DNA of 64,000 bases. Origin: Candidatus Hydrogenedentota bacterium. GTDB taxonomy: Bacteria > Hydrogenedentota > Hydrogenedentia > Hydrogenedentales > JAGMZX01. The stretch is from the NCBI GenBank assembly GCA_018005585.1, contig JAGMZX010000010.1, positions 830 to 64,829 on the forward strand. Direction: 5' to 3'. A model generated the notes under the pieces. It ran no database searches. It had not been told where the DNA came from and saw only the letters and a list, made by a program, of their open reading frames with translations. Every line of letters starts with the position of its first letter. Within the stretch, counting starts at the first letter, position 1. Positions 1 to 64,000 of the stretch are shown piece after piece. The position numbers were made by a program, and so were the translations under genes.

Positions 1-84
1 GGCGCATCGCAGGAGTTTCGCGCCGTTAAACAACGCCGCCGCAACCGCGGCGCTGGCGGGCATGGGCGACGAGGTGCAGCGTAG

Positions 85-1800
85 ATGAAATTGATCCTTC
101 CGATTACCCTGCTCCATCTGAGCGTGACGGTCGGCTGTTGTTCGTTGACCGGGCTGCATACGAATGAAACCGCTTTCCAGTCCGCGCCGCTCAAACCGAA
201 CGACCAGGCGCGGGCCTACGCGCATTACCTCACCGCGCTGTACGAAGAACGCCGGGGCAACGCAGACGAAGCGCTGGAAGAGATGAGCCAGGCGGCAATG
301 CTCGATCCGGAAGCGCCCGCGCCAACGCTGCGCCTTATCCGCGCGTATCTGCAGCGCCAGGATTACCAGAATGCGCTGAAATTCACGGAACACATGTCGC
401 GGCTGACGCCGGACAACGCCAAGCTGTGGATCCTGCTCGGAGAGATCTATCATCAATTGCACCAGGACAACGACGCCGCGGGCGCGTTCTCGAAGGCCAT
501 CGAACTCGACCCGGAGAACGTGCAGAACTACGGTGCCCTCGCCAAGCTTCTCGAAGACATGAATGACCTTGTGGCGACCGTCGAGATTTACGAACGCTTG
601 GTCACACTGGACCCGGATTCGGTGCTATTCCACTTCGAATTAGGCGTCAACCTCGCCCGGATGAACGATTTGCCAGCGGCGCGCGCAGCGCTGGAGCGGG
701 CGGTCGAGGTCAAACCCGATTTTGTCCGTGCGCGGCTCGTGCTGGCCTTGGTCTGCCTCGATGAAAACCGCCTGGACGAAGCGGTCGCGCACCTGCGCCG
801 CTACCTGATCCGCCGCCCGGGAGACCCGGACGCGCTGGAGCAGTTGGCGTACGGCTTGACGAGGCTGGGCAAGTATGAAGAAGCAATTGAAATACTCCGG
901 GGTATTGTTGAGGGCGCCGGCGCGGAGGCGGAGCATCACCTCGCGCTGATGTACGTGTTGCTGCGTTCCGGTCAGCCGCGCGAAGCCGAACGGTACATGC
1001 CGGCCGAGGATGCGCCGTTCCTGACGTCGTTTCTGCGCGCGGTCGCCCGGCGCGATCGCGGCGAACCGGTGATTCCGCTGCTGGAAACGCTGGACCAGAT
1101 CGAAGGCAGCCTCGATGGCGACTGTGATTTGTATCTGGCCGAGTTGCTGCGTCATCTCGGCCGGGAAGAGTGCGCCGCTTATCTCCTGCAGGTCTTGGAC
1201 GATTTCAGCGCCACGGGTGTGCGCTCGCGCACGCTCCTGGCGCTGCGCGCGCGTATCCTGATGGTCCTGGAACGCTATGCGGAGGCCCAGGACATACTGA
1301 GCGGCGTGCTCAATGAATTCGGCGCGGACAAGGACCTGCATTACTCGCTTGCCGTCACCTGCGAAGAACTCGACGACTTTGACGGCACGGAGCGGCATCT
1401 CAAGGCTTATCTCGAAAGCGCGCCCAATGATGCCGAGGTCCTTAACTTCCTCGGATACCTGTATGCCGAACATGGGGTGAAGATTAACGAAGCCGAGACC
1501 TTGGTCCGGCGCGCTCTCGAACAGGAACCCGAAAGCCCCTATTACCTGGACAGCCTGGGATGGGTTTTCTACCGGCAGGGCAAGGCACAAGAAGCCGTCG
1601 AGCATATTCAACGCGCCATCGCCTTCATGGAGGGCGACGACGCCATACTGCGCGACCATCTCGGCGACGCCTATTTGCTCAATGGAGACGTGGACCGCGC
1701 GGTTACGGAATGGCGCAAGGCACGGCGGCTGGACCCCGAACTCGCGGGGGTACAGGAGAAGTTGGACCAATACGGGGGCCAGACCCCTCCCGGGAATTGA
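85..1800 (+). CDS. TPR-repeat protein with N-terminal signal/lipoprotein-like leader
   Basis: 571 aa ORF. The N-terminus is hydrophobic (MKLILPITLLHLSVTVGCC). The body shows repeated 34-residue TPR-like A/L/Y-rich helices (..AYAHYLTALYEERG.., ..ALKFTEHMSRL.., ..YLDSLGWVFYRQGKAQEAVEHIQRAI..). It is the first gene of a secreted-enzyme locus. Confidence 0.7.
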   Translation: MKLILPITLLHLSVTVGCCSLTGLHTNETAFQSAPLKPNDQARAYAHYLTALYEERRGNADEALEEMSQAAMLDPEAPAPTLRLIRAYLQRQDYQNALKFTEHMSRLTPDNAKLWILLGEIYHQLHQDNDAAGAFSKAIELDPENVQNYGALAKLLEDMNDLVATVEIYERLVTLDPDSVLFHFELGVNLARMNDLPAARAALERAVEVKPDFVRARLVLALVCLDENRLDEAVAHLRRYLIRRPGDPDALEQLAYGLTRLGKYEEAIEILRGIVEGAGAEAEHHLALMYVLLRSGQPREAERYMPAEDAPFLTSFLRAVARRDRGEPVIPLLETLDQIEGSLDGDCDLYLAELLRHLGREECAAYLLQVLDDFSATGVRSRTLLALRARILMVLERYAEAQDILSGVLNEFGADKDLHYSLAVTCEELDDFDGTERHLKAYLESAPNDAEVLNFLGYLYAEHGVKINEAETLVRRALEQEPESPYYLDSLGWVFYRQGKAQEAVEHIQRAIAFMEGDDAILRDHLGDAYLLNGDVDRAVTEWRKARRLDPELAGVQEKLDQYGGQTPPGN

Positions 1801-1907
1801 GGCACTTGCGCGCCGTCCCCGGACCGCACGGGCGGTAGCAGCGCTTCCGGCATGGCCGCGACTGCCGCACATGAATGCGAAGATTACTCGTGTAAAGGAA
1901 GGGGCGT

Positions 1908-4148
1908 ATGAAGACGTGGGTGGACCTGCTCTTCTCTTGCGCGGTGGCGGTCTTGTTGTGCGCCTGCGCACGGACAGCGCTTGCCCAGGCGCCGGAAACG
2001 CCCGAGCCGCCCGCGGAATTCACCCGCTTCGAGTTCGCCGGACACGAAGAGCAAGCCGAATTATTGAGCCGGTTTCTGTGGTATCACTTCTATCACCGGC
2101 TCGGCAATGGTCCCACCCTGTTCAACAAGGAATACCTGCTTGTCGCAGACGCATGGCTGGACGGAGCGATACCGCGGGGCACGGACCAGACGATCCAGGC
2201 AACACATCGCGGCCACCTGCTCGCAATCGAGATGGACGCCGACGGCTACGTGGACACGCACCAGCACTTCTCCCATGCGCATGACCGAGGCTGGCCTTTT
2301 CCCATGTGGACGTTGAGCGGAAACGGGCCGGAAGGGGTGCGAGGGCTCACGTTCGGCTGGCATTTTCAGCCCCTCGAACGGGTGCCCGGCTGGGTGGGCG
2401 ACACGCTGCGGCACTGGCAGGACGCGACCTACTGCGGCGACAACGCCGTAAGAGCGTGGGAGCTGCACGAACTCCAGTCCGAGGGCATCGTGGACAACAC
2501 GTGGCGGCTCGTATCGGCAGGACCCGCCGCTACGCTCACGTCCCCGGCCGGATTCCCCCTCGACGCGTTTAATGCGCCTTTCCTGCAATTGCGCTGGAGC
2601 CGTTCGGGCACGCCGCCCTTCCTCGCGACGCCGTACATCGAGTGGTTGCGCGATGGGGACACCTCGTTCGGCGAAGACCGCCGCGTGTATTTCTACCCGG
2701 AACGCACGCCCTTGTCCGGCGAAGGGCGTTTCCACTCGATTCTCGCCATGCACGAGCATCCGTTGTGGGACGGGAGGATCTCCCGCGTGCGGATTGCGCC
2801 CGCGCCGGGCGAGACCGGCGTCACGCTTGATATCGATTCCTTCTTTACCGCGTATGACACGCGCCACACGATCAACAATCCGATATTTGTCATCGCCAGC
2901 GCCTGTTATTTCGGGTGGACGGGCGATCTCGACTTTCTACGGCGCAACGTCGGGCGGATGCGCACCGCGCTCCGGTATCAGCAAACCGTCATGGGCGGCA
3001 TCGAGCATAGCCTCATCCGCAATCCTTGGCCCGGACACGACGGGCTGCCCGGTTGGACCAAGGACGCGGAGGGCAAGCTCACGCTGCATCCCGGGCACGG
3101 CATCGGCAACAACTACTGGGACATCCTCCCCTTCGGCGGCGAAGACTTCTACGCCACATACCAGTATTACGCCGCGACGTTGCGCCTGGCGGAACTTGAG
3201 GAGGCCATCCGCAACAATCCGGGCTGGGGCATCCCTGCCGGCGCGGACGCGATGGACCCCGCGTTCCTGCGGCAACACGCCGCCGAAGTGAGAGCGAAGG
3301 CAAACGCGGTGTTCTGGAATCCCGGCACGAACCGGTTCGCCGCATGCGTGGATGCCGAGGGGAACCGTTACGACTTCGGGTTCACATTCCTGAACCTCGA
3401 CGCCATCTGGTATGACCTCGCCACCGAAGAGCACGCCGCCGCGATCATGGACTGGCTCAGCGGACGCCGCGTTGTCCCGGGCGACACCAGCACCGGCGAC
3501 GACATCTACCACTGGCGCTTTGGCCCCCGCGCCACAACGCGGCGCAATCTCGAATGGTACGGACAAGGCTGGACAGCCCCTGAGTCTATCCCGTGGGGCG
3601 GCCAGGTTCAGGACGGCGGCGCCGTACTCGGGTTTACGTTTTACGACCTCTGGGCGCGCCTGCGCGTTCTAGGGCCCGACGACGCTTGGCAGCGCCTCGC
3701 CGCGATTCTCGCCTGGGAGAAGGAGGTCCGGGCAGCGGGCGGTTATCGCGCTTTCTACGCGGACGGGAAGCAAGGCGCCACACTCCAAGGCGGCGGCACT
3801 GCGGGCGGCATCGGCGTCGATTGCGAGTTCTACGAGAGCAGCCTGCTGCCCGCCATCATCGTCTATGGTTTCGCAGGACTGCGACCCGGACCGGATGCCC
3901 TGGAAGTCCGGCCCCGGATGCCGCAGGCCTTGCCTGAATTGACCGTGCGGCGTCTTCGTTATCGAGGCGTGCCGATGGACCTGACCGTGCGTCCCGGAAG
4001 CGTGACGATAACGGTCCACGAGCGCCCCGTTGTCCCGCTGCGGATACGCTTCCTTGAATCCTGCCGTTTGGACCGTACCGGCAAGACAGGTACGGCATTT
4101 GTGCTTGACGATCCCGGTTTATGGCTGTTTTCATTTATTAACAATTAA
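1908..4148 (+). CDS. secreted hypothetical protein, possible (alpha/alpha)6-barrel glycoside-hydrolase-like
   Basis: 746 aa. RBS AAGGAAGGGG precedes the ATG. The signal peptide reads MKTWVDLLFSCAVAVLLCACARTALAQA. The protein is Trp/Tyr/Gly-rich like carbohydrate-active enzymes. The family assignment is not certain from sequence alone. Confidence 0.55.
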   Translation: MKTWVDLLFSCAVAVLLCACARTALAQAPETPEPPAEFTRFEFAGHEEQAELLSRFLWYHFYHRLGNGPTLFNKEYLLVADAWLDGAIPRGTDQTIQATHRGHLLAIEMDADGYVDTHQHFSHAHDRGWPFPMWTLSGNGPEGVRGLTFGWHFQPLERVPGWVGDTLRHWQDATYCGDNAVRAWELHELQSEGIVDNTWRLVSAGPAATLTSPAGFPLDAFNAPFLQLRWSRSGTPPFLATPYIEWLRDGDTSFGEDRRVYFYPERTPLSGEGRFHSILAMHEHPLWDGRISRVRIAPAPGETGVTLDIDSFFTAYDTRHTINNPIFVIASACYFGWTGDLDFLRRNVGRMRTALRYQQTVMGGIEHSLIRNPWPGHDGLPGWTKDAEGKLTLHPGHGIGNNYWDILPFGGEDFYATYQYYAATLRLAELEEAIRNNPGWGIPAGADAMDPAFLRQHAAEVRAKANAVFWNPGTNRFAACVDAEGNRYDFGFTFLNLDAIWYDLATEEHAAAIMDWLSGRRVVPGDTSTGDDIYHWRFGPRATTRRNLEWYGQGWTAPESIPWGGQVQDGGAVLGFTFYDLWARLRVLGPDDAWQRLAAILAWEKEVRAAGGYRAFYADGKQGATLQGGGTAGGIGVDCEFYESSLLPAIIVYGFAGLRPGPDALEVRPRMPQALPELTVRRLRYRGVPMDLTVRPGSVTITVHERPVVPLRIRFLESCRLDRTGKTGTAFVLDDPGLWLFSFINN

Positions 4149-4184
4149 ATTCATTTATTTACGCCCAATCAGTTGAGGTCCAAG

Positions 4185-6953
4185 ATGTACGGTGTCGCCT
4201 TGAAATCTCCCCTGTTCAACAATATTAAGAAACAAATACCGACAATAAAAGGAACAAATGGCATAAAACACGTGCGCCTTGAAGGGCTCGGACTGTTGAC
4301 CGCTGTCTTGCTGGTGGGCACTGCTGCCGCCACGCCCATCACGGAAGATGTCCAGGTCGAAGGCCATTATCTGCGGCTGGGCATCCCGCCCGCGGGCGGC
4401 GTTCTGAAAGACTTTGGCCTGCTGGCGAACCCTGTTAACCATGCGGGGCCAAATGGTCTGCTGCTGGAGGGTTTTGGGGTCGGCAGTTACTACGTGCCGA
4501 ACCGCCGCCTGAATGAAAAGACGGAATTGCTCACCCAGCCGGACGGCGTCCCCGCGATCCTGTTCGCTTACGACTGTGACGGTCCGAACATCCGGGGCCT
4601 GCATGTCGAGCGCCTGATCGAAGCGTTCCCGAACGAGACGTCCTTGCGCATTACATGGACGATTGAAAACCGCGGCGCCGAGCAGCAATGGGTGGCGCCG
4701 TGGGTACGCAACGACACGGCCGTCGGAGGAACGGTATCGAAGACGGACCTGCTCATTGCGCCGACGCTGGAGGGCGTTCGGCGCATCGAGCGCGTGGGGT
4801 ATTTCCCCATGGCGCGGAACTGGGTGTCCGTGACGGACCCCGCGACGAAAGAAACGCTCTACGCGGTTTTCGACGCGGACCACCTGCACTCGGTCCTCGG
4901 CGTCTGGGGCCCGGACCAGAACCTGTGCGGTTTCCAGGCCGCGTTTGTGCCGCGTCTGCTCAAGCCGGGCGAGACCTGGACCACCAAGTGCCGGCTGAAC
5001 TTCGTCCGGGGACTCGACCACGTTGATTTCGCCACGGACGAGTTCGCCGCGCAGGTCGACTACGCTTCGGGCAAGCTGGTGATGCTCTTGGCCGCCGTCA
5101 AGACGCTGGACCAGACGGAAATCCACGCGCGGCTCGTGGCCGCGAACGGGCGGGTCTGGAAACCGGCTACGAAGCGGTTCAGTGCCAGCCCCGACCGTGT
5201 CATTCGCTGCACCTACTCGTGGACCGCGCCCGCGGATGGCGCCTATGAATTGCTGGCGCAGTTGCGCCGCGGTGACGAGCCTGTGATGCTCGGGCAGGAT
5301 ACAGCATCGCCTCATGGGGGGATTGACACGCAATTCGCAGCAGGGCCTCGCCGTCCCGTTGCGTTCGAGGCGTGGACCGACGCCCCGTACGCGCTGGAGC
5401 GGGGCGCGCGCACGCTCGACCGCACGCTTGCCGCAGACGGCGCGGTGGCGGCGTGGTTCGAGCCGTCGCTGGAAAAGGTCTTCCGTGACGATGTGCCGCG
5501 GCCGCAAGGCAAGATCGACCCGACCGCGCGGCTGAGCCTCGCGCGCAACGAATACGAATCGTTTCAGATAGTCTTTCGCCCCGCGGAAGGCCGCGACCTG
5601 TTCGACGTATCCATTCACTTTCAGGACCTGGTCAAGGAGGACGGCGGCGCAAGAATCCCGGCGGAGTGTCTGACGGCCTCGCTCGTCGGTTATGTACCGG
5701 TGCGGGTCCCCTCCAACTTCGAGGGGCCCACTGGCGAATGGCCCGACCCGTTGCCGCGACTACCGGAGCGCTTCCCTGCGCCCGGGGGCCGGTGCACGCC
5801 CGTGTGGGTCACCTTGTATGCGTCCCCTGATACGCCGCCGGGCACGTACCGCAGCATGTTTGAAGTGCAGAACGCCGGGCCGGAACCGCTGGAGTTTGGC
5901 CTCGAGGTACGCGTGTACGACTTCACGCTGCCGCTTTCGGCGCGGCTCAAGACGGATTTCGGGATCAGCCTGGACAAGCTGGACAGGGGCGGCGGGGATG
6001 CGCTCAGACGCGCGTATCTCGAGAACGCATTGGAGCATCGCGTCACGCTGCGCGAGTTGACCCAGTTGCCGGAGCCTTCGCCGAATTTTCCGGCGGGGTT
6101 GCAGGCATATCAGACGCGGTTGCAGTCGCTGCGCCAGCACGGCGCCACAACGTTCTGCGTGCCCGCGTCCCTGGCCAACGCGCCGGACCAGCTGGGGCAA
6201 GCCAATGCCTTCGTCGCGCGCAACAACCTGCGCGGCGGCGCCTTCGTCCACCTCGCGCAGCAGCCGTCAAACGCGGACTGGCCCGCGCTGCTTCAGTCCA
6301 TGGAGCGATGGAAGGCAAACGCGCCCGATATCCCGGTCATGGTGACCACGCATGGTATCGACCCGTTCCTGCCGGAAACGCTCGACCGCTGGGCTGTACA
6401 TCTGCCCGTCATCGACACGGTGAACAGCGGGCTGATCGTGAAACGAATCCTCGACGGCGGCGAAGTCTGGACGTACGTGAACCACGCGCCGCCCCGGCCC
6501 TACGGCAATTTCTTCGTCGATTTCGCGGGCATCGAGCATCGCATCCTGTTCTGGCAGTGCGCCGTGCTCGGCATTCGCGGGATGCACTACTGGAACGTCA
6601 ATTACACCGAGCCCGGTCAGGACCCGTGGAAATCGCTGCTCGACGCCACGCCCGTGAACGGCGACGGATTCCTCGTCTATCCCGGCGCGGATGGACCGGT
6701 CAACTCGATACGCTGGGAGATCATCCGCGACGGCATCGAGGACTACGACTACCTGATGTTGTTCCAGGACCTTCGCAAGCGTCTTGAAAAAACGGGCGGG
6801 CATGCGGCGCTGCTTCAGCGCGCGGCGCAAGTCTACAACTTCGACGAACTCGTGCCTAGTCTCGTAGGGTTCTCCCGCGATCCGCAGGTGCTCCTGCGGA
6901 AACGCGCGCTCGTCGCCGAACTCATTGAAGAAATGCGCAGGGCGCTGCAATAA
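4185..6953 (+). CDS. secreted hypothetical protein, DUF4091/GH-like C-terminal region
   Basis: The long ORF begins at TTG 4173 in the track. An ATG at 4185 has a GAGG RBS. A GTG at 4272 would give a cleaner signal peptide (VRLEGLGLLTAVLLVGTAAA). The C-terminal region (WQCAVLGIRGMHYWNVNY..) resembles DUF4091-type glycosidase-associated domains. An AT-rich stretch at 4150-4270 precedes it. Confidence 0.5.
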   Translation: MYGVALKSPLFNNIKKQIPTIKGTNGIKHVRLEGLGLLTAVLLVGTAAATPITEDVQVEGHYLRLGIPPAGGVLKDFGLLANPVNHAGPNGLLLEGFGVGSYYVPNRRLNEKTELLTQPDGVPAILFAYDCDGPNIRGLHVERLIEAFPNETSLRITWTIENRGAEQQWVAPWVRNDTAVGGTVSKTDLLIAPTLEGVRRIERVGYFPMARNWVSVTDPATKETLYAVFDADHLHSVLGVWGPDQNLCGFQAAFVPRLLKPGETWTTKCRLNFVRGLDHVDFATDEFAAQVDYASGKLVMLLAAVKTLDQTEIHARLVAANGRVWKPATKRFSASPDRVIRCTYSWTAPADGAYELLAQLRRGDEPVMLGQDTASPHGGIDTQFAAGPRRPVAFEAWTDAPYALERGARTLDRTLAADGAVAAWFEPSLEKVFRDDVPRPQGKIDPTARLSLARNEYESFQIVFRPAEGRDLFDVSIHFQDLVKEDGGARIPAECLTASLVGYVPVRVPSNFEGPTGEWPDPLPRLPERFPAPGGRCTPVWVTLYASPDTPPGTYRSMFEVQNAGPEPLEFGLEVRVYDFTLPLSARLKTDFGISLDKLDRGGGDALRRAYLENALEHRVTLRELTQLPEPSPNFPAGLQAYQTRLQSLRQHGATTFCVPASLANAPDQLGQANAFVARNNLRGGAFVHLAQQPSNADWPALLQSMERWKANAPDIPVMVTTHGIDPFLPETLDRWAVHLPVIDTVNSGLIVKRILDGGEVWTYVNHAPPRPYGNFFVDFAGIEHRILFWQCAVLGIRGMHYWNVNYTEPGQDPWKSLLDATPVNGDGFLVYPGADGPVNSIRWEIIRDGIEDYDYLMLFQDLRKRLEKTGGHAALLQRAAQVYNFDELVPSLVGFSRDPQVLLRKRALVAELIEEMRRALQ

Positions 6954-6983
6954 CATTGCTGCAATGGGCAGAAGACACTTGAA

Positions 6984-7382
6984 TCAGATATCTATTATTG
7001 TTGCGCGCGCAAGCACGGTTCGCACAAGCACACTCGCTTGCCCGGTCCAGGGAATCACGTGCTCCTTTGTAAATGCGCTGAAGTCGGCATAGTCGCCCTG
7101 GTGCCTCCGTTCAAACAAGTCGTTGAATATCGCCGCAACGTCTTTGGAAATGACACCCGGCATCACGAAATGTTGATTGAAAAGAGACCGTACCCCTGTG
7201 TGCCTCGGGGAACTGAGTCCTTTGCGTATCAACACCGCGGAAACCGCGTAGAAACAAGCGTAATAGAGCCTGTTCACGCAAGCGCGGAATCCCCCTGCTT
7301 CCGCCAAGACGCGAGCATCCCGGATTGCCTCCTCCGCGCAGGCAGCCCGATACGCGATGAGCGCATCCAAGGCTTCCGTCAC
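6984..7382 (-). CDS. HEPN domain protein (toxin of HEPN/MNT pair)
   Basis: It carries HEPN-like segments (RLYYACFYAVSAVLIRKGLSSPRHTGVRSLFNQHF and C-terminal ERRHQGDYADF). The track ORF extends to 7496, but that extension is the alternate frame of the upstream MNT gene. An in-frame GTG at 7382 overlaps the MNT stop, the typical coupled TA arrangement. Confidence 0.7.
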   Translation of the reverse strand: MTEALDALIAYRAACAEEAIRDARVLAEAGGFRACVNRLYYACFYAVSAVLIRKGLSSPRHTGVRSLFNQHFVMPGVISKDVAAIFNDLFERRHQGDYADFSAFTKEHVIPWTGQASVLVRTVLARATIIDI

Positions 7383-7735
7383 AGCACCGCGCCTTCCCGT
7401 TGCACGCTCTGGTAGAAGGGGGTAACGCGAAAGCGGGGCGCGTTCCAATCCGCTGTGCTCATCACGACCGATGAGAGCACAGAACCTGTCTCCCATTCGA
7501 TCTCGTAGAGGGCATGCCGGACCAGATCGGTCCTTGAGTCATCCACCGCGCCCTCCAGCAACACGAGAATATCCCAATCGGAGTCTTCCGCCGCCGCCTC
7601 GCGGACCCGAGAGCCATAGAGGATCACCTGCGCCGCCGGTTCAAGGGCCAGCACGACTTCCTTAACCCGCCTCAAGAGCTGCGTCTGCGCATCCGTCAAG
7701 ACTAGATACTCCCGTAGAGTTGCATCTTGCCGCAA
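7379..7735 (-). CDS. minimal nucleotidyltransferase (MNT) domain protein, antitoxin partner of HEPN
   Basis: It carries the Pol-beta nucleotidyltransferase signature GSRVRE..DSDWDILVL. It lies immediately upstream of and overlaps the HEPN gene. The exact start is uncertain (TTG at 7735 in the track). Confidence 0.75.
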   Translation of the reverse strand: MRQDATLREYLVLTDAQTQLLRRVKEVVLALEPAAQVILYGSRVREAAAEDSDWDILVLLEGAVDDSRTDLVRHALYEIEWETGSVLSSVVMSTADWNAPRFRVTPFYQSVQREGAVL

Positions 7736-7817
7736 AGTCTCGTGTATTCAGTATACCTGTTTCCCTGCGCGGTTTTCGCGCGATTCCGGGGCGACCTGCC
7801 ATCCCGCCATGCGTTCG

Positions 7818-8672
7818 TCATGCCAGCAGTTTCGAGATACGGCCCTGCACTTCGTCCGTGAAACGCTGGACGTATTGCTGGAGGAACGCGCCGGGATGCT
7901 GGTCCGCATGGGTTGTAATCAAGGGCGTCAGGTCCATGGCGAAGTTCAGGCCCGCCGCCTCGTCAACGCCGTGAGAGGCATAGTACGTGGCGTGGGCCTT
8001 GCGCCGGCCCATCGTTGCGAGGTCGTAGCGTTTGCCGCCGCAGATTTGCGAATCGAACACGCCCAGCAACGCCGCTTGCAGGTTTTCGTGCGCGGACACG
8101 TCCAGCGGCACCTTGTCCGCATCGCAGAGCCAGTCCAGGTCGCGCCAGACCTCGCAGCCCAAGAGCTTGGACGGCCGATCGGCTGGCGCGAGCGCGCGGA
8201 TCGCCTCGATGAGACGCAGCGTAACCGCGACATGCGTGTCGTGCTTGTCCGCGAGGTTGTGCGTAAAAACGACGCCGGGGCGCGCATGGCGGATCAGTTC
8301 CGTCATGTCTTCGACCGGGCCCTTGTTCGCCGGGTCCTTCAGCGCGCTGCTGGGGTGGTCGAGCAAGACCTGCGCCGCGTACTCCCCGACGACCGCGGCC
8401 TTCTTCTGCTCCTGCATGCGCACGGCGCGCATGTCCGCGTCCGTATAGTCCTTGTACAGGTCGTCACGCGGCGAGCCACTGCCGTTGGTAACCACGACGC
8501 CTGTGTACCACAAGTCGTTCTGCTGAAAACACTCGAGAATCCCCGAGAAAGACATGATCTCGAGGTCGTCCTGATGTGCGCCAAACGCCATGTGCGTCGT
8601 GCGCACCAGCGCCGTGTCCGCGGGCAAACCATCGGGCACGAAAATCTCGGCTGAGTCAAGATGCAGCTTCAT
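7818..8672 (-). CDS. PIG-L/LmbE family N-acetylglucosaminyl deacetylase
   Basis: The zinc-binding motif HMAFGAHQDDLEI (AHPDDE-type) is near the N-terminus. The start is set at MKLHLD, preceded by AAGGAG. The track ORF extends further upstream without support. Confidence 0.8.
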   Translation of the reverse strand: MKLHLDSAEIFVPDGLPADTALVRTTHMAFGAHQDDLEIMSFSGILECFQQNDLWYTGVVVTNGSGSPRDDLYKDYTDADMRAVRMQEQKKAAVVGEYAAQVLLDHPSSALKDPANKGPVEDMTELIRHARPGVVFTHNLADKHDTHVAVTLRLIEAIRALAPADRPSKLLGCEVWRDLDWLCDADKVPLDVSAHENLQAALLGVFDSQICGGKRYDLATMGRRKAHATYYASHGVDEAAGLNFAMDLTPLITTHADQHPGAFLQQYVQRFTDEVQGRISKLLA

Positions 8673-8784
8673 CCGCGTCTCCTTCTGTCGTCCAGTACGG
8701 CGAAGTTTCTTTATAGCATGCGTGCGCATTGCGTTGAAAGCATTTGGCCGGTCGTGTACCTTGGACCGCAACAGGAGCGAGCGG

Positions 8785-9003
8785 ATGTTCTTCATCGTAG
8801 GCGTTGACGACAAGACGGAAAAGAAGGAGCGCGGCCGGTTCCACTGCCCCATTTGCGGCAGCGAGCAGAATTACACACGGCGCGTGGTCCAGCGGGCCTT
8901 CACGTTCTTCTTCATCCCCGTGTTCAACCTCGGCAAGAAGGGCGAATTCATCGAGTGCGACCGCTGCAAGTCGCGCCTGAACCCCGGCGCGCTCAAGCCT
9001 TGA
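8785..9003 (+). CDS. small zinc-ribbon protein
   Basis: 72 aa with two CxxC pairs (CPICG ... CDRCK). An AGGAG RBS lies 7 nt upstream of the ATG at 8785. The track ORF starts earlier at 8590 without RBS support. Confidence 0.55.
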   Translation: MFFIVGVDDKTEKKERGRFHCPICGSEQNYTRRVVQRAFTFFFIPVFNLGKKGEFIECDRCKSRLNPGALKP

Positions 9004-9152
9004 TGCGCCTCGCCCAAGCCGGTGCGCAGGTTGCCGGGCCACGGGACGAAAGGAACCGGAAGAATGGTGGTCACCCTCGAAATTGAGGAAGAAGGCCGAG
9101 TTGCGGGTCGTTCTATGGCGTGCTGAGAATCCGAACGAGTGAGGACACACCT

Positions 9153-10697
9153 ATGGCGATGCTCGACAGGCGCGCTTTCCTCGAACTTGCCGCATGGGGT
9201 CTCGCCGCAGCGGGATTGCCGCCGGCCGCGCGCGCTGAGACTGCCAAGAAACCCAACATCGTTGTCATCCTCGCCGACGACATGGGCTACGGAGACCTCG
9301 GATGTCAGAATCCGGATTCAAAGATCCCGACGCCGAATCTGGACCGCCTGGCGACGGAAGGCGTCCGGTTCACGGACGCCCACGCGCCCGCGTCGGTGTG
9401 TTCGCCAACGCGGTACGGCATCCTGACGGGGCGCTACTGCTGGCGCAGCCGCCTCCAGTCGAGCGTGCTCTGGGAATGGGACCCTCCGCTCATCGAGCCG
9501 GACCGCCTGACGCTTCCCGCGCTGCTCAAGCAGCACGGTTACGCCACCGCCTGCATTGGCAAATGGCACCTTGGTTGGGACTGGCCCTTCATCGGCGGTA
9601 TCCCGGAATCGAAAGAGGCGATTGCCTGTGCGTCCCTTGACTGGTCGAAGCCGGTCGCGGGCGGACCGCTCGCCGCCGGGTTCGACTACTATTTCGGCGA
9701 CGACGTGCCCAATTTCCCGCCGTATGTCTTCATTGAGAACGACCGCGCGCTGAGCATACCCAGCGAAATGAAACCCGAGGGGATGTTCGGACGGCCCGGG
9801 CCCATGCAGCCCGGCTGGGAACTGGAAGCCGTCATGCCCGCGATCACGCGTAAGGCCGCCGAATGGATCGACCGCGCGGACAGCGTGCCGGGGCGGCCGT
9901 TCTTCCTCTATTTCCCGCTGACGGCCCCGCACACGCCCATCGCGCCCGCTGCCGCGTTCAAGGGCAGAAGCCGGGCCGGCGACTACGGCGACTATGTCGT
10001 CGAGGTGGACTGGGCGGTCGGGCAGGTGCTCGACGCGCTCGAACGTAATCTCCGCGCTGAGAACACGCTGGTCGTCTTCACCAGCGATAACGGCCCCGAA
10101 AACTCGGCCTATAAGCGCATCCAGGAGTACGGGCATTGCAGCATGGACGGGCTCCGGGGACTCAAACGCGACACCTGGGAAGGCGGGCACCGCGTGCCGT
10201 TTCTTGCGCGCTGGCCCGGGCGCATAGTCCCCGGCGCGACGAGCGCCGAGACCATTTGCCTCACCGACATCATGGCCACCATGGCCGCACTGCTCGGCGC
10301 GCAACTGCACGACGATGCCGCCGAGGACAGCTATAATGTCCTCCCCGCGCTCCTGGGCGAAACGCGGGACGCACCCATCCGCGAGGCGACGGTCCACCAC
10401 AGTTGTAGTGGCCGCTTCGCCATCCGAAAGGGCCCCTGGGTACTAATCGACGCGCGCACCGGCGACGACAACAAGGAACCGGACTGGTTCCAGCAGGAGC
10501 GGCGCTATCAGCCCCACGACCAGCCCGGCGAACTGTACGACCTTTCAGCCGATCTCGCGGAGCGCCGGAATCTGTATGCGGACCATCCGGAAATTGTGGC
10601 GGAACTCAAGAACCTTCTGGAGAAATACAAGCGCGAAGGCCGAAGCGTTCCCCGGAGTAGACGCAACGGAACGGCGCAAGAAAGGTCTATAATATGA
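9153..10697 (+). CDS. arylsulfatase (sulfatase family, formylglycine-dependent) with Tat-type signal
   Basis: The sulfatase signature CSPTRYGILTGRY (C-x-P-x-R) is present. The N-terminus has the twin-arginine motif RRAFLELAAWGLAAAGL. The stop overlaps the fucosidase start (ATGA). Confidence 0.9.
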   Translation: MAMLDRRAFLELAAWGLAAAGLPPAARAETAKKPNIVVILADDMGYGDLGCQNPDSKIPTPNLDRLATEGVRFTDAHAPASVCSPTRYGILTGRYCWRSRLQSSVLWEWDPPLIEPDRLTLPALLKQHGYATACIGKWHLGWDWPFIGGIPESKEAIACASLDWSKPVAGGPLAAGFDYYFGDDVPNFPPYVFIENDRALSIPSEMKPEGMFGRPGPMQPGWELEAVMPAITRKAAEWIDRADSVPGRPFFLYFPLTAPHTPIAPAAAFKGRSRAGDYGDYVVEVDWAVGQVLDALERNLRAENTLVVFTSDNGPENSAYKRIQEYGHCSMDGLRGLKRDTWEGGHRVPFLARWPGRIVPGATSAETICLTDIMATMAALLGAQLHDDAAEDSYNVLPALLGETRDAPIREATVHHSCSGRFAIRKGPWVLIDARTGDDNKEPDWFQQERRYQPHDQPGELYDLSADLAERRNLYADHPEIVAELKNLLEKYKREGRSVPRSRRNGTAQERSII

Positions 10698-11704
10698 AAG
10701 CAGGTTTTTGTCTGCAATGGATTTGCGTGGCGTGTCTGCCGGCCGGCGCGATGGCGGAGGAAATTTCGAGTGTGCGCCTTCCCGACGAGGTGCGGGCGCA
10801 ACAGGTGCGGGACTTGCGGTTCGGCATGTTCATTTGCTGGTCGTTCAGCACTTTCTCAGGCGAGGAGTGGACGCGCGGCGTCACGGACGTCAGCTTCTTC
10901 CATCCCACGGGCTGCGACACCGACCCGTGGTGCGCGGCGGCAAAAGCGGCGGAAATGGGGTACATCCTGTTCCTTGCGAAACATCACGACGGCTTCTGCC
11001 TCTGGGACACGCAGACTACGGACTGGAAGGTCACGAAGAGTCCGCTGGGCATCGACGTGCTGGCGCAATTGCGCCAATCATGCGACAAGCACGGGCTCAA
11101 GCTCGCGCTTTATTTCTCGGAAGGCGACTGGACCTGGCCGGGAAACAAGAACCCCGAGCTGAAGAAGGCGCAACTGCGCGAACTCTGCACGCAATATGGT
11201 CCCATCGAGTTTTTCTGGATGGACCACGCCCAGGAAGACGGCGGGCTCGACCACGAGGCCACGGCGGCATGGGTCGAGCAGTTCCAGCCCAATTGCCTCG
11301 TCGGTTTCAATCACGGCGCGCCCGCAGGGCGCTTATGCCTGCGCGAGCGGGGCCGGCCCGGCCCTATCGGCGACGCCGCCGCTTCCGAATACAACAAAGA
11401 GGCGGAGCAGTCTTACAAAGGCTACCTGCTCGCCGAATTCACCTATCCGATTCTGCCGGAACACGAAGGCGGGGCGCAGTGGTTCTATTCGCTTCCCAGG
11501 CACGACCGGCTCTGCCTGCCGCCCGACAAGATCTTCCAGGACTATCTGGGCGCAGTCGAATACGGCAACATCTTCTCGCTCGACGCGGGGCCGGACTATG
11601 CGGGGCGCCTGCGCGACATCGACGTGGAAACGCTGACCGCGGTCGGACAGATGATCCGCGACTGGCGCGAGAGACCGTCCAAGCCGGGCGCGGAGAGACC
11701 GTGA
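10694..11704 (+). CDS. alpha-L-fucosidase (GH29)
   Basis: GH29 motifs RFGMFICWS and HHDGFCLWDT are present. The signal peptide reads MKAGFCLQWICVACLPAGAMA. It is translationally coupled to the sulfatase. Confidence 0.85.
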   Translation: MKAGFCLQWICVACLPAGAMAEEISSVRLPDEVRAQQVRDLRFGMFICWSFSTFSGEEWTRGVTDVSFFHPTGCDTDPWCAAAKAAEMGYILFLAKHHDGFCLWDTQTTDWKVTKSPLGIDVLAQLRQSCDKHGLKLALYFSEGDWTWPGNKNPELKKAQLRELCTQYGPIEFFWMDHAQEDGGLDHEATAAWVEQFQPNCLVGFNHGAPAGRLCLRERGRPGPIGDAAASEYNKEAEQSYKGYLLAEFTYPILPEHEGGAQWFYSLPRHDRLCLPPDKIFQDYLGAVEYGNIFSLDAGPDYAGRLRDIDVETLTAVGQMIRDWRERPSKPGAERP

Positions 11705-11723
11705 CGGATTCGATGCCGTTTTC

Positions 11724-12029
11724 TCAGCGGCGGGGTGGGCGCGGCGGCTCGAGTCTCTTATTGAGGCGGTATACGAACGCCAGGACTTCCGCCACCGCCC
11801 GGTACAGCGTCTCGGGGATCGGCGCGTCAATGTCCAGTTTGGCGAGCAGCCCAACCAGCGCGGGGTCTTCGTGCACGTGCACGTCGTGCTCGCGCGCAAG
11901 CTCGAGAATACGTTCCGCAATGAGGCCCGTGCCCTTCGCGACCACGCGAGGCGCGGCGTCTTGCGCCGCGTCATAGCGCAGGGCCACCGCCTTCCGCCGC
12001 CGCTCCGGTTCCTTTTCCCTTGCTTTCAT
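11724..12029 (-). CDS. FlhB C-terminal domain-like protein (EscU/YscU/FlhB autocleavage-domain homolog)
   Basis: 101 aa. The segment AVALRYD..APRVVAKGTGLIAERILELAREHDVHVHEDPALVGLL matches the FlhB/YlqH-type C-terminal domain. It is the last gene of the flagellar cluster and overlaps the fliK-like gene by 4 nt. Confidence 0.75.
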   Translation of the reverse strand: MKAREKEPERRRKAVALRYDAAQDAAPRVVAKGTGLIAERILELAREHDVHVHEDPALVGLLAKLDIDAPIPETLYRAVAEVLAFVYRLNKRLEPPRPPRR

Positions 12030-13213
12030 CCGCGCAAGTCCAATCCGCCGAAGCGCCGCATGATCGCGGCGGTTTCACGCAAGCGGTCACCGTCCCACAA
12101 AGCAGCGTCGACCGTGACGCGCCGATAACCCGCCGCGCACAGCGCCTCCGCAAGTTCGGGGGCATGCGCTCGGATGGCCTCGACCGCGTCGGGGTCCGTG
12201 GCGCGAAAACCGCAGCGGCAGGTGCCGCTGGCGACGCCGAGCGTAACCCAGAGGTCACCCATGCGCTCTGTGGAAACGTCAATGACAATGAAGACGTTGT
12301 CCTTGTCGAAGCCACGGCCACGTCCCGCGCCGATGAAATGCACCTGTGCGTGGCGCAGTCCGGCGTCCGGCGGCAGCGGCAGCTCGAGAAAAACGTAGGG
12401 ATGTTCGAGTCCGCGCAGGTTTTGCAGGGCGGCGCCGTCGAGACGTTCCTGCACGCGTTGCACCGCCGCGTCAAAGGAGCGCAATGCCCCCTGTGACCGA
12501 AGGAACCGGCGGAGCGGCTCGTGTCCCGCCAGCCGGGCAAGATACGTGGAGAGCAGTCCATCCAGCCCCTCCGGCCCGGCGTCCCCCGTCGCCGCCGTGA
12601 ACTGCACAAGCCGCGCCTCCGGACTGCGCGCCCGCGCCAGTTGCTCAAGCGCGGCCGCGAACGCGCGCGCGTCTCCCGAGGCAAGGGCGGCCAGCAACCC
12701 CAGCACCCCCTCCGTGCCCGGTGGCGGCGCCGCGCCTGCGGCCGTGGCCTGCGCGATCCAGGATTGAATCCGCGTCAAGTCCGCGCCGGCCGTGCCGCGA
12801 CCGAAAAACAGCGCCAGCAACTGGCGCAACGCCGGCGCGGACGGCGGAAGCATGCGCGGCGCAATGGCCTCGGCGGCGCCGGCGTGTCTGGTCATGCCCA
12901 GCGCGCGCAGCGCTTCCGTCAGGGCGGCGCGCAGCGCGGCGTCCGCCGCGCCCGGCGGCGCCTCCTGCGCGGCGGCGGCATGAGGCGTCACGCGCAGGGC
13001 AAGGCCCGCGCCGCTCTCGACAACCTCCACCTCCACGGCCTGCCCGGGCACGATACGCGCTGCGTTTTCGAGCGGGATGCGTGCGCCCGCGAGCAAGAGG
13101 ACCGGCTCGGCGCTGGTCCCGTGCACGGTTGCGTGGAAGGTCTGACCGGGCCGCAACGCGGAGGCCAGCACGTGCTGTCGCGCGATGGGAACAACCGGCG
13201 GGAGGGGGAACAT
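12026..13213 (-). CDS. flagellar hook-length control protein FliK-like
   Basis: It is Ala/Pro/Gln-rich with a central low-complexity region. The C-terminal segment (VFIVIDVSTERMGDLWVTLGVASGT..AVEAIRAHAPELAEAL) resembles the FliK C-terminal Flg_hook domain. Its position before the flhB-like gene is typical. Confidence 0.5.
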   Translation of the reverse strand: MFPLPPVVPIARQHVLASALRPGQTFHATVHGTSAEPVLLLAGARIPLENAARIVPGQAVEVEVVESGAGLALRVTPHAAAAQEAPPGAADAALRAALTEALRALGMTRHAGAAEAIAPRMLPPSAPALRQLLALFFGRGTAGADLTRIQSWIAQATAAGAAPPPGTEGVLGLLAALASGDARAFAAALEQLARARSPEARLVQFTAATGDAGPEGLDGLLSTYLARLAGHEPLRRFLRSQGALRSFDAAVQRVQERLDGAALQNLRGLEHPYVFLELPLPPDAGLRHAQVHFIGAGRGRGFDKDNVFIVIDVSTERMGDLWVTLGVASGTCRCGFRATDPDAVEAIRAHAPELAEALCAAGYRRVTVDAALWDGDRLRETAAIMRRFGGLDLRG

Positions 13214-13227
13214 TTCGGCTGCGCGCG

Positions 13228-14178
13228 TTACACGCGCTTCTGCCGGGCCAGACTCAGCATCAGCCGCACCTCGCCCTTGCCGATACCAAGTTCCCGCGCG
13301 ATTTGCGCGACGGACATGCCCGCCGCGTCGTACTCGACGACCCGTTGCCGGAGCGGGGCGAGCACGTGCGCCCCGTTGTCGCCTGGCCGCGGCAGCGGCG
13401 CATCGCTGCGCACGGCAGGTGCAGCCGCGGGTTCGATGTTCAACAGCGCCTGGAAGGCGCGGCGCGAGGCGTCGCGATCCTCAGGCGACGAGGGCGGCGC
13501 TGTTTCCTGTTCCGCCGCTGTTTCGCCCTCCAGGTCGTCGCCAACCCATTTCTCGAAGGAGCGTTGCTCTTTCGCCGCATCGGCATCGGTGGATGCGCGC
13601 AATTGCGCAATGACGGCAGACAGAGCAGCGGCGGCGTTCATGGTTTCGGGCTCGTGGGGCGGGACGTCCGCGTGACCAGCACCGAGAGCGCGCTCCGGTT
13701 GCGGGGACGGCGCCGGGGCCGCTCCCGTCTGCTGCTTCCGGGCATATTCTTCCACGACGATATCCTGCTGTGGCTGCGGCGGGGCTGAAGCGGCGCGCGA
13801 AGCCTGATGGATCTGCGCCAATTGCTGCTGTACGGCGCGCAGCGCCGCCTTCGCTCTCTCGATTTCGTCGGCAAGTGTCTGCGTCGTCTCATAGAGACGC
13901 ACATTCTTTTCAAGGCTCTGCGCGAGGACCTGCTTGACCCCGGCGATCTTGTTTTCCAGGTCCGTATTGAATTGGCGGGCCAGGTCTTTCTGCTGCCGCA
14001 CCACGTCGCGCATGGTCTGGAAGAGTATCGTGATTTCGGCCTTGTCGGTTTCGGTCTGGCGGCGGCGCTGCTGTTGGCGGCGTTCGTTCGCCGCATACGC
14101 GACAACAAGCACCGCGAAACTGGCGCACCCGATGATGCCAACGCCGAAAGAGGCCCACATCAACAGCGTTTGCAGCAT
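13228..14178 (-). CDS. membrane-anchored coiled-coil protein with C-terminal sigma-70 region-4-like HTH
   Basis: It has an N-terminal TM helix (MLQTLLMWASFGVGIIGCASFAVLVVAYA), a long coiled-coil/Q-rich region, and a C-terminal HTH (MSVAQIARELGIGKGEVRLMLSLARQK). Function is unknown. It is embedded in the flagellar cluster. Confidence 0.55.
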   Translation of the reverse strand: MLQTLLMWASFGVGIIGCASFAVLVVAYAANERRQQQRRRQTETDKAEITILFQTMRDVVRQQKDLARQFNTDLENKIAGVKQVLAQSLEKNVRLYETTQTLADEIERAKAALRAVQQQLAQIHQASRAASAPPQPQQDIVVEEYARKQQTGAAPAPSPQPERALGAGHADVPPHEPETMNAAAALSAVIAQLRASTDADAAKEQRSFEKWVGDDLEGETAAEQETAPPSSPEDRDASRRAFQALLNIEPAAAPAVRSDAPLPRPGDNGAHVLAPLRQRVVEYDAAGMSVAQIARELGIGKGEVRLMLSLARQKRV

Positions 14179-14221
14179 CTCCTCCCGTCCTTCCTCATCG
14201 CGCCGGCCGCCCGCGGCGCAC

Positions 14222-14545
14222 TCAAACCGTCACGTCGAGTTGGTGCTCATCCATGTCCGCCGGCGGCTGTTTGTGTTCATTTTTCGGGGCATTCTCGCCC
14301 TCCCGCTGCTCCCGCTTGCGCCGCCGCCGGCCCACATAGGGATTCGCCCGGCGCAGTTCGCGGTCCACCTGCTCGCTTTTCTGCTCGGTCTGCTGAACCG
14401 TCGTCTCCGCGTTGGCGTGCTGCTGCTGCTGGGCCGCGTGAGCGCGCTGCTGGGCCGCGAGCGACGCCCGGTCCGCGACCTGCTGGATGCGTTCCGCGGC
14501 ATGCACGCGCGCAATCTCGGTAAAGGGGTCGATCGGCTGGGGCAT
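14222..14545 (-). CDS. hypothetical Gln-rich protein downstream of fliA (possible flagellar regulatory factor)
   Basis: The start MPQPIDPF overlaps the fliA stop (ATGA). It is low-complexity and Q/R/E-rich. No family was recognised. The track ORF extends into fliA in an alternate frame. Confidence 0.4.
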   Translation of the reverse strand: MPQPIDPFTEIARVHAAERIQQVADRASLAAQQRAHAAQQQQHANAETTVQQTEQKSEQVDRELRRANPYVGRRRRKREQREGENAPKNEHKQPPADMDEHQLDVTV

Positions 14546-15315
14546 CACGATTCTCCGCGCATGACCTCGCGCAGCCGTTTCACCGCGGCGCTGTGTATCT
14601 GGCACACGCGCGATTCGGTAACTTCCAGCACAACGCCGATTTCCTTCAGCGTCAATTCCCGGTAGTAATACAAGTTTAGCACTTTTTGCTGCTGTTCCGG
14701 TAGCTCCAGAATCGCGTCCGCGAGCCGTTGCTGCCGTTCCTTGGCTTCCAGCAACTGGCTCGGCGTCGGCGATGCGGCGTCGCCCGTAACGTGCACCTTG
14801 CGGATTTCCTCCGCATCGGCGGCGGGCAGATACTCGTCAAGCGAGAGCACCTGCGCCGTCTGCAACTGGGCCACCGTCTCTTCGACGTGCTGCACCGTCG
14901 TTCCCAACGCTTCCGCAAGGTCCTCCGCGGACGGATCCCGCCCCTGCTGGTGCCGGAGCTTCTCGCGGGCCGCCCCGATTTTGCGCGCCATGTTTCGCAG
15001 GGAGCGCGGCGCCCAGTCCAGCGAGCGAATCTGGTCAATGATCGCGCCGCGAATGCGAATGGACGCATAGGTGGAAAACTTGATGTCCTGCGTGTGGTCG
15101 TAACGCTGGACGGCGTCGATCAGGCCCATTACCCCCCACCCCACCAAGTCGTCCATTTCAACATTCGACGGCACGTGGATCGCCATGCGCCCCGCGATGA
15201 ACCGGACCACGCGCATATAGTGCATGATGAGCCACTCGCGGGCAGCGTCGTCGCCCTGCTCCTTGTAGCGCACCCATAATTCCCGTTCATCCATATTGGG
15301 TAACGTCGTGGTCAA
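14545..15315 (-). CDS. fliA: RNA polymerase sigma-28 factor FliA/WhiG
   Basis: Region 2 (DLVGWGVMGLIDAVQRYD..KFSTYASIRIRGAIIDQIR), region 3 and region 4 (LKEIGVVLEVTESRVCQIHSAAVKRLR) are all present. At 256 aa the length is typical. Confidence 0.9.
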   Translation of the reverse strand: MTTTLPNMDERELWVRYKEQGDDAAREWLIMHYMRVVRFIAGRMAIHVPSNVEMDDLVGWGVMGLIDAVQRYDHTQDIKFSTYASIRIRGAIIDQIRSLDWAPRSLRNMARKIGAAREKLRHQQGRDPSAEDLAEALGTTVQHVEETVAQLQTAQVLSLDEYLPAADAEEIRKVHVTGDAASPTPSQLLEAKERQQRLADAILELPEQQQKVLNLYYYRELTLKEIGVVLEVTESRVCQIHSAAVKRLREVMRGES

Positions 15316-16256
15316 CGTAAGCTTTGGATCCTCTCCTTGGGACTGATGATTTCCGTGATGCGCAGGCCGAACTTCTCATCCACGACGACCACGTCGCCCC
15401 GGGCAATCAGCCGGTCGTTGATCAACAGCTCGACCGGTTCTTCGATGAGATGGCCGACTTCGACGATCGAGCCCGGGCCAAGCCCAAGGATATCGCCAAC
15501 GGCCATCTCTATCCGTCCGAGCCGGGCAGTCGCGACAAGCTTGATATCCAACACCATGTCTATATTCGGCGGGGTAACCGGCGCGGCCGCGGCCTGTCCC
15601 GGGGGCTGCAGCGCGGCTTCGCCGAATCCGCTGAGGATATCGGACATTTCCTCCGCGCTTAGCGTGGGCTCCGGCTTGGGCGCGGCGGCGCCGGCCAACA
15701 TCTTCGGAGGCACCGCCTGCTCAAACGTATCACTGAAGAGCAGCACGCCCGAGCCGCTGGTCCCCTCCGCGGAGAACGAAAACGGCGCGGCCGTTACGGC
15801 GCGGCCCAAATGGTCGAGCAGCGCGGCCGCGTCCTCGGCCACATGCTCCTCGATGCGGGTCTCCTCCATTCGCTCAATGGTTCGGCCCGCCGCTTCCAGC
15901 AGGCAGGTGACCGCGCCCCCCAAGGCGGATTCCGCCACTTCCCTGAGCACGGCGCGTTGCCCATCGTCCAGCGCGCTCATGACAACCGGCGCCTCTCCTT
16001 GCACCTGCGCGGCAATCTGCACCGCGTCCGCCACACGAAACAACAGAGCGACGCTTCCGCCGTCCTGGGCGACCCGAGAACTCATGCAGACGCCGAAATC
16101 GGCCAGATAGCCCGCTGCGCCCGCTGTATCCAGGGCGTCCGCTCCCATCACGTCGAAGCGGAACGTCTTGGCCAGCAACGCGTCGAGCACGTCGAACGCG
16201 CCCTTCAACAGGTGTTCCGCCACCACCTTTGCCACGGCAGACTGCATCACGGGCAC
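15312..16256 (-). CDS. fliY: flagellar motor switch protein FliY (CheC-like N-domain plus FliN/SpoA C-domain)
   Basis: The C-terminal SpoA/FliN domain reads LDIKLVATARLGRIEMAVGDILGLGPGSIVEVGHLIEEPVELLINDRLIARGDVVVV. The N-terminus carries a CheC-like repeat region. Confidence 0.85.
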   Translation of the reverse strand: MPVMQSAVAKVVAEHLLKGAFDVLDALLAKTFRFDVMGADALDTAGAAGYLADFGVCMSSRVAQDGGSVALLFRVADAVQIAAQVQGEAPVVMSALDDGQRAVLREVAESALGGAVTCLLEAAGRTIERMEETRIEEHVAEDAAALLDHLGRAVTAAPFSFSAEGTSGSGVLLFSDTFEQAVPPKMLAGAAAPKPEPTLSAEEMSDILSGFGEAALQPPGQAAAAPVTPPNIDMVLDIKLVATARLGRIEMAVGDILGLGPGSIVEVGHLIEEPVELLINDRLIARGDVVVVDEKFGLRITEIISPKERIQSLR

Positions 16257-16257
16257 C

Positions 16258-17238
16258 TCACATCCGCACCAAAGACACGAGTTGCACGGCGCTCTGTTCG
16301 CCCCGCCGGCCCGGGCGGGCCTGAAAGGCGGGGCAGCCGCCGACTTCCAACACGATAGCCTCCTTGGGCGAAGTGTGCAATTGCACCACGTCGCCCACTT
16401 GGAGACGGGCGATATCGCTCAGGCTTAGCTGTGCCTGACCCAATATTGCGTCGACCGGCACCACCGCCCGGCTCAGTATTTGTTCCACAATGGCGCGCGT
16501 AGCGGAAGACAGCTCCGGCGACAGGCGGCGCGTGAAGTGGGCCTGCTGCGAAATCTGGTCCAGGACCGGGTTGATGACCATGAGCGGGATGCACATATTC
16601 ATGGTGCCGACGGCTTCGCCGACGTGCATCTCGTACCCCACGAGCACCACCATCTCGCTGCCGGCGACAATCTGCACGATCAGCGGGTCGCTCTCCGTCT
16701 GGAGAATGGAGAGGTCGAATTCGATAAGCTGCTCCCAGGACCGTTTCAGGCAATCGAGCATCATCATGACTATCCGCTGCCCAATCCGGTCCTCGATCTC
16801 GGTGAGTTCACGCGGCTCGGCCAGCGTCGCGCCTTTCCCGCCCAGCACCCGGTCGACAATGGGAAAGACCATGGACGGGCTCATCTCGATCACCGCCGTG
16901 CCGTCCAGCGGCGCCATGCTGATCACCGTGAGGGATGTGGGCCGGGAAACGGACAGAATGAATTCGTCGTAGGTCAATTGGTCCAGGGAGGTCAGGTCAA
17001 GCCGCACGACCGTACGCAGGAACGGAGGAAAGAGGATGTTCACTTCCCGCGCAAAGGCGTCGAAGAGGCTCTGCAGCCCCTTCAATTGCTCCTTGGACAC
17101 GCGCTCGGGACGCCGGAAATCATAGGCCGTCAACTGCATGTCGGCCGGGACCGGCACAGCGGGCGCCGTCTCGACTTCACTGTCAGAGACAGCGCTCAAC
17201 AAAAGGTCGACTTCGTCCTGACTCAGTATGTCGGCCAT
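16258..17238 (-). CDS. fliM: flagellar motor switch protein FliM
   Basis: The N-terminal CheY-binding motif MADILSQDEVDLLL is present. At 326 aa it matches FliM topology and ends in a SpoA-like C-terminus. An AGGGAG RBS precedes the start. Confidence 0.9.
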   Translation of the reverse strand: MADILSQDEVDLLLSAVSDSEVETAPAVPVPADMQLTAYDFRRPERVSKEQLKGLQSLFDAFAREVNILFPPFLRTVVRLDLTSLDQLTYDEFILSVSRPTSLTVISMAPLDGTAVIEMSPSMVFPIVDRVLGGKGATLAEPRELTEIEDRIGQRIVMMMLDCLKRSWEQLIEFDLSILQTESDPLIVQIVAGSEMVVLVGYEMHVGEAVGTMNMCIPLMVINPVLDQISQQAHFTRRLSPELSSATRAIVEQILSRAVVPVDAILGQAQLSLSDIARLQVGDVVQLHTSPKEAIVLEVGGCPAFQARPGRRGEQSAVQLVSLVRM

Positions 17239-17286
17239 AGAGGCTCCCTGGCGGCGTCTGCCGCAGGCTTCTCCCCGAGCGACGCG

Positions 17287-17315
17287 AGTATAGCACAGGC
17301 CCTATGGGGAAGCAA
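17287..17315 (-). promoter_or_regulatory. candidate sigma-70-type promoter for the fliM operon (TTGCTT-17-TATACT on minus strand)
   Basis: Read on the minus strand: TTGCTTccccatagggcctgtgcTATACT, about 45 nt upstream of the fliM ATG. No convincing sigma-28 or sigma-54 consensus was found. Confidence 0.3.
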
Positions 17316-17542
17316 GGCCGGAACGTGCGATAACGTCTTTAGGCATAGCCAGATACACATGATCCAACCCCTGGAATTCAATAGAACTCAGCTATCTTCT
17401 TTATTAGAATTAATAGCTTTCTTCGACGCGAAGTACCCCTCGCCTGGCTCCGCCGTCAACCGCTGCGCCGTGGCTCCCGTTAGCTTTCTGAGAGCAGACG
17501 GGACATGTGACTTAACCCCAAACAGTCTCTCTCCCCCATGGC

Positions 17543-17585
17543 GCGGACCGGTTCCCTAGCAGACCGGTCCGCATTTTTGTTTGTG
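17543..17585 (+). terminator. intrinsic terminator-like hairpin plus U-tract (plus-strand orientation)
   Basis: GCGGACCGGT-tccctagcag-ACCGGTCCGC is a perfect 10-bp stem. It is followed by aTTTTTgTTTgTg. No plus-strand CDS lies upstream of it. Confidence 0.5.
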
Positions 17586-17775
17586 TAGCCCTTGCCGGAG
17601 ACGTCTTCGGCGTGTGCGGGCGTATCCGCGTCGTGCCGGGACGGCCCCGCCCAGACCACCGAGGAAGCCTCTTCTGTCGGACGGCACACGAAACTCTTGA
17701 ACGCCTCTTTCCGGGATTCTATGATGCGTCTCTTACAGGGGACGTTCCGGAATCATTGCGAGAAGGAGCAAGACG

Positions 17776-18684
17776 ATGGGAATGCGCTTGTCGCGCCGAG
17801 GCTTCATCGGGGCGTCTGCCGCCGCACTCGCGGCCGCAGGCGCCATTTCCGCGCAGGACGCGCCCGCGAGGCAGCCCGTGGTTTGCGTGTTTTCGAAACA
17901 CCTACAAGGCCTGTCGGCGTACGGTGCGCTTGCGGCGCAAGCGCGCGGCCTCGGTTTTGACGGAATCGACCTGACCGTGCGCGAGGGCGGCCATGTGCTG
18001 CCAGGGCGCGCCGCGGAGGACCTGCCGCGGGCGGTTGCGGCGATCCGCGCGGAGGGGCTTGAGGTCCCCATGATCACCACGCGGATTGCCGACGGAGACG
18101 ACCCGGACGCACGGCCCGTTCTGGAAGCGGCCGCGCGGGCGGGAATCCGGCATGTGCGCGTAGGGGGGCACAGGTATCCCTTCGCGGGAGACCCGATTGC
18201 GTTCCTGGACAGCCTGACGGCGAAACTGCGCTCGCTGGCCTCATTGCTGGAGGAATACGGCCTGGAGGCGGGCTACCACAACCACAGCGGCATGCTGAAC
18301 GTGGGCGCGCCCGTCTGGGACCTGCATTATCTGCTGGAGAGGGTGGGGTCGGAGCATCTGGGCTCGAATTTCGACCTGGGTCATGCCATGGTTGAGGGGT
18401 CCTACGGCGATTGGCAGGTCACGACGCGCCTCATCGCGCCTCGCACGAAGATGGTCTCCGTCAAGGATTTTCGCTGGGCAGGGAACAAGCCCGAATGGAC
18501 GCCCCTCGGCGACGGGATTGTGCCTATCACCGATATGCTTCGTCTCCTGCGCGCGGCGCGCTTCCGCGGCCCCGTCTCCATCCATTTCGAGTACGACCTT
18601 GGCGATGAAACGGCCGCCCTCGAACACATGCGCCGCGACGTGCAGACCCTGAAGTCCCACCTGAGCGAGGCGGGGTTCGCGTGA
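17776..18684 (+). CDS. sugar phosphate isomerase/epimerase (xylose-isomerase-like TIM barrel), Tat signal
   Basis: The N-terminus has the twin-arginine motif RRGFIGASAAALAAAGA. The AP-endonuclease-2/xylose-isomerase-like fold is indicated by (..GYHNHSG..FDLGHAMV..). Confidence 0.8.
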   Translation: MGMRLSRRGFIGASAAALAAAGAISAQDAPARQPVVCVFSKHLQGLSAYGALAAQARGLGFDGIDLTVREGGHVLPGRAAEDLPRAVAAIRAEGLEVPMITTRIADGDDPDARPVLEAAARAGIRHVRVGGHRYPFAGDPIAFLDSLTAKLRSLASLLEEYGLEAGYHNHSGMLNVGAPVWDLHYLLERVGSEHLGSNFDLGHAMVEGSYGDWQVTTRLIAPRTKMVSVKDFRWAGNKPEWTPLGDGIVPITDMLRLLRAARFRGPVSIHFEYDLGDETAALEHMRRDVQTLKSHLSEAGFA

Positions 18685-18751
18685 CGCCCATCGCGGGGCC
18701 CGGCCAAACGCCCGGGGCGCGACGGCAGAATCAGGAAAAGCAGGAAACATC

Positions 18752-19603
18752 ATGCGTATCTTGTGGGTGCATGCGGGCGGCGTCGGAGACTTCATCCTGT
18801 CTTGCCCCGCCCTCGAATGCCTCGCCGCCGAACACACGGTCGAGGTAGCAGGCCTGCTCGAACGGGCGAGCCTCGCCGTGGCCGGAGGTCTGGCGGCGCG
18901 GGCGCATTCGCTGGACGCGACCGGCTTCGGCAGCTTGTGGGGCACGGCGAGCGCCAGACTGCGGGGCTTTGTGTCCGGCTTTGACCGAGCCGTGGTCTGG
19001 ATGCGCGATGACGACGGCATGATCGCTTCGGGTCTCCGGGACTGCGGCGTGAAAGAGGCGACGTGCTTCCCCGGATTGCCGCCAGGCAATTGGCCGCGCC
19101 ATGCTTCCGAGTATTACCTCGAGCGCCTGGGGCACGCGCGCCACGCCCCCTTCCGGTTGCGGGTCCCTCCCGCGCCGGGCCAGGATGTGGTCATTCACCC
19201 GGGCAGCGGCAGCCCGAACAAGAACTGGCCACGGGAGCGGTTTCAACAACTCTCGGAAAGCCTGACCGCCCAAGGCCGGCGGGTGGCATGGTGCCTGGGA
19301 CCGGCGGAAGAAGCGCTCGCCCCGCCGGAGCAGTGTCCGTCTCTCCGCGGCCTCCCGCTCGTCGAATTGGCGCGTGTATTAGCGGGCGCGCGCCTGTATG
19401 TGGGCAACGACAGCGGCATCACGCATCTCGCCGCCGCGGCCGGCTGCCCCACTATCGCCATTTTCGGCCCGACCGACCCGAGAGTATGGGCGCCCCGCGG
19501 AGAACACGTGCGCGTTCTGCAGGGACCGCCGTGGCCCGACACAGAGGAAGTGCTTCAAGAGTCATCCGCGGTGTTGGCGGCAATTCCATTCATGGGCGCA
19601 TAA
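18752..19603 (+). CDS. glycosyltransferase family 9 (heptosyltransferase-like)
   Basis: GT9 motifs are present (..IHPGSGSPNKNWP.. and ..GNDSGITHLAAAAGCPTIAIFGPTDP..). Confidence 0.8.
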   Translation: MRILWVHAGGVGDFILSCPALECLAAEHTVEVAGLLERASLAVAGGLAARAHSLDATGFGSLWGTASARLRGFVSGFDRAVVWMRDDDGMIASGLRDCGVKEATCFPGLPPGNWPRHASEYYLERLGHARHAPFRLRVPPAPGQDVVIHPGSGSPNKNWPRERFQQLSESLTAQGRRVAWCLGPAEEALAPPEQCPSLRGLPLVELARVLAGARLYVGNDSGITHLAAAAGCPTIAIFGPTDPRVWAPRGEHVRVLQGPPWPDTEEVLQESSAVLAAIPFMGA

Positions 19604-19636
19604 GGGATGCCCATATGGTCGCGAGTCTCTTCGAGG

Positions 19637-20491
19637 TCAACTTCTAACCAGGTACCACCAGCAGGATGGCAGCCAGCACGCCTGCTGGTCTGGACGGGCA
19701 GATTCGATAATGGACACCATGTCGGCGCGCGACAGAAGACTCGCGTATTCGAGCGGCGTTCGCCCTTCGTCATCTTGAACATACAAGCAGGCGCCCTTTC
19801 TTATCTGCGCCCTTACCGCGGCGACATCATTGTTGAGTATCGACCTGAAAAGGCTGTGTCCCCTGGCTTTGTGTTTCAGCTCCCGTTGACTGTCCTCCAA
19901 CGACGGCTTCAGGTGCGCCTTGACCAAGGCTGTTCTCAGCAGACCGCACCTGGAGGATTCTGTGATTGCATGCTTCAGTATGTCCGGATACTGCATGATT
20001 TCTATGCCCAGAACGTAGATTAGTGATTCCACAAGCGAGGTGTTCTGCGTGCGGCGCGCCAGTTCAATACAAGTGTCAAGCCAATTATTGCGCGTTTCCC
20101 GGCGGCAAGGAACACGCCGGACGAGGTGATAGAAGACGAGGTCCGCGAAACGAACATGAGTCCGCGCAAACGAAAGCCATAGCGAAAGTATGCTGTCCCA
20201 ATCCAGCGCCTGCCCGCAGTGAATAGCCCCGGTGCGCACCGCGTCCGAGAAGCCTCGCGAGCGGCTATTCGAATTCGAGCGCTGCCGGCGGTCAATAGCC
20301 GCGATGCGCACCGCGTTGCACCATCGCCCGTGGGAAGTCAGTTCATGGAGGTCCATAGTCTCGAAGGCAGCCTGCAGGTCATTGATGCTTTCGACCGCGC
20401 TGCGAAATCGCGGCGCATAACAGCCGCAGAAAGGCGTGAAGCACCATCGTCTCTCTTCGGCCTCAGCAAGCACTTCAAGGAAGCTGTTACT
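19637..20491 (-). CDS. ankyrin-repeat protein with Cys-rich N-terminal region
   Basis: The C-terminus has an ankyrin repeat (LNNDVAAVRAQIRKGACLYVQDDEGRTPLEYASLLSRADMV). The N-terminus has Cys motifs (WCFTPFCGCY, WCNAV, HCGQA). GC content is visibly lower than the flanks. The start is set at MSNSF, where the track ORF extends to 20569. Confidence 0.6.
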   Translation of the reverse strand, partial: SNSFLEVLAEAEERRWCFTPFCGCYAPRFRSAVESINDLQAAFETMDLHELTSHGRWCNAVRIAAIDRRQRSNSNSRSRGFSDAVRTGAIHCGQALDWDSILSLWLSFARTHVRFADLVFYHLVRRVPCRRETRNNWLDTCIELARRTQNTSLVESLIYVLGIEIMQYPDILKHAITESSRCGLLRTALVKAHLKPSLEDSQRELKHKARGHSLFRSILNNDVAAVRAQIRKGACLYVQDDEGRTPLEYASLLSRADMVSIIESARPDQQACWLPSCWWYLVRS

Positions 20492-20704
20492 CATTTGGAA
20501 TGGCCCTCTTCCAACGAACCGGCCGTGCATCGCCAAGCCTGGTTGGACCTGAACGGTAACTCCAGGCACGGGGACGCCGTCCCTGCAGGTGAACCAGGTC
20601 TTATCTCTGGCTCCTTCACATTCACCGGCGTATTCGGGATGGTCCTTTCAATACAAGGCGCCCAAAACTATCCGATGGCATCTGTGTGCCTGCTCGTCGG
20701 CTCT

Positions 20705-23059
20705 TTACTCGCGGATAAGCTGTCGCAGCTTTTTCCACACAACCGCGGAAGGCATTCCGCCCTCGCGGATACGACGGACCAGGCGCTGCCAGTCCCGGCG
20801 GTGTCCCGCCGACACTTCGCGCCGACGCAGCACGGCGGCAAGAAGACCGTTCTGCTCCGCGTCAAGCGCGGTGGCATCTACCCGGCGCAGGAAGTCCAGC
20901 AGCCGGCGCACGTGCGCGGCGAAGGGGCCGCACTGCTCCGTGTTGCCTTCCTGGAGGAGCGCCATCAACAGCGCCAGGGACGCAGCCACGCGCGCCGCGG
21001 GCGAATCGCCCGGCATGCCGCCGTCCGGTTCAAGCAGGCCCGCTAACGCGACCATGTCGTCCATATGGGCCTGCGCATCTCCCCCGCTGTCGCGTTTGCT
21101 CTTCCTCACAAAGCCGCCACGGGGCGCGCTGACAGGTGCTGGCTCCGCGCACACTGCAAAAAACCCGCTATCTACTCTTTGAAATAGTACATCCTCCCTA
21201 TAGTCAGGACTACATAAAAGTAGGGGACTCGGCGCAAAATAAGACTCGAACTGAACGCCCTCCGGCATGCCGACGGGCACGACGCGCGTTTCCGGCATTT
21301 CGCCCGCCGCGTCGCCCGCGCGCGCGGCCACGGCCACAAGCGTCATGACGCGGCTGCTCAGTTCGTATTCGCGGCTGACCTGCTCGAGTGCCTCCCTCCA
21401 CGTGCCGTCAGGCGTCTCCCACGCGCTTTGAGCGCGAGTGATCAGGCGCGCGCCCTGCAGCTGCCGCAGGGTCTCGCCAAGCCCGTCCGCCTTTGCATCG
21501 ATGAGAATCCGGTGCGACCGTGTTTCCCGGGCATGGTTCCACGTCAAGACCAGCGCGCCGGGCCCGTCCGCCGCGCACGACCCGAACAAGAGCAGTGGAT
21601 TGTCCTGGAACACGACATCGCGCGGCTGCGGTTCGAGCACGGGTTCCTGTAGCCCTTCGAAAACGCAACGCAGTTCTCGTGCGACCGGCTGCGCCACGGA
21701 TGAAAAGAGGCGCAGCGTCTCCATGTCCACCCGTTCGCGCGGAGTGGCAAACCGGCTCACCCCGCCGGTCTCTTGCGCCAGCAGCGCGAGGAACCGGTCC
21801 TGGCTTGCGCTGCCGATGCCGAGGCAATGCAGCCGCGCGTTGCATCGCCTGACCCGCGCTATGATGTCCTCGGTCCCGAAGACCTGGCCGTCCGTAACGA
21901 GAAAGAGGTCGCCGCCCTGGTCTCCGAGGAGCAGCACCGCGGCGTCCAGACCCTGAGCCAGCTCCGTGCCGCCGCGCGCATGCACCGTATCCAGGAAGCG
22001 CGCTGCCGCATCGCGGTTTTCCATGGTCCCGTTGAGCAGCGACGGACGAAACTGCTCGCTCGTCGAGTCGAATGCGACGATGCCGAACGTGTCCTGCTCG
22101 GACAGGGCGCCGAGGCAGGCCTTGACGGCATTGCGCGCCTGCTGCATGGGCGCGCCGCTCATCGAACCGGAGCGGTCCAGCACGAACACGACGCGCCTGT
22201 GCGCTTCCAGGGGTTCGCCAAAAACCGTTGACGGAACCAGCACCGCGAAGCGGCCCCTGCCGCGCGCGTCCGTCCCGGCGTACGAGAGTACCGCGGCGGC
22301 GTCTCGCCGGGCCTCGAGGACCAAGTCCCGATTCGGCACATCGCCTTCGGTCGCCAGTTGCACGCGCACATCCCCGTCCCGGGTCAGGCACCGGATGGCG
22401 TGGGACGGCGAACTGACCTCGACGGCTGCGCCGCCGAGGCGGACGTCGAGGTCGAATCCGACGCGGTGCAGCGATGACGCATCCTGCTTCCAGACAGGCA
22501 ATACCAGGTCGTCAAACGGCGCATTGGGCAGTTCGAGTTCTCCCGTGGCAGTGTCGTCAAAGAAGGCGCGGGTCTGCGCGTGATAGGCGGGCGCAAGCGC
22601 GAAGGGAAACCGGAACCGCAGACCATCGTCGCGGGCTTCCACGCCCGCGAGCAGCTCGATCATGACCTGCACGTCTTCGCCCGGCTTCAGATTGCCCACC
22701 GTCAGATTCACGATGCCGTCGCGGTACGTGCGCGCCATGGTCGCAAGATGGCCCGCCTCGAGCCCGGCCTCGTACGCCTCCTGCGCTTCCGCCACGGGCC
22801 GCAGTTCCGAATGGACGTCAAAACCCGCGCCCACGACGCGAAACCGCTTCAGCGCGGCGTCGCGCGGCAGCATGAACGCATAGACCACCTCGAGCGGATG
22901 GTCTTCGGCCGAGCGGAAACCGTGGCGCACCACGAGGTGCGCGCCCACGGGCAGGATCGTGCCGGTCAGCCACAACTCCTGCATCGCCAGCCGGGCGTCC
23001 CGTCCGTCCGCCGCGCTGCATACGGAAAAAGAGCCCCCTTCAAGTGTTGTCGTACTCAT
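20705..23059 (-). CDS. VIT domain plus von Willebrand factor type A (vWA) domain protein
   Basis: 784 aa. An N-terminal VIT-like region is followed by a vWA domain with the MIDAS motif VLDRSGSMSG..GGTELAQGL. A C-terminal region of about 200 aa is unassigned. A GGGAG RBS precedes the ATG. The 5' end overlaps the MerR gene. Confidence 0.8.
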   Translation of the reverse strand: MSTTTLEGGSFSVCSAADGRDARLAMQELWLTGTILPVGAHLVVRHGFRSAEDHPLEVVYAFMLPRDAALKRFRVVGAGFDVHSELRPVAEAQEAYEAGLEAGHLATMARTYRDGIVNLTVGNLKPGEDVQVMIELLAGVEARDDGLRFRFPFALAPAYHAQTRAFFDDTATGELELPNAPFDDLVLPVWKQDASSLHRVGFDLDVRLGGAAVEVSSPSHAIRCLTRDGDVRVQLATEGDVPNRDLVLEARRDAAAVLSYAGTDARGRGRFAVLVPSTVFGEPLEAHRRVVFVLDRSGSMSGAPMQQARNAVKACLGALSEQDTFGIVAFDSTSEQFRPSLLNGTMENRDAAARFLDTVHARGGTELAQGLDAAVLLLGDQGGDLFLVTDGQVFGTEDIIARVRRCNARLHCLGIGSASQDRFLALLAQETGGVSRFATPRERVDMETLRLFSSVAQPVARELRCVFEGLQEPVLEPQPRDVVFQDNPLLLFGSCAADGPGALVLTWNHARETRSHRILIDAKADGLGETLRQLQGARLITRAQSAWETPDGTWREALEQVSREYELSSRVMTLVAVAARAGDAAGEMPETRVVPVGMPEGVQFESYFAPSPLLLCSPDYREDVLFQRVDSGFFAVCAEPAPVSAPRGGFVRKSKRDSGGDAQAHMDDMVALAGLLEPDGGMPGDSPAARVAASLALLMALLQEGNTEQCGPFAAHVRRLLDFLRRVDATALDAEQNGLLAAVLRRREVSAGHRRDWQRLVRRIREGGMPSAVVWKKLRQLIRE

Positions 23060-23462
23060 TCTGTGTCTCCCGTTCCTTTCTCAGATGTTCCGTCAAAGCG
23101 GCAATTCCCCGAATCACCCGCTTCATGCGCCATCCTTCAAGGTCACCGCGCACCTCGACTGTCACGTCCGGCGTCACTTGGAAGCGCCAAACCGGGACCG
23201 GCCGCGGCATCCGGCCTGGTTCAGGGTCCCCGGACTGGCGCAGCCGGATTTCCGCCAAGGTCAGACCCTCCGCCTGCAATTCCTGGATGCGCCGGATACC
23301 CGCAAGATGGTCCCGCGTGTACGCCGCCGCGCGCCCGGCCCGCACGGGGCCCGGCAAGACCCCTATTGCGATATACAAACGCACCGTCCGCGGCGAAACC
23401 CCGGCCGCGTCGGCGAGTTCTCCCAGTTTGAATTCCTTGGTCGAATCGGCACTCATGACCAC
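23040..23462 (-). CDS. MerR-family transcriptional regulator
   Basis: The N-terminal HTH reads KLGELADAAGVSPRTVRLYIAIGVL. It overlaps the start of the VIT-vWA gene by 20 nt on the same strand. Confidence 0.8.
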   Translation of the reverse strand: MVMSADSTKEFKLGELADAAGVSPRTVRLYIAIGVLPGPVRAGRAAAYTRDHLAGIRRIQELQAEGLTLAEIRLRQSGDPEPGRMPRPVPVWRFQVTPDVTVEVRGDLEGWRMKRVIRGIAALTEHLRKERETQNEYDNT

Positions 23463-23487
23463 CGTGACCTTCCTGTGTTACGCGTCC

Positions 23488-23516
23488 ATTATATCGCCAA
23501 TATTCGACAGTGTCAA
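23488..23516 (-). promoter_or_regulatory. consensus sigma-70 promoter (TTGACA-17-TATAAT) driving the MerR/VIT-vWA genes
   Basis: The minus strand reads TTGACActgtcgaatattggcgaTATAAT. The -10 element ends about 25 nt before the MerR start. It lies in an otherwise GC-rich intergenic region. Confidence 0.55.
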
Positions 23517-23638
23517 GTTTATGCAAAAAAAGATACGGGGGCGCCGCGCTTGTGGATGTGACGGTGGAGAAGACGAACGAGATGCATGCACGGGCGCGGC
23601 GCTCGCAGTGCCCGTGGATGTAACGCTTCTTCGTCTCT

Positions 23639-25093
23639 TTACTGGAGTTGGAGCTGGTTCAGGATTTCCGGGTCTTCTTCGTCCCAGGCGAGGACGGTAT
23701 GACAGAGTTCGCAGTCGCCGCTGATGGCCTGTCCGTCTTTCGATTCATGGGAGTCATCATGGCAACGGAAACAGCCCGGGAAGGGATCCTGGTGGCCGAG
23801 GTTGTTGGGATACGTGTTCCAGGTCACGTTCATTTCCGGGAATACGTTGCGGCCGTAAATGCCCTGCAATTCCCGGATCGCGGCTTCAATAGCATCGCCT
23901 TGCTGCGCGGCAACATCGGGATAGTCCTTGGCGTAGAAATCGCGCACATGGGCGGCAATCAGATCGAGGTCGCCCGCGGCGCCTTGGATAGACTCGAGGG
24001 CTTCGACGCCGACACGCTTGATATAGGGCAGCGAGGCATCGATCGCGCCCGCGGCCAAGGACTGATCCACGGCCTTGGCGGGCGCGTGGAAGACGTGCGT
24101 GGGCCGGTTGTGACAGTCGATGCAATCCATCGTTCGGAATTCGGCGCGCGCGATTTCGTCTTCCGGCATCTGCAGGTCCGAGGCGCGGAACTCCGTAACC
24201 GTTCCGTCCGTCCCGGTGACCCGGACGATGCCAATCTTCTGCCGTTGTTCGTCCAGGGGCAGGTAGGTGGTGGTCTTGGCCGGGTCGATATGCCAGCTGT
24301 GGATGCCATGGCCACCGCCGTGGCCGCCGCCGATGTGCATGAGCAATACCGAATGCACGAGGGAGTTCGTCTCGTCATCCATATACTTCGGCACGACCCG
24401 GATGCGGTCGCCCGCGAATTTTTCGGGCCAGTGGCATTCCTCGCAGGTTTCCTTGGACGGGCGCAGTTCGTGCACGGGGCTCGGAATGGGGCGCGAATAG
24501 GTATTCAACGTGACCGCGAAGACCTGGCGTACGCCGGAGAGTTTCGACTTGGCGAACCAGTCCGCGCCGGGGCCGATATGGCACTCGACACAGGCGACCT
24601 TGGAGTGAGGCGAGTTGAGATACGCCGTATACTCCGGCGCCATCACGGTGTGGCAGACGCGGCCGCAAAACTCGACCGACTCGGTATATACCACGCCCTT
24701 GTAGCTGATGATGCCGATGATGAGCATATTGACTACGGAGAGCAGCGCCACGACGACGGCGATGCTGCGCACCCGCGGATTGTTGAAGTCCAGGACGGGG
24801 AAAGGCAGCGGCGGACCTGCGGCGGTCTCCGGCGTCTGTTTGCGCAACCGGAACCGCTGCCACAACGCACCCGCCGGGACAATCAGCAATCCCAAGACAA
24901 AGAACCCGGGCAGGACCAGGAACGTCACAATGCCAAGGTAGGGCGAATCGACCCTTCCCAGGATGCCCAAAGCCATCGTCACGGCAATCAGGATCGTGCT
25001 AGCCGTTACCAGGGTCGCCCCCAGCATCGTGACCCAGTTGGCCGTGAAGATGGCGGCAAACCCGCTCAGGATTCGGAAGATCACGCTGAACAT
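23639..25093 (-). CDS. membrane-anchored six-heme c-type cytochrome, NapC/NirT/NrfH-superfamily-like (putative quinol dehydrogenase)
   Basis: There are six CxxCH motifs (CGRVCH, CVECH, CEECH, CIDCH, CFRCH, CELCH). There are N-terminal TM helices. A strong RBS GAAGGAGG lies 4 nt before ATG-TTC (MFSVIF). The track ORF extends to 25240 without support. Confidence 0.8.
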   Translation of the reverse strand: MFSVIFRILSGFAAIFTANWVTMLGATLVTASTILIAVTMALGILGRVDSPYLGIVTFLVLPGFFVLGLLIVPAGALWQRFRLRKQTPETAAGPPLPFPVLDFNNPRVRSIAVVVALLSVVNMLIIGIISYKGVVYTESVEFCGRVCHTVMAPEYTAYLNSPHSKVACVECHIGPGADWFAKSKLSGVRQVFAVTLNTYSRPIPSPVHELRPSKETCEECHWPEKFAGDRIRVVPKYMDDETNSLVHSVLLMHIGGGHGGGHGIHSWHIDPAKTTTYLPLDEQRQKIGIVRVTGTDGTVTEFRASDLQMPEDEIARAEFRTMDCIDCHNRPTHVFHAPAKAVDQSLAAGAIDASLPYIKRVGVEALESIQGAAGDLDLIAAHVRDFYAKDYPDVAAQQGDAIEAAIRELQGIYGRNVFPEMNVTWNTYPNNLGHQDPFPGCFRCHDDSHESKDGQAISGDCELCHTVLAWDEEDPEILNQLQLQ

Positions 25094-25424
25094 CAAGCCT
25101 CCTTCTTTGGGGCGCATGCTCCGCCAGGCGCCGACAATTCCGTGCATTATGCGGTATCGGGCAAGTCTACTGCACACGCCCGGCCATTGCATCCGGAAAA
25201 AGGACCACGTGCCGCGGGTTACTCCGGGAAAACTACCCACTATTCGGCATACTGCGATTGCGTCTCAGGAGAGTGTCCGGCAAGGACGCCACAAGAGCCG
25301 GGGGGACGTGCAGGAATTTTGGGTACTTGTTACGTGCTGCAGTGGCGCGTGTCTGCCCCGTGTTTTTCACGGATGTATTGGCAAAAACTAATGATGTATG
25401 CTTCCTTCACCTTAGCGAAGGCCG

Positions 25425-26276
25425 ATGGGGAGAGCTATTTTGGAAGTTCGTCGCATGCAACGCCGGAATTTGCCGGTTTCGTTTTCACCGCGCCGTCGCT
25501 CCCTTGTGTCCCTGGTTCGCGCATGGGGCGTCTGTCTCCTGGCGGCGGCTCTGTTCGGGCTAAGCGGCTGCCCCGGCAAACCTGGCGAGGTCGGGACACA
25601 GGTCTGTCTGCAGTGCCACAATGGCGTCCTGGCGCCGGACCGTTCCGAATTCCCGGAGAGCGCGCATGCCGTGGTCGCCTGTGAGACCTGCCACGGTCCG
25701 GGCTACCTGCACGTGCGTAACGGCGGCCGCGGGGGCCTGCTCATTCAGACGCCGGAAAACAGCGATGCCCAGTACGGTCTCTGCGGGCGCTGCCATGAGA
25801 CGGAGACGGCGGACCATCTGGAGAGCCGCCACGGTTCCAGCGGCGCGTTGAACTGCGCCGATTGCCATGACGTACACGGCGCGGCGCGCACGGCGCCCGC
25901 ATTCGCCAACAACAGTCTCTGCCTGACATGCCACCGGCACGCCGGTTTCGCGACGAACGCCGAAATCGAGGCCCACACCTTTCATTCGGTCGACCCCGCG
26001 GGGACTGGCGCCAGCCGCTGCTCGGGCTGCCATATGGTTCCGCTGCAGCGGTTCGACCAGGCGGAGGGCGTCTACAGCCATACGATGGTCCCTGTCCCGC
26101 CGGTCGCGTCCAACGAGGCGGCGGAGGCGGGTGTCACCCCGACGCCGCCAAACTCGTGTTCGGGCATCGAGGGGTGTCATGACGGGACCGTGCGGACGGC
26201 GCCGGTATTCGATGTGGACACTCCGGAGCATAATGAGTGGCTCCAGATTGTCTACGACGCACGATATGGGGAGTAA
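25425..26276 (+). CDS. six-heme c-type cytochrome lipoprotein (periplasmic)
   Basis: There are six CxxCH motifs (CLQCH, CETCH, CGRCH, CADCH, CLTCH, CSGCH). The signal peptide ends in the lipobox LSGC. The start is 25425 or the ATG at 25455. Confidence 0.8.
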   Translation: MGRAILEVRRMQRRNLPVSFSPRRRSLVSLVRAWGVCLLAAALFGLSGCPGKPGEVGTQVCLQCHNGVLAPDRSEFPESAHAVVACETCHGPGYLHVRNGGRGGLLIQTPENSDAQYGLCGRCHETETADHLESRHGSSGALNCADCHDVHGAARTAPAFANNSLCLTCHRHAGFATNAEIEAHTFHSVDPAGTGASRCSGCHMVPLQRFDQAEGVYSHTMVPVPPVASNEAAEAGVTPTPPNSCSGIEGCHDGTVRTAPVFDVDTPEHNEWLQIVYDARYGE

Positions 26277-26360
26277 GAGTCTGTGCGGAACCCGGGCCAT
26301 CCAGGAATACAGGACCGCAATGCGGACGCGAAAGGGCGTCCGCACCGGGGAGGAATCCTT

Positions 26361-27923
26361 GTGAAAAGAGCGGGTCGGGGACGTTGGCTGGTTTGGGGTA
26401 TTGGCCTGTTCGCGGCGAGTATCGCCGCCGTCCCCCATGCCCAGGAAACGGAAGCCGCGGCGCCGGGCGATACGGCCGTCGCGGCCGAAGACGCGGCAGG
26501 CGGCGCTGCCGCCGAAGAACCCGCCCCGGCGGGGCGCGACTGGGTCAGCGGCAGTTTCCGCACCGAATTGGATACGGCATGGACGGATGAAGACACGGAC
26601 GTGGACCTGAACCAGACGCTGCGCTTGAACCTGGACCCCGCCAACCATCCGCGGCTGCATATGCGCGGGCTCGTGGGCCTGCACGAAGACCTGGACTCGA
26701 GCGAGGCGCAGTCGAGCGTGCTGCGCGACATCAACGACGGGTCGGGCGAGTCCGTGCGGGCGCGCCTCTACTTGCTGTATCTCGACGTGGACGATGTCTG
26801 GGGCGACTCCACGCTGCGCATCGGCCGCCAGCGCATCGAGGGCGGCGCGGCGTACAACCGCATCGACGGCGTTTCATTCTCTCAGCGGGCCGGGCGTTGG
26901 GATTGGTATGTGTTCGGCGGCGCGCGCGCGTCCGTGTACGACTCCACTTCCGGCGACCTGGCGGCCGGGGGCGGCGTCGCGTTCCGGCCCGACGGCCGCA
27001 CGCGGCTCAGCCTGGACACGTATTGGGGCGAAAAGCACCGCGAAAATGATGATGAGGTGTATCTGAGCCCGCTCGCCGCACTGCTGGGTCTGGAGTATCC
27101 CCGGCGCATCAAGTCAGATATCGGCGATAACCTGGTCGCGCTCAGCCTGTGGCGCCAGCTGACGCCGAACACGAGCCTCTTCGGCCGCCTGCGGCTGCAC
27201 GACGGCGAATTGGACGAAATCAGCGCGCAACTCGCCGGGTATTGGCCGGGGGCGGACCTGAGCTACGAGGTCTCGTACCGCGGGCGCTTCGCCACGGCAT
27301 CGGACCGCGTGGACGACCTGACCTCGTTCTACGAAGTGTTGGGAAGCTATGAGGAATTTCACAATTTCCTCGCGGCGCTGCACAAGCCGATTACGGAACG
27401 CATTGAACTCTCGCTGGAAGCCGAGTTTCACAACGCGGACGACGACTGGCAGACGGCCAACCGCGATTTCAACCGGTACGCGGCGATCTTGACGGTCGCC
27501 CCGCTCTTCAAGGCGACGGACATTACCGTGGCGCTAGAAAAATGGGATATCAGCGGCGGGGACGGCACGTGGACGTTCACCGGCGAACTCACTCATCATT
27601 GGGGGGACACGCTGGCCTTGACGTTTGGGGCGGATTATGAGCGGTACGAGGACCGCATTACGCAGTACTACGCGCCGCTGGGCATTGTGGATAAGCTGCT
27701 TGTGGCGTTCGTACCAGGATACTACGCGGGCTACAATCCGCTGGTTTTCCTGTTTGACCAATACGCCGTGACCACCTACGAAAACGTTTACTCCCTCTAC
27801 ACGCGGCTGAAATGGGCCGTACGCAAGAATCAGGACGTCTCCCTCGAGGTTACCTACGAAGAGGACGACGGGCCCGATTCGCCATACTGGCGCGTGCAGG
27901 CGGGCTACACGATTCGGTTCTGA
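26361..27923 (+). CDS. outer-membrane beta-barrel (porin-like) protein
   Basis: A GTG start at 26361 has a GGAGG RBS. The signal peptide reads VKRAGRGRWLVWGIGLFAASIAAVPHAQE. It has an acidic N-terminal linker, alternating-hydrophobic beta-strand patterns and a C-terminal ...YTIRF (terminal Phe). It is flanked by cytochrome genes. Confidence 0.6.
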   Translation: MKRAGRGRWLVWGIGLFAASIAAVPHAQETEAAAPGDTAVAAEDAAGGAAAEEPAPAGRDWVSGSFRTELDTAWTDEDTDVDLNQTLRLNLDPANHPRLHMRGLVGLHEDLDSSEAQSSVLRDINDGSGESVRARLYLLYLDVDDVWGDSTLRIGRQRIEGGAAYNRIDGVSFSQRAGRWDWYVFGGARASVYDSTSGDLAAGGGVAFRPDGRTRLSLDTYWGEKHRENDDEVYLSPLAALLGLEYPRRIKSDIGDNLVALSLWRQLTPNTSLFGRLRLHDGELDEISAQLAGYWPGADLSYEVSYRGRFATASDRVDDLTSFYEVLGSYEEFHNFLAALHKPITERIELSLEAEFHNADDDWQTANRDFNRYAAILTVAPLFKATDITVALEKWDISGGDGTWTFTGELTHHWGDTLALTFGADYERYEDRITQYYAPLGIVDKLLVAFVPGYYAGYNPLVFLFDQYAVTTYENVYSLYTRLKWAVRKNQDVSLEVTYEEDDGPDSPYWRVQAGYTIRF

Positions 27924-27942
27924 ATCTTCAGGAGAAGGACGC

Positions 27943-28965
27943 ATGCTGCGACGCAACGCGGGACGCTATGGAGTGCTCGGGGCTCTGCTGCTTTGCCTCG
28001 CCGTCGCCTGCTCCACACTGACGCAGCAAAGCGGGGCGCGACGGGACCGCGGACTCCGCTTTCCGCATGAAAAGCACACGGAAGACATGGCGTGCACGGA
28101 TTGCCACGACATGACCGACCCCGAGGCCGTCATTCCAGACCATGACCTGTGCTCGACCTGCCACGACATCGACACGGACAACCCCGCGCCGGAGCAGTGC
28201 GGCCTTTGTCATACGCGCGAGGATTATTCGCTCGATGCGCGGGCGCGCGCGCTGACGGATGAGGTCAAGTTCAGCCACGACCCGCACGCGGCCGCGGAAC
28301 TGGAATGCGTGGCGTGCCACGAAAAGCCCGATGAGCGGCTTCTGCCGGACAAACCGATGAAGCCTTTCTGCATGGACTGCCACGCGCAGAAGAACCCGCG
28401 ATTGAACGCGTGCGAAGTCTGCCATGCAACCTGGAACAAGGACGTCGTGCCGCAGTACCGGTCGGGAAGCCGGATCCAGCACGACGCGCCGCAAATCTGG
28501 GCGCATTTGCACGGCAAGGAGGCGCGCATCGACCCTGCGTACTGCAAGCTCTGCCACGATACGGAGACGTCGTGCGAAGAGTGCCACCGCACCACGCCGC
28601 CGCGAGACCACACGGTCTCCTGGCGCCGCCAGGGGCATGGCTTCCACGCGACCATCGACCGCGGCAAATGCGTCGTGTGCCACGAAGAAGACTCCTGCAT
28701 CGAATGCCATGAGAACACGCAGCCCTCGTCGCATCGCGGTTCCTGGGGGCATCCGATGAACGGCCACTGCATATCGTGCCACTATCCGCCGGAGCGGACC
28801 AATTGCACGGTGTGTCATGAATCGGTGGAACACGACGGCGCCATGCCTTCGCCGCACGATTTCGGCCTGTATCCCGGAGCGTGCGGATTATGCCATCCGG
28901 GCGGCGTGCCCTATCGCGCGCCACACCTGCTGAACTCGACCGTGAGCTGCAAGACCTGCCATTGA
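27943..28965 (+). CDS. 14-heme c-type cytochrome lipoprotein
   Basis: There are 14 CxxCH motifs in 340 aa. The signal peptide has a relaxed lipobox (LCLAVAC). AGGAG sits before the ATG. The start is 20 nt after the beta-barrel gene stop. Confidence 0.85.
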   Translation: MLRRNAGRYGVLGALLLCLAVACSTLTQQSGARRDRGLRFPHEKHTEDMACTDCHDMTDPEAVIPDHDLCSTCHDIDTDNPAPEQCGLCHTREDYSLDARARALTDEVKFSHDPHAAAELECVACHEKPDERLLPDKPMKPFCMDCHAQKNPRLNACEVCHATWNKDVVPQYRSGSRIQHDAPQIWAHLHGKEARIDPAYCKLCHDTETSCEECHRTTPPRDHTVSWRRQGHGFHATIDRGKCVVCHEEDSCIECHENTQPSSHRGSWGHPMNGHCISCHYPPERTNCTVCHESVEHDGAMPSPHDFGLYPGACGLCHPGGVPYRAPHLLNSTVSCKTCH

Positions 28966-29029
28966 CGCGTGGCCGCGCCAGGCGCGACAGAATCTCGCAC
29001 AGGGGCGCGGGGTATCCGTGCGACACCGT

Positions 29030-29971
29030 TCAAGGACGCAGGAGGCGCAGCAGGTCGCGCAGGAAATAGCCCAAGGTCGTGGCGCCCAACCCGTAGAAGA
29101 TCAGGAAGAGAAGCCAGAGTATGGAGAAGCCGCGGCGCCGCAGGAAAGCGCGCAGGCGCAGGTAGACCATCCGGAAGAAGTTGGGGCTCACATTCACGAC
29201 AATAACGGTAATATTGTCCTTGCCGCCGTTTTCGTTCGCAAGAGCCACGAGGCGTTGCGCCACTTCAGCCGCGGTGCGGTGAGACCGGAATTCCGCGACT
29301 ATATCGGTGTCTTTCACCATGTTGACCAGCCCGTCGCTGCACAGCAGCAATACGTCCCCCGGTACAATGTGCCAGCGGTAGGTGTCCACGGTGATATCGG
29401 GATGGGTGCCCACGCATCGCGTTACGATGTTCTTCCGGCGGTCCAGCTCGGCTTCCGCCTTGGACATGAGCCCCTGCTTGACCTGCTCGTCCACCCAGGA
29501 ATGGTCTTCCGTTCGGGCAATGAGCTCGCCGTCGCGGATGTGATAGCAGCGGGAATCACCGACGTTTGCGATGTAGACCTTGCGGGGCTGGACCAGCGCA
29601 GCCAGCACCGTGGTGCCCATGGGCCGTCCTTGCGAAACAAGGTCCAGGTTTGTCTGATAGATGCTTTCGTTGGCCTTCTCGATGGACGCGCGCATCACGG
29701 GCAGGGGCCCTTCGTCCCGTTCGTCGACATCATCGGTTTCTTTAGGCAAACGAGGCGGCTTCTCTTTGAGCATATCCTTGATCAGAGACACGGCGAGTTT
29801 GCTGGCAATGTCGCCGGCCGTGTGCCCCCCAAGGCCGTCGGCAATGCACAGCAAAGCCCCCTCTCGAAACAGGCGGATTCCAGGCATGCCCTCGCGAAAG
29901 ACGCCATGAGCGTCCTCGTTCCTGGTCTTGCGACGGCCCTTATCGGTTTGGGCAGCAATATCGAGTCGCAT
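29030..29971 (-). CDS. PP2C-family Ser/Thr protein phosphatase with C-terminal TM anchor
   Basis: PP2C motifs are present (DKGRRKTRNEDA, LCIADGLGGHTAGDIAS, GDSRCY, LLCSDGL, GGKDNITVIVV). The C-terminus has a hydrophobic tail. The start is set at MRLDIAAQTDKG. The track ORF extends to 30184. Confidence 0.85.
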   Translation of the reverse strand: MRLDIAAQTDKGRRKTRNEDAHGVFREGMPGIRLFREGALLCIADGLGGHTAGDIASKLAVSLIKDMLKEKPPRLPKETDDVDERDEGPLPVMRASIEKANESIYQTNLDLVSQGRPMGTTVLAALVQPRKVYIANVGDSRCYHIRDGELIARTEDHSWVDEQVKQGLMSKAEAELDRRKNIVTRCVGTHPDITVDTYRWHIVPGDVLLLCSDGLVNMVKDTDIVAEFRSHRTAAEVAQRLVALANENGGKDNITVIVVNVSPNFFRMVYLRLRAFLRRRGFSILWLLFLIFYGLGATTLGYFLRDLLRLLRP

Positions 29972-30146
29972 ACTTCTTGCCTTGTTCCCCGGTAACGGTA
30001 TCAGAAGCATTGCACGATGGGCAAGCATCGAACGCGGGTGAGCCGGGAACAGCGACGCCCTCACGCCTGAATGCACGGAAGCGGGCGAATGTATTACTCT
30101 GACAGAGGACAAGACCAACGCTTCTTGCGACACGGGAGGAACGGAA

Positions 30147-30512
30147 ATGGCCGGACTGTGGTTGGCCGGAATGGAAGCGCGCATGAGCGAGGCGAGCGCG
30201 GCGCGCGGCGCATCTCAACGGGCGGCCGAAATGGCCAATGAGGCCCGAACCGCGATTCGGGAACTGCAGGATGAAGTGGACAGGCTGGCGCTGCTGAATC
30301 AGGCGCTGTGGGAGCTGATTCGCGCGCGGCTCGGCGTAACCGACGCGGACCTTGAGCGGATGGCCTACGATATCGACATGCGCGACGGGAGACCGGACGG
30401 CAAGATCACGGCGCATGCCGTGCGGTGCCCCGCCTGCGGACGGGTCTCGAATTCAAAGCGCGCAAAATGCCTGTATTGCGGCCAACTGTTCGAGAAACCG
30501 GTTTTCGGCTGA
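30147..30512 (+). CDS. coiled-coil protein with C-terminal zinc ribbon
   Basis: 121 aa. The N-terminus is helical and charged. The C-terminus carries CPACG...CLYCG. It lies divergent from the PP2C gene and upstream of the hybrid kinase. Confidence 0.5.
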   Translation: MAGLWLAGMEARMSEASAARGASQRAAEMANEARTAIRELQDEVDRLALLNQALWELIRARLGVTDADLERMAYDIDMRDGRPDGKITAHAVRCPACGRVSNSKRAKCLYCGQLFEKPVFG

Positions 30513-30679
30513 TGTGCCGCGCACGGGCCCGCAGACGCTGACCGCGGGACGTGTTTTGCTGCCCGCCGCTACAATACCCCTGGAATACCCAAGTTTGGCG
30601 AGGGAAAAAGGGGGATACGCCGCATACCCTTTTGTGTTAGACTGAGAGGTGAAGGGGTCTGGCCAAAAGGGGGCCCAAG

Positions 30680-33436
30680 GTGACTATGAGTTCGCGTGCC
30701 AAGACACGGGACCGCCGGGAACACGGTAGCCTTGATATCGTGCGCGAAGAAGCTATGGCTTTTGCGAAGATCGGGCTGTACCGGTACCGGTTCGACGGCA
30801 CGGTGGTCTTCATGGACCAGGGGGCGTTGCGCATTTTTGAACTGGAAGACCGTTTCCCCAGCCCTGCGGACGCGGCGGGTCAATCTCTCGGCGAACTCTT
30901 CGTCTACACGACACCCGTCGAGGCGATGCGGCGCGAAATACAGCAGAAAGGAGCGCTGCACGACCGGGAGTGGTCGTTCCAGACGCTCAAGGGAACGCTG
31001 AAGTGGGTGATGGAAGACGCCTATCTCGTCCGGGAGGAAGAATCCGGAGAGCAGGTCATCCAGGTGGTCTGCCGGGACATCACGGAGGAGAAATCCGCGC
31101 GCTGGGCGCTGCTGGAAAGCGAGCGTAGGTGCTGCGAACTCGTGGACACGTTTCCCTTCTCGCTGGCGATTTTTCAGGACGGCAAGATCGTGTACGCCAA
31201 TCCGGCGACGGCCCGCATGCTCGGCAACGAGAGTCCGGCCGAAATCATCGGGCGGGACATTCACGCCGGCGTGGCGGAATCCGAGAAGGAACGTTTGCGC
31301 ACGTACGCCCGGAGACGACTGGACGGCGCCCCGGACGTGCCCACGCATTACGAGAGCGTGTTGCGCCGCGAAAACGGCACGGAATTCCCGGCCGAGATAT
31401 ACATGGAGCGCATCCTTTTCGAGGGCCGGCCGGCGCTGCAGGCGCTCGTTATCGACATTACCAAGCGGCAGAAGGCGCAACAGGACCTGCGCGCCAGCGA
31501 GGAGCGGTACCGGGACATTCTCGAGAGCATCCAGGAGGGATACTACGAGGTGGACCTGAAGGGCAACCTCACCTTTTTCAACCCCGCGTTGTGCGCGGTC
31601 TTGGGCTATACCGCGGAAGAACTGCGCGGCCTGAATTACCGTCACTATTATCCCGATGCGGCGGCGGCCCGCCGCGCTTACGTCACCTTTCAGCAAGTCT
31701 ACGAGACGGGCCAAGCCGCACAGCTTGTAGACTGGCGGGTCAGGCGCAAAGACGGGACGGAAGCCTCCCTCGAGGTCTCTATCTCGCCCATGCATGACGC
31801 TGAGGGGAAACCGGCCGGTTTCCACGGGATTGCGCGCGACGTCACGAGGCGCAAGCTGGCCGAGCAAAAGAGGGAGGAAGCAGAGGCGCGGTACCGCGAG
31901 ATCTTCGAGAACGCGAACGATATGCTGTATACGCACGACCTCTCGGGCAAAGTGACGTCTGTCAACAGGGTCGCGCTGGAATTGACCGGGTATACCAGCG
32001 AGGAAGTGCTGGGCCGAAACGTCATGGAACTGCTCGCACCGGAGTGCCGCGCCAAAGCCGCGCAGATGATCGCCCGGAAGCTTCAGAGGGAGGAGTCCGC
32101 GAGCCGGTATGAGAGCGTCCTCCTGCAGAAGCAAGGCGCCCGCGTACCCGTCGAGGTCAGCACGCGTCTCATCTACGAGAACGGAACGCCGGTGGGCATC
32201 CAAGGCAGCGCGCGGGACATTACAGAGCGCAAGCGGGCCGAGGAAGAGCGCCGGCATCTGGAAGCGCAGGTGATACACACCCAGAAGCTGGAAAGCCTGG
32301 GCGTGCTCGCGGGCGGCATCGCGCACGATTTCAACAACCTGCTCGTCGGCATTCTGGGCAATGCGGGCCTTGCGCTCACCCGTCTTGAGCAGGGGACGCC
32401 CGCGCACGCCTACGTGCACAAGATCGAGCTGGCCGCGCAACGAGCCGCCCAATTGACCAACCAGATGCTGGCGTACGCCGGCAAGGGCACCTTCGTGATT
32501 CGGCCCGTGCACCTCCCCATGCTCGCCCGGGAAATGAGCCCGCTTCTCACGGCGTCTATCGCAAAAACCGCCTCGCTCCGTTATGACTTTGAAGCAGACC
32601 TTCCCCTCATCCGGGGGGACATCGCGCAACTGCACCAGGTCATCATGAATCTGGTCACGAATGCGTCGGACGCCATCGGCGACCAGCCTGGAACAATTAC
32701 GATCCGCGCGTATACTGCCGAGTTGGACGAGGAAAGTCTCGCCGAAACCTACCTGCACGACCGGCTCGAACCGGGCCAGTTTGTCTGTCTGGAAGTCCAG
32801 GACTCCGGCTGCGGCATGAACCAGGAGACGCTGTCTCGTATTTTCGACCCGTTTTTCAGCACGAAGTTCGCGGGGCGCGGGCTGGGTCTTGCTTCCGTGC
32901 TGGGCATTGTCCGGGCGCACAAGGGCGCCATTGGTCTCGAGAGTTCGCCGGGCAAGGGCGCCACATTCAGAGTGTACTTCCCGGCCGTTGCGCATATCGC
33001 CGCGGCCGAAGCCGCCGCGGAATCAGTCACGGCCGACGATGTGGGCGACTGGCGCGCGTCCGGCCTGATACTCATCGTGGATGACGAGAAACCGGTGCGT
33101 GAGGTGGCGCGGGCGATCCTCGAGCATCGCGGTTTTCGCACGCTGCTCGCCACCGATGGCCGTGAAGCCATCCGCCTCTTCGAAGAACACTGTGGCGAAA
33201 TCACTCTCGTGCTGCTGGACCTGACCATGCCCGAACTGGATGGCATCGAGGTACTGAGACAACTACACGGGATGCGCAGCAACGTCCCCGTCATCTTGTC
33301 CAGCGGCTACACCAGACAGGACGCCATCGGGCAGAATGGTGACGAAGGCGCCGCGGCATTCATCCAGAAGCCCTATCTTCCTCACGAACTCGTGAGAACC
33401 GTGCGCGACGTGCTCGCCGCGAAGGTTGGGACGTAA
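30680..33436 (+). CDS. multi-PAS hybrid sensor histidine kinase with C-terminal receiver
   Basis: It has repeated PAS-like segments, an H-box (HTQKLESLGVLAGGIAHDFNNLL), an HATPase_c domain (N/G1/G2 boxes, ..DSGCGM..GLGLASV..) and a receiver domain (LILIVDDEKPVRE...VLLDLTMPELDG). Confidence 0.9.
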   Translation: MTMSSRAKTRDRREHGSLDIVREEAMAFAKIGLYRYRFDGTVVFMDQGALRIFELEDRFPSPADAAGQSLGELFVYTTPVEAMRREIQQKGALHDREWSFQTLKGTLKWVMEDAYLVREEESGEQVIQVVCRDITEEKSARWALLESERRCCELVDTFPFSLAIFQDGKIVYANPATARMLGNESPAEIIGRDIHAGVAESEKERLRTYARRRLDGAPDVPTHYESVLRRENGTEFPAEIYMERILFEGRPALQALVIDITKRQKAQQDLRASEERYRDILESIQEGYYEVDLKGNLTFFNPALCAVLGYTAEELRGLNYRHYYPDAAAARRAYVTFQQVYETGQAAQLVDWRVRRKDGTEASLEVSISPMHDAEGKPAGFHGIARDVTRRKLAEQKREEAEARYREIFENANDMLYTHDLSGKVTSVNRVALELTGYTSEEVLGRNVMELLAPECRAKAAQMIARKLQREESASRYESVLLQKQGARVPVEVSTRLIYENGTPVGIQGSARDITERKRAEEERRHLEAQVIHTQKLESLGVLAGGIAHDFNNLLVGILGNAGLALTRLEQGTPAHAYVHKIELAAQRAAQLTNQMLAYAGKGTFVIRPVHLPMLAREMSPLLTASIAKTASLRYDFEADLPLIRGDIAQLHQVIMNLVTNASDAIGDQPGTITIRAYTAELDEESLAETYLHDRLEPGQFVCLEVQDSGCGMNQETLSRIFDPFFSTKFAGRGLGLASVLGIVRAHKGAIGLESSPGKGATFRVYFPAVAHIAAAEAAAESVTADDVGDWRASGLILIVDDEKPVREVARAILEHRGFRTLLATDGREAIRLFEEHCGEITLVLLDLTMPELDGIEVLRQLHGMRSNVPVILSSGYTRQDAIGQNGDEGAAAFIQKPYLPHELVRTVRDVLAAKVGT

Positions 33437-33503
33437 CGCGTCCCCGCTGGCAACGGGCCGCGGAACAGCGCCCTTTCCCTGACGCCGCCACCAGTCCTCA
33501 CGC

Positions 33504-33617
33504 TCAGTCGAATTCCCAATAGGGCAGGTTGTACAGGAACCAGAGCGTGAGTTCCAGGATATCGGCGATAAAGTAGTAGACAGCGTCCAGCACGGCATAC
33601 AGAGAGTTCACATTCAT
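33504..33617 (-). CDS. candidate 37-aa hydrophobic micro-ORF downstream of cstA
   Basis: It reads MNVNSLYAVLDAVYYFIADILELTLWFLYNLPYWEFD. It is not in the ORF track because it is under 60 aa. It is on the same strand as cstA and 160 nt downstream of it. No RBS was verified. Confidence 0.25.
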   Translation of the reverse strand: MNVNSLYAVLDAVYYFIADILELTLWFLYNLPYWEFD

Positions 33618-33776
33618 GGCGGTACGCTCCTGCGAAGAGCCTTGGTTGCGCAGGGCCGCGGGCTTCCCTGCTCTTCAACATGGACGCGCGGCGCAGGCGG
33701 TTTATTCATCGGCCCGCCGGCAGACGTTTTCGCCCCCTTCAAGCCGCCCGGCCGCAATACGAAAACGCGGGCATTC

Positions 33777-35531
33777 TTATTCTGCTTGCGCGGATGCGGA
33801 GGATCGCCGCAGATAGCGCATCTTCTTGTATACAAGCACGACCACGCCGGCCGACAGGGCCAGGAGCAGGACGGTAGTGGCGAGCAGCAAGTAGCTGTGC
33901 TCGGTCCAGTACTTGTTGAACAACAGCAACAGCGAAGCGGTGGTGGTCACCATCATGAATAGGGCGGGGGCAAGAGCGAAGATGTATTGAGACCCCCGGA
34001 GAATCAGCCACATCGTGACGGTGATCAAACCCAGCGCCGCCAACAACTGGTTGGCCGCCCCGAAAATGGGCCAGAGCGCATCGAATGCGTTGGTGATCGC
34101 AAACAGCCACATCAGGACCACGGCCAGACCGGAATTGAACCAGTAGTTCTTCATCAGGGCGGGCGTCCGGGGCAGCAGCGTGGACCAAAGCTCCTCGAAG
34201 AGGTACCGGTTCAGGCGCACGGCGGCATCCAGCGTGGTGATAACGAAGCCCTCGACCAGCAGGATGCCGAAAACCGTGCCCAAATCCACCGGGATGCCCA
34301 GATGATTATCGACCAGATGTCCGACTGAAAGACTGAACGCGAGGATGGGATTGGATTTCACGCCCAGCTCTTTGACCGGGAACACGATGCTCTTATAGTC
34401 GACAAAATTCATGCCGACGCCGATCGCCAAGAGCACGCACACGGCCAGCAGCGATTCGAGGAGCATGGCGTTGAAGCCGATACGCCGCGCATCGCGCTCG
34501 GTATCCAGTTGCTTGCCCGTCGTGCCGCCCGCGACGAGCGAGTGAAATCCCGAGATGGCGCCGCAGGCGATGGTGATGAACATCATCGGATACATCAGGC
34601 CGAGGTTGGCCGTACCCTCGGCCATATTCATGGCCGGCATCGAAAACGGCGCGTTGCGGAACCCCGCGACGAGCAGTCCCGCGGCCAACAGCCCGATCCC
34701 GGCATACAACACCTGGACATTGATGAAGTCGCGCGGCTGGAGAATGACCCACACCGGAACGCCCGCTGCGAAGAAGACGTAGACGGTAATGAGGATCAAC
34801 CAGGCATTGCGGGACAGCACAAACGGGAAATAGATGCCAACCAAGATCGACCCGATACAGATGACCGAGGCAAGCAGATAGGCGGGAACGCTGCGGAGAT
34901 TCCGCTTATAGAGGAGCCAGCCGAGCAGCGGCGAGAGGCAGGTGATGATGACCACGGAAGAAGAGGCGATGCCGCCGATACGGCCCACAACCACGCCGTC
35001 CCGCACCACCGTCCTGAGCAGCGTCTGCCCTTCAGACAAGCCCATTTTGGCCAAGGGCCACATCGAGGTCAACGATGCCGCCACGGCGTTCAGGAAAGAG
35101 GACGTGACCAGCACCAGCATCAGGATAGTGAACATGATGAACAGCAGAAATCCGCTCTTGCCGAGGGTCTTCTTGGCGATCTCGGCCATGGAACGTCCGC
35201 CTTCGCGCATACTTATGAATAATGCGGTGAAATCATGGACCGCTCCAATGAATACCGCGCCGAGCACTACCCAAAGCCACGCGGGCAGGAATCCGTAGAG
35301 AATGGCCATGGTCGGGCCGATGATCGGTCCCGCACCGGCAATGGCGGAGAAATGATGCGCAAAGAGCACATGCGTCTTGGTCGGCACGAAATCTCGTCCG
35401 TCTTCGCAAGTGTGCGCGGGCGTCGGACGGCCCGGGTCCTCGCCCAGCGTGCGCGCGAGATAGGCGCCGTACCAACGGATAGCCAGCAGATAGGCGGCAA
35501 TCGCGAACCCAAGAAAACCCAAGACTATCAT
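33777..35531 (-). CDS. cstA: carbon starvation protein A (peptide/pyruvate transporter)
   Basis: The conserved CstA N-terminus is present (..HHFSAIAGAGPIIGPTMAILYGFLPAWLWVVLGAVFIGAVHDF..). It is a 584 aa polytopic membrane protein. A GGAGGA RBS is present. Confidence 0.9.
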   Translation of the reverse strand: MIVLGFLGFAIAAYLLAIRWYGAYLARTLGEDPGRPTPAHTCEDGRDFVPTKTHVLFAHHFSAIAGAGPIIGPTMAILYGFLPAWLWVVLGAVFIGAVHDFTALFISMREGGRSMAEIAKKTLGKSGFLLFIMFTILMLVLVTSSFLNAVAASLTSMWPLAKMGLSEGQTLLRTVVRDGVVVGRIGGIASSSVVIITCLSPLLGWLLYKRNLRSVPAYLLASVICIGSILVGIYFPFVLSRNAWLILITVYVFFAAGVPVWVILQPRDFINVQVLYAGIGLLAAGLLVAGFRNAPFSMPAMNMAEGTANLGLMYPMMFITIACGAISGFHSLVAGGTTGKQLDTERDARRIGFNAMLLESLLAVCVLLAIGVGMNFVDYKSIVFPVKELGVKSNPILAFSLSVGHLVDNHLGIPVDLGTVFGILLVEGFVITTLDAAVRLNRYLFEELWSTLLPRTPALMKNYWFNSGLAVVLMWLFAITNAFDALWPIFGAANQLLAALGLITVTMWLILRGSQYIFALAPALFMMVTTTASLLLLFNKYWTEHSYLLLATTVLLLALSAGVVVLVYKKMRYLRRSSASAQAE

Positions 35532-35625
35532 GACGCTGATTCCTCCGTATCCGGCAAGCGCCCATCATAAACGGGCGCGCCGGGCCGGGACAATCGCCCT
35601 GCCTGCTCTAAAAACCCGTGAGACT

Positions 35626-36111
35626 TCAGCGCATTCTGCCTTGGTCTACAGCAAGCAGCTCCGGCGTAAGCGCCCAGAGCAGCCGCCACCGCGCGTCGGC
35701 TTCGTTTCGTTCCAGGCACACGACACCGGCATTCTGGAACGCCACGACTTCGCGGTCCGCGTCGCCCGTGAGCAGCAGCGAAGCCGCGCGCGATAGAAAC
35801 GGAAGATGCCCCACGACCATCAAATCCGCGTCCCGGCGGCGCAATGCCTCGGCCAACGGGTCAATACTGTCCTTGGGATTCAGGCCGTCGCGCTCCCGCG
35901 GGTTCGGCGCCCGCAGCGCGCCGGCCAGCGCCATGGCGGTCTGGCGCGCCCGTGTCTTGCCGCTATGCCATAGTTCATTCACGGAGAGATGCCTTCGCGC
36001 GAAAAAGGCGACCATCTCCCCCACTTCGCGCGCGCCTTCCGGCGACAACGGCCGGTCGGGGTCGGCTTCCTTGCTGAGCGCGGTGCCATGCTGCACGAGG
36101 TAAAGCCTCAT
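35626..36111 (-). CDS. sixA: phosphohistidine phosphatase SixA-like (histidine phosphatase superfamily)
   Basis: The RHG-type motif LYLVQHGTA is at the N-terminus of a protein of about 160 aa. The track ORF extends upstream to 36378 without support. Confidence 0.7.
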   Translation of the reverse strand: MRLYLVQHGTALSKEADPDRPLSPEGAREVGEMVAFFARRHLSVNELWHSGKTRARQTAMALAGALRAPNPRERDGLNPKDSIDPLAEALRRRDADLMVVGHLPFLSRAASLLLTGDADREVVAFQNAGVVCLERNEADARWRLLWALTPELLAVDQGRMR

Positions 36112-36238
36112 ACTGCCATGTCCTCCTGCGCCCCGTCTCCGGGCTTCCCTGAACCAGTATACACCGCTTTTCATCCGTGTGCCGCCCCGTGCAGAATAGG
36201 CGGTCCTGGGAACAACGGCTGAAAGAAGGGACCACGCC

Positions 36239-36652
36239 ATGAAATTCACGACGGAATATCTGGAGTTCCACACGCGCAAGCACCGCGAGTACATCAACAT
36301 CACCGACAAGGTAGAGGCCGCGGTGGGCAAGAGCGGCGTGCGGGAAGGCATGGTGCTCGTGTCGGCGATGCATATCACCGCGGGCGTCTACGTGAATGAC
36401 GCCGAATCGGGGCTCATCCAGGACATAGACGACTGGCTGGAAGGCTTGGCCCCGTACCGCGACGATTACCGGCATCACCGGACCGGCGAGACGAATGGAG
36501 ACTCGCACTTGAAGAGCCTGCTTGTCCACCACGAGGTGATTGTGCCCATTACGAACGGCAGACTCGACCTCGGCCCGTGGCAGCAGGTGTACTACGCCGA
36601 GTTCGACGGACAGCGCCGGAAACGGCTGATCATCAAGGTCATGGGGGAATAG
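36239..36652 (+). CDS. YjbQ/UPF0047 family secondary thiamine-phosphate synthase-like protein
   Basis: 137 aa with the characteristic [38 protein letters not shown] pattern. Confidence 0.85.
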
Positions 36653-36693
36653 CAGAGCAATGGCGCGCGCCGCCCGCGGCCCCGCAGCGGCGT

Positions 36694-37710
36694 TCATCGC
36701 CCCGTTATGGCGTTCCACGTCTCGAAAACCTGGCGGACATTTTCGGGTTTGGCGCCGGGGCCGAACTCGCACTGGGCGATGCAGCCGCCGTTGTGCCACA
36801 GCCGGCGATGGACTTCGCGCACCGCGGCGTCGATCTCATCCGTAGTGGCCTCGGGCAGCAAGTGTTGCCGGTCGATCTCGCCCCAGAACGTGATCTTCCC
36901 CTTGAACGGCGCGAGATTCTCGACGCCCATGCAGAACAATTGCGAATTGACGGCGTCTATGCCAATCTCGACCAGGTGCGGGTAGATGGGCAGGATATAG
37001 CCGTCGGAGTGCATGAAAATCTTCTTGCCTGCGCCGTGCGCGATCTGGGCGTAGTCTCGGTAACGTGGCTTGAAATGCCGCTCCCAGAGGTCCGGGCTGA
37101 TCAAGAGGTTGCTCTGCGCGCCCCAGTCGTCCATGAATTGCAGCGAGTCCACGTCGGTCGCCGCCCACCGCTCAAAGACCTCGCAATAGAACTGATGCAG
37201 CGTGTCCATGAAACGCAGGAACCCCGGCGGCTCGATCATGAGGTCTACGTAGAGGTCCGCCGTGCCCCGGAGAAACTGGAGCCGCTCGAAAGGCCGCGCA
37301 CAGAACCCCGCCGTCACGAAGCAGTCCGTTTTCGCGCAGAACCTGTTGACCTGATCGCGTTCCATGGTCAGCCACTCGCGCGGGATGTGGACCTTGCCGA
37401 TGTCGTCGTCCCAATCCCGCACGAGCGGCCGCTTTACCTCCCCGATAACGCCTTCCTGGATATTGTCGAAGACGCAGCCCCACTCATCGACGTACTCGCC
37501 GATCTTGTGGGCATCGCCCCGCGTGGGCGGCGTCTCCCGCGGGAAACTGGGCGCGCCCACGATGTCCGGCGGAAAGTCGCGCTGCAACGCGTGCAAGACG
37601 TCGCCGTGGTGCATCTCGGCCCACGGCAGCGACCACAATTGACGCGGCGCGCGCGGCGGCCCCTCGAATTGCAGTGCCAGATACATAATCTCGCGCGGCG
37701 TGAACGCCAT
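36694..37710 (-). CDS. uroporphyrinogen decarboxylase (URO-D)-family protein (MtaA/CmuA-like)
   Basis: It has the URO-D-like TIM-barrel fold (..FMHSDGYILPIYPHLVEIGIDAVNSQ..). The start is set at MAFTPREI with an AGGAG RBS. The track ORF starts 11 codons earlier. Confidence 0.7.
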   Translation of the reverse strand: MAFTPREIMYLALQFEGPPRAPRQLWSLPWAEMHHGDVLHALQRDFPPDIVGAPSFPRETPPTRGDAHKIGEYVDEWGCVFDNIQEGVIGEVKRPLVRDWDDDIGKVHIPREWLTMERDQVNRFCAKTDCFVTAGFCARPFERLQFLRGTADLYVDLMIEPPGFLRFMDTLHQFYCEVFERWAATDVDSLQFMDDWGAQSNLLISPDLWERHFKPRYRDYAQIAHGAGKKIFMHSDGYILPIYPHLVEIGIDAVNSQLFCMGVENLAPFKGKITFWGEIDRQHLLPEATTDEIDAAVREVHRRLWHNGGCIAQCEFGPGAKPENVRQVFETWNAITGR

Positions 37711-37794
37711 AAACTTGTCTCCTGGTGGAACAACCGGCGACAAATGCCGGACAGGGCTCAGACGCGCCCGGGCAGCGTGCCTCCTTCGGCTGTA

Positions 37795-38049
37795 TCACAA
37801 CCGATCCATGGGCGCGCTGAAAGCCTTTCCCAATGGTTCGAATTCCCCCGTATCCTCCGCCGCCAGCTTCGACCGAACTTCCTCAAACCGCCTGACAACC
37901 TCGACCGCGTACAGGGTTTCACCACATCGCAGGCAGACTTCGGCGGGCGCGGTCATAACCGCGGTGTTTCTGCCGCCGCGCAAGAGCTTTTCCGTCGTCT
38001 GCGCCTTCATCTCACCGCCGCACACCGGGCACTTTGGAAAGGGCTTCAT
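37795..38049 (-). CDS. YgiT/MqsA-type zinc-finger protein (putative antitoxin)
   Basis: The YgiT-type zinc-ribbon arrangement CPVCGGEM...CLRCGE is present. The start MKPFPKC overlaps the stop of the upstream DUF4258 gene (ATGA). Confidence 0.65.
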   Translation of the reverse strand: MKPFPKCPVCGGEMKAQTTEKLLRGGRNTAVMTAPAEVCLRCGETLYAVEVVRRFEEVRSKLAAEDTGEFEPLGKAFSAPMDRL

Positions 38050-38360
38050 TGCTTTCTCCTGAACTTCCAATCGATCCACTTCTCCGGGTCAGGCCGGTAT
38101 ACCGTCACGAGCACTGCCCAAGCACTGGCTGCATTATACGCCCAAACGCTATGCACCGGCTCCCTGTCTCCGGTAAGACCGAGGACAAGACAACTCGGAT
38201 ACGGCCAATCCGAAGGATATTCTTCGATAATCTCGCCGACCAATACACTTTCAAGAATAGCATCCAGCAATAAATGGTCCGCGTTTGCCTCTTCATCGGC
38301 ATGATCAGACACACGAAACCTCCCATCCCGTATTGCTTGCTTTAGCGCGGTGATTTCCAA
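38046..38360 (-). CDS. DUF4258 domain protein (putative toxin partner of YgiT-type antitoxin)
   Basis: It matches the DUF4258 consensus [33 protein letters not shown]...[11 protein letters not shown]. The toxin-first order resembles MqsR/MqsA. Confidence 0.7.
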
Positions 38361-38395
38361 ACGCAGGACTCCTTACCCGCGAAATCAGGCGGCTT

Positions 38396-38812
38396 TCACG
38401 TGAGCTTCTTGCCGGTGGAACTTATCGAGAGCGCGGCGTGGAGCACTCCCTTGTGCCGGCGCAGGAGGGCCGCCAGTTCCTTGAGGCGCGACGCGCGGCC
38501 CCGGACAATCACGATCTCGGCGCACAACGCGTGGTCGAGGTGGATGTGCGTGGACGCCAGGATATCGTGGTGGAAGCCGTGCTGCACCTCGGTCAGTTTC
38601 TCGGAGAGGCCGCGCCGATGGTGATCGTACAACATCGTGATCGTGCCCACGGCCTCTTTGTCGTGTTCCCATTCCTGCTCGACCAGCCGCCCCCGAATCA
38701 GGTCCCGAATAAACTCCGAACGATTCTCATAGCGCCCCTCCTTGACCAGCTTTTCGAGTCGGTCCAGGAGCGACTTCTCGATAGAGAAACTCAAGCGCGC
38801 GACGCCGGACAT
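38396..38812 (-). CDS. nikR: nickel-responsive regulator NikR (RHH plus C-terminal metal-binding domain)
   Basis: The N-terminal ribbon-helix-helix reads [36 protein letters not shown]. The C-terminal domain has the high-affinity Ni-site residues (..[21 protein letters not shown]..). Confidence 0.85.
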
Positions 38813-38923
38813 GGTCTCGTCTCCTACCCGAAGGTTCGGCGGCAGTATACAGGCGCGCTGGCGGCGTATTCACGGCGTCCGTTCCGCCCCGCCACCACGC
38901 GCTTGCATTTCCATAGGCGGCGC

Positions 38924-38954
38924 TGGTATTATTTTCTTCGTATTCGTAATACCA
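38924..38954. promoter_or_regulatory. candidate NikR operator: perfect 8-bp inverted repeat TGGTATTA-N15-TAATACCA
   Basis: It lies in the nikR/DUF1559 divergent intergenic region, 27 nt upstream of the DUF1559 gene ATG. Its architecture resembles the E. coli NikR operator (GTATGA-N16-TCATAC). Confidence 0.4.
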
Positions 38955-38980
38955 ACGACCACCGGAGAAAGGAAGAACCC

Positions 38981-39943
38981 ATGAACCGCAAGTCGGGCTT
39001 CACGCTTATCGAACTGCTGGTCGTCATCGCCATCATCGGCATTCTCGCTGCGATCCTGCTGCCGGCGCTGGCCCGCGCGCGCGAGTCGGCCCGGCGTGCG
39101 AGCTGCCAGAACAACCTGAAGGAGTTCGGTCTGGTCTACAAGATGTACAGTGGCGAGAGCGAAGGCGAGCGCTTCCCGCCGCTGGCGCCGTTTGCGAATC
39201 CGGGCGGCGTGCCCATCTTTGCGGCCGCGGACCCTGCCGCGCTTTATCCCGAATATCTGAACGACCTGAATATTTCGCGGTGCCCTTCGGACTCCGGCGC
39301 GGACGGCGCCGGGCAGATGGTGGCGGGCCGCCTACCGGATGGCACGATCGAGGAACATATCGCGGCCGCCGAGGCGGCGGGCGACCAGGTAAGCCTTCGT
39401 TATTTCCTCGCCGCGGCGCTCAGCCGTTCGTACTGGTACCACGGCTTTGCCATGAGCAACATAGAGGAATTCTACGGCGTCTGGAACGGCACGGGCACGA
39501 GGCCGGTAACGGGCAACGCGGCGCCGGTGGGCGCGGGGCCGGTGATGATGCCCATCACACTGAAGGACTGGGACCCGGACATCACGCTTTCCACGAAACT
39601 GGCGTGGACAGCCATCCTTGGGACCGGCTCCGCGGGCGGCGATCAAGTGCTGCGCCTGCGCGAGGGCATCGAGCGGTTCTTCATCACGGACATCAACAAC
39701 CCGGCGGCAAGCGCGCAGGCACAGAGCACCCTGGTGATCATGTTCGACACCTTCGGGAGTTTCGGCGATGTGGCCAACGCTGCGGGCGGCGTCGTCTTCA
39801 ATCATATTCCCGGCGGCTGCAACGTGCTGTACATGGACGGCCACGTGGACTTCATCCGCTACAATACGGCGTTTCCGGTGATTGACGACAAGGAAAACAA
39901 CTACGGTATCCCGCGGCAGGTCGGCCACTACGGTCTGATGTAG
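38981..39943 (+). CDS. DUF1559-type prepilin N-terminal cleavage/methylation domain protein (pseudopilin-like)
   Basis: The N-terminus [47 protein letters not shown] is the hallmark of the Planctomycetota DUF1559 family. It also ends in the typical C-terminal tail ...HVDFI. The track ORF extends far upstream without support. Confidence 0.9.
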
Positions 39944-40017
39944 CACTGTCGCGTCCGTTCGTATTCAATCGCGCGGCGTCTTGAAACAAGGACTTGGCCC
40001 ATTTCAAGGAAGAGAAC

Positions 40018-40701
40018 ATGAAAACGATACGGCTTCCTGTCTTGTTTGCGCTTGGATGGCTGCTCGGCATCGCGGCGGCGGCACATGAGACCCCGGACGG
40101 CGTCCCGCACGAGCACGCCGAGGACGCGGGCGGGCCCACGTCCGTGTTTGCCCATTTCCCGACGGCCCCCGATTTCTACCGCGAGCCCGTAGCCGCGCTT
40201 ATCCGCGAAGGTCTTGTCGAGCGCTTCGGTGAAGACGAGTTTGCGGCAGTGGTGCTCAGCCACGAAATCCATCAGCATATCGGCATCTACACCATCATAG
40301 GCGCCAAGATGGGTGTGCGCGCGCGCGAATTGCTCGAAGCGCCTCGTCGCGCCGTCGAAGTAGTCGTGGAAACGCAGCCGGACACGCCCCCGGCCTGCGC
40401 GGTGGACGGGTTGCAGGCATCCCTGGGCAGCACCTACGGCCAGGACCTGATCCGGATTCAGCCGGTCGTCGAACGGGGCTTGACCGTCACCTTCACGCAC
40501 GGGGATAGACGGCTGCGCGTGGCGCTTAAAGACGGGTTCAGGGCGGAGATTCAGCGGATCGTCGAGACGAACACTGCGCAGCACGGCAATCTCTCACCCG
40601 CTTACTTCGAGGCCATCCGTGCAGCCAGCTACCGCATCTGGGCGGAATGGGACCGGGCGCAAATCTTCGAGGAGGACTGGCTGGATGCGGGAACGCAGTA
40701 G
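40018..40701 (+). CDS. secreted His-rich hypothetical protein (possible metal-binding; FmdE-like features)
   Basis: An AAGGAAGAG RBS is present. The signal peptide reads MKTIRLPVLFALGWLLGIAAAAHE. The N-terminus is His-rich (HETPDGVPHEHAEDAGG..FAHFP) and there is a SHEIHQHIGIY segment. Function is not established. Confidence 0.5.
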   Translation: MKTIRLPVLFALGWLLGIAAAAHETPDGVPHEHAEDAGGPTSVFAHFPTAPDFYREPVAALIREGLVERFGEDEFAAVVLSHEIHQHIGIYTIIGAKMGVRARELLEAPRRAVEVVVETQPDTPPACAVDGLQASLGSTYGQDLIRIQPVVERGLTVTFTHGDRRLRVALKDGFRAEIQRIVETNTAQHGNLSPAYFEAIRAASYRIWAEWDRAQIFEEDWLDAGTQ

Positions 40702-40787
40702 AAGTGAGCGCCTGTAATCATAGAGGCTGAAATGCCGGGCACCCTGCCGCGTGTTCCGGTTCTGGGACAGGCGGGAGACCCCGGAAT

Positions 40788-41984
40788 ATGCCAAAAACCG
40801 AGACACTACCCCGGCGTTATGAAGCATTCCGCAAGGACATCGCCATCGAACGGGTGGAAATGTTCCCGGTGCGGTATCCGACGGTGATGCGCTTCAAGTT
40901 CTTCGAGGGCCCGACGTCCGGGTCGGGTCGCGCGGCCATTCTCATCAAGATCACGGCCAGCGACGGGACCGTGGGCTGGGGCGAGAGCGTGCCCGTGCCG
41001 CGCTGGGGTTGCGAAACGTTCGAGAGCGCGCAGTGCACGTTGGAGCAATACCTTATCCCGATTATCACGGGGATGAATCCCTTTGACATCGAAGAAATCC
41101 ACCAGGCGATGAACGTCGAGGTGGCGAATTGTTTCTCGACCTGCGCGCCCATTACGAAGGCGGGTATCGACCTTGCGTTGCACGACCTCATTGGCCGCTC
41201 CGCGGGCAAGAACGTGGCAGCATTGTGGGGCCGGACACTGCCGGACGAGTTGACGTTAAGCTGGACGTTGAACCCGCGCGACTTGAACGAGATCGCGCCG
41301 CTCATTGACAAAGGAAAGGCGCGCGGTTACCGGCATTTCAACGTCAAGGTCGCTCCCGACCCGGAGTTCGACCTCCTGATGTGCCGCATGGTGAAGGAAC
41401 TGGTTCCTGATGGTTTTCTCTGGGCGGATGCGAACGGCGGCTATGAATTGGGGGTGGCGCTGGAGGTGGCGCCGAAGCTGGCGGATGCGGGCGTGGCGGT
41501 GCTCGAACAGCCGATCAAGCCGAACCGGCTTACCGGTTACCAAAAACTGAAACGGCAGGGCGCGCTGCCGACCATCATGGACGAAGGCGTCGTGTCCCCC
41601 GCGGACCTGCTCGAATTCGTCGAACTGGGCTGCTGCGACGGCGTGGCCATGAAACCAGCGCGCTGCGGCGGGTTGTGCTCGGCGCGCGGCCAGGTCGAGA
41701 TACTGCTGGACCGCGACATGTGGTTTCTGGGCAGCGGGCTCACCGACCCCGATGTGTCCCTTGCGGCTTCGCTCATCCCCTACGGCGCGTACGGGCTGCG
41801 CTACCCGGCGGCGCTGAACGGGCCGCAGTTCCTGGGAACGAGCGTGACCACCGAGCCGTTCCGGCCCGTCGAGGGCAAGGTGCGCGTGCCGAAGGGGCCG
41901 GGTCTCGGCATCGAGGTGGACGAAGAGGAGCTGGCGGCCCTGGTTGACGCCTCACAAGAGGCCCGCCGTGCGGGCGAGCCTTGA
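40788..41984 (+). CDS. enolase-superfamily enzyme (mandelate racemase/muconate lactonizing enzyme family)
   Basis: It has the capping domain plus a TIM-barrel with metal-ligand motifs (..KVAPDP.., ..WADANGGY.., ..LEQPI.., ..IMDEG..). Confidence 0.85.
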   Translation: MPKTETLPRRYEAFRKDIAIERVEMFPVRYPTVMRFKFFEGPTSGSGRAAILIKITASDGTVGWGESVPVPRWGCETFESAQCTLEQYLIPIITGMNPFDIEEIHQAMNVEVANCFSTCAPITKAGIDLALHDLIGRSAGKNVAALWGRTLPDELTLSWTLNPRDLNEIAPLIDKGKARGYRHFNVKVAPDPEFDLLMCRMVKELVPDGFLWADANGGYELGVALEVAPKLADAGVAVLEQPIKPNRLTGYQKLKRQGALPTIMDEGVVSPADLLEFVELGCCDGVAMKPARCGGLCSARGQVEILLDRDMWFLGSGLTDPDVSLAASLIPYGAYGLRYPAALNGPQFLGTSVTTEPFRPVEGKVRVPKGPGLGIEVDEEELAALVDASQEARRAGEP

Positions 41985-42190
41985 AAAAAGCGGCTGCTTC
42001 CTTTGCCTGGCACTTGCAGCAAACAGCATCTCAGGATATGCTTAGTATAGAAGCACGACAATCGGAGTCACGAAACGGCAGGAACAGGTTCTAAGGCGGT
42101 ACGCTCCCGACTCCGAGGCCAGTCCGCCACAGACAGGGTTTCAGGCGTAATGGGTTTCATGAGGCTCTGACCTCGCAGGAGAAGTACAAC

Positions 42191-42325
42191 ATGATAGACT
42201 TTACCAGCGTTCCCGTCATCGGCGGCGTCATCGGCGGCCTGATCGGCATCATCATCTTCGTGGTCTTCTTCATCATCGGATTCTTCAGCAATCTTTCCGC
42301 CTCGGTGGGTCTATTGGGACTGTAA
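42191..42325 (+). CDS. candidate 44-aa hydrophobic Gly-rich small membrane peptide
   Basis: It reads MIDFTSVPVIGGVIGGLIGIIIFVVFFIIGFFSNLSASVGLLGL. An AGGAG RBS sits 9 nt upstream. It is not in the ORF track because it is under 60 aa. It lies in an otherwise non-coding gap of about 440 bp. Confidence 0.3.
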   Translation: MIDFTSVPVIGGVIGGLIGIIIFVVFFIIGFFSNLSASVGLLGL

Positions 42326-42447
42326 GCACCGGATACTGCGGTTGTAGGCGCGTCATCGGACAGGCAGAATCGGCGCAGGCTGAGTGCTTCCGTCCGGCGA
42401 TCTGTATCTCTGCAAAAAGATACAAAACATTGCAAGGAAACGTTATA

Positions 42448-43395
42448 TTGCGTCCGATAATACTCCTCGCCCTTATTCTAGCCCTGCCCGCAACCGCCGA
42501 GTTCTCGTTTCAGGATGATGGGCAGGCCCTCACGGTCCTCGAAAACAACCAGCCGGCGCTGGTATACCGTTACGGAATCGTTGCTCCTCCCGAGCGGGTC
42601 GATGCGAAGTTCCGGCGCGCCTGCTACATCCATCCGCTTTATGGATTGGACGCCGAGGTGATGACCCAGGATTTCCCAATAGACCACCGGCACCATCGCG
42701 GGATATTCTGGGCCTGGCCAAAATCCACCGTGGGCGGCAAGCCTGCCGATGTGTGGACATTGGAGGGCATCCGCCAAGTCCACGATGCCTTCCTGGAACG
42801 CACCGCGGACGTGGCCAGTGCGGTCGTGTCGGTGCAGAACCGCTGGGCCTACGATGATGCGCCTGACCAAGCCACGGTGCGCGAGACCGTGCGGTTCGTG
42901 GTGCATCCGGCGGACAACAAGGGCCGCGCCATCGATTTCGAACTCACCTTCGAGAATATGAGTAGCGAGGAGACCGTCATATCGGGGTCCGAGGCCGAAG
43001 ACAAGGGCGTGACGAAGGGTTACGGCGGCTTCTGCTTTCGGCCCGACGCCACGCGTTCGCCCATGACCTTCACCGCCCTGAACGGAGTCGAGGAAAAGGA
43101 CGCACTTTCCCTGGAGACGCCTTGGTGCGACGTGTCGTTCCCGATCAAGAAAGGCAGCGAGAAGATGTCCGGCGTGGCCATCTTCCAGCATCCCAGGAAC
43201 CCCGGATACCCGCATCCTGGCTGGATACTGCGTCATTACGGATTCTTGGGCGCATCGTGGCCGCATACGGAGCCCTATGCGCTGGCGCCCGGCGCCTCAG
43301 TCACATTGCGGTACCGGATGTGGGTGCATCGCGGCAACGCAACGGAGGCCGGCGTGCCCGCGGCTTTCGAAGCCTACTCGGCCGCTGCTCCCTGA
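42448..43395 (+). CDS. DUF6807 (PmoA-like) family secreted protein
   Basis: The characteristic motif DHRHHRGIFWAW is present. A TTG at 42448 has an AAGGAAA RBS, giving MRPIILLALILALPATA. The track starts one TTG earlier at 42430. Confidence 0.7.
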   Translation: MRPIILLALILALPATAEFSFQDDGQALTVLENNQPALVYRYGIVAPPERVDAKFRRACYIHPLYGLDAEVMTQDFPIDHRHHRGIFWAWPKSTVGGKPADVWTLEGIRQVHDAFLERTADVASAVVSVQNRWAYDDAPDQATVRETVRFVVHPADNKGRAIDFELTFENMSSEETVISGSEAEDKGVTKGYGGFCFRPDATRSPMTFTALNGVEEKDALSLETPWCDVSFPIKKGSEKMSGVAIFQHPRNPGYPHPGWILRHYGFLGASWPHTEPYALAPGASVTLRYRMWVHRGNATEAGVPAAFEAYSAAAP

Positions 43396-43427
43396 GGCGG
43401 TGTCAGGGCAGGCGCACGGGAGGAGCA

Positions 43428-44813
43428 ATGATGGCCTGGAAAGCGCGCGTATCCTGCCTGGTGTGCGTGTTGCTCACCCTCGCCGCGTCCGGCGGCGCGG
43501 TCGAAGTCAAGGCAGGCGCGGCGAAGGCGGTGATCACGCCGGAACTCGATTCGCCGCTCATCGGCGTGATGGGCAAGCCGCTCGAAGGGGTCAACCACGA
43601 TATCTACGCGCGGGTGCTGACGCTTTTCGACGGCGAAACGCGGCTCGTTATCGTCGCCTACGACCTCAACTGCCTGGACGTCGCGACGCCCATCCTGCGC
43701 GAACACTGCCGCGATGAACTCGGCCTCGACCCCGCGTGCCTTATCCTGCTCGGGACACACAACCACGCCGCGCCCATCCAGATCGTGCCGGGCAATTTCC
43801 AGTATGGACGGCGGCTTGCCGAGGTCATCTTCGGCGCGATCCGGGAAGCCATCGCGGGCGAGGCGGGCCCGGCGCAGGTTCGGTTCGGTTTCGGGTACGG
43901 CTATTTTCTCACCGGCATGGGCAACGCGCCGCTCGATTACGAGGTGCAGGCGCTCGAAGTGCGCAGGAACGAGGCGCCGTTCGTGCTGCTGTTCAACCAT
44001 CCCACGCACCCGCTGCAAATCTCGGAGACCCGGATCGACGCGGGCCACGCGGGTTTCGCCGTCGAGGAATTGGAGCGGCGCGTGCCCGGTCTGATGGCGA
44101 TGTACGCCGACGCCTGCGGCGGCAACCAGTTTACCCGTAAAGGCATGTTCCGCCCGCGCGAGGACGTCGAGGCGCTGGGCCGGGAACTCGCCGATGTCGC
44201 GCATGCGATCATGACGGGGACCATGCAGGATGTGACCGGGCCGCTGCGCGCGGCGCTCGAGGTCATTCCGCTGCCGCTGGAGAAGCCGATTCCTTACGAA
44301 GCGGCAAAGAAACTCGCGTCCCATTTCCCGACAGGCATCGGTTTCGTGCCCTACCCGCACGCGCACCGCGAATCCAACTGGGTCCGCTCGCTGCTGCACC
44401 ACTACGAAGAAGGACTCCCCTTCCCCGCCAAGACCACGGATATGGCCTGCACGGACGACGGCTTTCTGGTGCACGAACTCGACGAGCCGCGCGCGTTCCC
44501 ATGCCGCTACGAAGAGACCATCGTCGCGACGATCGGGCCGCTGGTGTTCGTGGCGATGCAGGGCGAGGTCTGCGCGCCCATCGGCATGCGCATCAAGGAC
44601 TCCTTCCGCTGTGAGCGCCCGATCATGGTGTTCGCCTACATGGGCGAACACAACCTCTACATCCCGACCCGCGAACTGGTCCGCATGCAGGTCTACCAGG
44701 CCAAGGTGCTCCAGATACAGTACGCCTGCCCCGTCGCCTGGTCGCCGAACGTCGAAGACGCCATGGTAACCGCGGTAAGGAGCATGATCCGAAAGATGAC
44801 CGCGGGGCTGTAG
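43428..44813 (+). CDS. neutral/alkaline ceramidase-like secreted hydrolase
   Basis: A GGGAGGAG RBS is present. The signal peptide reads MMAWKARVSCLVCVLLTLAASGG. The motifs AGAAKAVITP and LLGTHNHAAP resemble the ceramidase GTHTHSGP region. The assignment is moderate. Confidence 0.55.
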   Translation: MMAWKARVSCLVCVLLTLAASGGAVEVKAGAAKAVITPELDSPLIGVMGKPLEGVNHDIYARVLTLFDGETRLVIVAYDLNCLDVATPILREHCRDELGLDPACLILLGTHNHAAPIQIVPGNFQYGRRLAEVIFGAIREAIAGEAGPAQVRFGFGYGYFLTGMGNAPLDYEVQALEVRRNEAPFVLLFNHPTHPLQISETRIDAGHAGFAVEELERRVPGLMAMYADACGGNQFTRKGMFRPREDVEALGRELADVAHAIMTGTMQDVTGPLRAALEVIPLPLEKPIPYEAAKKLASHFPTGIGFVPYPHAHRESNWVRSLLHHYEEGLPFPAKTTDMACTDDGFLVHELDEPRAFPCRYEETIVATIGPLVFVAMQGEVCAPIGMRIKDSFRCERPIMVFAYMGEHNLYIPTRELVRMQVYQAKVLQIQYACPVAWSPNVEDAMVTAVRSMIRKMTAGL

Positions 44814-45128
44814 GCTTGTGTTCACGAAACATCCCTTCAAAGGACGCCTCTGCCTCAGGCGCAAGACGCGTTCTCTATCGCGCTGACTCCGTAGCGCCTG
44901 TCTTGCTGTGCTTGCCGCATCAACGCATGGAAAGGCGGGCAGCGTATGAGCACGACAGAGCCCGAAGCAGCCTCGATGTGTTCCGAGGGGGACGTCAGTC
45001 TCTGGCCGCGGCGGGCCGCATGGGCCGATGCGCACTTGGACGGGGAGACGCGGCGCGGGAGGAGCACCTTTTGTTTTGCGGCGGGCGCCACGATTGATAT
45101 GATGGGTCGGGACGAGAGGGCACTTCCG

Positions 45129-45524
45129 ATGTCGCGTGAAAACGGGAATCCGGTGGTCGCGGTGAAGGCCGAGGGGCCGGCCGCGTGGGCGGTCCGCCTG
45201 GCCGCGCGTGTGCTGGCCGGCGTGTTGCTGGCAATGGTCGCGTTCTTCGCCGTATATGAGGGAATACCAAATCCTTTCCGGATGACGCCCGGCGAGTGGG
45301 CCTGGGACGGCGCTTTCCTGGTCATGACGACGGGCCTGCTGGTTGGCTTGCACTATGCCCGCATCGGCGGCGCGCTTGTCCTGGCGGGCTACGCCGCATT
45401 CATTGCCGCCGCCTATGCCGTTGTGGGCCATTTTTGGCTGGGGCATAGCGTCGCGTTCGCGATCGCGGGCGCGCTCTTCGTGCTCACGCCGCGCCGGAAA
45501 CGCCTTTCCGCCCCGAAACCGTGA
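45129..45524 (+). CDS. hypothetical multi-TM membrane protein
   Basis: Three or four hydrophobic helices are present (VLAGVLLAMVAFFAV.., FLVMTTGLLVGL.., LVLAGYAAFIAAAYAVV..). The start is uncertain; the track ORF begins at 44946. Confidence 0.4.
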   Translation: MSRENGNPVVAVKAEGPAAWAVRLAARVLAGVLLAMVAFFAVYEGIPNPFRMTPGEWAWDGAFLVMTTGLLVGLHYARIGGALVLAGYAAFIAAAYAVVGHFWLGHSVAFAIAGALFVLTPRRKRLSAPKP

Positions 45525-45553
45525 GCGGGCGACAACCTGGACGAGGTAGACGC

Positions 45554-47050
45554 ATGCAGATCGAAGTAATGGAACGGAGCCGCTGGCGCACCGCGCCGGA
45601 CGCGGCCTGTCTTGTCCTGTTCATGCCGGAGAAAGGGCGAGCGCCCGACAGCCCGCTGCTCAGCAGATCCGCACGCAAGGATTTGCACACGCTCGCCGCG
45701 CTCGGCGTGATTACGGGCAAACCGGGCGAGGCCTACTTCCTCCCCACGCCCGGAGGCGGACAGCGCGGCGTTTTGATTGCGGGCGCGGGCAAAGAACGCA
45801 GCGTTCCTGCGGAAACGCTTCGCCGCTGCGGCGGCAGCGCGTGGCCTCTCTTGAAAGGAAACCGCGTCGCGCAGGTTGTCGTGGACCCGGCCGGGTATCG
45901 CGGCTTGCCCGTCGATGCGTTCGTCGAGGGGCTCATTCTGGGCAGTTATGACTTTGACGCGTACAGGAAGAAGGACGAGAGAGCCCCGTCCAGGCACGTT
46001 CTCCGCGGTATCACGGTGCTTGTCGAGAAAAAGAGCGAGATTGGCCGTGTGCGCGGCCGCTGTGAATATGCGGCACTGTCGAGTTTGAGCGCGAACGCGG
46101 CGCGCAACCTGGCGAACACGCCCGCGAACGACATGACGCCGGCGGCGCTCGCGGCTTTCGCGCTGGCGATTGGGAAGGAACCGCACTGCCGCTGCGAAAT
46201 CCTCGACGAAGACGACTTGCGGAAGCTGCGCATGAACGCCCTGCTCGGCGTGGCGCGCGGCAGCGACGCGCCGCCTCAGCTTGTCGTGCTTCAATACACG
46301 CACCCGAAAGCAAAGGAGACCATCGCGCTCGTGGGCAAGGGGGTCACATTTGATACGGGCGGCATCTCGCTCAAGCCGCCGGAAAACATGCACGAGATGA
46401 AGTTTGACATGTGCGGCGCGGCGGCGGTGCTGTGCACGATGCTGGCCGCAGCGCAACTGCGCCCGCGATTGAAGATCATATGCGTCGTTCCGGCGGTCGA
46501 GAACAAGCCCGGCCCGAGCGCGCAGACGCCGGGCGACATCGTCACCGCCTGCAACGGAACCTCGATCGAGGTGCACAACACCGATGCTGAAGGCCGTCTC
46601 ATTCTCGCCGATGCGCTGGCGTATACGGTCAAGCGGTTCCGGCCCAAGGCCATCATCGACGTGGCAACGCTGACGGGCGCGTGCGTCGTTGCGCTCGGGC
46701 ACTACGCCGCGGGCCTGATCGGCAACAACGACGCGCTGTGTGACGTACTCGAACGCGCCGCCGGCGCTACCGGTGAGCGCGTGTGGCGGCTGCCGCTCTG
46801 GGATGACTACCGCGAACTCGTGAAGGGCACGCACGCCGACCTGTGCAACATCGGCCCGCCCAAGGAAGCCGGGACAATCGCCGGCGCCGCATTCCTCGAA
46901 ACATTCATCGGCAAGACGCCATGGGTCCATCTGGATATCGCCGGGACCGCGTACGGCGTGAAAAACATCCCCTATCTCGACCCGAAACACGCGACGGGCT
47001 ATGGCGTGCGTCTTTTGACGCAGTGGATCATGGACCGCGCGCGTTCCTGA
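45554..47050 (+). CDS. pepA: leucyl aminopeptidase (M17 family)
   Basis: The M17 signature NTDAEGRLILADALAY is present, with metal ligands (VGKGVTFDTGG). A GAGG RBS lies before the ATG at 45554. Confidence 0.9.
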   Translation: MQIEVMERSRWRTAPDAACLVLFMPEKGRAPDSPLLSRSARKDLHTLAALGVITGKPGEAYFLPTPGGGQRGVLIAGAGKERSVPAETLRRCGGSAWPLLKGNRVAQVVVDPAGYRGLPVDAFVEGLILGSYDFDAYRKKDERAPSRHVLRGITVLVEKKSEIGRVRGRCEYAALSSLSANAARNLANTPANDMTPAALAAFALAIGKEPHCRCEILDEDDLRKLRMNALLGVARGSDAPPQLVVLQYTHPKAKETIALVGKGVTFDTGGISLKPPENMHEMKFDMCGAAAVLCTMLAAAQLRPRLKIICVVPAVENKPGPSAQTPGDIVTACNGTSIEVHNTDAEGRLILADALAYTVKRFRPKAIIDVATLTGACVVALGHYAAGLIGNNDALCDVLERAAGATGERVWRLPLWDDYRELVKGTHADLCNIGPPKEAGTIAGAAFLETFIGKTPWVHLDIAGTAYGVKNIPYLDPKHATGYGVRLLTQWIMDRARS

Positions 47051-47290
47051 CCGCGAATATGCGCTACGGGACCCGCGATGCGACGAACACAGGAGTGTTG
47101 CCTTCGTTTTCGCACAGGCACGTGTGTGTTGCGCGCCGCCGCGTGCCGGCCGGGTTTATGGCAATCCCAACGGCTATGATAGACTGCCACCCCGGTGTCC
47201 AAACGAGACGGGTTCAGCCAGGAGTACGAAGTCATTGGCTCTGACCACGTTTGCGAAAAACCCAAAGGCTTCTTAAGAAGAAAGGCGCGG

Positions 47291-50200
47291 TTGTGACTGT
47301 CTGGACGAAGATACGATTGGCGCGCCGCAGTCTGGCGGCCGTTTTCATCCTCTTGACGTCTCCCACCTTCAGCGATGACTGGCCCATGTACCGGCACGAC
47401 GCGTTGCGCAGCGGCGTGACCGAAGAGCAGTTGCAGCCCCCTCTCCAGGAGGCGTGGGCGTTTGAAACGCGTATCCCGCCGGCGCCGGCGTGGCCCGCCC
47501 CGGCCAAACAGGATTTCTGGAACGAAGTGCGCGAGTTGCGCCCGGTCACGACCTATGACCGCGCGTTTCATGCCGCCGTGGCGGATGGCCGGCTCTTTTT
47601 CGGTTCTTCCGGCGATGACCAGGTCTACTGCCTCGATGCCGCAAACGGGGGCGTACTCTGGACATTCTTCGCGGAGGCGCCAGTACGGCTTGCGCCGGCA
47701 ATCGCGGACGGGAAGGCGTACGCCGGGTCGGATGACGGTTGGGTCTACTGCCTGGACGCACGCGACGGCTCGCTCTTATGGAAACACCGTCCCCCTCACG
47801 CCGATCGCTGGCTGCCGGGCAACGGACGCGTGATTTCGGCGGTGCCTGTTCGCACGGGCGTGCTGGTGGACAACGGCACGGCCTACTACTGCGCGGGGCT
47901 GTTCCCGGACCGCGCGGTCTATCGCTGCGCCCTCGACGCGGCGACCGGCCGCGAACTGTGGTGCCTGCCCGCGGACAATGTCTCGCCGCAGGGGTATCTC
48001 ATTGCTTCGCCCACGCGCCTCTTCGTGCCGACGGGCCGCACGAACCCGGGCATCTTCGCCCGCGACACCGGCGCACCGCTGGGCAGCCTCGCCAGCGGCG
48101 GCGGGCCCTTTGCCGTGCTGACTGACGACGTGCTGACCGTGGGGCCGGGCACGCGCGAAGTCGACACCATCCGGTTCGCGGATGCGCAAAGCGCGGAGAC
48201 CATCGCCACCGCGGAGGGACTGCGCCTCGTCGTGCGCGGGCCGCGCGGGTACATCCAAACCGCAACGGTCCTGCGGGCGCTGGACCGGCCCCGATTCCTG
48301 GAACTTGGCCGCGAATACACGAAGGAAACGCAGCGGTCGAAAGACCTCGAGAAACAGGTCAAGGCGGCGGGCGGCAATGCGCCCGAATTGCGGCAAGAAT
48401 ATACGCAGGTGGAACAGCGGCGCGCGGAATTGGCGGACGCGATGCGCGCGTGTTACCTGTGGGAGACGCCGCACGAGGCACCGTACGAGCTGGTCCTGGC
48501 GGGGAACTTGCTCTTCGCGGGCGGGGACGGTCACGTGGCCGCTTTCAACAGGGACGACGGCAGCCTGGTCTGGCAGGGGCCGGTGCGAGGCCGCGCCTAC
48601 GGGCTCGCGGTATCGAACGGCCGCTTGTATGTCAGCACAGACGAGGGTGTTATCCATTGCTTCAGCGCGGACACCACGGCGGCTCCGGCGGATACCGCCG
48701 CACTGCCCGACGCATCGTTCTTTGAGAACGGCGCCGAGGCGCTCCTGTATGCCGAGGCAGCAAATCATATACTCGCAAAGACCGGGATTCGGCGCGGTTA
48801 TTGCGTCGTGCTGGACTGCGGCGAGGGCCACCTCGCCTATGCGCTGGCGAAACAGCCGGACCTCAAGGTCGTCGGATTGGAGCGCGACGCGGACAAGGTC
48901 GCGCGCGCGCGGCTGGCGCTGAACGCGGCGGGGCTCTACGGCCCGCGCGTGACCGTGCGCCATTGGACGGACGAGACGCTGCCATACACGACCTATATGG
49001 CGAATCTGGTTGTCTCCGACGCGGCGTTGACGGGAGCCGCGCCATCCATCGCGGCGGCCGAAGTGCTACGCGTCCTGCGGCCGTACGGCGGTGTCGCCTG
49101 CATCGGCGCACCGGCGCCGGTAACGGCATCGCCGGACCCAAGCGCGCTGGCCGCTTGGGGGGTTGGTATTTCCGGACTGCGCATCGACACTGTGGACGGC
49201 GTCTGGGCGGTAATCGAGCGCGGCCCGGTGGCGGGCGCGGGTGAATGGACGCAGCTCTATGCCGATTCCGCGCACACCGCATGCAGCCGCGATCCCGTGC
49301 GCGGGCCCATGGATATCCTCTGGTTCGGCGAACCGGGCCCGCGCGACATGGTCGACCGCCACCACCGGCCCATGTCGTCGTTATTCAAGGACGGGCGGCT
49401 TTTCATTCCGGGGGACAACCTGGTAATTGCGGTGGACGCCTACAATGGCACGCAACTCTGGCGCCGGGAGGTGCCGGATTCGCGGCGCGTGGGCAGCCTC
49501 AAGAACAGCGGCCACATGGTGCTCGCCGGCGACGCGCTGTACGTGGCGCGCAAGAATGAATGCTGGGTGTTCGACCCGGTTACGGGCGAGCAGCGGGCAA
49601 TGTTCCGGCTCCCGGCGCAGGAAGCCGCCGCCGAGGACTGGGGCTACCTCGACTGCGTGGACGACATCCTCCTGGGCACGAGCCAGGCCGAAGGCGCTTC
49701 CTTCGACCAGCTTTCTAAAATGCAGGTCAACATCATCGAAGGCGATTTCCGGCCCGTCATCATGAGCCGAGCCCTGTTCGGCATGGACCGGAACAACGGC
49801 AACGTGTTGTGGCGTTATCAGGATGGCGTCATCATGAATGACGCGGTCTGCGCCGCGGAGCATCGTGTCTACTTCATCGAAAGCCGAAATGAGACCGCGC
49901 GCGCGAACAAGAACGGGCGGCTCGGCATCAAGCAGTTCTGCGAAAGCGATACATACCTGATCGCCCTCGATCTGCGAGACGGGCGAAAGCTCTGGGAGCG
50001 GCCGGTTACTCTGCCGTTCCACCATATCATGTATTTGAACGGCGCCAACGGTCTCCTGCTCGCATCCGGGTCGTATAACGAGCAGGAGAAGGTCATGTAC
50101 GGACTCTTCACGTTCGAAATGGCGAGCGGCGCAGACGCGTGGCAGACCTCGTTCCGCGCCATGGACGCGCGCTGTACCGATTTCGCCGGCACGGGCGGCT

Positions 50201-50562
50201 CGCATGGCGAGCAGTGGCAGCATCCGGTGATCATCGACGGCGTCATTTACGCACGGCCCTACGCGTTCGACTTGCGCACCGGCGAAAAGAAAGAGTACGT
50301 GCTGTATCGCGGTGGGCACGGCTGCGGCGGACTGACCGGTTCGGCTTATTACCTGTACGGACGGGGCAGCAACCCGCGCATGTACCCGACGGAAGCGACT
50401 CAGACCGAGGGCATTCCGCTGACGACGGTGTCCCGCCCGGGCTGCTGGCTGAACATTATCCCCGCGGGCGGCATCATCATGATCCCCGAGTCGAGTTCCG
50501 GGTGTACCTGCGCTTATCCTTTGCAGACCTCGATTGCGTTCATCCCCAAAGCGGACCTGTAA
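47291..50562 (+). CDS. large secreted PQQ-like beta-propeller repeat protein with embedded class-I SAM methyltransferase-like domain
   Basis: It is about 1090 aa. Repeated PQQ/BamB-type blades are present (..DGRLFFGSSGDDQVYCLDAANGGVLW.., ..GKAYAGSDDGWVYCLDARDGSLLW.., ..LFAGGDGHVAAFNRDDGSLVWQ..). The central segment (VVLDCGEGHLAYALAKQPDLKVVGLERDADKVARARL) looks like a methyltransferase GxGxG fold. A GTG start at 47291 has a GAAAGG RBS and a signal peptide. The track starts at TTG 47251. Confidence 0.7.
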
Positions 50563-50679
50563 CCCGCGTCACGCCGCCGTACAATTGGGAAAGACCGCCG
50601 CACCAGCGCCGGCAGCGCCTCCAGGAACGCCGCCGCCCGTTCCTTCGCCGAGTGCGTGTCAGCTCCCGAAACCGGGGGC

Positions 50680-52032
50680 TCACTCGGGCAATGGCTTTCC
50701 CTTGGTCTCCGGCGCAAAGGGCAACACCAACAGGCCCAGCACGAAGACCGACGACAACAGCAGGATGCTGGTCGCGTAGCCGAACGCATCCAGGAGGCCC
50801 GCGGAAAAGAACACGGCGAACGCGGTCAGATACCGGGCGACGTTATAGCAGAATCCCGTTCCGGTGGAGCGCAGGCGCGTGGGGAACAGTTCCGGAAAAT
50901 AGACCGCGAAACCGCCGAGCAACATGAGCAGCGCGAAACCAACGCCGAAAAACAGGAGCAGCGCCTGCGCATAGGTGCTGGTCACTGCAAACGCGGTCGG
51001 GATGATAATCAGGCACGCGAGCAGCGAGATAGCGAATGACCAGCGCCGCCCGATGCGCAGGGCAAGCCACGCGAAAAGCAAGGAGCCGAAGAAGGAACCG
51101 AAGTTCTGGCACATGCCGACGGACACGACCATGATCTCCTTGACCTGCTTGTCTTGCAGCGAAGGGAACCACTCTCTGTATCCTTCGGGCTGTAGGATAG
51201 CGCGATTGAGTTCAGGGGAGAGCACGCCCATGCCCCAAAAACCGATGACGCCAACCGTGGCCAGCGCCACGCCAATCAGCGTGTTGCGGCGCACCTGCGG
51301 CTCTCGAAACAGTCCGAAGATGGAACCCATGGCAGCCTTGCCCTGGCGGGCGTCCTCCCGCGCCTGATGCCACTTCTCCGGCTCACGAACAAAGAGAAAA
51401 ATGATCACCACCAGCAACGCGGGGACAATGCCGACGCCGAATACCCAACGCCAGGCGTGGGCCGGGTCCATCAGCGTGACAACGGCAATCGTGACGAAGC
51501 CCGCGGTGATATTGCCGAGAGCGGAAGTCGCCTGCACCAGGCTCAAAGCCGTGGCGCGCGCGTGAGCGGGAAAAGTCTCGGCGACGAGCGCCGCACCCGC
51601 GGCAAACTCGCCTCCAACGCCGAGGCCGGTCAGGAAGCGCAACGCGGCGAACTGCTGCCAGGTCTGTGCAAGGCCGCTCAAGCCGGTGAACACTGCATAG
51701 ACCAGGATGGTAACCGCCATCGTGCGGGTGCGGCCAAGCCGGTCGCCGACCATACCGAATAGAAGGCCGCCCGTCGCCCATCCGATCATCAGGCAGGCCG
51801 TGACTACATTGATGAAATAGCGGACATCTCCGTCCGAAGCGCCGGGACCGAGCAATTCCTTGAGCGCGTACTCCTTTGAATAGACGAACAGCCACTGGTC
51901 CAAGGTATCGAACGACCAGCCCAAGCACGCGACCACGAGCACAAGATAGTGGTAGCCCGTGAGTCCTTCGGTCCAACGTCTTCTTTCTTCCGGCACAGCA
52001 CGTCCTCCCGCTTCTCTGGCACAGAATTCCAT
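50680..52032 (-). CDS. MFS transporter
   Basis: It has 12 predicted TM helices. The MFS motif (..GDRLGRTRT..) lies in loop 2-3 and there is a second-half repeat. Confidence 0.85.
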   Translation of the reverse strand: MEFCAREAGGRAVPEERRRWTEGLTGYHYLVLVVACLGWSFDTLDQWLFVYSKEYALKELLGPGASDGDVRYFINVVTACLMIGWATGGLLFGMVGDRLGRTRTMAVTILVYAVFTGLSGLAQTWQQFAALRFLTGLGVGGEFAAGAALVAETFPAHARATALSLVQATSALGNITAGFVTIAVVTLMDPAHAWRWVFGVGIVPALLVVIIFLFVREPEKWHQAREDARQGKAAMGSIFGLFREPQVRRNTLIGVALATVGVIGFWGMGVLSPELNRAILQPEGYREWFPSLQDKQVKEIMVVSVGMCQNFGSFFGSLLFAWLALRIGRRWSFAISLLACLIIIPTAFAVTSTYAQALLLFFGVGFALLMLLGGFAVYFPELFPTRLRSTGTGFCYNVARYLTAFAVFFSAGLLDAFGYATSILLLSSVFVLGLLVLPFAPETKGKPLPE

Positions 52033-52130
52033 GGTTCCCCGGTCAGGTCATACCATAACGGACACAGACCGTGTTTGCAAGCGGAAATGCCTTCCCCGAG
52101 CGCGTTCCAGCGCATTTCGTCCGCGCAGGC

Positions 52131-54614
52131 TCACTCCGTGATGCGCTCGTAAGTGAAGAAAGCCGACCCCGGACGTTCCGATATCCCCACGGGCAGGCCG
52201 CGGTCCGCCAATTCGACCCCTGTAAGCACGACCGGGTTATCGGGCGCGTCCATATTGGTGACGCGGTAGCGGGCTTCGGGCCGCAGCGCTTTCAGGGGCA
52301 GCTGCGCCGTTTCATAGATGCTCGCATCGCGCCGGAATACCTGGATCATCCCCGCGCCCGCTTCGGGCCGGTCGAATTGCCAGCCGATCCACTGGTCATT
52401 CGACAGCGTGTACGGCGTGAGCGGGTAGTAATCGCCGAAATAGTTGGCGCCGAAATCGCGCCATTGCCGGACCAGTCGGGCCAGCGTCGGGTAGTCCAGG
52501 TTTGCCTCGCGCTGGTCCCAGCACGCGGTGAAATGAGGGCACAAGACGCTGCGCACAAGATAGGGGTCGGTCTTGGACGTGCCGGTGCCGTAAAAGGGGA
52601 ACCACAGCGACAACGCCCAGGTGTGGCACTGGTTGCCGACGGGTTCCATGATGTAATCGCTGCGCAGCAGCGGAACGGCGCGACGGAGCGTTTCCAGGTC
52701 GTTCCGTCGTCCGCCGGATGCGCACGAGTCAATGAGCATGTTCGGATGACGCCGCCGCAACTCGTCCCAATAGGCGAAATAACCCTCGACGTGCCGGATT
52801 TCCGTTATGCCCTGCCGGTCGGGCGCATCGGCGCGACGCCAGTAGTCCAGCGGGTCCATGTTGAAGTCCTGACGGTAGAGGTCGATGCCCTCTCGCGTAA
52901 GCAGCGCGTCCACATGGTCCGTGAGCCAGCGGCGCGCTTCAGGGTTGCCTAGGTCGAGCAGGCCGCCGCCGGCGCCGCCATGAATCCACTCGGGGTGATT
53001 CTCGGTGAGCCAAGTGCCCGCCGTAACGCGCTCCGGCTCGAACCAGACGATAATATCGACGTCCTTAGCGTGCGCGTGGTCGGTGATGGGCCGAAAACCG
53101 CCGGGAAAGCGCCCTTGGTCCACCTCCCACGTTCCTGTATTGGGCCAACCAGTCTTGTTGTAGTACCAGCCGGCGTCCATCCACCAGTAATCCAGTTTGA
53201 TGTCGCGTTCCAGATACTTGTCAACGAAAAAGATCTGACTCTCGGTGTCGGCGTTGATCATCTCGCCGTATTGGTGCGAACTGCACGCGGCCAATTGCGG
53301 CAACGGCGGTAGTTTGCCGCCGGGCCGCGGCACATTGTGCGCGATCATCCACGCGCGCCAGACGTTCTGCGCATGGAGCCGGCCTTCTTTCCAGAACTGC
53401 AGGACAATCATCGGCGTCCGCGCCTCTTCGCCGGGATGCAGCGTGAAATGGGTGCGTTCCTGACCCGCGCGCAGGCAGATGCCGTATCCGCCGTCGCGGG
53501 TGAACTGCGCCGCCCATTGGCCTGCCCAGCTGACAACGAAGATGAGCCCTTCCGTGCCCGCGCCTTCCTCCTCGCCGAAAGCCAGATTGAAATAGGGAAA
53601 CGCCATCTGAGTAGGTCTGCCGCCCGTGTTGGCAATCCGCAAGTCCTCATCCGGCTCCAGCGGCTCTCGGACAGGCTCGAAGCTGTCTGCCGTGCAATTG
53701 TCGCCTTTATGCCGGTTCAACGTGAATTCCCGCTCCGAGGCGCGTTCGAACCGCGTATCGATGGCCAGAATATCGCTGAGGATGGGCGTGTCCTGCCCGC
53801 CGTTGTTGCGGAAGTGGAGCGTCCACTCGACTACGGGGAAATCGCGATAGGCAACGCCAACGCAACGGACCTCCAGCCCGGTCTTGGGGTCGGTATAGGT
53901 GATCACGTGTTCCATACGCTGCTCATCGAGCGGTTTGGCATCCTGTGCGCGCGCCCAGCCGGGTAGCAGCTCGCGCGAGTGCTGCCCGCCGTAAACGAAA
54001 GAGAAAAACGGTTCGGTGTCGTACGGCTCACGATGGTGTGATTCAATGGGCAGGTCGCCAAGCCAGATGACGCTGCCGTCCTCCAACGTAACCCGCGCAT
54101 CCGCCCAGTCCGCCTGGTCGCAGGCGATACCATCGCCGCCATCGTCCACATGCAGGCCGAGGCGCGTGGCGCCGTTGAGCACGACGTTCACCGGCACGCC
54201 GGCCGCGCCCTCGCGCATCAGGTCAGACTGCCATGCCTTGCGCGCGCCGGCGCGCACCGAGAACACAACACTGCCGCGGCCCCCGCTGGTCTGCTCATTC
54301 GAGTCCACGCCAACAACGGCCTCGAATGCCGCGGCGGGGCCGGGCAGGTATGCCACGACCCGGCTGACCGCATGGCAGTAGAGGCCGCGGGTGTATTCAC
54401 GGTCGGCGATGCGCATGGGCTTGCCGCCGCGCGCGTTCAACTGAACGGGATCGTTATTCGCGATGACCTCGATGTGCGGGCGCGCTCCGGCGGTGGCGAC
54501 GATGCCTTCAAACTTGGCGGCGGCCCACTGCTGCGCCTCGGCCAGTTCGGCTTCGGTTGCGGCGGCGCCGGTGATGATGTGAGCAAGACAGGCGATAATG
54601 GCAGCAGCGGTCAT
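52131..54614 (-). CDS. GH36-family alpha-galactosidase-like enzyme with N-terminal NPCBM-like carbohydrate-binding domain
   Basis: A signal peptide is present (MTAAAIIACLAHIITGAAA). N-terminal NPCBM-like features are present. The central GH36-like catalytic region reads (..KLDYWWMDAGWY.., ..YRQDFN..). Confidence 0.7.
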   Translation of the reverse strand: MTAAAIIACLAHIITGAAATEAELAEAQQWAAAKFEGIVATAGARPHIEVIANNDPVQLNARGGKPMRIADREYTRGLYCHAVSRVVAYLPGPAAAFEAVVGVDSNEQTSGGRGSVVFSVRAGARKAWQSDLMREGAAGVPVNVVLNGATRLGLHVDDGGDGIACDQADWADARVTLEDGSVIWLGDLPIESHHREPYDTEPFFSFVYGGQHSRELLPGWARAQDAKPLDEQRMEHVITYTDPKTGLEVRCVGVAYRDFPVVEWTLHFRNNGGQDTPILSDILAIDTRFERASEREFTLNRHKGDNCTADSFEPVREPLEPDEDLRIANTGGRPTQMAFPYFNLAFGEEEGAGTEGLIFVVSWAGQWAAQFTRDGGYGICLRAGQERTHFTLHPGEEARTPMIVLQFWKEGRLHAQNVWRAWMIAHNVPRPGGKLPPLPQLAACSSHQYGEMINADTESQIFFVDKYLERDIKLDYWWMDAGWYYNKTGWPNTGTWEVDQGRFPGGFRPITDHAHAKDVDIIVWFEPERVTAGTWLTENHPEWIHGGAGGGLLDLGNPEARRWLTDHVDALLTREGIDLYRQDFNMDPLDYWRRADAPDRQGITEIRHVEGYFAYWDELRRRHPNMLIDSCASGGRRNDLETLRRAVPLLRSDYIMEPVGNQCHTWALSLWFPFYGTGTSKTDPYLVRSVLCPHFTACWDQREANLDYPTLARLVRQWRDFGANYFGDYYPLTPYTLSNDQWIGWQFDRPEAGAGMIQVFRRDASIYETAQLPLKALRPEARYRVTNMDAPDNPVVLTGVELADRGLPVGISERPGSAFFTYERITE

Positions 54615-54769
54615 GAACCGTTTTTCCTTTCGCATTACACGCGGTCAGCGGCACACGCACCCTGGTCCAGGCAAAAGACCGTGGTACACCCCCGGCTTCC
54701 GCCGCGACGGACGGCGGACACATTCTCCCCCGGCCGGTCGCGAGCATAGACCAGACGCGCCGCTGGCGT

Positions 54770-55135
54770 CTATTCCGGCAAGACAGATTGGTCAGCGACC
54801 CAGTTCGACGGCCTGCGGCAGTGCAGGTGGATACGCTTCGTGCATGCTTCTTCGCGCAAATGCGCCGCAGCCCGATAGGCCGGGTCGCGCACGAAGCGGT
54901 GAAAATGCTCGATGCTCGGCCATTCGGTGATGTACACGTAATCCGGGCGAAAATCCCCCTGAATCACGTCGACCGGAATCAGCGCTTCGATGCGCCGTGC
55001 GCCGTACTTGCGCGCAACCACCGAGGCAGCCTCGAGGTATTCGGCGTAGCGTTGCGCGCCATGGGGCCGGGCAAACCACACGGCATGCAGGATGTACGCC
55101 CGTTGGTCCTCGGGCTGGTTTCCAGAGCCAGGCAT
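54770..55135 (-). CDS. DUF1330 domain protein
   Basis: 121 aa with the typical DUF1330 pattern (..YILHAVWFARPHG..YAEYLEAASVVARKYGAR..EWPSIEHFHRFVRDPAYR..). Confidence 0.7.
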   Translation of the reverse strand: MPGSGNQPEDQRAYILHAVWFARPHGAQRYAEYLEAASVVARKYGARRIEALIPVDVIQGDFRPDYVYITEWPSIEHFHRFVRDPAYRAAAHLREEACTKRIHLHCRRPSNWVADQSVLPE

Positions 55136-55470
55136 ACGCGAACCCTTTCACTCGCCCCTATCGGCACTAGACTGGCTCACCCGCCGCACATGCACGCCCC
55201 GCTCGGGGCGCACGTTTGACCTGTTCAGATACTACGGCAGCAGGCGCGCTTGTGTCAATCATTTCGAGGCAATACGGCCAGCACACGGTGAAAATACTTA
55301 TCCTTGCGGGGCTGTTCCGCGAACGCCGCGCACCTCATGGCAGCATACGCGCGCGGCAGATGAGCTACCAAATTGTCACTAATTATATGAAATATGTGCA
55401 TAGTGCTCACAAAGAACGCACTTGATGGGAAGAAAATCTGCCGTTCAGGTAGTTTCTAACAAGAAAGGAC

Positions 55471-55500
55471 TTGACTTGTGGCAACCGGTTTCAGTAGGAT
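55471..55500 (+). promoter_or_regulatory. candidate sigma-70 promoter for gltBD (TTGACT-18-TAGGAT)
   Basis: It lies about 100 nt upstream of the gltB start and is preceded by an AT-rich UP-like stretch (aaattgtcactaattatatgaaatatg). Confidence 0.35.
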
Positions 55501-55601
55501 ACGGGTCCAACGCCTATCGGTGCGGGCACCGAATCTTAGACCTGAGTACCGGTCTCGTTTGCAGACTCCATCGTTCAAACAGAAAGGCGGCGGTAGTGTA
55601 T

Positions 55602-58600
55602 ATGCGCACGACATGGCAACGAGGGATGTATGAGCCGAGCACGGAGCATGACGCGTGCGGCATTGGTTTCCTGGTGAATATTCGGGGAACGAAGAGCCAC
55701 GGAATTATCGACGACGGCGTGCGCGTATTGGTGAACCTGACGCACCGCGGCGCTTGCGGTTGCGACCCGGAAACGGGCGACGGCTGCGGCATGCTGCTCC
55801 AATTGCCGCACCGGTTCTTTGCGCAGGAGGCATCTGCGCTGGGATTCGACCTGCCGGAACCGGGGGCCTACGGCGTGGGCATGGTGTTTCTGCCGCGGGC
55901 TGCGTCGGCGCGCGCGCAGGCCGAGGCCCTGTTTGCCAAGACGATTGCGGAGAATGGGCAAGAGCTGCTGGGCTGGCGCGATGTCCCACTCGATTCCTCG
56001 AAACTCGGGTGGCTGGCTCGGGAGAACGAGCCCGTGATCCGGCAGGTATTCGTGAAAGGGGCGCGCGGGATTACGCCGGACGCACTCGAGCGCAAGCTGT
56101 TTGTCATTCGCAAGGTCGTTTCTCGGGACATGCGCGGTTCGGGCCTGGACGGCGCGGAGCAATTCTACGTGCCAAGCATGTCGACGCGGACGATAGTCTA
56201 CAAAGGGCTGATGCTGCCCGAAGCATTCCAGGTGTTCTATCTCGACCTGAACAATCCCCTGTTTGAGAGCGCGTTGTGCCTGGTGCACCAGCGCTACAGC
56301 ACGAACACGCTTCCTTCGTGGTCGCTGTGCCATCCGTTCCGGTTTCTGTGCCACAACGGGGAAATCAACACGTTGCGCGGGAACATCAACATGATGCGGT
56401 CGCGCGAGATGGCTTTTAGCAGCCCGCTCTTCGGCGAGGACATCAGCAAGATACGCCCGGTTCTGACGGAGGGGGCGAGCGATTCGGCCATATTCGACAA
56501 CGCATTCGAGGTGCTCGTGCATGGCGGACGTTCGGTCGAGCACGCGATGATGATGATGATCCCGGAGCCTTGGAGCGGCCATGAATCGATGCCGGACCAC
56601 AAGAAGGCGTTCTGCGAGTATCACGCGTGCAAGATGGAGCCGTGGGACGGACCGGCGTCGATCGCGTTTACGGACGGAGTGAAGGTGGGCGCGGTGCTCG
56701 ACCGCAACGGACTGCGTCCTTCGCGGTATTGGGTCACCAACGACGACCGCGTGATCATGGCGTCCGAAGTGGGTGTGCTGGACCTGCCCCAGAGCCGGAT
56801 CGTGAAGAAAGGGCGTCTCGAGCCCGGGCGCATGTTTCTGATCAACACGGCCGAGCAGCGCATCGTCGATGATGAAGAGATTAAGGAGACGCTGTCGCGG
56901 CGGCAGCCGTATCGGACGTGGCTGAACAAATACCGGACGATTCTTCTCAAGAATGTGCCGGATAAACAGCCGATCACCGAGTCCGCCCCGCTTTTCGAGC
57001 GGCAGATCATATTCGGGTACACGCAGGAAGACCTCGAACTGCTCGTCACGCCGATGGCGAAAGAGGGGAAGGAGCCGGTCGGCTCGATGGGCAATGACAC
57101 CGCGCTTGCGGTGCTGTCGCCGCGCCCGCAACTGCTTTACAGCTACTTCAAGCAACTGTTCGCGCAAGTGACGAATCCGCCTATTGATCCGATTCGCGAG
57201 GAGATCGTGATGTCCCTCGAAACGGACATCGGCCGCGAGTGGAACCTGCTCGACGAAGCGCCGGAGCATTGCGAACAACTGCACCTCTATTCGCCCATTC
57301 TCAGAAACGGTGAGTTGGCGAACCTGCGCCGGGTGATCAAGCCGGGGTTTCACACCGCAACCATCTCGACGCTTTTCCCTGTCGAGGCGGGCGAGAAGGG
57401 CTTGTCGCGTGCGGTCGACCGCATCTGCCGCGAGGCGGAAATGGCCGTGGAGCGCGGCGAGACGTTCCTCATCCTTTCGGACCGCGGCGCAGGGCCGCAG
57501 TGGGCGCCGATACCCGCGCTGCTGGCGTGCGGCGCGGTGCACGAGCATCTGGTCGCGGTGCGCAAACGTTCGCAATGCGGGCTCATCGTCGAAAGCGGCG
57601 AACCGCGCGAAGTCATGCATTTCGCGCTCTTGTCGGGGTACGGCGCCAGCGCGATCAACCCTTACATGGTCTTCGAGATCATTGCGGACCTTCTGCGCCG
57701 CGAGGTCATTACGGAGGAACAGCGCGGCCATGCCGAACACAACTTCATCAAGGCGATAGAGAAAGGACTGCTCAAGGTGATGTCGAAAATCGGCATCTCC
57801 ACGTTGCAGAGCTATCATGGCGCGCAGATTTTCGAGGCCATCGGCCTCGGCGAGGACCTGATTGACCGCTGCTTCTCCGGCACGCCGTCGCGCATCGGCG
57901 GCATCGGTATCCGCGAAGTGGCGAAGGAAACACTGATGCGCCACGCCATTGCGTATCCGCCGAAGCCGTCGCGCCGGCGCGAACTCGACCCGGGCGGCCA
58001 CTACCGGTGGCGGCAGCGGGGCGAATTCCATCAGTGGAATCCGGATACGGTCGCGTTGCTGCAGAAGGCCGCGCGCGCGAATCGGTGGGACACGTTCCAG
58101 CAGTTTTCGGAGACGGTGAACAGCCGCAACCGCACGCTGGCAACGCCGCGCGGGTTGCTCAAATTCAAGCAAGGGAACCCGGTTCCGCTTGACGAGGTGG
58201 AGCCCGCGAGCGAGATTGTGAAGCGGTTCTGCACCGGCGCCATGTCGTTCGGCTCCATCAGCAGGGAAGCGCACGAGACGCTGGCCATCGCGATGAACCG
58301 GATAGGCGGGCGCTCGAACACCGGCGAAGGCGGCGAAGACCCGCGCCGGTTCGAGCCGGACACGAACGGCGACTTGCGCCGCAGCGCGATCAAGCAGGTG
58401 GCATCGGGCCGTTTCGGCGTGACAAACGAGTACCTCGTGAACGCCGACGAACTGCAAATCAAGATGGCGCAAGGCGCGAAGCCGGGCGAGGGCGGCCAGT
58501 TGCCCGGGAACAAGGTGTTCCCCGAGATCGCAAAGGTGCGCTACTCGACGCCGGGCGTCGAACTGATCTCGCCGCCGCCGCACCACGACATCTATTCGAT

Positions 58601-60140
58601 CGAGGACCTCGCGCAACTTATTCACGACCTGAAGAACGCGAACGTCAACGCCAAGGTGTCCGTGAAGCTCGTGTCGGAAGTGGGCGTAGGCACGATCGCG
58701 GCGGGCGTATCGAAGGGCAAGGCCGACCTGGTGCTGATCAGCGGCCACGACGGCGGCACGGGGGCATCGCCCGTCTCGTCCATCAAACACGCGGGCCTGC
58801 CGTGGGAACTCGGTCTGGCCGAGACGCACCAAGTGCTGGTGCAGAACAACCTGCGCGACCGGATCCGCGTACAGACGGATGGCCAATTGAAGACGGGGCG
58901 CGACGTGGCGGTCGCGGCAATGCTCGGCGCGGACGAATTTGGTTTTGCCACGGCTCCTCTTGTGGTGAGCGGCTGCATCATGATGCGGAAGTGTCATTTG
59001 AACACCTGCCCGGTCGGCGTGGCCACGCAGGATGCCGAATTGCGCAAGAAATTCACGGGCAAGCCCGAGTATGTCGTGAATTACTTCTTCTTCGTCGCGG
59101 AAGAAGTCCGCCAGATCATGGCGCGGCTGGGCTTCCGCACCATGAACGAGATGATCGGCCGGGCAGACATGCTCGAGTTCGACCCGCTGCCCGAACACTG
59201 GAAGGCGAAGTACCTTGACTTTTCGCGCATCCTGTCCGCGGCAAAGCCCTGGCCCGGCGCGACCCTGTATCAGAGCAAGACCCAAGACCACGGGCTGGAC
59301 GGGGCGCTGGACTATGAATTAATGGAGAAAGCGAGGCCCGCGCTCGAGCGCAAGGAGCCGGTCCGGTTTTCCGTAACGATACGCAATGTGCACCGCACGG
59401 TGGGCACGATGCTGTCCAGCGAACTGACGCGGCGGCACAAACTGGGCATGTACACAGGTTCCCTGCCCGAGGACACGGTCTGGATCGACTGCGAAGGGCA
59501 GGCAGGTCAGAGTTTCGGCGCGTTTGCGATCCGGGGCGTGACATTGAGCGTGTCCGGTGAGGCGAACGACTACTGCGGCAAGGGCTTGTCGGGCGGAAAG
59601 ATTATCTTGCGGCCGCCGGCGGATTGCCCCATCGTTCCGGAAGAAAACATCATTGTGGGGAACGTGGCGTTGTACGGCGCCACCGGCGGCGAGGCGTATT
59701 TCCGCGGCATGGCGGGCGAGCGGTTCTGTGTTCGCAACAGCGGCGCCTGGGCAGTCGTCGAAGGGGTCGGCGATCACGGCTGCGAGTACATGACAGGCGG
59801 GCGCGCGGTGGTGATCGGCGGAACCGGCCGCAATTTCGCGGCGGGCATGAGCGGTGGTATCGCGTTTGTGTACGACAAGGCCGGTGACTTCGAACGGCGC
59901 GTCAACAAGCAGATGGTGGACCTGAAGCCGCTGCACGAGCGGAGCGTGCCCGAGTTGCGCTACCTGTTGGAGCGGCACGCGGAATATACGGGAAGCACCG
60001 TTGCCAGGAACCTGCTGAAAGAATGGGAACGTTCCCTGAAGCGGTTTGTCCGTGTTATTCCGAAGGACTACGCGCGGGTGCTGCGGGAAGCAGGGCAGCG
60101 TGACCAAGCGCGCGAGGAGATGACGCATGTTTCCCGATAA
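55602..60140 (+). CDS. gltB: glutamate synthase (NADPH) large subunit
   Basis: The amidotransferase N-terminus ([11 protein letters not shown]) is followed by the central, FMN/Fe-S (..GGTGASP..) and C-terminal GXGXG domains. The start is set at [23 protein letters not shown]. The track ORF starts at 55422. Confidence 0.95.
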
Positions 60141-61635
60141 AGCCCGTGCGTTTCTGACGTTCAACCGCGAATTGGCCCCCCATGAGCCGCCGGAAGAACG
60201 CTTGCGTCATTATCAGGAATTCACCCGTTCGCTGCCCGGAGAGAAGGTCCGGCAACAGGCGTACCGGTGCATGAATTGCGGGGTGCCGTTCTGCCACGGC
60301 GGCTGTCCGCTCGGAAATCAGATTCCCGATTTCAATGAGCGCGTAAAGGACGATGACTGGGCGGAAGCGCTGCGCATCCTGCATTCGACGAACAATTTCC
60401 CCGAGTTCACGGGGCGCGTGTGCCCGGCGCCCTGCGAAGGGTCGTGCGTGCTGGGCATCAACGAACCGCCAGTGGCCATCGAGATGCTCGAACGGGAGAT
60501 AGCAGACCGCGGCTGGGCCGAGGGCTGGATCCGCCCGGAAACGCCCGCGGCTCGAACGGGCAAGCGTGTAGCCATTATCGGCTCGGGCCCGTCGGGCCTC
60601 GCCGCGGCGCAGCAGTTGAATCGCGCGGGGCATACCGTGACCGTCTATGAGCGCGATGATGAACCCGGCGGCCTGCTCACGTACGGGATTCCGGCGTTCA
60701 AGCTCGACAAGGGCCTGGTCATGCGGCGGATACAACAGATCCGTGACGAAGGCGTCGAGTTCCGCTGCAACGTGTGGGTCGGCAAGAACGTGCCCGTGGA
60801 CGAACTGGAGGCGTATGACGCAGTGCTGATCGCCGCCGGCTCAACGAAAGCGCGCACGTTCGAGGGCATGGGCATTCCCGGCTCGCACCTGAAGGGCATT
60901 CACCTGGCAATGGACTTTCTACCGCAACAGACACGGCGTTTGCTGGGTAAGCCGGTCGAGGGCGAGGACATCCTCGCGACGGGCAAGAGCGTAATCGTAA
61001 TTGGCGGCGGCGATACGGGGTCGGACTGTGTCGGGACCAGCCTGCGCCAAGGCTGCAAATCGCTGGTGAACATCGAGTTGTTGCCCCGGCCGCCACTGGC
61101 GCGCGCGGCGGATAATCCCTGGCCGGAATGGCCGTTCGTGTACCGCACGTCGACGAGCCACGAAGAGGGCGGAGAACGGGACTTCTGCATCCTCACGAAG
61201 AAGTTCGAGGACGACGGCAATGGCAACGTGGCCGCGCTGCATGCAGTGCGCATTAAATGGAGTGACCCGGACCCAGCAGGCAGGCGCGCCATGACCGAAA
61301 TTCCCGGCAGCGAACTGCGAATTCCCGCGGAACTGGTCCTGATCGCCATGGGTTTCACGCAACCCGAAACAGACACGTTTATCGCAGACATGGGCCTGGA
61401 ACTGCAGAAGAACCGGTTCGGGCAAGCCGTCAAGGCTGACGACCAGCGGTACATGACCAGCCGCGAGGGCATATTTGCGTGCGGCGACGCGCGCCGGGGT
61501 CAATCGCTGGTCGTGTGGGCAATTTCGGAAGGCCGCGAGGCCGCGCGGGCGATTGACCTGTACCTCACGGGCTGCAGCGACCTGCCCGGCAAGGCCTCGT
61601 TCGGCTACGACACGCTGGCGCCGCGCGTCTCGTAG
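60127..61635 (+). CDS. gltD: glutamate synthase (NADPH) small subunit
   Basis: An Fe-S cysteine cluster is present ([20 protein letters not shown]; CPAPCEGSC). An FAD/NAD Rossmann motif is present ([14 protein letters not shown]). It overlaps the gltB stop. Confidence 0.95.
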
Positions 61636-61641
61636 ATGCGG

Positions 61642-61884
61642 CTACCGCGGTGGCGCGACAAGCACCCGATAGAATTCCGCCTCGTGATCGGATAGTTGCC
61701 GCTCGCGGATGAGTGTTTCGATGCGTCCGATATCCACATCGCGCGGCACGCCCGCCGCGCCCAGTCCCTTTGCATCGCCTTGCCTCTCCGCAGGAATGGC
61801 AGGCCGCCAGACCAGCGCTGCGAAGACCAGCGCTACGATGCACACCACTGCGATATAGAGTGCGTCATTTGTTTTCATGAACAT
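61642..61884 (-). CDS. small membrane-anchored hypothetical protein
   Basis: 80 aa: MFMKTNDALYIAVVCIVALVFAALVWRPAIPAE... It lies immediately downstream of and overlaps the NosR-like gene by about 10 nt. The track ORF extends upstream in the frame of the neighbouring gene. Confidence 0.4.
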   Translation of the reverse strand: MFMKTNDALYIAVVCIVALVFAALVWRPAIPAERQGDAKGLGAAGVPRDVDIGRIETLIRERQLSDHEAEFYRVLVAPPR

Positions 61885-63983
61885 TTGCTTTCGGGAACGC
61901 ACCTGTCGCAACGGATACAATCCAGTTCCCCCGCATGGCGCAGGCCCAAGTCGCAGCGCGCAGGATACGTGGGCGGACTCAACTTGCGCAACAGGCGCGG
62001 CCGGTTCAGCAGCGCCAGAAACGCGCCGGCCGGACACAGGTTGCGGCACCAGAACCGGCGATACGGGAACGAGAGCGCGAGCAGAATACCTCCGGACAGA
62101 AGGGTAAAGCGGTCCTTCAAAACACTGAAGACCGTCGTCAGGGGGTCCGCGTCCAGGAGCGAAAAATCGCGCGACAGCGCGAAGCGCAGCACCAGCAAGA
62201 AGAGCAAGAGATACTTGACCGCGCGCCCGTATCGCCACGCCTGCTTGCCCGGGTCGGTGGCGACCCGCCGGGGCCGCAGGTCGCCGACCAGCTCCTGCAA
62301 TGCGCCAAAGGGGCACAGGTAGCCGCAATAGACGTTTCCCCACAGGAGCGTGCAGCACGGAACCAGCGCCACCATGAAAAAGGCGCCGCTCATACCCGGT
62401 TGTGGAAACGCTCCCGCGAGCGCCGACAGCACGTGATGGGAGGAGTATTGCAGGTTGAGATACAGTCCAAGCACCGCAACAACGGCCAAAAGGAAGACAC
62501 GCCTGCGCCACCGGCCCGGGAAGAAGCGCAGGAACAGCGCTCCGCCCGTGAACGCCGCCAGCCAGGCGAAATGGGCGTCAAACCATGGCGTGGCATGGGC
62601 AGATACCGCGAGTTCCGCGTGAAACAGCGGCCCGAGTTCCTTGGCGGAGACCTCGATAGTGCGCAATATCGCCTGCGACGTGACAGTCGCACCGCTGACA
62701 CCGTCAATCTGCGCGAATGGCTCGCCGCCGAGCACGTGGATTCCGCGAAGCCCGTCCAGCCATTGCGTGGTCATGGCGAGATAGGCGGGTGTTTCCCGCG
62801 ACGCCACGACGCGCACGCCTCGCAGCACGCCCCGGGCATCGATTGCGACGGCCAGCGTGATGGTCCCTGCGAAACCCACGACCTCCGGCGCTAGGTCCGC
62901 GCTGTTGAAGACGGAAACGGGGCTCTCCTCGGGGGGCGCCGATCCTGGCGCGCGGTAACAGGCAATCGTTCTGCCGCCCGGCAACGTCAGGTTCTCAGTC
63001 TGCACTTCCGGCACGCCGAGCAGCGCGCGGGCGGCGTTCTCGAAGACTTCACGCGCATCGCCGGGCATGGCCGCGGCGATCACGTTGGATGCGAGCATGG
63101 CGAACAGGCCCGCGCCGAAGAGGACGTATCCAAGCGGGCGCTGCCGCCGGTCGAAGGCGTCCGGCTCGGTCCGGGCGCGCCGGTAGCAGCGTATCCCCCC
63201 GATATTTGCCGCCAGGAACAGCGCCAGGAGAGCCAAGGCCGTCGCGGCGCCGAACAGCGGCAGAAGCACCAGACCCGTAACCAAGGCGCCGCCCGCGGCG
63301 CCGGCGTGGTCGAGCGCTTCGAGGCGCGCGCCCGTGGGCGCTTCCGCCGCGCCATGTTGCCGCATGCGCCACGACACGAGCGGAAAGTAAAAGCCCGTGA
63401 GCGCGCCCGCACCGGCGAAACACGCGGCAAACGCCGCCAGACCGCCGGCGCGCACGGTTCCAGCCACGGCACAGAGAAGGGCAAGGTGCGCGAGCAGCGC
63501 CCCCGGCGCGAGCAACACCGGTTCCCGGCCCCTCCCCGCGAGGAACCGCTCCCCCGCCGCGCTTCCGGCGAACGCGCCGAGCATGAACAGCGCGGACAAG
63601 AGGCCGATGTGCAGATACAACGACCCGAAGACCGATTGGAACGCAAAGAGCAGCACCACGCTCAGCGCCATGCCGACCCAGCCCGCGGAGAACAGGAGAA
63701 CCCCGCTGTCAAAAAGGCCGGGCAGCGCCGCGTGGCGCCTGCCCCGCGCATAGACGCCGCGCAGAATTGCGTAGATCGCCAGGGCGGCCGCAAGCAGGGT
63801 CGCGCCGCGCGACAGCAGTGCGCGTACGGCCGTGACCGGCGCCGCAAATCCCGCCTGGCGTAACGCAAACAACAGCGTATATGCGAGCGCCTTAGGATGC
63901 GCGTCGGTATTGGCCAGCAGCGCTTCGGGCATGTCTTCAGCGGCGCCGCGATACGCCGTTCGCTGAAACGCGATACGGTCCAT
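61875..63983 (-). CDS. NosR/NirI-like polytopic membrane protein with FMN-binding domain and CxxxCP iron-sulfur motifs
   Basis: 702 aa. There are multiple TM helices. An FMN_bind-type motif (DGVSGATVTSQAILRTIE) is present. The C-terminal TM region carries the Fe-S motifs CGYLCPFGA and CRNLCPAGA, and ends CIRCDRC. The start is near the window edge at 63983. Confidence 0.6.
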   Translation of the reverse strand: MDRIAFQRTAYRGAAEDMPEALLANTDAHPKALAYTLLFALRQAGFAAPVTAVRALLSRGATLLAAALAIYAILRGVYARGRRHAALPGLFDSGVLLFSAGWVGMALSVVLLFAFQSVFGSLYLHIGLLSALFMLGAFAGSAAGERFLAGRGREPVLLAPGALLAHLALLCAVAGTVRAGGLAAFAACFAGAGALTGFYFPLVSWRMRQHGAAEAPTGARLEALDHAGAAGGALVTGLVLLPLFGAATALALLALFLAANIGGIRCYRRARTEPDAFDRRQRPLGYVLFGAGLFAMLASNVIAAAMPGDAREVFENAARALLGVPEVQTENLTLPGGRTIACYRAPGSAPPEESPVSVFNSADLAPEVVGFAGTITLAVAIDARGVLRGVRVVASRETPAYLAMTTQWLDGLRGIHVLGGEPFAQIDGVSGATVTSQAILRTIEVSAKELGPLFHAELAVSAHATPWFDAHFAWLAAFTGGALFLRFFPGRWRRRVFLLAVVAVLGLYLNLQYSSHHVLSALAGAFPQPGMSGAFFMVALVPCCTLLWGNVYCGYLCPFGALQELVGDLRPRRVATDPGKQAWRYGRAVKYLLLFLLVLRFALSRDFSLLDADPLTTVFSVLKDRFTLLSGGILLALSFPYRRFWCRNLCPAGAFLALLNRPRLLRKLSPPTYPARCDLGLRHAGELDCIRCDRCVPESKCS

Positions 63984-64000
63984 GGGATACAGCGCGCGCA

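Follow-up and report, generated by a model that had tools for sequence, protein, structure and literature searches.

Organization of the locus

Within the window, by which we mean the whole 64,000-nt stretch of the Candidatus Hydrogenedentota contig JAGMZX010000010.1 that was analysed, a core promoter on the reverse strand is followed by a MerR-like regulator gene, a VIT-vWA gene that overlaps it, and an accessory ORF (Table 1). The initial annotation of this DNA had described a MerR-family gene behind a rare, perfect TTGACA-17-TATAAT promoter, a 20-nt overlap with the gene of a 784-aa VIT-vWA protein, an unassigned C-terminus of about 200 aa, and, 213 nt downstream on the same strand, an ankyrin-repeat gene of lower GC with Cys-rich N-terminal motifs and an internal 21-bp near-repeat. 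Most of this architecture was borne out: promoter, overlap and VIT-vWA frame are as described, the MerR_1 match (E 1.9e-14) scores 53.9 bits against a Pfam cutoff of 21.6, and no library model reaches past aa ~607 of the VIT-vWA protein, which leaves ~177 aa unassigned. The near-repeat is real and longer than thought, and the downstream gene does lie on the same strand, at a gap of 210 nt instead of 213. Its ankyrin-repeat label, however, was not confirmed, as its Ank_2 signal (E 0.012, aa 213-263) stays at 16.6 bits where 27.3 is the cutoff.

Table 1. Features of the locus, in coordinates of the window.
Feature	Position	Strand	Basis or remark
Core promoter, TTGACA (23516-23511)-17 nt-TATAAT (23493-23488)	23488..23516	-	12/12 consensus match
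Candidate operator of the MerR-like protein	23491..23514	-	ACAGT/ACTGT repeat statistics in relatives
MerR-like regulator, 140 aa from GTG	23040..23462	-	Pfam MerR_1
Gene overlap, MerR-like 3' end and VIT-vWA ATG	23040-23059	-	20 nt, read from sequence
VIT-vWA protein, 784 aa	20705..23059	-	Pfam VIT and VWA matches
VIT domain, aa 27-135	22655..22981	-	PF08487, E 6e-14
vWA domain (VWA_3), aa 289-437	21749..22195	-	PF13768, E 3.9e-20
Variable low-complexity linker, aa ~608-653	21101..21238	-	unalignable, length differs among homologues
C-terminal six-helix domain, aa 654-784	20708..21100	-	AlphaFold2 pLDDT 91.5
Accessory ORF, 285 aa, MBP8128554.1 'hypothetical protein'	19637..20494	-	ATG 20494, stop 19637
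Direct repeat in accessory ORF, 35 nt	20210-20244 and 20282-20316		86% identity, 72-nt spacing

The vWA domain carries a complete MIDAS (D295-x-S297-x-S299, nt 22163-22177, with T365 and D390), all residues of which are invariant across 30 homologues. At E<=1e-10 the protein has 1316 homologues (~780 aa, 45-52% identical), and its sequence relatives in the PDB are ITIH4, PARP4 and ITIH1. No TM segment or signal peptide is predicted, and the protein is predicted to be cytoplasmic. The six-helix domain at its end bears the motif LEPDGGMPG...R...G.F..H...W, with D679, G680, G681, P683, G684, R690, G711, H716 and W775 invariant. Searches with this C-terminus matched no known domain, Foldseek gave no match in the PDB below E 1, and all HMMER matches (276/276) are C-termini of VIT-vWA proteins or fragments thereof; the domain is private to this family of bacterial VIT-vWA proteins.

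For the MerR-like protein, an ATG at 23456, giving 138 aa, is the more likely start, because it aligns with the start in L081, the closest relative. Its AlphaFold2 model (pLDDT 77.6) comprises a winged HTH (aa 13-76), a disordered Pro-rich linker (aa 79-85), a beta-hairpin (aa 91-105), a helix (aa 111-138) and an acidic tail. Linker, hairpin and helix take the place of the long alpha5 coiled coil and effector pocket, neither of which is present. This C-terminal module is kept in 55 partners, and the acidic tail is present in many. Foldseek matches (PbrR, CadR, NmlR, RacA and GlnR) do not extend beyond the ~70-residue HTH. Without a single cysteine or an effector domain, and with a promoter spacer of 16-17 nt, the protein is atypical of its family.

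The accessory ORF also gives a weak AnkY match, and would contain at most one or two C-terminal ankyrin repeats. Its Cys-rich N-terminal motif, WC.T.FCGCY, is kept in the 47%-identical homologue of L082, another Hydrogenedentota lineage. The direct repeat is a local 24-codon duplication, and its region is an indel relative to that homologue.

A conserved two-gene cassette

Across 80 related loci, a MerR-like gene lies directly upstream of the VIT-vWA gene on the same strand in 54, and among the close loci it does so in 10/10. In this comparison the pair spreads over more than 10 phyla, including Acidobacteriota, Planctomycetota, Myxococcota, Chloroflexota, Armatimonadota, Hydrogenedentota, Verrucomicrobiota and cyanobacterial sister groups, and it is annotated on two betaproteobacterial plasmids, of Massilia and Aquabacterium. 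MerR-linked VIT-vWA proteins group apart from MerR-less paralogues, and the short and long subtypes of the MerR-like protein follow the VIT-vWA clades; within the MerR-linked clades the partner is missing at four evaluable loci (L015, L035, L042 and L051). The window and L081 share the gene order around the pair and an identical 20-nt overlap, and at most related loci the two genes overlap or abut, which suggests that they are translationally coupled. No fusions of the two genes were seen among VIT-vWA homologues, and no third gene is conserved beside the pair in the neighbourhoods of related loci. Together the two genes make up an ancient cassette whose members co-evolve.

The initial annotation had proposed an undescribed module of MerR, VIT-vWA and ankyrin genes, to be checked by neighbourhood conservation. 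The pair within it is real and kept, and no description of MerR/VIT-vWA coupling was found in the searchable literature, so that the cassette is apparently undescribed so far; the ankyrin-like ORF, occurring at 0/80 related loci, falls outside the conserved module.

Promoter and candidate operator

Even when one mismatch is tolerated, the 64 kb contain no other match to the core promoter, and 0.03 matches would be expected by chance. The promoter is followed by a leader of ~25 nt with the Shine-Dalgarno sequence AGGAAGG (23474-23468, reverse strand). Between the window and L081, 28/29 nt of the promoter are identical while the flanks have diverged, and L082 has a perfect consensus promoter too. 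Moreover, most of the 52 anchorable promoters of related loci are near-consensus and occupy the same position. At loci with the long MerR-like subtype, the ATG lies 6-9 nt past the -10, which implies a leaderless mRNA and thereby provides an independent validation of the promoter calls. The initial annotation had missed that this perfect promoter, with its candidate operator, is a trait conserved throughout the family.

At nearly every locus the -35 reads TTGACA(G/C)TG, and extra ACAGT/ACTGT copies sit in the spacer or just past the -10 in relatives. The left part of the candidate operator in the window, GACACTGTC (23514-23506), is a 9-bp palindrome overlapping the -35, and its right arm, TGGCGATA, is conserved; among three Hydrogenedentota lineages (the window, L081 and L082) variation is limited to 3 central spacer bases. 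The density of ACAGTG/CACTGT is 5.37 per kb upstream versus 0.29 per kb across loci, at least two ACAGT/ACTGT copies fall within the 70-nt promoter window at 38/54 loci (0.06 expected), and 31 of the 37 TTGACA[GC]TG 9-mers within 624 kb lie in upstream regions. Two loci (L017 and L062) carry perfect 20-bp palindromes centred on the promoter spacer and a third (L033) has palindromes flanking the -10, while in the window promoter just one ACTGT is clean and the second arm has diverged. LexA boxes differ among the phyla that carry the cassette; the motif is constant across them, and therefore appears to travel with the cassette. We infer that these repeats are the operator bound by the MerR-like protein, in which case the cassette would be autorepressed.

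Proposed mechanism and alternatives

Building on the established cassette, its conservation and co-evolution, and its repeat-bearing promoter, we consider the chances somewhat better than even that the locus encodes a self-contained, autoregulated unit of a repressor-like MerR protein and a VIT-vWA effector or partner, fired by stress. The near-consensus sigma-70 promoter would yield a single bicistronic, translationally coupled mRNA. The atypical winged-helix protein would bind the repeats, which overlap the -35 and the spacer and in many relatives also the +1 region, and thereby keep an intrinsically strong promoter shut. The cytoplasmic, ITIH/PARP4-like VIT-vWA protein with its intact MIDAS is probably a stress-induced effector and most likely the protein partner of the regulator, although physical contact between the two is purely conjectural. 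Stress could then supply ligands of the VIT-vWA protein, shifting the balance such that the cassette fires, in a manner resembling the control of HspR by DnaK, or of TnrA/GlnR by glutamine synthetase. Binding of the repeats by the MerR-like protein, repression thereby, contact of the two proteins and stress inducibility are all parts that we infer. LT3126 of Limnobacter (below) offers a functional precedent; the single clean ACTGT of the window promoter, the four partnerless loci within MerR-linked clades and, as regards contact, the absence of gene fusions among the homologues weigh against the reading.

Would a classical MerR-type switch not suffice, with a regulator that senses a metal, oxidant or drug and activates by DNA distortion, and the VIT-vWA protein as non-interacting cargo? 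The MerR_1 HTH is genuine and superposes on those of PbrR, CadR, CueR and SoxR, and the spacer-centred palindromes of L017 and L062 are placed as in MerR operators. However, the regulator has neither the cysteines nor the coiled coil or pocket for such a role, and the NCBIfam metal, redox and HspR equivalogs all score far below cutoff. Furthermore, with spacers of 16-17 nt and consensus hexamers, promoter activity needs no distortion, and we regard this switch as unlikely.

We likewise see little probability in a defence, abortive-infection or toxin-antitoxin-like cassette, whose small 'antitoxin' would autorepress and neutralise a vWA effector until triggered by a phage or other invader. The layout is suggestive of one, given a small HTH gene in first place, overlapping genes, an operator over the promoter, and a patchy spread over many phyla in varied genomic contexts; one plasmid copy adjoins an AbiEii toxin and a DNA methyltransferase, the other Imm74, a relaxase and IS256, and a type I restriction subunit is 1 of 18 sampled neighbours. 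Those neighbours are mostly metabolic, however, and the synteny between the window and L081 is stable. No PADLOC model matches the VIT-vWA protein (the HTH alone gives a generic mad1 match), 50,697 phage records returned no match, and domain-library searches turned up neither a nuclease nor a pore domain nor any other toxin domain. That overexpression of the Limnobacter VIT-vWA protein left growth undisturbed also argues against this reading, if that protein is of the same family.

A third reading, which strikes us as quite improbable, holds that the MerR-like protein mainly tethers the VIT-vWA protein to chromosomal sites as a DNA-anchored scaffold, akin to RacA, with regulation being secondary. 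A RacA-DNA complex is indeed among the structural matches of the HTH (TMt 0.74-0.79), translational coupling suggests stoichiometric production, and the partner has kept its C-terminal module. Yet the repeats concentrate at the cassette's own promoter, as the distribution of the 9-mers within 624 kb indicates, the 64-kb window has no second candidate site, and a position over the -35, -10 and +1 is the one that autoregulation requires.

The accessory ORF is a lineage-specific local add-on: it adjoins the VIT-vWA gene in only one other Hydrogenedentota lineage, a GDSL/AlgX gene occupies its slot in L081, and a remote homologue (L088), which has no ankyrin-like tail, adjoins an unrelated gene. 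The GC of the ORF is indeed lower, as the initial annotation had claimed (0.570 versus 0.635 +/- 0.029 in same-sized windows; z -2.2, 0.24th percentile), with a GC3 of 0.66 versus 0.77-0.81 in its neighbours, but the window has four further stretches of equally low GC. Since the L082 homologue is low in GC as well (0.586 versus 0.67-0.69), the low GC looks old, or inherent in the gene, instead of being the mark of a fresh transfer. The pair has a GC of 0.64-0.67, normal for the genome, and because of this and its synteny with L081 it was not recently acquired horizontally. As such, the case for horizontal transfer that had been built on the compositional shift is weak. The neighbourhood comparison largely refutes a horizontally acquired three-gene module for signalling or defence, of the 'ternary vWA' type, and we consider it very improbable. 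In its favour are the low GC of the ORF, its place downstream of the VIT-vWA gene in two lineages and a 210-nt gap without a canonical terminator; against it are the absence of the ORF from all 80 loci and from L081, the L088 arrangement, a sub-threshold Ank signal, the missing NTPase partner, the normal GC and conserved synteny of the pair, and the low GC that the L082 homologue shares.

Comparison with known systems

The vWA-MoxR and vWA 'ternary' conflict systems (PMC7159879), to which the locus had been likened, share with it a cytoplasmic vWA protein. The analogy fails beyond that: no AAA+/NTPase, VMAP, effector or other third gene is conserved near the pair, and neither MerR nor VIT is mentioned in the papers defining these systems, Kaur et al. 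2020 (PMC7159879) among them. The best NCBIfam match of the VIT-vWA protein is TIGR03788, a secreted marine proteobacterial sortase target, which aligns over aa 40-607 but scores 223.5 bits, below its cutoff of 551.65. Unlike those proteins, ours lacks both a signal peptide and a sorting signal at the C-terminus, and it shares only 24-27% identity with plasmid-borne sortase-target genes.

For the regulator, the closest parallels are TnrA/GlnR with glutamine synthetase and HspR with DnaK, MerR-family regulators that are controlled by a protein partner, HspR being encoded together with its partner in an autoregulated operon. Like these, the MerR-like protein is a small winged helix without ligand pocket, whose short C-terminal region would be available for a partner, and a GlnR-DNA complex is among its structural matches. 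The partner here would be a VIT-vWA protein instead of an enzyme or chaperone, the NCBIfam HspR model falls short at 24.8 bits, its cutoff being 105, and the candidate operator consists of ACAGT repeats instead of TGTNA-N7-TNACA or HAIR.

The VIT-vWA protein itself is homologous to ITIH1/ITIH4, vault PARP4, VWA5A/BCSC-1 and Dictyostelium Vwa1 over the VIT domain, the vWA domain with its MIDAS, and the region that follows, with profile matches of 6e-35 to ITIH4 (9c4f), 1e-32 to PARP4 and 3e-27 to ITIH1 (6fpy). PARP4, VWA5A and Vwa1 are intracellular (PMC10539598), as our protein would be. It differs from the eukaryotic proteins in lacking a signal peptide, PARP domain and BRCT domain, in its private six-helix domain, and in having a dedicated DNA-binding partner encoded alongside it, where they have none.

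Another close system is LT3126 of Limnobacter thiooxidans, a 708-aa cytoplasmic VIT-vWA protein that is near-silent at baseline. Gamma rays induce it more than 20-fold, heat and H2O2 are inducers as well, and its overexpression is protective without disturbing growth; the paper mentions no MerR neighbour and describes no regulator (bioRxiv 10.64898/2026.05.23.727404). It resembles our protein in being bacterial and cytoplasmic, in size and in its MIDAS. Betaproteobacterial relatives in Massilia and Aquabacterium do have a MerR partner, and the betaproteobacterial clade, unlike the window protein, lacks the LEPDGGMPG C-terminal domain. A very low basal level combined with strong induction by stress is how a strong promoter under the control of a repressor would be expected to behave.

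Results

The MerR-like gene, the VIT-vWA gene and a 285-aa accessory ORF all lie on the minus strand, behind the only match to TTGACA-17-TATAAT with at most one mismatch in the 64-kb window, against a chance expectation of 0.03. The final 20 nt of the MerR-like ORF overlap the ATG of the VIT-vWA gene, and 210 nt separate the latter from the accessory ORF. Alignment with the start in L081, the nearest relative, favours the ATG at 23456 as the start codon of the MerR-like ORF. In GenBank, where the window belongs to a Candidatus Hydrogenedentota MAG, the VIT-vWA product is named "VWA domain-containing protein" and the accessory product "hypothetical protein". None of the three proteins carries a signal peptide or TM segment, and no riboswitch, sRNA or tRNA was found near the cassette. 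An inverted repeat with 17-nt arms (82% complementary, -29.9 kcal/mol, z only -1.6) is located between the cytochrome stop codon and the cassette promoter, just past the stop, and possibly acts as a terminator insulating the cassette.

Features of the cassette locus and its surroundings in the window
Feature	Position	Strand	Remarks
FliM flagellar switch gene	16258-17238		2.4 kb from locus
Accessory ORF, 285 aa	20494-19637	-	MBP8128554.1
VIT-vWA ORF, 784 aa	20705-23059	-	VIT aa 27-135, vWA aa 289-437
Variable linker of VIT-vWA	residues 608-653
C-terminal six-helix domain of VIT-vWA	residues 654-784		predicted fold, pLDDT 91.5
MerR-like ORF	23040-23462	-	Pfam MerR_1, E 1.9e-14
Shine-Dalgarno AGGAAGG	between promoter and MerR-like ORF	-	ORF start ~25 nt past promoter
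Promoter TTGACA-17-TATAAT	23516..23488	-	12/12 sigma-70 consensus
Inverted repeat	23585-23620
NapC/NirT-like protein, 533 aa	23639-25240	-
c7/c3-type cytochrome, 283 aa	25425-26276	+
546-aa protein	26283-27923	+	no Pfam match

More than 1300 VIT-vWA homologues were found at E<=1e-10, most of them full-length, ~780 aa long and 45-52% identical. Eighty loci were taken from species-representative genomes and their ORFs clustered all-against-all; the MerR-like gene emerged as the sole recurring neighbour. Of these loci, 54 have it immediately upstream of the VIT-vWA gene and in the same orientation, often with an overlap, and the close relatives all do (10/10); six of the MerR-less loci have no upstream sequence to examine. 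Carriers of the cassette include Acidobacteriota, Planctomycetota, Myxococcota, Chloroflexota, Armatimonadota, Hydrogenedentota, Verrucomicrobiota, Obscuribacterales and others, and the same annotated pair is present on two betaproteobacterial plasmids. In a neighbour-joining tree the MerR-linked VIT-vWAs form four clades, with MerR-less paralogues in separate clades, and the division of the MerR partners into a short (~140 aa) and a long (~200-250 aa) subtype runs along the VIT-vWA clades. Therefore, both genes have evolved as a unit. The 18 flanking genes sampled at ten loci are heterogeneous and mainly metabolic. The domains of the cassette are already known and both genes carry generic RefSeq labels; the searchable literature nevertheless gave no MerR/VIT-vWA module and no account of the pair, its co-evolution or its operator-promoter.

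On the Aquabacterium plasmid (L090, 1-2833) the cassette sits beside an AbiEii/AbiGii toxin gene and a DNA methyltransferase gene, and on the Massilia plasmid (L089, 784-2367) beside an Imm74 immunity protein gene, a relaxase fragment and IS256; as such, the cassette can be mobile in Betaproteobacteria. Ser/Thr kinase genes lie a few kb from the cassette in three of the ~12 neighbourhoods inspected (L038 2412-5411, L063 8693-10621 and L082 16260-18464), which may be chance in kinase-rich genomes.

A promoter that is "too perfect" for a GC-rich genome can hint at an embedded operator. Across all loci scanned, near-consensus promoters with 16-17-nt spacers precede the MerR-like gene almost everywhere, and, anchored on the -35, TTGACA(G/C)T is found in 39 of 52 loci. 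Extra copies of ACAGT/ACTGT are located in the spacer, just upstream of the -35 or just downstream of the -10; they bracket the -10 in L033, and in L017 (ACACTGTCATATGACAGTGT) and L062 (ACACTGTAATATTACAGTGT) they make up a perfect 20-bp palindrome with the spacer at its centre. ACAGTG/CACTGT reaches 5.37 copies per kb within the 200 nt upstream, compared with 0.29 per kb over the loci as a whole, two or more ACAGT/ACTGT 5-mers occur in the 70-nt promoter window of 38/54 loci (expected 0.06), and upstream regions hold 31 of the 37 TTGACA[GC]TG 9-mers in 624 kb. In members of the long-subtype clade only 6-9 nt separate the -10 from the ATG, which points to leaderless mRNA and independently supports the promoter calls. 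Moreover, the window, L081 and the second Hydrogenedentota lineage L082 have in common TTGACACTGTCGAAT-NNN-TGGCGATATAAT, with variation limited to the three central bases, while the flanking intergenic DNA has diverged among them. Judged from these sequences, the promoter is a trait of the whole family, with a candidate operator embedded in it.

Which protein reads this motif? It also accompanies the cassette on the Massilia plasmid, and since it travels with the cassette across phyla and onto a plasmid, the reader is most simply the co-inherited MerR-like protein. LexA boxes differ among the phyla carrying the cassette, whereas the motif is constant, and its repeats are not spaced as CTGT-N8-ACAG; a LexA/SOS box was rejected on both counts. 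A second operator site, which would have pointed to a regulon, was not found beyond chance in the window.

The regulator matches the MerR family HTH model PF13411 at 53.9 bits (cutoff 21.6), and in Foldseek its winged helix superposes over ~70 residues on NmlR, CadR, PbrR, RacA and GlnR, with an rmsd of 1.7-4 A for the first three. In its model, built from a shallow alignment (pLDDT 77.6), a disordered Pro-rich linker (aa 79-85), a beta-hairpin and a helix (aa 111-138) come after the HTH, in place of the long alpha5 coiled-coil dimerisation helix that adjoins the wing in MerR proteins and of their C-terminal effector region. This C-terminal module is conserved in 55/55 partners, many of which end in an acidic tail. 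Metal and redox sensors of the MerR family have Cys ligands in their C-terminal effector-binding region; the regulator has zero cysteines. Every named NCBIfam MerR subfamily scored far below cutoff, the MerR, CueR, ZntR, CadR and SoxR equivalogs reaching 22-28 bits against cutoffs of 117-168. Furthermore, MerR proteins activate by DNA distortion from a dyad operator within over-long -35/-10 spacers of 19-20 bp, whereas the spacer between the consensus hexamers measures 17 nt in the window and, for most relatives, 16-17 nt, although the repeats do sit in the spacer and are centred on it in L017 and L062.

The VIT-vWA protein matches PF08487 and PF13768 and has a complete MIDAS (DxSxS, T, D), whose residues D295, S297, S299, T365 and D390 do not vary among 30 homologues. 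Its closest solved relatives by profile matching are ITIH4, PARP4 and ITIH1. Beyond ~aa 607 it is covered by no library model, and the predicted C-terminal six-helix fold has no PDB match below E 1. Within this domain the motif LEPDGGMPG...R...G.F..H...W is invariant. Every occurrence of the domain among 1.84 billion representative proteins was C-terminal in a VIT-vWA protein or a fragment of one; other architectures were sought, and the shorter matches proved to be N-terminally truncated fragments. Other MerR-linked clades have different C-termini. Assignment to the marine proteobacterial sortase targets (TIGR03788) was rejected, with 223.5 bits against an equivalog cutoff of 551.65, no sorting signals, and no hydrophobic segment at either terminus; such targets carry a signal peptide and a sortase sorting signal.

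The accessory ORF had been read as an ankyrin-repeat gene, acquired by horizontal transfer, and as the third member of a "ternary" module. Ankyrin-repeat proteins normally show several tandem repeats, matched by ankyrin models with scores that reach the Pfam gathering cutoff or exceed it. Here Ank_2 attains 16.6 bits (cutoff 27.3; E 0.012) over one stretch (aa 213-263) near the C-terminus, and the 310-aa form of the ORF has no Pfam match at E<=0.01; the ankyrin character is weak. The gene does have a GC of 0.570 versus a window mean of 0.635 +/- 0.029, a GC3 of 0.66 versus 0.77-0.81 in neighbouring genes, and an internal 35-nt direct repeat. However, a 47%-identical homologue lies downstream of VIT-vWA in the second Hydrogenedentota lineage (L082-L087), and the L082 copy is likewise low in GC (0.586 versus 0.67-0.69 in its neighbours). 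Therefore, the bias is old or intrinsic to the gene and does not argue for recent transfer. A tyrosine-recombinase (phage integrase-like) gene is located ~1 kb beyond this homologue (L082 14316-15419); none was seen at the equivalent place in the window.

Neither an accessory homologue (0/80) nor any other conserved third gene was found among the related loci, and the three-gene module is not supported. A word-index search returned only the ORF itself, and a metagenome scan gave one lineage and one remote 190-aa relative. In L081 the cytochrome/MerR/VIT-vWA/GT9 synteny is kept, with a 77%-identical VIT-vWA and a GDSL/AlgX gene in the accessory slot. The remote relative (L088 1325-1897), which adjoins an unrelated 302-aa gene, retains an N-terminal WC.TPFC..C motif and is devoid of the ankyrin-like tail. 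Therefore, the N-terminal ~170 aa of the accessory ORF seem to make up a small domain in its own right, as yet undescribed and marked by a conserved Cys cluster.

A multihaem cytochrome cluster (23639-27923) lies immediately upstream of the cassette. In L081 (1-9446) 4Fe-4S and NrfD genes extend this block, suggesting an electron-transfer complex that is either membrane-bound or extracellular. Between GT9 and AP_endonuc_2, L081 (14200-17480) has a PMT_2 glycosyltransferase gene that the window (17776-19603) lacks; this difference and the exchanged gene downstream of VIT-vWA mark a small gene-turnover zone in otherwise conserved synteny. FliM, FliN and a sigma-28-like factor occupy in L081 the same relative position as FliM in the window. 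In a 1-kb composition profile of the window, AT-skew deviates strongly at three places: +0.28 to +0.32 at 62001-64000 (GC up to 0.70), +0.30 at 34001-35000 and -0.25 at 14001-15000.

Discussion

In this study, we show a bicistronic, translationally coupled cassette with a strong promoter that carries conserved repeats over the -35, spacer and +1. We classify it as a probable autoregulated operon of an atypical MerR-family regulator and an ITIH/PARP4-like partner. The MerR-like protein would bind the ACAGT/ACTGT repeats, and, because hexamers and spacer are already optimal, binding would repress rather than activate. VIT-vWA would then be both cargo and partner, modulating the regulator.

According to a 2026 preprint (bioRxiv 10.64898/2026.05.23.727404), Limnobacter thiooxidans hardly expresses its 708-aa cytoplasmic VIT-vWA protein LT3126 at baseline; gamma rays induce it more than 20-fold, heat and H2O2 induce it as well, and its overexpression raises survival at 500 Gy ~200-fold. 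The authors reported no regulator. Compared by description, such behaviour would fit a repressed strong promoter. A speculative reading, to which we give little credence, is that the pair constitutes an ancient, free-standing damage sensor and effector. The acidic tail or beta-hairpin-helix module of the MerR-like partner would normally occupy VIT-vWA. Under radiation, oxidative or heat stress the MIDAS would capture damaged or exposed cellular ligands, freeing the partner or altering its hold on the ACAGT operator, and the cassette would fire from its consensus promoter. If true, this would represent a new mode of control for a MerR-family protein, and a prokaryotic counterpart, possibly the ancestor, of intracellular eukaryotic VIT-vWA modules such as VWA5A, PARP4 and Dictyostelium Vwa1.

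Alternatively, though less probably, the pair could be a defence or toxin-antitoxin-like cassette. Type II toxin-antitoxin cassettes have a small DNA-binding first gene, autorepressing from an operator that covers the promoter, and a toxic second gene; the gene order, the overlap and the position of the candidate operator agree with this layout. The distribution is also patchy, and both plasmid copies have Abi, methyltransferase or Imm genes next to them. Against this, no toxin domain was found and neighbours are mostly metabolic. PADLOC-DB 2.0, moreover, returned nothing for VIT-vWA or the accessory ORF, and for the regulator only the generic HTH model mad1 (31.5 bits). A phage database gave no match either, and a known anti-phage system was rejected. 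The MerR-like protein may also tether its partner to DNA, but sites confined to the promoter of the cassette itself do not require such a role. The missing effector region, the lack of Cys and the normal spacer all speak against a classical MerR activator that senses a ligand.

The cassette, cleanly delimited, bears on the intracellular role of VIT-vWA proteins, which are widespread in eukaryotes (ITIH, vault PARP4, VWA5A): a bacterial cytoplasmic member has a dedicated DNA-binding partner and a recognisable candidate operator, kept across more than ten phyla. Its 140-aa regulator breaks several MerR rules, with no effector domain, a normal-length spacer and leaderless transcripts in one clade. 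Together with the 29-bp promoter-operator and a MIDAS protein of the kind that, in a recent preprint, is tied to surviving irradiation, heat and oxidative stress, it makes a compact, testable system.

The cassette differs from vWA-MoxR and ternary vWA conflict systems, which have an AAA+ (MoxR) or other NTPase and a VMAP or effector adjacent; no NTPase or third gene is conserved near VIT-vWA in the 80 loci and 18 flanking genes, and this assignment was rejected. ITIH heavy chains have a secretion signal and a C-terminal processing region, whereas the VIT-vWA of the window lacks both, with no hydrophobic N-terminus or TM segment (maximum KD(19) 1.33) and no ITI_HC_C match. HspR is modulated by DnaK, and TnrA/GlnR by glutamine synthetase; by a likeness that we propose rather than observe here, VIT-vWA could act on its MerR-like regulator as DnaK does on HspR, or glutamine synthetase on TnrA/GlnR.

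Follow-up and report, generated by a model that had tools for sequence, protein, structure and literature searches.

A conserved porin-cytochrome gene module and a putative outer-membrane electron conduit in Candidatus Hydrogenedentota

Gene arrangement and the ImcH-like inner-membrane cytochrome

The 64,000-nucleotide stretch of DNA analyzed here (the window) comes from a Candidatus Hydrogenedentota bacterium and not, as the original prediction had supposed, from a Planctomycetota-like genome. Four open reading frames, which we call A to D, were confirmed within it with small corrections. Gene A lies on the minus strand, and B, C and D follow one another with short gaps on the plus strand, where they form a single operon that is divergently transcribed from A; both the divergent arrangement and the tight packing had been predicted, and the gene order is kept in 34 species genomes. 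The intergenic region between A and B (25,094 to 25,424) presumably holds the promoters of both transcription units. A scan of this region for the sigma-70 consensus gave no match, so the promoters are placed there from the gene arrangement alone. The genes around the module in the window encode glycoside hydrolases, a sulfatase and CstA. A neighboring MerR gene is not kept in relatives.

Gene A (23,639 to 25,093, minus strand) has an open reading frame of 533 residues and probably starts at Met50, since the resulting length of 484 residues equals that of the 99% identical protein P0100 and of nearly all its homologs. Hydropathy analysis places three N-terminal transmembrane helices at approximately residues 20–48, 50–79 and 106–136 of the 484-residue protein. 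Directly after the third helix comes an atypical heme motif, CX3CH (CGRVCH, residue 143), followed by five CXXCH motifs at residues 168, 217, 324, 441 and 461. The earlier description of A as a six-heme cytochrome holds only when the CX3CH is counted, the CXXCH motifs alone amounting to five. The protein scores 33.8 bits against the Pfam model Cytochrom_NNT (PF03264, cutoff 24.1), and partial matches to NrfH models mark an NrfH-like region.

ImcH proteins are defined by three transmembrane helices, a CX3CH motif beside the transmembrane region and five to nine CXXCH motifs (2018 survey; PMC4251993). Judged from its sequence, A fits this family definition in its transmembrane layout, its CX3CH plus five CXXCH motifs, their spacing and its NapC/NirT-like region, which narrows the original comparison of a NapC-like protein with ImcH, CbcL or CymA. 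The motif spacing in A (24/49/107/117/20) is closely similar to those of Geobacter ImcH, GSU3259 (24/49/106/117/20(/38)), and of GBC82363.1 from bacterium HR10 (24/49/107/116/20), and ImcH homologs have their transmembrane segments at residues 13–35, 45–72 and 100–131 (Table S3, PMC6295460). The comparison with Geobacter ImcH is one of motif layout, and the latter has a seventh, C-terminal heme that A lacks; A belongs to the six-motif subtype, together with proteins from Anaeromyxobacter, many Acidobacteria and bacterium HR10. The 2018 survey listed 12 phyla, Hydrogenedentota not among them. In Geobacter, the reduction of high-potential extracellular acceptors genetically requires ImcH (PMC4251993), and we regard A as a putative quinol oxidase.

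The predicted outer-membrane barrel and the two lipoprotein cytochromes

The reading frame of C is open from position 26,283 (546 residues), and its most likely start is the GTG at 26,361, given the GGAGG located 7 nt upstream and the length of the 100% identical protein P0001, which is the 520 residues that result. Gene C thus occupies positions 26,361 to 27,923 of the plus strand. The protein carries a Sec signal peptide (ending in AAVPHA, followed by QE), contains no cysteine and continues after the signal peptide with a disordered Ala/Glu/Pro linker, residues 48–82 ahead of the first strand being disordered. Past this linker the mature protein spans only about 430 residues, which are modeled as a plug-less, 22-strand outer-membrane beta-barrel ending in an invariant Phe. 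Searches with C against Pfam and NCBIfam returned no match. Membership in the MtrB/PioB family, and with it in MtrAB or MtrCAB systems, was rejected because no sequence relation to MtrB/PioB was detectable, and so was identity as a TonB-dependent receptor, given the lack of any Plug or TonB_dep_Rec match in Pfam and of any match in NCBIfam.

Downstream of the barrel, D (27,943 to 28,965, plus strand; 340 residues) starts with an ATG preceded by an AGGAG ribosome-binding site and located 19 nt past the stop codon of C, rather than the 20 nt first given. The predicted 14 hemes stand: D contains exactly 14 CXXCH motifs, approximately one heme per 23 residues, and its last residue is the His of the final motif. 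In an alignment of 41 homologs all 14 motifs and the lipobox Cys23 are invariant, as are 13 additional histidines, a 14th being nearly so; this pattern is consistent with bis-His ligation of the hemes. Profile and structure-database matches indicate that D is made of c7-type units, with no match to MtrA or to a catalytic family. The AF2 model was poor in the C-terminal half (pLDDT 63), and a structural search with it gave no useful match.

Upstream of the barrel, B (25,425 to 26,276, plus strand; 283 residues, with an alternative start at Met11, position 25,455) has a lipobox, LSGC, with its cysteine at residue 49. The six CXXCH motifs on which its description as a six-heme protein was based are present, and a CX5CH (C245...C251-H252) is invariant among 28 homologs, in which the lipobox Cys is also conserved, so that B probably binds seven hemes. 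Seven additional histidines are invariant in the homolog alignment. The top PDB match of B is MtrA of the MtrCAB complex (6r2q_A, E=1.7e-9), and its matches to the DmsE/GSU2203 decaheme models are partial, cover the first ~150 positions and score far under the cutoffs. Against TIGR03508, B reached 51.8 bits (cutoff 192.2) over model positions 1–151 of 258. Considering this partial match below the cutoff and the presence of six CXXCH and one CX5CH, B was rejected as a ten-heme member of the MtrA/DmsE family.

Taken against the doubts raised with the original prediction, these results are favorable to a conduit: C is modeled as a transmembrane barrel, both B and D carry lipoprotein signal peptides, and the cytochromes of the module match electron-transfer families only (c7/c3 and MtrA/DmsE-like), with no match to a nitrite, hydroxylamine or sulfite reductase family.

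Conservation of the module and its relation to known conduits

Genomes of 34 Hydrogenedentota species keep the B-C-D synteny. Of their loci, all 33 with downstream sequence have D after the barrel, and 31 of the 32 with upstream sequence have B before it. This conserved gene order, together with the invariance of the heme motifs and lipobox Cys of D among its 41 homologs, implies that the four-gene module is not a chance assembly. Linkage to A is looser, with an A homolog within 6 kb of the barrel in 14 of the 34 genomes; among loci whose flanks are complete, this amounts to only about one in two. Related Hydrogenedentota loci also hold MtrC/MtrF-like decahemes (PF22113, E 1e-47 to 1e-58), a CbcL-like cytochrome (11 hemes plus cytochrome b561) and c554-like tetrahemes. 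Many relatives have the MtrC/MtrF-like decaheme and the tetraheme, but the window has neither, and therefore the local module may be incomplete or rely on genes elsewhere.

A profile search with the barrel retrieved 574 representative barrels. In the seven distant loci sampled (one from Brocadiales and six others) a D-like cytochrome invariably follows the barrel, the stop codon of the one often overlapping the start codon of the other, and some of these loci also carry ImcH-like proteins and MtrC/MtrF-like lipoprotein decahemes of 700–1000 residues. At the Brocadiales locus (L035), identity is 24% between the barrel and C (E=1e-38) and, over the full length, 36% between the cytochrome and D (E=9e-61); this cytochrome has 13 CXXCH and one CX4CH. 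The pair is followed by NrfH/NrfA-like genes, and neither B nor ImcH is nearby.

Such a conduit had been expected to be unusual for Planctomycetota, an expectation that does not agree with the literature. Kuenenia kuste4024/kuste4025 have been listed as a porin-cytochrome (Pcc) system since 2014 (Shi et al., 2014, PMC4245776), the anammox Pcc consists of a porin-like protein and a cytochrome of 338–344 residues with 12–14 hemes (Shi et al., 2014, PMC4245776; Shaw et al., 2020), and a Brocadia ortholog of this type is expressed during electrode growth. The Brocadiales pair homologous to C-D fits the published order, size and heme number of this Pcc, which suggests that C-D may be orthologous to kuste4024/4025 themselves. 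The anammox system comprises two genes, whereas the Hydrogenedentota module adds B upstream and often a linkage to ImcH.

The module also agrees with the general description of Pcc clusters by Shi, Fredrickson & Zachara (2014). The 14 motifs of D lie within the range of 5–14 given for the adjacent cytochrome. Most clusters, though not every one, further include an outer-membrane lipoprotein cytochrome, for which B and D, each with a conserved lipobox Cys, are candidates. With Geobacter OmbB-OmaB-OmcB it shares the logic of a porin-like barrel (18–22 predicted strands), an adjacent small, heme-dense cytochrome and a lipoprotein cytochrome, although this is a likeness of architecture, the heme counts being 14 and 6+1 here and 8 and 12 in Geobacter. 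Furthermore, both cytochromes are lipoproteins here, the gene order is B-C-D, and the OrfR-type regulator of the Geobacter Pcc is absent. Among distant relatives of C, the order of barrel, D-like cytochrome and large lipoprotein cytochrome mirrors ombB-omaB-omcB. The mapping onto omaB-ombB-omcB in the original prediction is probably reversed: D probably corresponds, by homology and by position, to the "periplasmic", barrel-associated Pcc cytochrome, with B as an accessory. The likeness to Shewanella MtrCAB lies in a multiheme wire inside an outer-membrane barrel and in the MtrC/MtrF-like decahemes of related loci. Two features speak against D as the cytochrome within the barrel: MtrA is the best solved relative of B and not of D, and D, unlike MtrA and OmaB, is predicted to be lipidated.

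Proposed electron path and alternative explanations

We propose, with a probability of about 0.68, that A-B-C-D encode a Pcc-type outer-membrane electron conduit together with its inner-membrane entry point, D being the wire within the barrel. A, anchored by its three helices in the inner membrane, would oxidize menaquinol and hand the electrons to the periplasm, where the seven-heme, MtrA-like B and/or other carriers would relay them to D. The lipid-anchored D, with 14 probably bis-His hemes, would sit inside the plug-less barrel C, shielded from lipid, and carry the electrons over the outer membrane. The exit point would be the outer hemes of D, or B should it face outward, and the acceptor would be extracellular or non-permeant, with Fe(III)/Mn(IV) minerals or chelates, humic quinones or a partner cell as candidates. 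We infer this function and the direction of flow, like the localization, heme loading and complex formation of the Hydrogenedentota proteins, from sequence and genomic context.

Were C an ordinary nutrient channel or a TonB-dependent receptor, its adjacency to the cytochromes would be structurally meaningless, but this is highly improbable considering the brevity of the mature protein, the missing receptor domains, the same two cytochromes flanking the barrel in 34 species and the D-like cytochrome next to its distant homologs in other lineages. The sequence contains nothing that fixes the direction of flow. Multiheme conduits are intrinsically bidirectional, homologs of CymA and CbcL occur in reducers and oxidizers alike, and there are reports of Cyc2-type iron oxidase homologs from Hydrogenedentota MAGs. 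The conduit could therefore import electrons in the manner of MtoAB/PioAB, from Fe(II), reduced humics, a cathode-like mineral or a syntrophic partner, with A reducing quinone or the electrons passing to a periplasmic or terminal oxidase. We consider such import unlikely, however, since the ImcH homologs found so far all come from Fe(III) reducers and are proposed to act solely as quinol oxidases, the related loci hold MtrC/MtrF-like decahemes typical of reducers, and the neighboring glycoside hydrolases, sulfatase and CstA point to an organoheterotroph rich in reductant.

A trans-outer-membrane path could also serve a soluble or colloidal acceptor (polysulfide or S0, humics, chelated metals or an oxyanion at the surface) without any respiration of metal oxides. 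Pcc clusters are known from S0-, selenate- and nitrate-respiring and anammox bacteria that do not reduce Fe/Mn oxides, the Brocadiales pair adjoins NrfH/NrfA-like genes, and the window has no MtrC/MtrF-like terminal reductase. Nevertheless, neither the window nor any of the 34 Hydrogenedentota loci shows a soluble-substrate reductase gene linked to the module, and Geobacter ImcH is tied to high-potential extracellular acceptors, which makes this explanation improbable as well.

Within the preferred reading, a Pcc-type conduit discharging electrons outward, the module is most likely an already known kind of system that is conserved across Hydrogenedentota. More tentatively, and with considerable doubt, C-D, a plug-less 22-strand barrel with an N-terminally lipidated and probably all-bis-His wire of 14 hemes, may represent a separate, multi-phylum porin-cytochrome lineage apart from both MtrAB and OmbB/OmaB. 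Hydrogenedentota would be a major reservoir of this lineage, which would work here without an MtrC-like terminal reductase; none would be needed because the 14-heme D and B would be long enough to reach acceptors. In that case a polysaccharide-degrading, supposedly fermentative phylum could respire extracellular metals or humics.

Hydrogenedentota are usually described as fermenters or as lipid and polysaccharide degraders, and to our knowledge no metal reducer of the phylum has been cultured. The phylum-wide presence of the conduit and the links to ImcH, CbcL-like and MtrC/MtrF-like proteins in relatives suggest that many Hydrogenedentota may discharge electrons outside the cell. Independently, a FeGenie survey classed 15 Hydrogenedentota MAGs as putative metal reducers. 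If many members do discharge electrons in this way, the role of these bacteria in sediments, groundwater and bioreactors would have to be modeled anew, for instance with glycan degradation coupled to Fe, Mn or humic reduction. The four-gene module is a compact candidate for heterologous reconstitution.

A profile built from C-D would improve the annotation of extracellular electron transfer in several phyla, anammox bacteria included, given that neither Pfam nor NCBIfam has a model of the barrel family. Its members appear in GenBank as "TonB-dependent receptor" or "hypothetical", the former being the label of P0497 (MBP8128559.1), which falls in the 90%-identity cluster of C.

Gene products of the module

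The four open reading frames (ORFs) of the original prediction are all present in the window, and their coordinates needed only minor corrections. The inner-membrane cytochrome gene, A, occupies 23639-25093 on the minus strand; its start almost certainly lies at Met50 of a 533-residue ORF, because the resulting 484 residues equal the length of the database homolog P0100 (99% identical) and of nearly all other homologs. On the plus strand, B (25425-26276) encodes a cytochrome with six CXXCH motifs and a classical lipobox (LSGC), and C (26361-27923) encodes the barrel protein, which at 520 residues has the same length as its 100% identical homolog P0001; the best candidate start of C is the GTG at 26361, which has a GGAGG 7 nt upstream. 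The start of D (27943-28965, plus strand) lies 19 nt past the stop of C and is preceded by AGGAG; its product is a 340-residue lipoprotein cytochrome with 14 CXXCH. Outside A-D, no ORF of the 64-kb window contains a CXXCH motif. Several other long ORFs (23648-25684, plus; 25560-26684, minus; and others, up to 678 residues) overlap the module genes or run antisense to them. Their GC3 is about 0.60, compared with 0.77-0.80 in real genes, and they are a side effect of the high G+C content (63%).

Protein A had been described as NapC-like and does pass the Pfam NapC/NirT threshold, but a more specific assignment is possible. ImcH proteins are defined in the literature by three N-terminal transmembrane helices, an adjacent atypical CX3CH motif and five to nine CXXCH motifs. 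Protein A displays hydropathy segments at about 20-48, 50-79 and 106-136, followed by one CX3CH (CGRVCH) at position 143 and five CXXCH, and its membrane-proximal part aligns weakly to NrfH. Its heme-motif spacing is 24/49/107/117/20, the published values being 24/49/106/117/20 for Geobacter sulfurreducens ImcH and 24/49/107/116/20 for bacterium HR10. On this predicted architecture and on the comparison of spacing with the GSU3259 values, we assign A to the ImcH family as a six-motif subtype. Hydrogenedentota is absent from the phyla listed in the 2018 ImcH survey.

Among 41 homologs of D, the 14 CXXCH motifs, 13 further histidines and the lipobox Cys23 are invariant, and one more histidine nearly so, a pattern that fits bis-His ligation of every heme. 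The protein is built of c7-type units with about 23 residues per heme, and it matched no catalytic family. Protein B probably binds seven hemes, since its six CXXCH, a CX5CH and seven extra histidines are invariant; its lipobox cysteine is also conserved, and some homologs carry eight CXXCH. The closest solved structure is MtrA (6r2q_A, E=1.7e-9), and the DmsE and GSU2203 decaheme models cover its first ~150 positions with scores far under their cutoffs, so that B is best described as a putative MtrA-like lipoprotein. Two metagenome-assembled genomes (MAGs) hold two paralogous B-C-D modules each (L005 and L024 in PW10.concoct.19; L027 and L031 in binchicken_co248_263), in which B has six CXXCH in one copy and eight in the other; the paired conduits may be adapted to different acceptors or potentials.

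Protein C has no sequence match in Pfam, NCBIfam or PDB sequences, and its profile finds nothing among the latter even at E<=10. The AlphaFold2 model, calculated from a 35-sequence alignment, is a 22-strand barrel (pLDDT 79, pTM 0.70) preceded by a signal peptide and a disordered Ala/Glu/Pro linker, in agreement with the beta-barrel originally proposed. The last residue is a phenylalanine, invariant among homologs; a C-terminal Phe is the usual assembly signal of outer-membrane proteins. C is thus a predicted outer-membrane beta-barrel. It contains no plug domain, and the GenBank name of MBP8128559.1, 'TonB-dependent receptor', is therefore unsupported and looks wrong.

Conservation within and beyond Hydrogenedentota

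With each species represented by a single genome, scanning found the barrel in 34 genomes, nearly all of them Hydrogenedentota. The order B-C-D that the original prediction suggested surveying is kept: D directly follows the barrel in all 33 loci with downstream sequence, and B precedes it in 31 of the 32 with upstream sequence, the exception being L025 (2-1288, plus strand), where the position of B is filled by a cytochrome of 21 or more hemes. A homolog of A lies inside the fetched flanks of 14 loci. Two neighbors were rejected as parts of the module, namely a MerR-family regulator gene (23040-23462, minus strand), which adjoins it in none of the 34 loci, and a VWA/VIT protein, not kept beside it in any of them.

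Many related loci contain additional cytochromes. An ORF of 700-900 residues with ten CXXCH adjoins the ImcH homolog in about a dozen loci (L010, L011, L014, L017, L021-L023, L028-L031 and L034), and all three that were tested fit the MtrC/MtrF domain II/IV model strongly (E 1e-47 to 1e-58); a c554-like tetraheme is often found immediately 3' of D. The window has neither, and the decaheme ORF is also missing from L002, its nearest species-level relative. Upstream of the module in L004 (2278-4326, plus strand) lies a CbcL-like protein with 11 CXXCH and a cytochrome b561/Ni_hydr_CYTB domain.

An exhaustive profile search recovered 574 representative barrels (E<1e-3), the named lineages among the distant relatives being Brocadiales, Omnitrophota and one 'Deltaproteobacteria bacterium TL4'. 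In all seven distant loci sampled, a D-like cytochrome (275-346 residues, 7-14 CXXCH, usually with a lipobox) comes right after the barrel. The Brocadiales locus L035 shares a barrel 24% identical to C (E=1e-38) and a cytochrome 36% identical to D over its full length (E=9e-61), making C-D homologous to an anammox-type pair. By description, the L035 pair corresponds to kuste4024/4025 of Kuenenia, a porin-like protein and a cytochrome of 338-344 residues and 12-14 hemes, proposed to cross the outer membrane unaided (PMC4245776); an ortholog of this type was expressed by electrode-grown Brocadia. In L035 (6001-10659), an NrfH-like tetraheme and an NrfA-like pentaheme with five CXXCH and no CXXCK come directly after the barrel and 14-heme genes. 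Distant loci also hold large MtrC/MtrF-like lipoprotein decahemes 3' of the D-like gene, an NrfCD-like module and ImcH-like proteins, the one in L038 being 35% identical to A (E=2e-72). The order barrel, D-like gene, large lipoprotein cytochrome is that of Geobacter ombB-omaB-omcB.

A genuine barrel-D fusion would have strongly supported the placement of D inside the barrel. Two candidates were rejected: P0315 (976 residues; L038:5001-7931) has an Arg-rich stretch at its junction with an entire signal peptide and lipobox (LLVAFGC) behind it, and so most likely arose by frameshift or read-through, and P0078 (818 residues) is a garbled fusion, probably of the same origin.

A probable porin-cytochrome conduit and its alternatives

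A porin-cytochrome conduit (Pcc), as originally proposed, is the best-supported model for the module, which has the architecture that defines Pcc clusters. A would oxidize menaquinol at the inner membrane, B and/or other carriers would pass electrons over the periplasm, and D, sheathed in the plug-less 22-strand barrel, would conduct them through the outer membrane, outside which an extracellular or non-permeant acceptor would take them up. The analysis establishes the sequence features, the barrel prediction, the homologies and the synteny; from these we infer localization, complex formation, the barrel-resident cytochrome, flow direction and acceptor.

The original prediction, in likening the operon to omaB-ombB-omcB, put B in the place of OmaB and D in that of OmcB. 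We reverse this mapping and propose D as the likely cytochrome inside the barrel, for two reasons: D is inherited together with the barrel in every case, and in both homology and position it corresponds to the cytochrome called 'periplasmic' in Pcc clusters. Against this placement, the resemblance to MtrA belongs to B, and D carries a lipobox whereas MtrA and OmaB are not lipidated.

The absence of a plug and the strict co-inheritance with cytochromes speak against C being an unrelated nutrient porin or TonB-dependent receptor and contradict that reading. Inward flow, with oxidation of Fe(II) or a cathode, is disfavoured by the link to ImcH, a family so far known only from reducers, and by the heterotrophic context. 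A soluble or colloidal acceptor in place of minerals is quite possible, given that Pcc clusters occur in non-metal-reducers.

Porin-cytochrome conduits and ImcH are established, as is their spread over many phyla. The module falls outside the MtrAB family, since its barrel does not match MtrB/PioB and neither B nor D is an MtrA/DmsE-family decaheme. The Desulfovibrio ferrophilus DFE_0461-0465 clusters were dropped as possible relatives, that genome reportedly having no apparent porin-cytochrome conduits. What sets the module apart is two cytochromes predicted from their lipoboxes to be lipidated, a putative heme at the CX5CH of B, a barrel family without a database model and a compact form without an MtrC-like reductase. 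A FeGenie-based survey had already classed 15 Hydrogenedentota MAGs as putative metal reducers; our literature search for a described extracellular electron transfer (EET) cluster in the phylum returned only survey-level FeGenie and Cyc2 mentions, and no paper on this B-C-D/A cluster. To specialists in EET the module would come as no surprise; its value lies in better annotation and in a fresh look at the physiology of a phylum without cultured members.

Host and surrounding sequence

Homologs of A, C and D are overwhelmingly labelled Candidatus Hydrogenedentes or Hydrogenedentota, and the 90%-identity clusters of the three window proteins include MBP8128557.1, MBP8128559.1 and MBP8128560.1 from a GenBank Hydrogenedentes MAG. 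The glycan-degrading context first described holds, with GH65-, GH123- and GH31-type hydrolases and a sulfatase, besides CstA; the phylum is Hydrogenedentota rather than Planctomycetota-like, an impression owed to a DUF1559/N-methyl protein. The same gene cluster also occurs on contigs from MAGs that bear the labels Bathyarchaeia archaeon, Nitrospiraceae or FCB group (L030, L006, L007, L009 and others), probably through mis-binning or mis-classification.

The divergent region between A and B, when scanned, gave no sigma-70 consensus promoter. A perfect 12/12 match (TTGACA, 17 nt, TATAAT) lies at 23488-23516 on the minus strand, upstream of the MerR-family gene, in the gap that separates its start from the stop codon of A. 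About 33 kb from the module, a 707-residue ORF (61875-63998, minus strand) with FMN_bind and Fer4_5 domains, reaching the window edge, encodes a NosR/NapH-like membrane redox protein.

Follow-up and report, generated by a model that had tools for sequence, protein, structure and literature searches.

We suggest that a locus on a 64-kb stretch of DNA (hereafter the window) is a nickel-acquisition unit repressed by the nickel-responsive regulator NikR, and that the most constant member of this unit is a pilin-like protein of the DUF1559 family. Judging from the sequence and the gene neighborhoods, we put the probability of this reading at about two in three. One tight DUF1559 subfamily can now be tied to a defined regulator, an operator and transport partners through a cis-element and the gene order in dozens of genomes.

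The host of the locus, judging by what its closest homologues are named, is Candidatus Hydrogenedentota, not Planctomycetota. On the reverse strand lies nikR (38396-38812), the gene for a ribbon-helix-helix repressor (138 aa) that responds to nickel. Divergently from it, on the forward strand, runs a prepilin-type DUF1559/HX9DG gene (38981-39943, ATG at 38981; 320 aa), followed after 74 nt by a gene for an FmdE-domain protein (40018-40701, forward strand; 227 aa) with a signal peptide, a mature N-terminus rich in His and acidic residues and a conserved His-x-His...Cys site. An MR/MLE enolase gene (40788-41984) was considered as a further member of the unit and rejected because its conservation is confined to one relative of 85% identity (L092). 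Both the ribbon-helix-helix domain (Pfam RHH_1, 6.6e-8) and the ACT-like domain (NikR_C, 1.8e-27) are present in the NikR of the locus, which scores 148.8 bits against the NCBIfam NikR equivalog NF003381 (cutoff 105) and has P. horikoshii NikR (2bj1, E 1e-30) as its best solved relative. In the alignment its residues His78, His89, His91 and Cys97 are identical in H. pylori NikR (2ca9) and 2bj1. Their H. pylori counterparts, His88, His99, His101 and Cys107 in the numbering of our own alignment, we take to be the high-affinity nickel ligands.

The intergenic region between nikR and the DUF1559 gene contains a perfect dyad, TGGTATTA-N15-TAATACCA (38924-38954), as the preliminary description of this DNA had stated, and we regard it as a candidate NikR box. 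The sequence TGGTATTATTTTCTTCGTATTCGTAATACCA occurs only once in the 64-kb window and was matched in none of 100 dinucleotide shuffles; the dyad is not due to chance. According to a repeat finder the arms stretch to 11 nt (38921-38931 and 38947-38957) with 91% complementarity. The core of the box, GTATTAT-N13-GTAATAC, occupies positions 38926-38952. The likeness to a NikR box that had been claimed for the dyad holds: the box has the published form of a 27-28-bp inverted repeat with 6-7-nt half-sites of the GTNNNAC type 13-16 nt apart, and the same 7-N13/14-7 geometry (PMC545781). The consensus forms published are GTGTTAC-N13/14-GTAACAC and GTATGAT-N13/14-ATCATAC, and the half-site GTATTAC is intermediate between GTGTTAC and GTATGAT (PMC545781).

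The dyad had also been thought to sit over the promoter and the ribosome-binding site (RBS) of the DUF1559 gene, and here only the first part stands. A putative sigma-70 promoter can be read from the sequence on the forward strand at 38903-38932 (TTGCAT at 38903-38908, 18 nt, TATTAT at 38927-38932), the putative -10 element of which lies inside the left half-site, whereas the RBS (GGAG, 38964-38967) is clear of the dyad, 9 nt beyond its end, with 26 nt separating the end of the dyad from the ATG. In this locus the putative promoter scores below the threshold of the promoter scanner. In orthologous loci TTGACA is found at the position equivalent to TTGCAT: 9 of 43 distinct site contexts have it in perfect form, 17 nt away from the half-site. 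On the reverse strand a promoter-like site facing nikR (38928-38955, TTGGTA-16-AATAAT; 9/12 matches in a consensus scan) falls entirely within the dyad. Autoregulation of nikR through the dyad is thereby possible, and in a locus of another lineage (L177) a box stands directly upstream of nikR.

Orthologues of the DUF1559 gene were obtained from a scan of metagenome contigs, using an alignment with the N-terminus trimmed, and were counted as non-redundant clusters. They form a tight family with 60-85% identity. The box is present upstream of 40 of the 45 assessable non-redundant orthologues and missing from five clusters. Within 787 kb of orthologue loci there are 49 box matches at no more than one mismatch, all directly upstream of an orthologue and none elsewhere, with a median gap of about 30 nt to the start codon. 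Three further loci, found independently via the FmdE protein, all carry the box as well. A scan of genome contigs by full-length alignment, seeded on the pilin motif FTLIELLVV, yielded only paralogues (35-45% identity) among the matches listed, and these were reused as a negative control. In 788 kb around the paralogues there was no perfect box match and only three one-mismatch matches, none of them in the proper position; no gene for NikR, FmdE, ZnuA, ZnuB, NikM or the methyltransferase described below was found near the 80 control paralogues.

Variants of the half-site with the same geometry occur, namely GTAGCA-N15-TGCTAC in L117 and GTGCTAC-N14-GTAGCAC in L121, and box variants in reversed orientation are also found among the orthologous loci, as they are among published NikR boxes (PMC545781). 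When the nikR neighborhoods of related genomes were compared, nikR was found beside the DUF1559 orthologue in at least eight non-redundant clusters, where it is either divergent or placed between the DUF1559 gene and znuA. Two perfect GTATTAC-N13-GTAATAC boxes are present in L177, one before nikR and the other before a canonical operon, nikK(DUF4198)-cbiM/nikM-nikL(NF058648)-cbiQ-ABC (nikO). This nikKMLQO operon is closed by another prepilin-type gene, the length of which is unrelated to that of the DUF1559 gene. No box was found near three close nikR homologues (L175, L176 and L178), which are orphans. The dyad is thus kept upstream of the orthologues, and its frequency there, along with the boxes of nikR and nikKMLQO in L177, supports in silico the earlier proposal, offered as a new lead, that a NikR operator governs the DUF1559 gene.

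It is extremely unlikely that the dyad instead serves a different regulator as its operator or acts as an RNA hairpin in the 5' leader. An Rrf2 gene is located upstream in one lineage (L088), but nikR alone recurs as the adjacent regulator, and it is the same box that flanks nikR and nikKMLQO in L177. The bases flanking the dyad vary with the symmetry preserved, and the dyad can be folded into a hairpin of -17 kcal/mol. The folding energy, however, is not significant (z = -1.4), with 19 of 200 shuffles folding equally well, and the left arm would not be transcribed if the -10 element overlaps it. In addition, the 7-nt core is kept in sequence, beyond mere pairing, and the 13-14 nt between the 7-mers is a geometry specific to NikR (PMC545781). 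As there was no Rfam match and the hairpin is no better than those of shuffled sequences, the dyad was rejected as an RNA element.

The divergent gene had been described as pseudopilin-like and of the DUF1559 family, and the profile matches bear this out. The protein has a prepilin signal (PF07963, N_methyl, 6.4e-10; TIGR02532, 34.7 bits, cutoff 16.3) with the processing motif G/FTLIELLVV, an N-terminal match to PF07596 (43.2 bits, cutoff 23.3) restricted to profile positions 2-36, and a C-terminal match to TIGR04294 HX9DG at residues 277-293 (26 bits, cutoff 19). The Pfam label of PF07596 is 'SBP_bac_10', and in an earlier paper DUF1559 was named a putative solute-binding family. Similarly to GspG and PilA, the protein has G/FTLIELL, Glu at +5 and then a pilin helix of about 50 residues (residues 9-59 in an AF2 model with pLDDT 90.6), and its N-terminal 60 residues match the pilin models and the pilins in the PDB. 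Unlike GspG and PilA, it has a globular domain of roughly 260 residues without a detectable solved relative: matches in the PDB profile search are confined to the N-terminal helix, and Foldseek against the PDB gave no match at E < 2. Full-length pilin models align with residues 1-57 only, and the scores are far below the family cutoffs (TIGR01710, GspG, 34.5 bits, cutoff 88.85; PilA_Myxo, 38.3, cutoff 400). Residues H275, D286, G287 and H288 are invariant, and the conservation of His275, Asp286 and His288 is family-wide, not specific to the subfamily. A comparison of conservation brought out no convincing subfamily-specific His/Cys cluster of the nickel type in the orthologues; the positions conserved specifically in the subfamily are for the most part taken by aromatic residues, Gly/Pro and acidic residues (D104, D108, D135, E163, D303, H316).

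For the protein encoded downstream, the preliminary description had proposed secretion and a His-rich N-terminus as a plausible nickel-binding site. The signal peptide agrees with secretion, and the N-terminus does hold the stretch HETPDGVPHEHAED, but this His-rich tail is variable among 39 homologues, and it is the FmdE core, with His85/His87/Cys127, that offers a conserved candidate site for metal. The membership of the protein in the FmdE family had been missed; PF02663 is matched over profile positions 1-132 of 133 (6e-15; 55.9 bits, cutoff 22.9). In an alignment to 2gvi, His85, His87 and Cys127 fall on the Zn ligands His16, His18 and Cys61. The metal site in the N-terminal domain of B8FYU2_DESHY is formed by His15, His17, Cys19 and Cys55, with mixed Zn/Ni bound (Axelrod et al., 2010; PMC2954224). 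Three of these four ligands are kept in the protein of the locus, the equivalent of Cys19 being Gly89. Invariant among the 39 homologues are E83, H85, H87, C127 and D130, of which Glu83 and Asp130 could stand in for the missing Cys ligand. The protein has its alpha+beta core domain, its His-x-His and its distal Cys in common with the FmdE/FwdE structures (2glz, 2gvi, 3d00; PMC2954224), while differing from them in being secreted, in having Gly in place of the third ligand and a variable His/acid-rich tail, and in lacking the C-terminal zinc ribbon. The secreted subfamily is tiny, with 39 clusters in 5.8 billion proteins, and its gene is always immediately preceded by a DUF1559 orthologue.

Neither tblastn searches of the window, for which ZnuABC and NikM served as queries, nor Pfam scans of most of its long ORFs revealed a nickel transporter (NikABCDE, NikMNQO, NiCoT, HupE/UreJ) or a nickel enzyme; one of these searches covered the central 20 kb. 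The earlier statement that there is no nik or ABC transporter nearby is therefore true of this window, but not of most relatives, in which the DUF1559 orthologue heads a ZnuABC-type operon or, once, is followed by a NikM/CbiM-type component. Downstream of the orthologues there is either a Cys-containing ZnuA-like ABC importer with a methyltransferase, or the FmdE protein, or neither. Importer operons headed by the orthologue are found in about 20 non-redundant clusters, have gaps of 30-130 nt and are arranged as DUF1559-ZnuA-ZnuC-ZnuB plus a SAM methyltransferase. In about six orthologous loci neither ZnuABC nor FmdE follows. A single locus, L125, has the order DUF1559-FmdE-CbiM/PDGLE, where the last is the NikM/CbiM-type ECF component, and L132 has DUF1559-FmdE-porin-like-ZnuA-ABC-3. 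Homology does not make CbiM-type components or cluster A-I binding proteins nickel-specific.

Similarly to the cluster A-I proteins (ZnuA, MntC, TroA, AztC, FpvC), the ZnuA-like proteins of the relatives match Pfam ZnuA and are paired with genes for an ABC-3 permease and an ATPase. Unlike the cluster A-I proteins, they have, in place of the typical (D/N)PH, a CP[GS][HQ][YF]D motif whose Cys is invariant, and they are encoded under the candidate NikR box; such genes are absent in this window. A second Cys is frequent. The NCBIfam equivalogs are not matched (about 30 bits, cutoff 350). Among solved structures, 6r6k (E 2e-6) and 6r3z (E 2e-5) come closest; both were deposited as adhesion or substrate-binding proteins, and the latter is presumably P. 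aeruginosa FpvC.

Could another metal, cobalt, zinc or iron, be handled, and the NikR homologue or the importers be mis-assigned by homology? The NCBIfam name of the ECF component is 'cobalt transporter CbiM', the operon methyltransferase weakly resembles corrinoid-protein-associated enzymes, and zinc, manganese and iron members of the cluster A-I binding proteins are known. In crystals of the FmdE family, moreover, the metal at the core site is mostly zinc (PMC2954224). Yet all four nickel ligands of NikR are conserved, the box agrees with NikR boxes (PMC545781) and also precedes an operon with a NikL-family subunit (L177), and the invariant Cys of the ZnuA-like proteins replaces the canonical first-ligand motif, unlike in the ZnuA of L132, which is typical. 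We consider another metal quite improbable.

The box and the control by NikR may also be real without the DUF1559 protein being a part of uptake. It would then be a co-regulated surface or pilus subunit that responds to nickel, with a part in adhesion, motility or remodelling of the envelope, or else a substitute that does not depend on nickel. The lack of a subfamily-specific His/Cys cluster fits with this, as do several loci in which the box and the gene are followed by neither a transporter nor FmdE, and NikR regulons elsewhere hold non-transport genes, e.g., a predicted Fe-only hydrogenase (PMC545781). On the other hand, the gene stands first, at short distances, in the importer operons of about 20 clusters, a second prepilin-type gene closes the canonical nickel operon of L177, and metal genes are absent from the 80 paralogue loci. 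This makes a role outside uptake unlikely in our opinion.

Under nickel acquisition repressed by NikR, the locus might operate as follows. A Ni-loaded NikR tetramer would bind the 27-28-bp inverted repeat GTATTA(C/T)-N13/14-GTAATAC, which is strongly supported in silico. As the repeat would overlap the -10 element of the DUF1559-gene promoter, and probably the own promoter of nikR, transcription would be blocked at sufficient nickel. When nickel is scarce, the DUF1559 and FmdE genes would be expressed, and their products may serve nickel uptake, as the gene neighborhoods suggest (the same box, and operons with ZnuABC/methyltransferase or FmdE). The DUF1559 protein would be processed by prepilin peptidase and its pilin helix would either anchor in the inner membrane or join a pseudopilus. 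Its biochemical role is probably periplasmic or pseudopilus-borne nickel capture: the globular domain would capture nickel, as such or as a chelate, within the periplasm or further out, and deliver the metal to whatever inner-membrane importer is encoded in the genome. Such an accessory role would resemble those that NikK/NikL have beside NikMQO and AztD/ZinT beside zinc ABC importers. The periplasmic FmdE protein would bind metal at its His85/His87/Cys127 site and might act as a nickel chaperone or buffer.

Several features of the locus are shared with known systems. NikR operators, such as those of E. coli nikABCDE and of delta-proteobacterial nik(MN)QO (Rodionov et al., 2004; PMC545781), likewise combine an RHH + NikR_C regulator having four nickel ligands with a 27-28-bp inverted repeat at the promoter of predicted uptake genes. 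Here, however, a prepilin-type DUF1559 gene stands where a transporter subunit would be expected as the first gene under control, and the half-site is lineage-specific. NikK, NikL and NikN are accessory extracytoplasmic components of NikMQO (PMC545781), and AztD is an accessory protein handing zinc to AztC (PMC6689063). These proteins resemble the DUF1559 protein in being an extra non-permease extracytoplasmic protein whose gene shares a metal-regulated operon with the importer genes. The DUF1559 protein differs in sharing with them no sequence or known fold, in its type IV pilin signal and helix, in its metal binding being putative and in occurring in three distinct importer contexts. Proteins that have a genetic link to an ABC importer and begin like a pilin are also known from the Sulfolobus bindosome, where sugar-binding proteins of ABC transporters have class III (pilin-type) signal peptides (PMC3047682). 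In contrast to the DUF1559 case, the bindosome is archaeal, serves sugars and has conventional binding-protein folds, whereas in the present case a ZnuA-like binding protein is encoded in addition, and the neighborhood showed no assembly genes.

DUF1559 is among the largest of the protein families that lack an assigned function and is the largest paralogue group in planctomycetes. Planctopirus limnophila has 68 paralogues, of which two are essential, and Rhodopirellula baltica has 74. Our literature search found no paper tying DUF1559 to nickel or NikR. The association described here offers a first functional clue for the family and a testable entry point to it, and carries the reconstruction of NikR regulons into the uncultured phylum Hydrogenedentota. 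It also hints at two kinds of nickel-handling protein that may be new, the Cys-bearing branch of cluster A-I, otherwise of the Zn/Mn/Fe type, and the secreted FmdE-fold protein. A bolder idea, which we offer tentatively and consider possible though doubtful, is that DUF1559/HX9DG proteins in general are substrate-capture subunits of a pilus or pseudopilus uptake apparatus, each paralogue for another nutrient, the NikR-controlled subfamily being specific for nickel or a nickel chelate and feeding a Cys-type ZnuA-like importer and an FmdE-fold chaperone. If true, such an apparatus would be to bacteria what the bindosome is to archaea, and its nickel branch would comprise an unrecognized set of parts for nickel uptake.

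The minus-strand gene at 38396-38812 encodes RHH_1 and NikR_C domains and scores above the cut-off of its NCBIfam equivalog; its product is a bona fide NikR. The nearest homologues bear the names Candidatus Hydrogenedentes/Hydrogenedentota, so the host is not a planctomycete. His78, His89, His91 and Cys97 (numbers taken by reading the printed alignment) align with identical residues in H. pylori NikR (2ca9) and P. horikoshii NikR (2bj1). We take them to be the counterparts of the H. pylori high-affinity nickel ligands His88, His99, His101 and Cys107, and the protein appears to be a nickel-type NikR. According to the ORF listing (37800-41400 read), 168 bp separate nikR from the divergent DUF1559 gene (38981-39943, plus strand), which has an N_methyl signal (G|FTLIELLVV), an N-terminal DUF1559 (PF07596) match and a C-terminal HX9DG domain (TIGR04294). 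It is followed by the gene of a signal peptide-bearing FmdE protein (Pfam PF02663; 40018-40701, plus strand) and by a mandelate racemase/enolase-type gene (40788-41984). The scan gave no terminator-like site between these three genes; the last was dropped from the unit, because it is conserved in the closest relative only.

Directly downstream of nikR lies a toxin-antitoxin-like pair (37795-38360, minus strand), in which a DUF4258 protein (38046-38360) is overlapped by a zinc-ribbon MqsA-like antitoxin (37795-38079); a MazE/PIN pair is directly upstream of nikR in L177, one of the collected loci of homologues (L numbers, with locus-internal coordinates). A URO-D-family (uroporphyrinogen decarboxylase/methyltransferase-like) gene is found near the unit (36694-37743, minus strand) and another directly upstream of the DUF1559 orthologue in L134 (4077-5096, minus strand), possibly as residual synteny. 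Elsewhere in the window (12026-16256, minus; 27943-28965, plus; 55422-61635, plus) there are flagellar genes (FliK-like, FliN, sigma-70-family factor) and genes for a multihaem cytochrome c7-type protein, large and small glutamate synthase subunits, several glycoside hydrolases and one sulfatase, none of them nickel-related.

The dyad proposed in the preliminary description, TGGTATTA-N15-TAATACCA, was located between nikR and the DUF1559 gene at 38924-38954, as a single copy in the window, and none of 100 shuffles gave it. The suggested likeness to the E. coli NikR box also stood: the core GTATTAT-N13-GTAATAC fits the 27-28-bp inverted repeats known as NikR signals, with the consensus GTGTTAC-[N13/14]-GTAACAC in delta-proteobacteria, GTATGAT-[N13/14]-ATCATAC in enterobacteria and half-sites of reversed orientation in some genomes (Rodionov et al. 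2004, PMC545781). The architecture of the dyad is that of a NikR box.

The dyad is also conserved upstream of orthologous DUF1559 genes. The protein belongs to a tight orthologue family (60-85% identity); a first genome scan caught the ubiquitous pilin motif rather than orthologues, and 80 loci came from a metagenome scan whose query lacked the N-terminus. GTATTA-N15/16-TAATAC (at most one mismatch) matched 49 times in 787 kb of orthologue loci plus the window, every time directly upstream of a DUF1559 orthologue, with a median gap of about 30 nt to the start codon; the N15-class consensus is tgGTATTAc-N11-tCGTAATACc. Clustering of the proteins at 90% identity gave 46 clusters, and after L116 was left out for too little upstream DNA, the box was present in 40 of the 45 assessed, variant half-sites (GTAGCA-N15-TGCTAC in L117, ~5777-5805; GTGCTAC-N14-GTAGCAC in L121, ~5763-5790) and several reversed-orientation sites (GTAATAC-N14-GTATTAC) included. 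Variant or reversed boxes of the same geometry were noted at L117, L121, L145, L152, L153 and L158, which suggests that NikR and its site have co-evolved within the phylum. For comparison, 80 paralogous DUF1559 genes of other lineages were taken with their surroundings (788 kb), which gave no perfect box and three sites with one mismatch, all of them out of position; no NikR, FmdE, ZnuA, ZnuB, NikM or methyltransferase genes were found in these 80 loci.

A link to nickel comes from L177, labelled Planctomycetota, whose NikR is 62% identical to that of the window. Of its two perfect GTATTAC-N13-GTAATAC boxes (5954-5980 and 6435-6461), one is directly upstream of nikR and the other upstream of a DUF4198(nikK)-cbiM/nikM-nikL(NF058648)-cbiQ-ABC ATPase operon; a canonical operon for a nickel ECF transporter thus bears the same sequence. 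It is very improbable that the dyad is another regulator's operator or an RNA hairpin, the latter being a weak reading of this inverted repeat. The final gene of the L177 operon (10422-11069) encodes another prepilin-type protein of 215 aa with a C-terminal N-x-x-Y-x-DGH motif, apparently a second, independent pairing of a pilin-like protein with nickel uptake. No box was found near three further nikR homologues, which are orphans. The ruvB-ruvA genes adjoin one of these orphans (L178, 6442-8070) and lie directly upstream (-1.8 to -2.8 kb) of the DUF1559-ZnuABC operon in L103, L107 and L109 (one lineage), hinting that nikR and this operon were once neighbours there.

The dyad had been placed over the putative promoter/RBS of the DUF1559 gene; it overlaps the putative -10 element, but not the RBS (GGAG, 38964-38967). 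In many orthologous loci TTGACA precedes the left half-site by 17-18 nt, so the -10 falls within that half-site; the window equivalent is TTGCAT (38903-38908), 18 nt and TATTAT (38927-38932), below the scanner's threshold. On the opposite strand the promoter scan gave TTGGTA-16-AATAAT (38955 down to 38928), wholly within the dyad and facing nikR. Since the box overlaps both putative promoters, a Ni-NikR tetramer would occlude and repress that of the DUF1559 gene and possibly that of nikR. This regulatory part, a NikR box over the promoter with repression by Ni-NikR, has as much support as comparative genomics can give.

The reported lack of a canonical nik/ABC transporter holds for the window, where FmdE and then the enolase-type gene follow, but not for the relatives: in about 20 non-redundant clusters the DUF1559 gene is followed by a ZnuA-like binding protein, ZnuC ATPase and ZnuB (ABC-3) permease, and in 16 of these next by a SAM-dependent methyltransferase (24 loci before de-replication). 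The latter (~210-225 aa, Methyltransf_11/25; L096, L101, L105, L109, L111, L127 at 5348-6025, L087 at 10185-10814, others) has its best, sub-threshold NCBIfam matches to the DVU_1556 family and corrinoid-protein-associated CpaM. Ten clusters, the window included, have the secreted FmdE protein instead, followed in L125 by a CbiM/NikM-PDGLE fusion and in L132 by genes for a porin-like protein, a typical ZnuA and an ABC-3 permease. The porin-like protein of this box-controlled operon (L132, 7997-9328), with a weak OmpL-like beta-barrel match below the cut-off (BBP2, 2.6e-5), may offer a way in through the outer membrane. NikR is encoded adjacently in at least eight clusters, divergently as in the window or between the DUF1559 gene and znuA (L088). 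The FmdE subfamily comprises only 39 clusters in a 5.8-billion-protein collection, and in all three loci reached through it (L172-L174) a perfect box and a DUF1559 orthologue again immediately precede FmdE. L174 has a second FmdE paralogue 1.3 kb downstream of the pair, beside a catalase and a Fur-family regulator (8926-9627, 9669-11653). About six clusters (e.g., L134, L128) have neither ZnuABC nor FmdE after the DUF1559 gene. A role of the DUF1559 protein outside uptake, under NikR control, is unlikely; that the DUF1559 and FmdE genes take part in nickel acquisition is suggested by their recurrence, behind the same box, in operons of three importer contexts.

The secreted protein, previously seen only as His-rich, is an FmdE member; its His/acid-rich N-terminal tail exists, but is strong in few homologues and absent from others. 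Solved members have a solvent-exposed His-x-His-x-Cys site with a distal Cys, which bound zinc and, in B8FYU2_DESHY, also nickel at partial occupancy (PMC2954224). At those ligand positions the window protein has His85, His87 and Cys127, invariant in 39/39 homologues; the third position is Gly, and Glu83 and Asp130 are invariant. That the system handles another metal, such as the zinc of the solved site, is improbable beside the box on a nickel ECF operon. The ZnuA-like proteins of the sister operons are far from all curated equivalogs, matching none, and no solved structure is close to them (best E 2e-6). An invariant Cys sits in their CP[GS][HQ][YF]D motif, in place of the NPH found in the typical L132 ZnuA; [LI]HxWQ, frequent xCxE and [DE]NLQSG motifs also occur (L105, 6758-7762; L087, 7235-8089; ~35 other loci). 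They form a distinct branch, perhaps a class of cluster A-I binding proteins that is specific for nickel.

The confident AlphaFold model of the DUF1559 protein (120 orthologues; pLDDT 90.6) has a helix at 9-59 and then a mixed alpha/beta globular domain; sequence match to solved pilins is limited to the helix, and Foldseek with the model found no solved relative. Family-wide invariant residues include Cys42, Cys101, Glu59, His275, Asp286 and His288, and those conserved in the box-associated subfamily only are mostly aromatic, Gly/Pro and acidic (Asp104, Asp108, Asp135, Glu163, Asp303, His316), a pattern compatible with the presence or absence of a metal or metal-chelate site. By analogy with NikK/NikL (PMC545781), with AztD, which hands zinc to AztC (PMC6689063), and with the archaeal bindosome, whose ABC-transporter binding proteins have pilin-type signals (PMC3047682), we propose that the protein, anchored by its pilin helix or borne on a pseudopilus, would capture or hand over nickel. 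PF07596 carries the Pfam label 'SBP_bac_10' and was called a putative solute-binding family in an earlier paper.

The papers found on DUF1559 describe a large family whose function is unknown, and the literature searched contained no mention of it together with nickel or NikR; nor, among the papers listed that cover both NikR and ZnuA, did any show a NikR-controlled ZnuA-type importer. Neither the regulator nor the operator departs from known kinds. What appears to be new is the regulated module, in which a pilin-like DUF1559 protein is joined either by a secreted FmdE protein or by a ZnuA-like importer of the Cys type and a methyltransferase.
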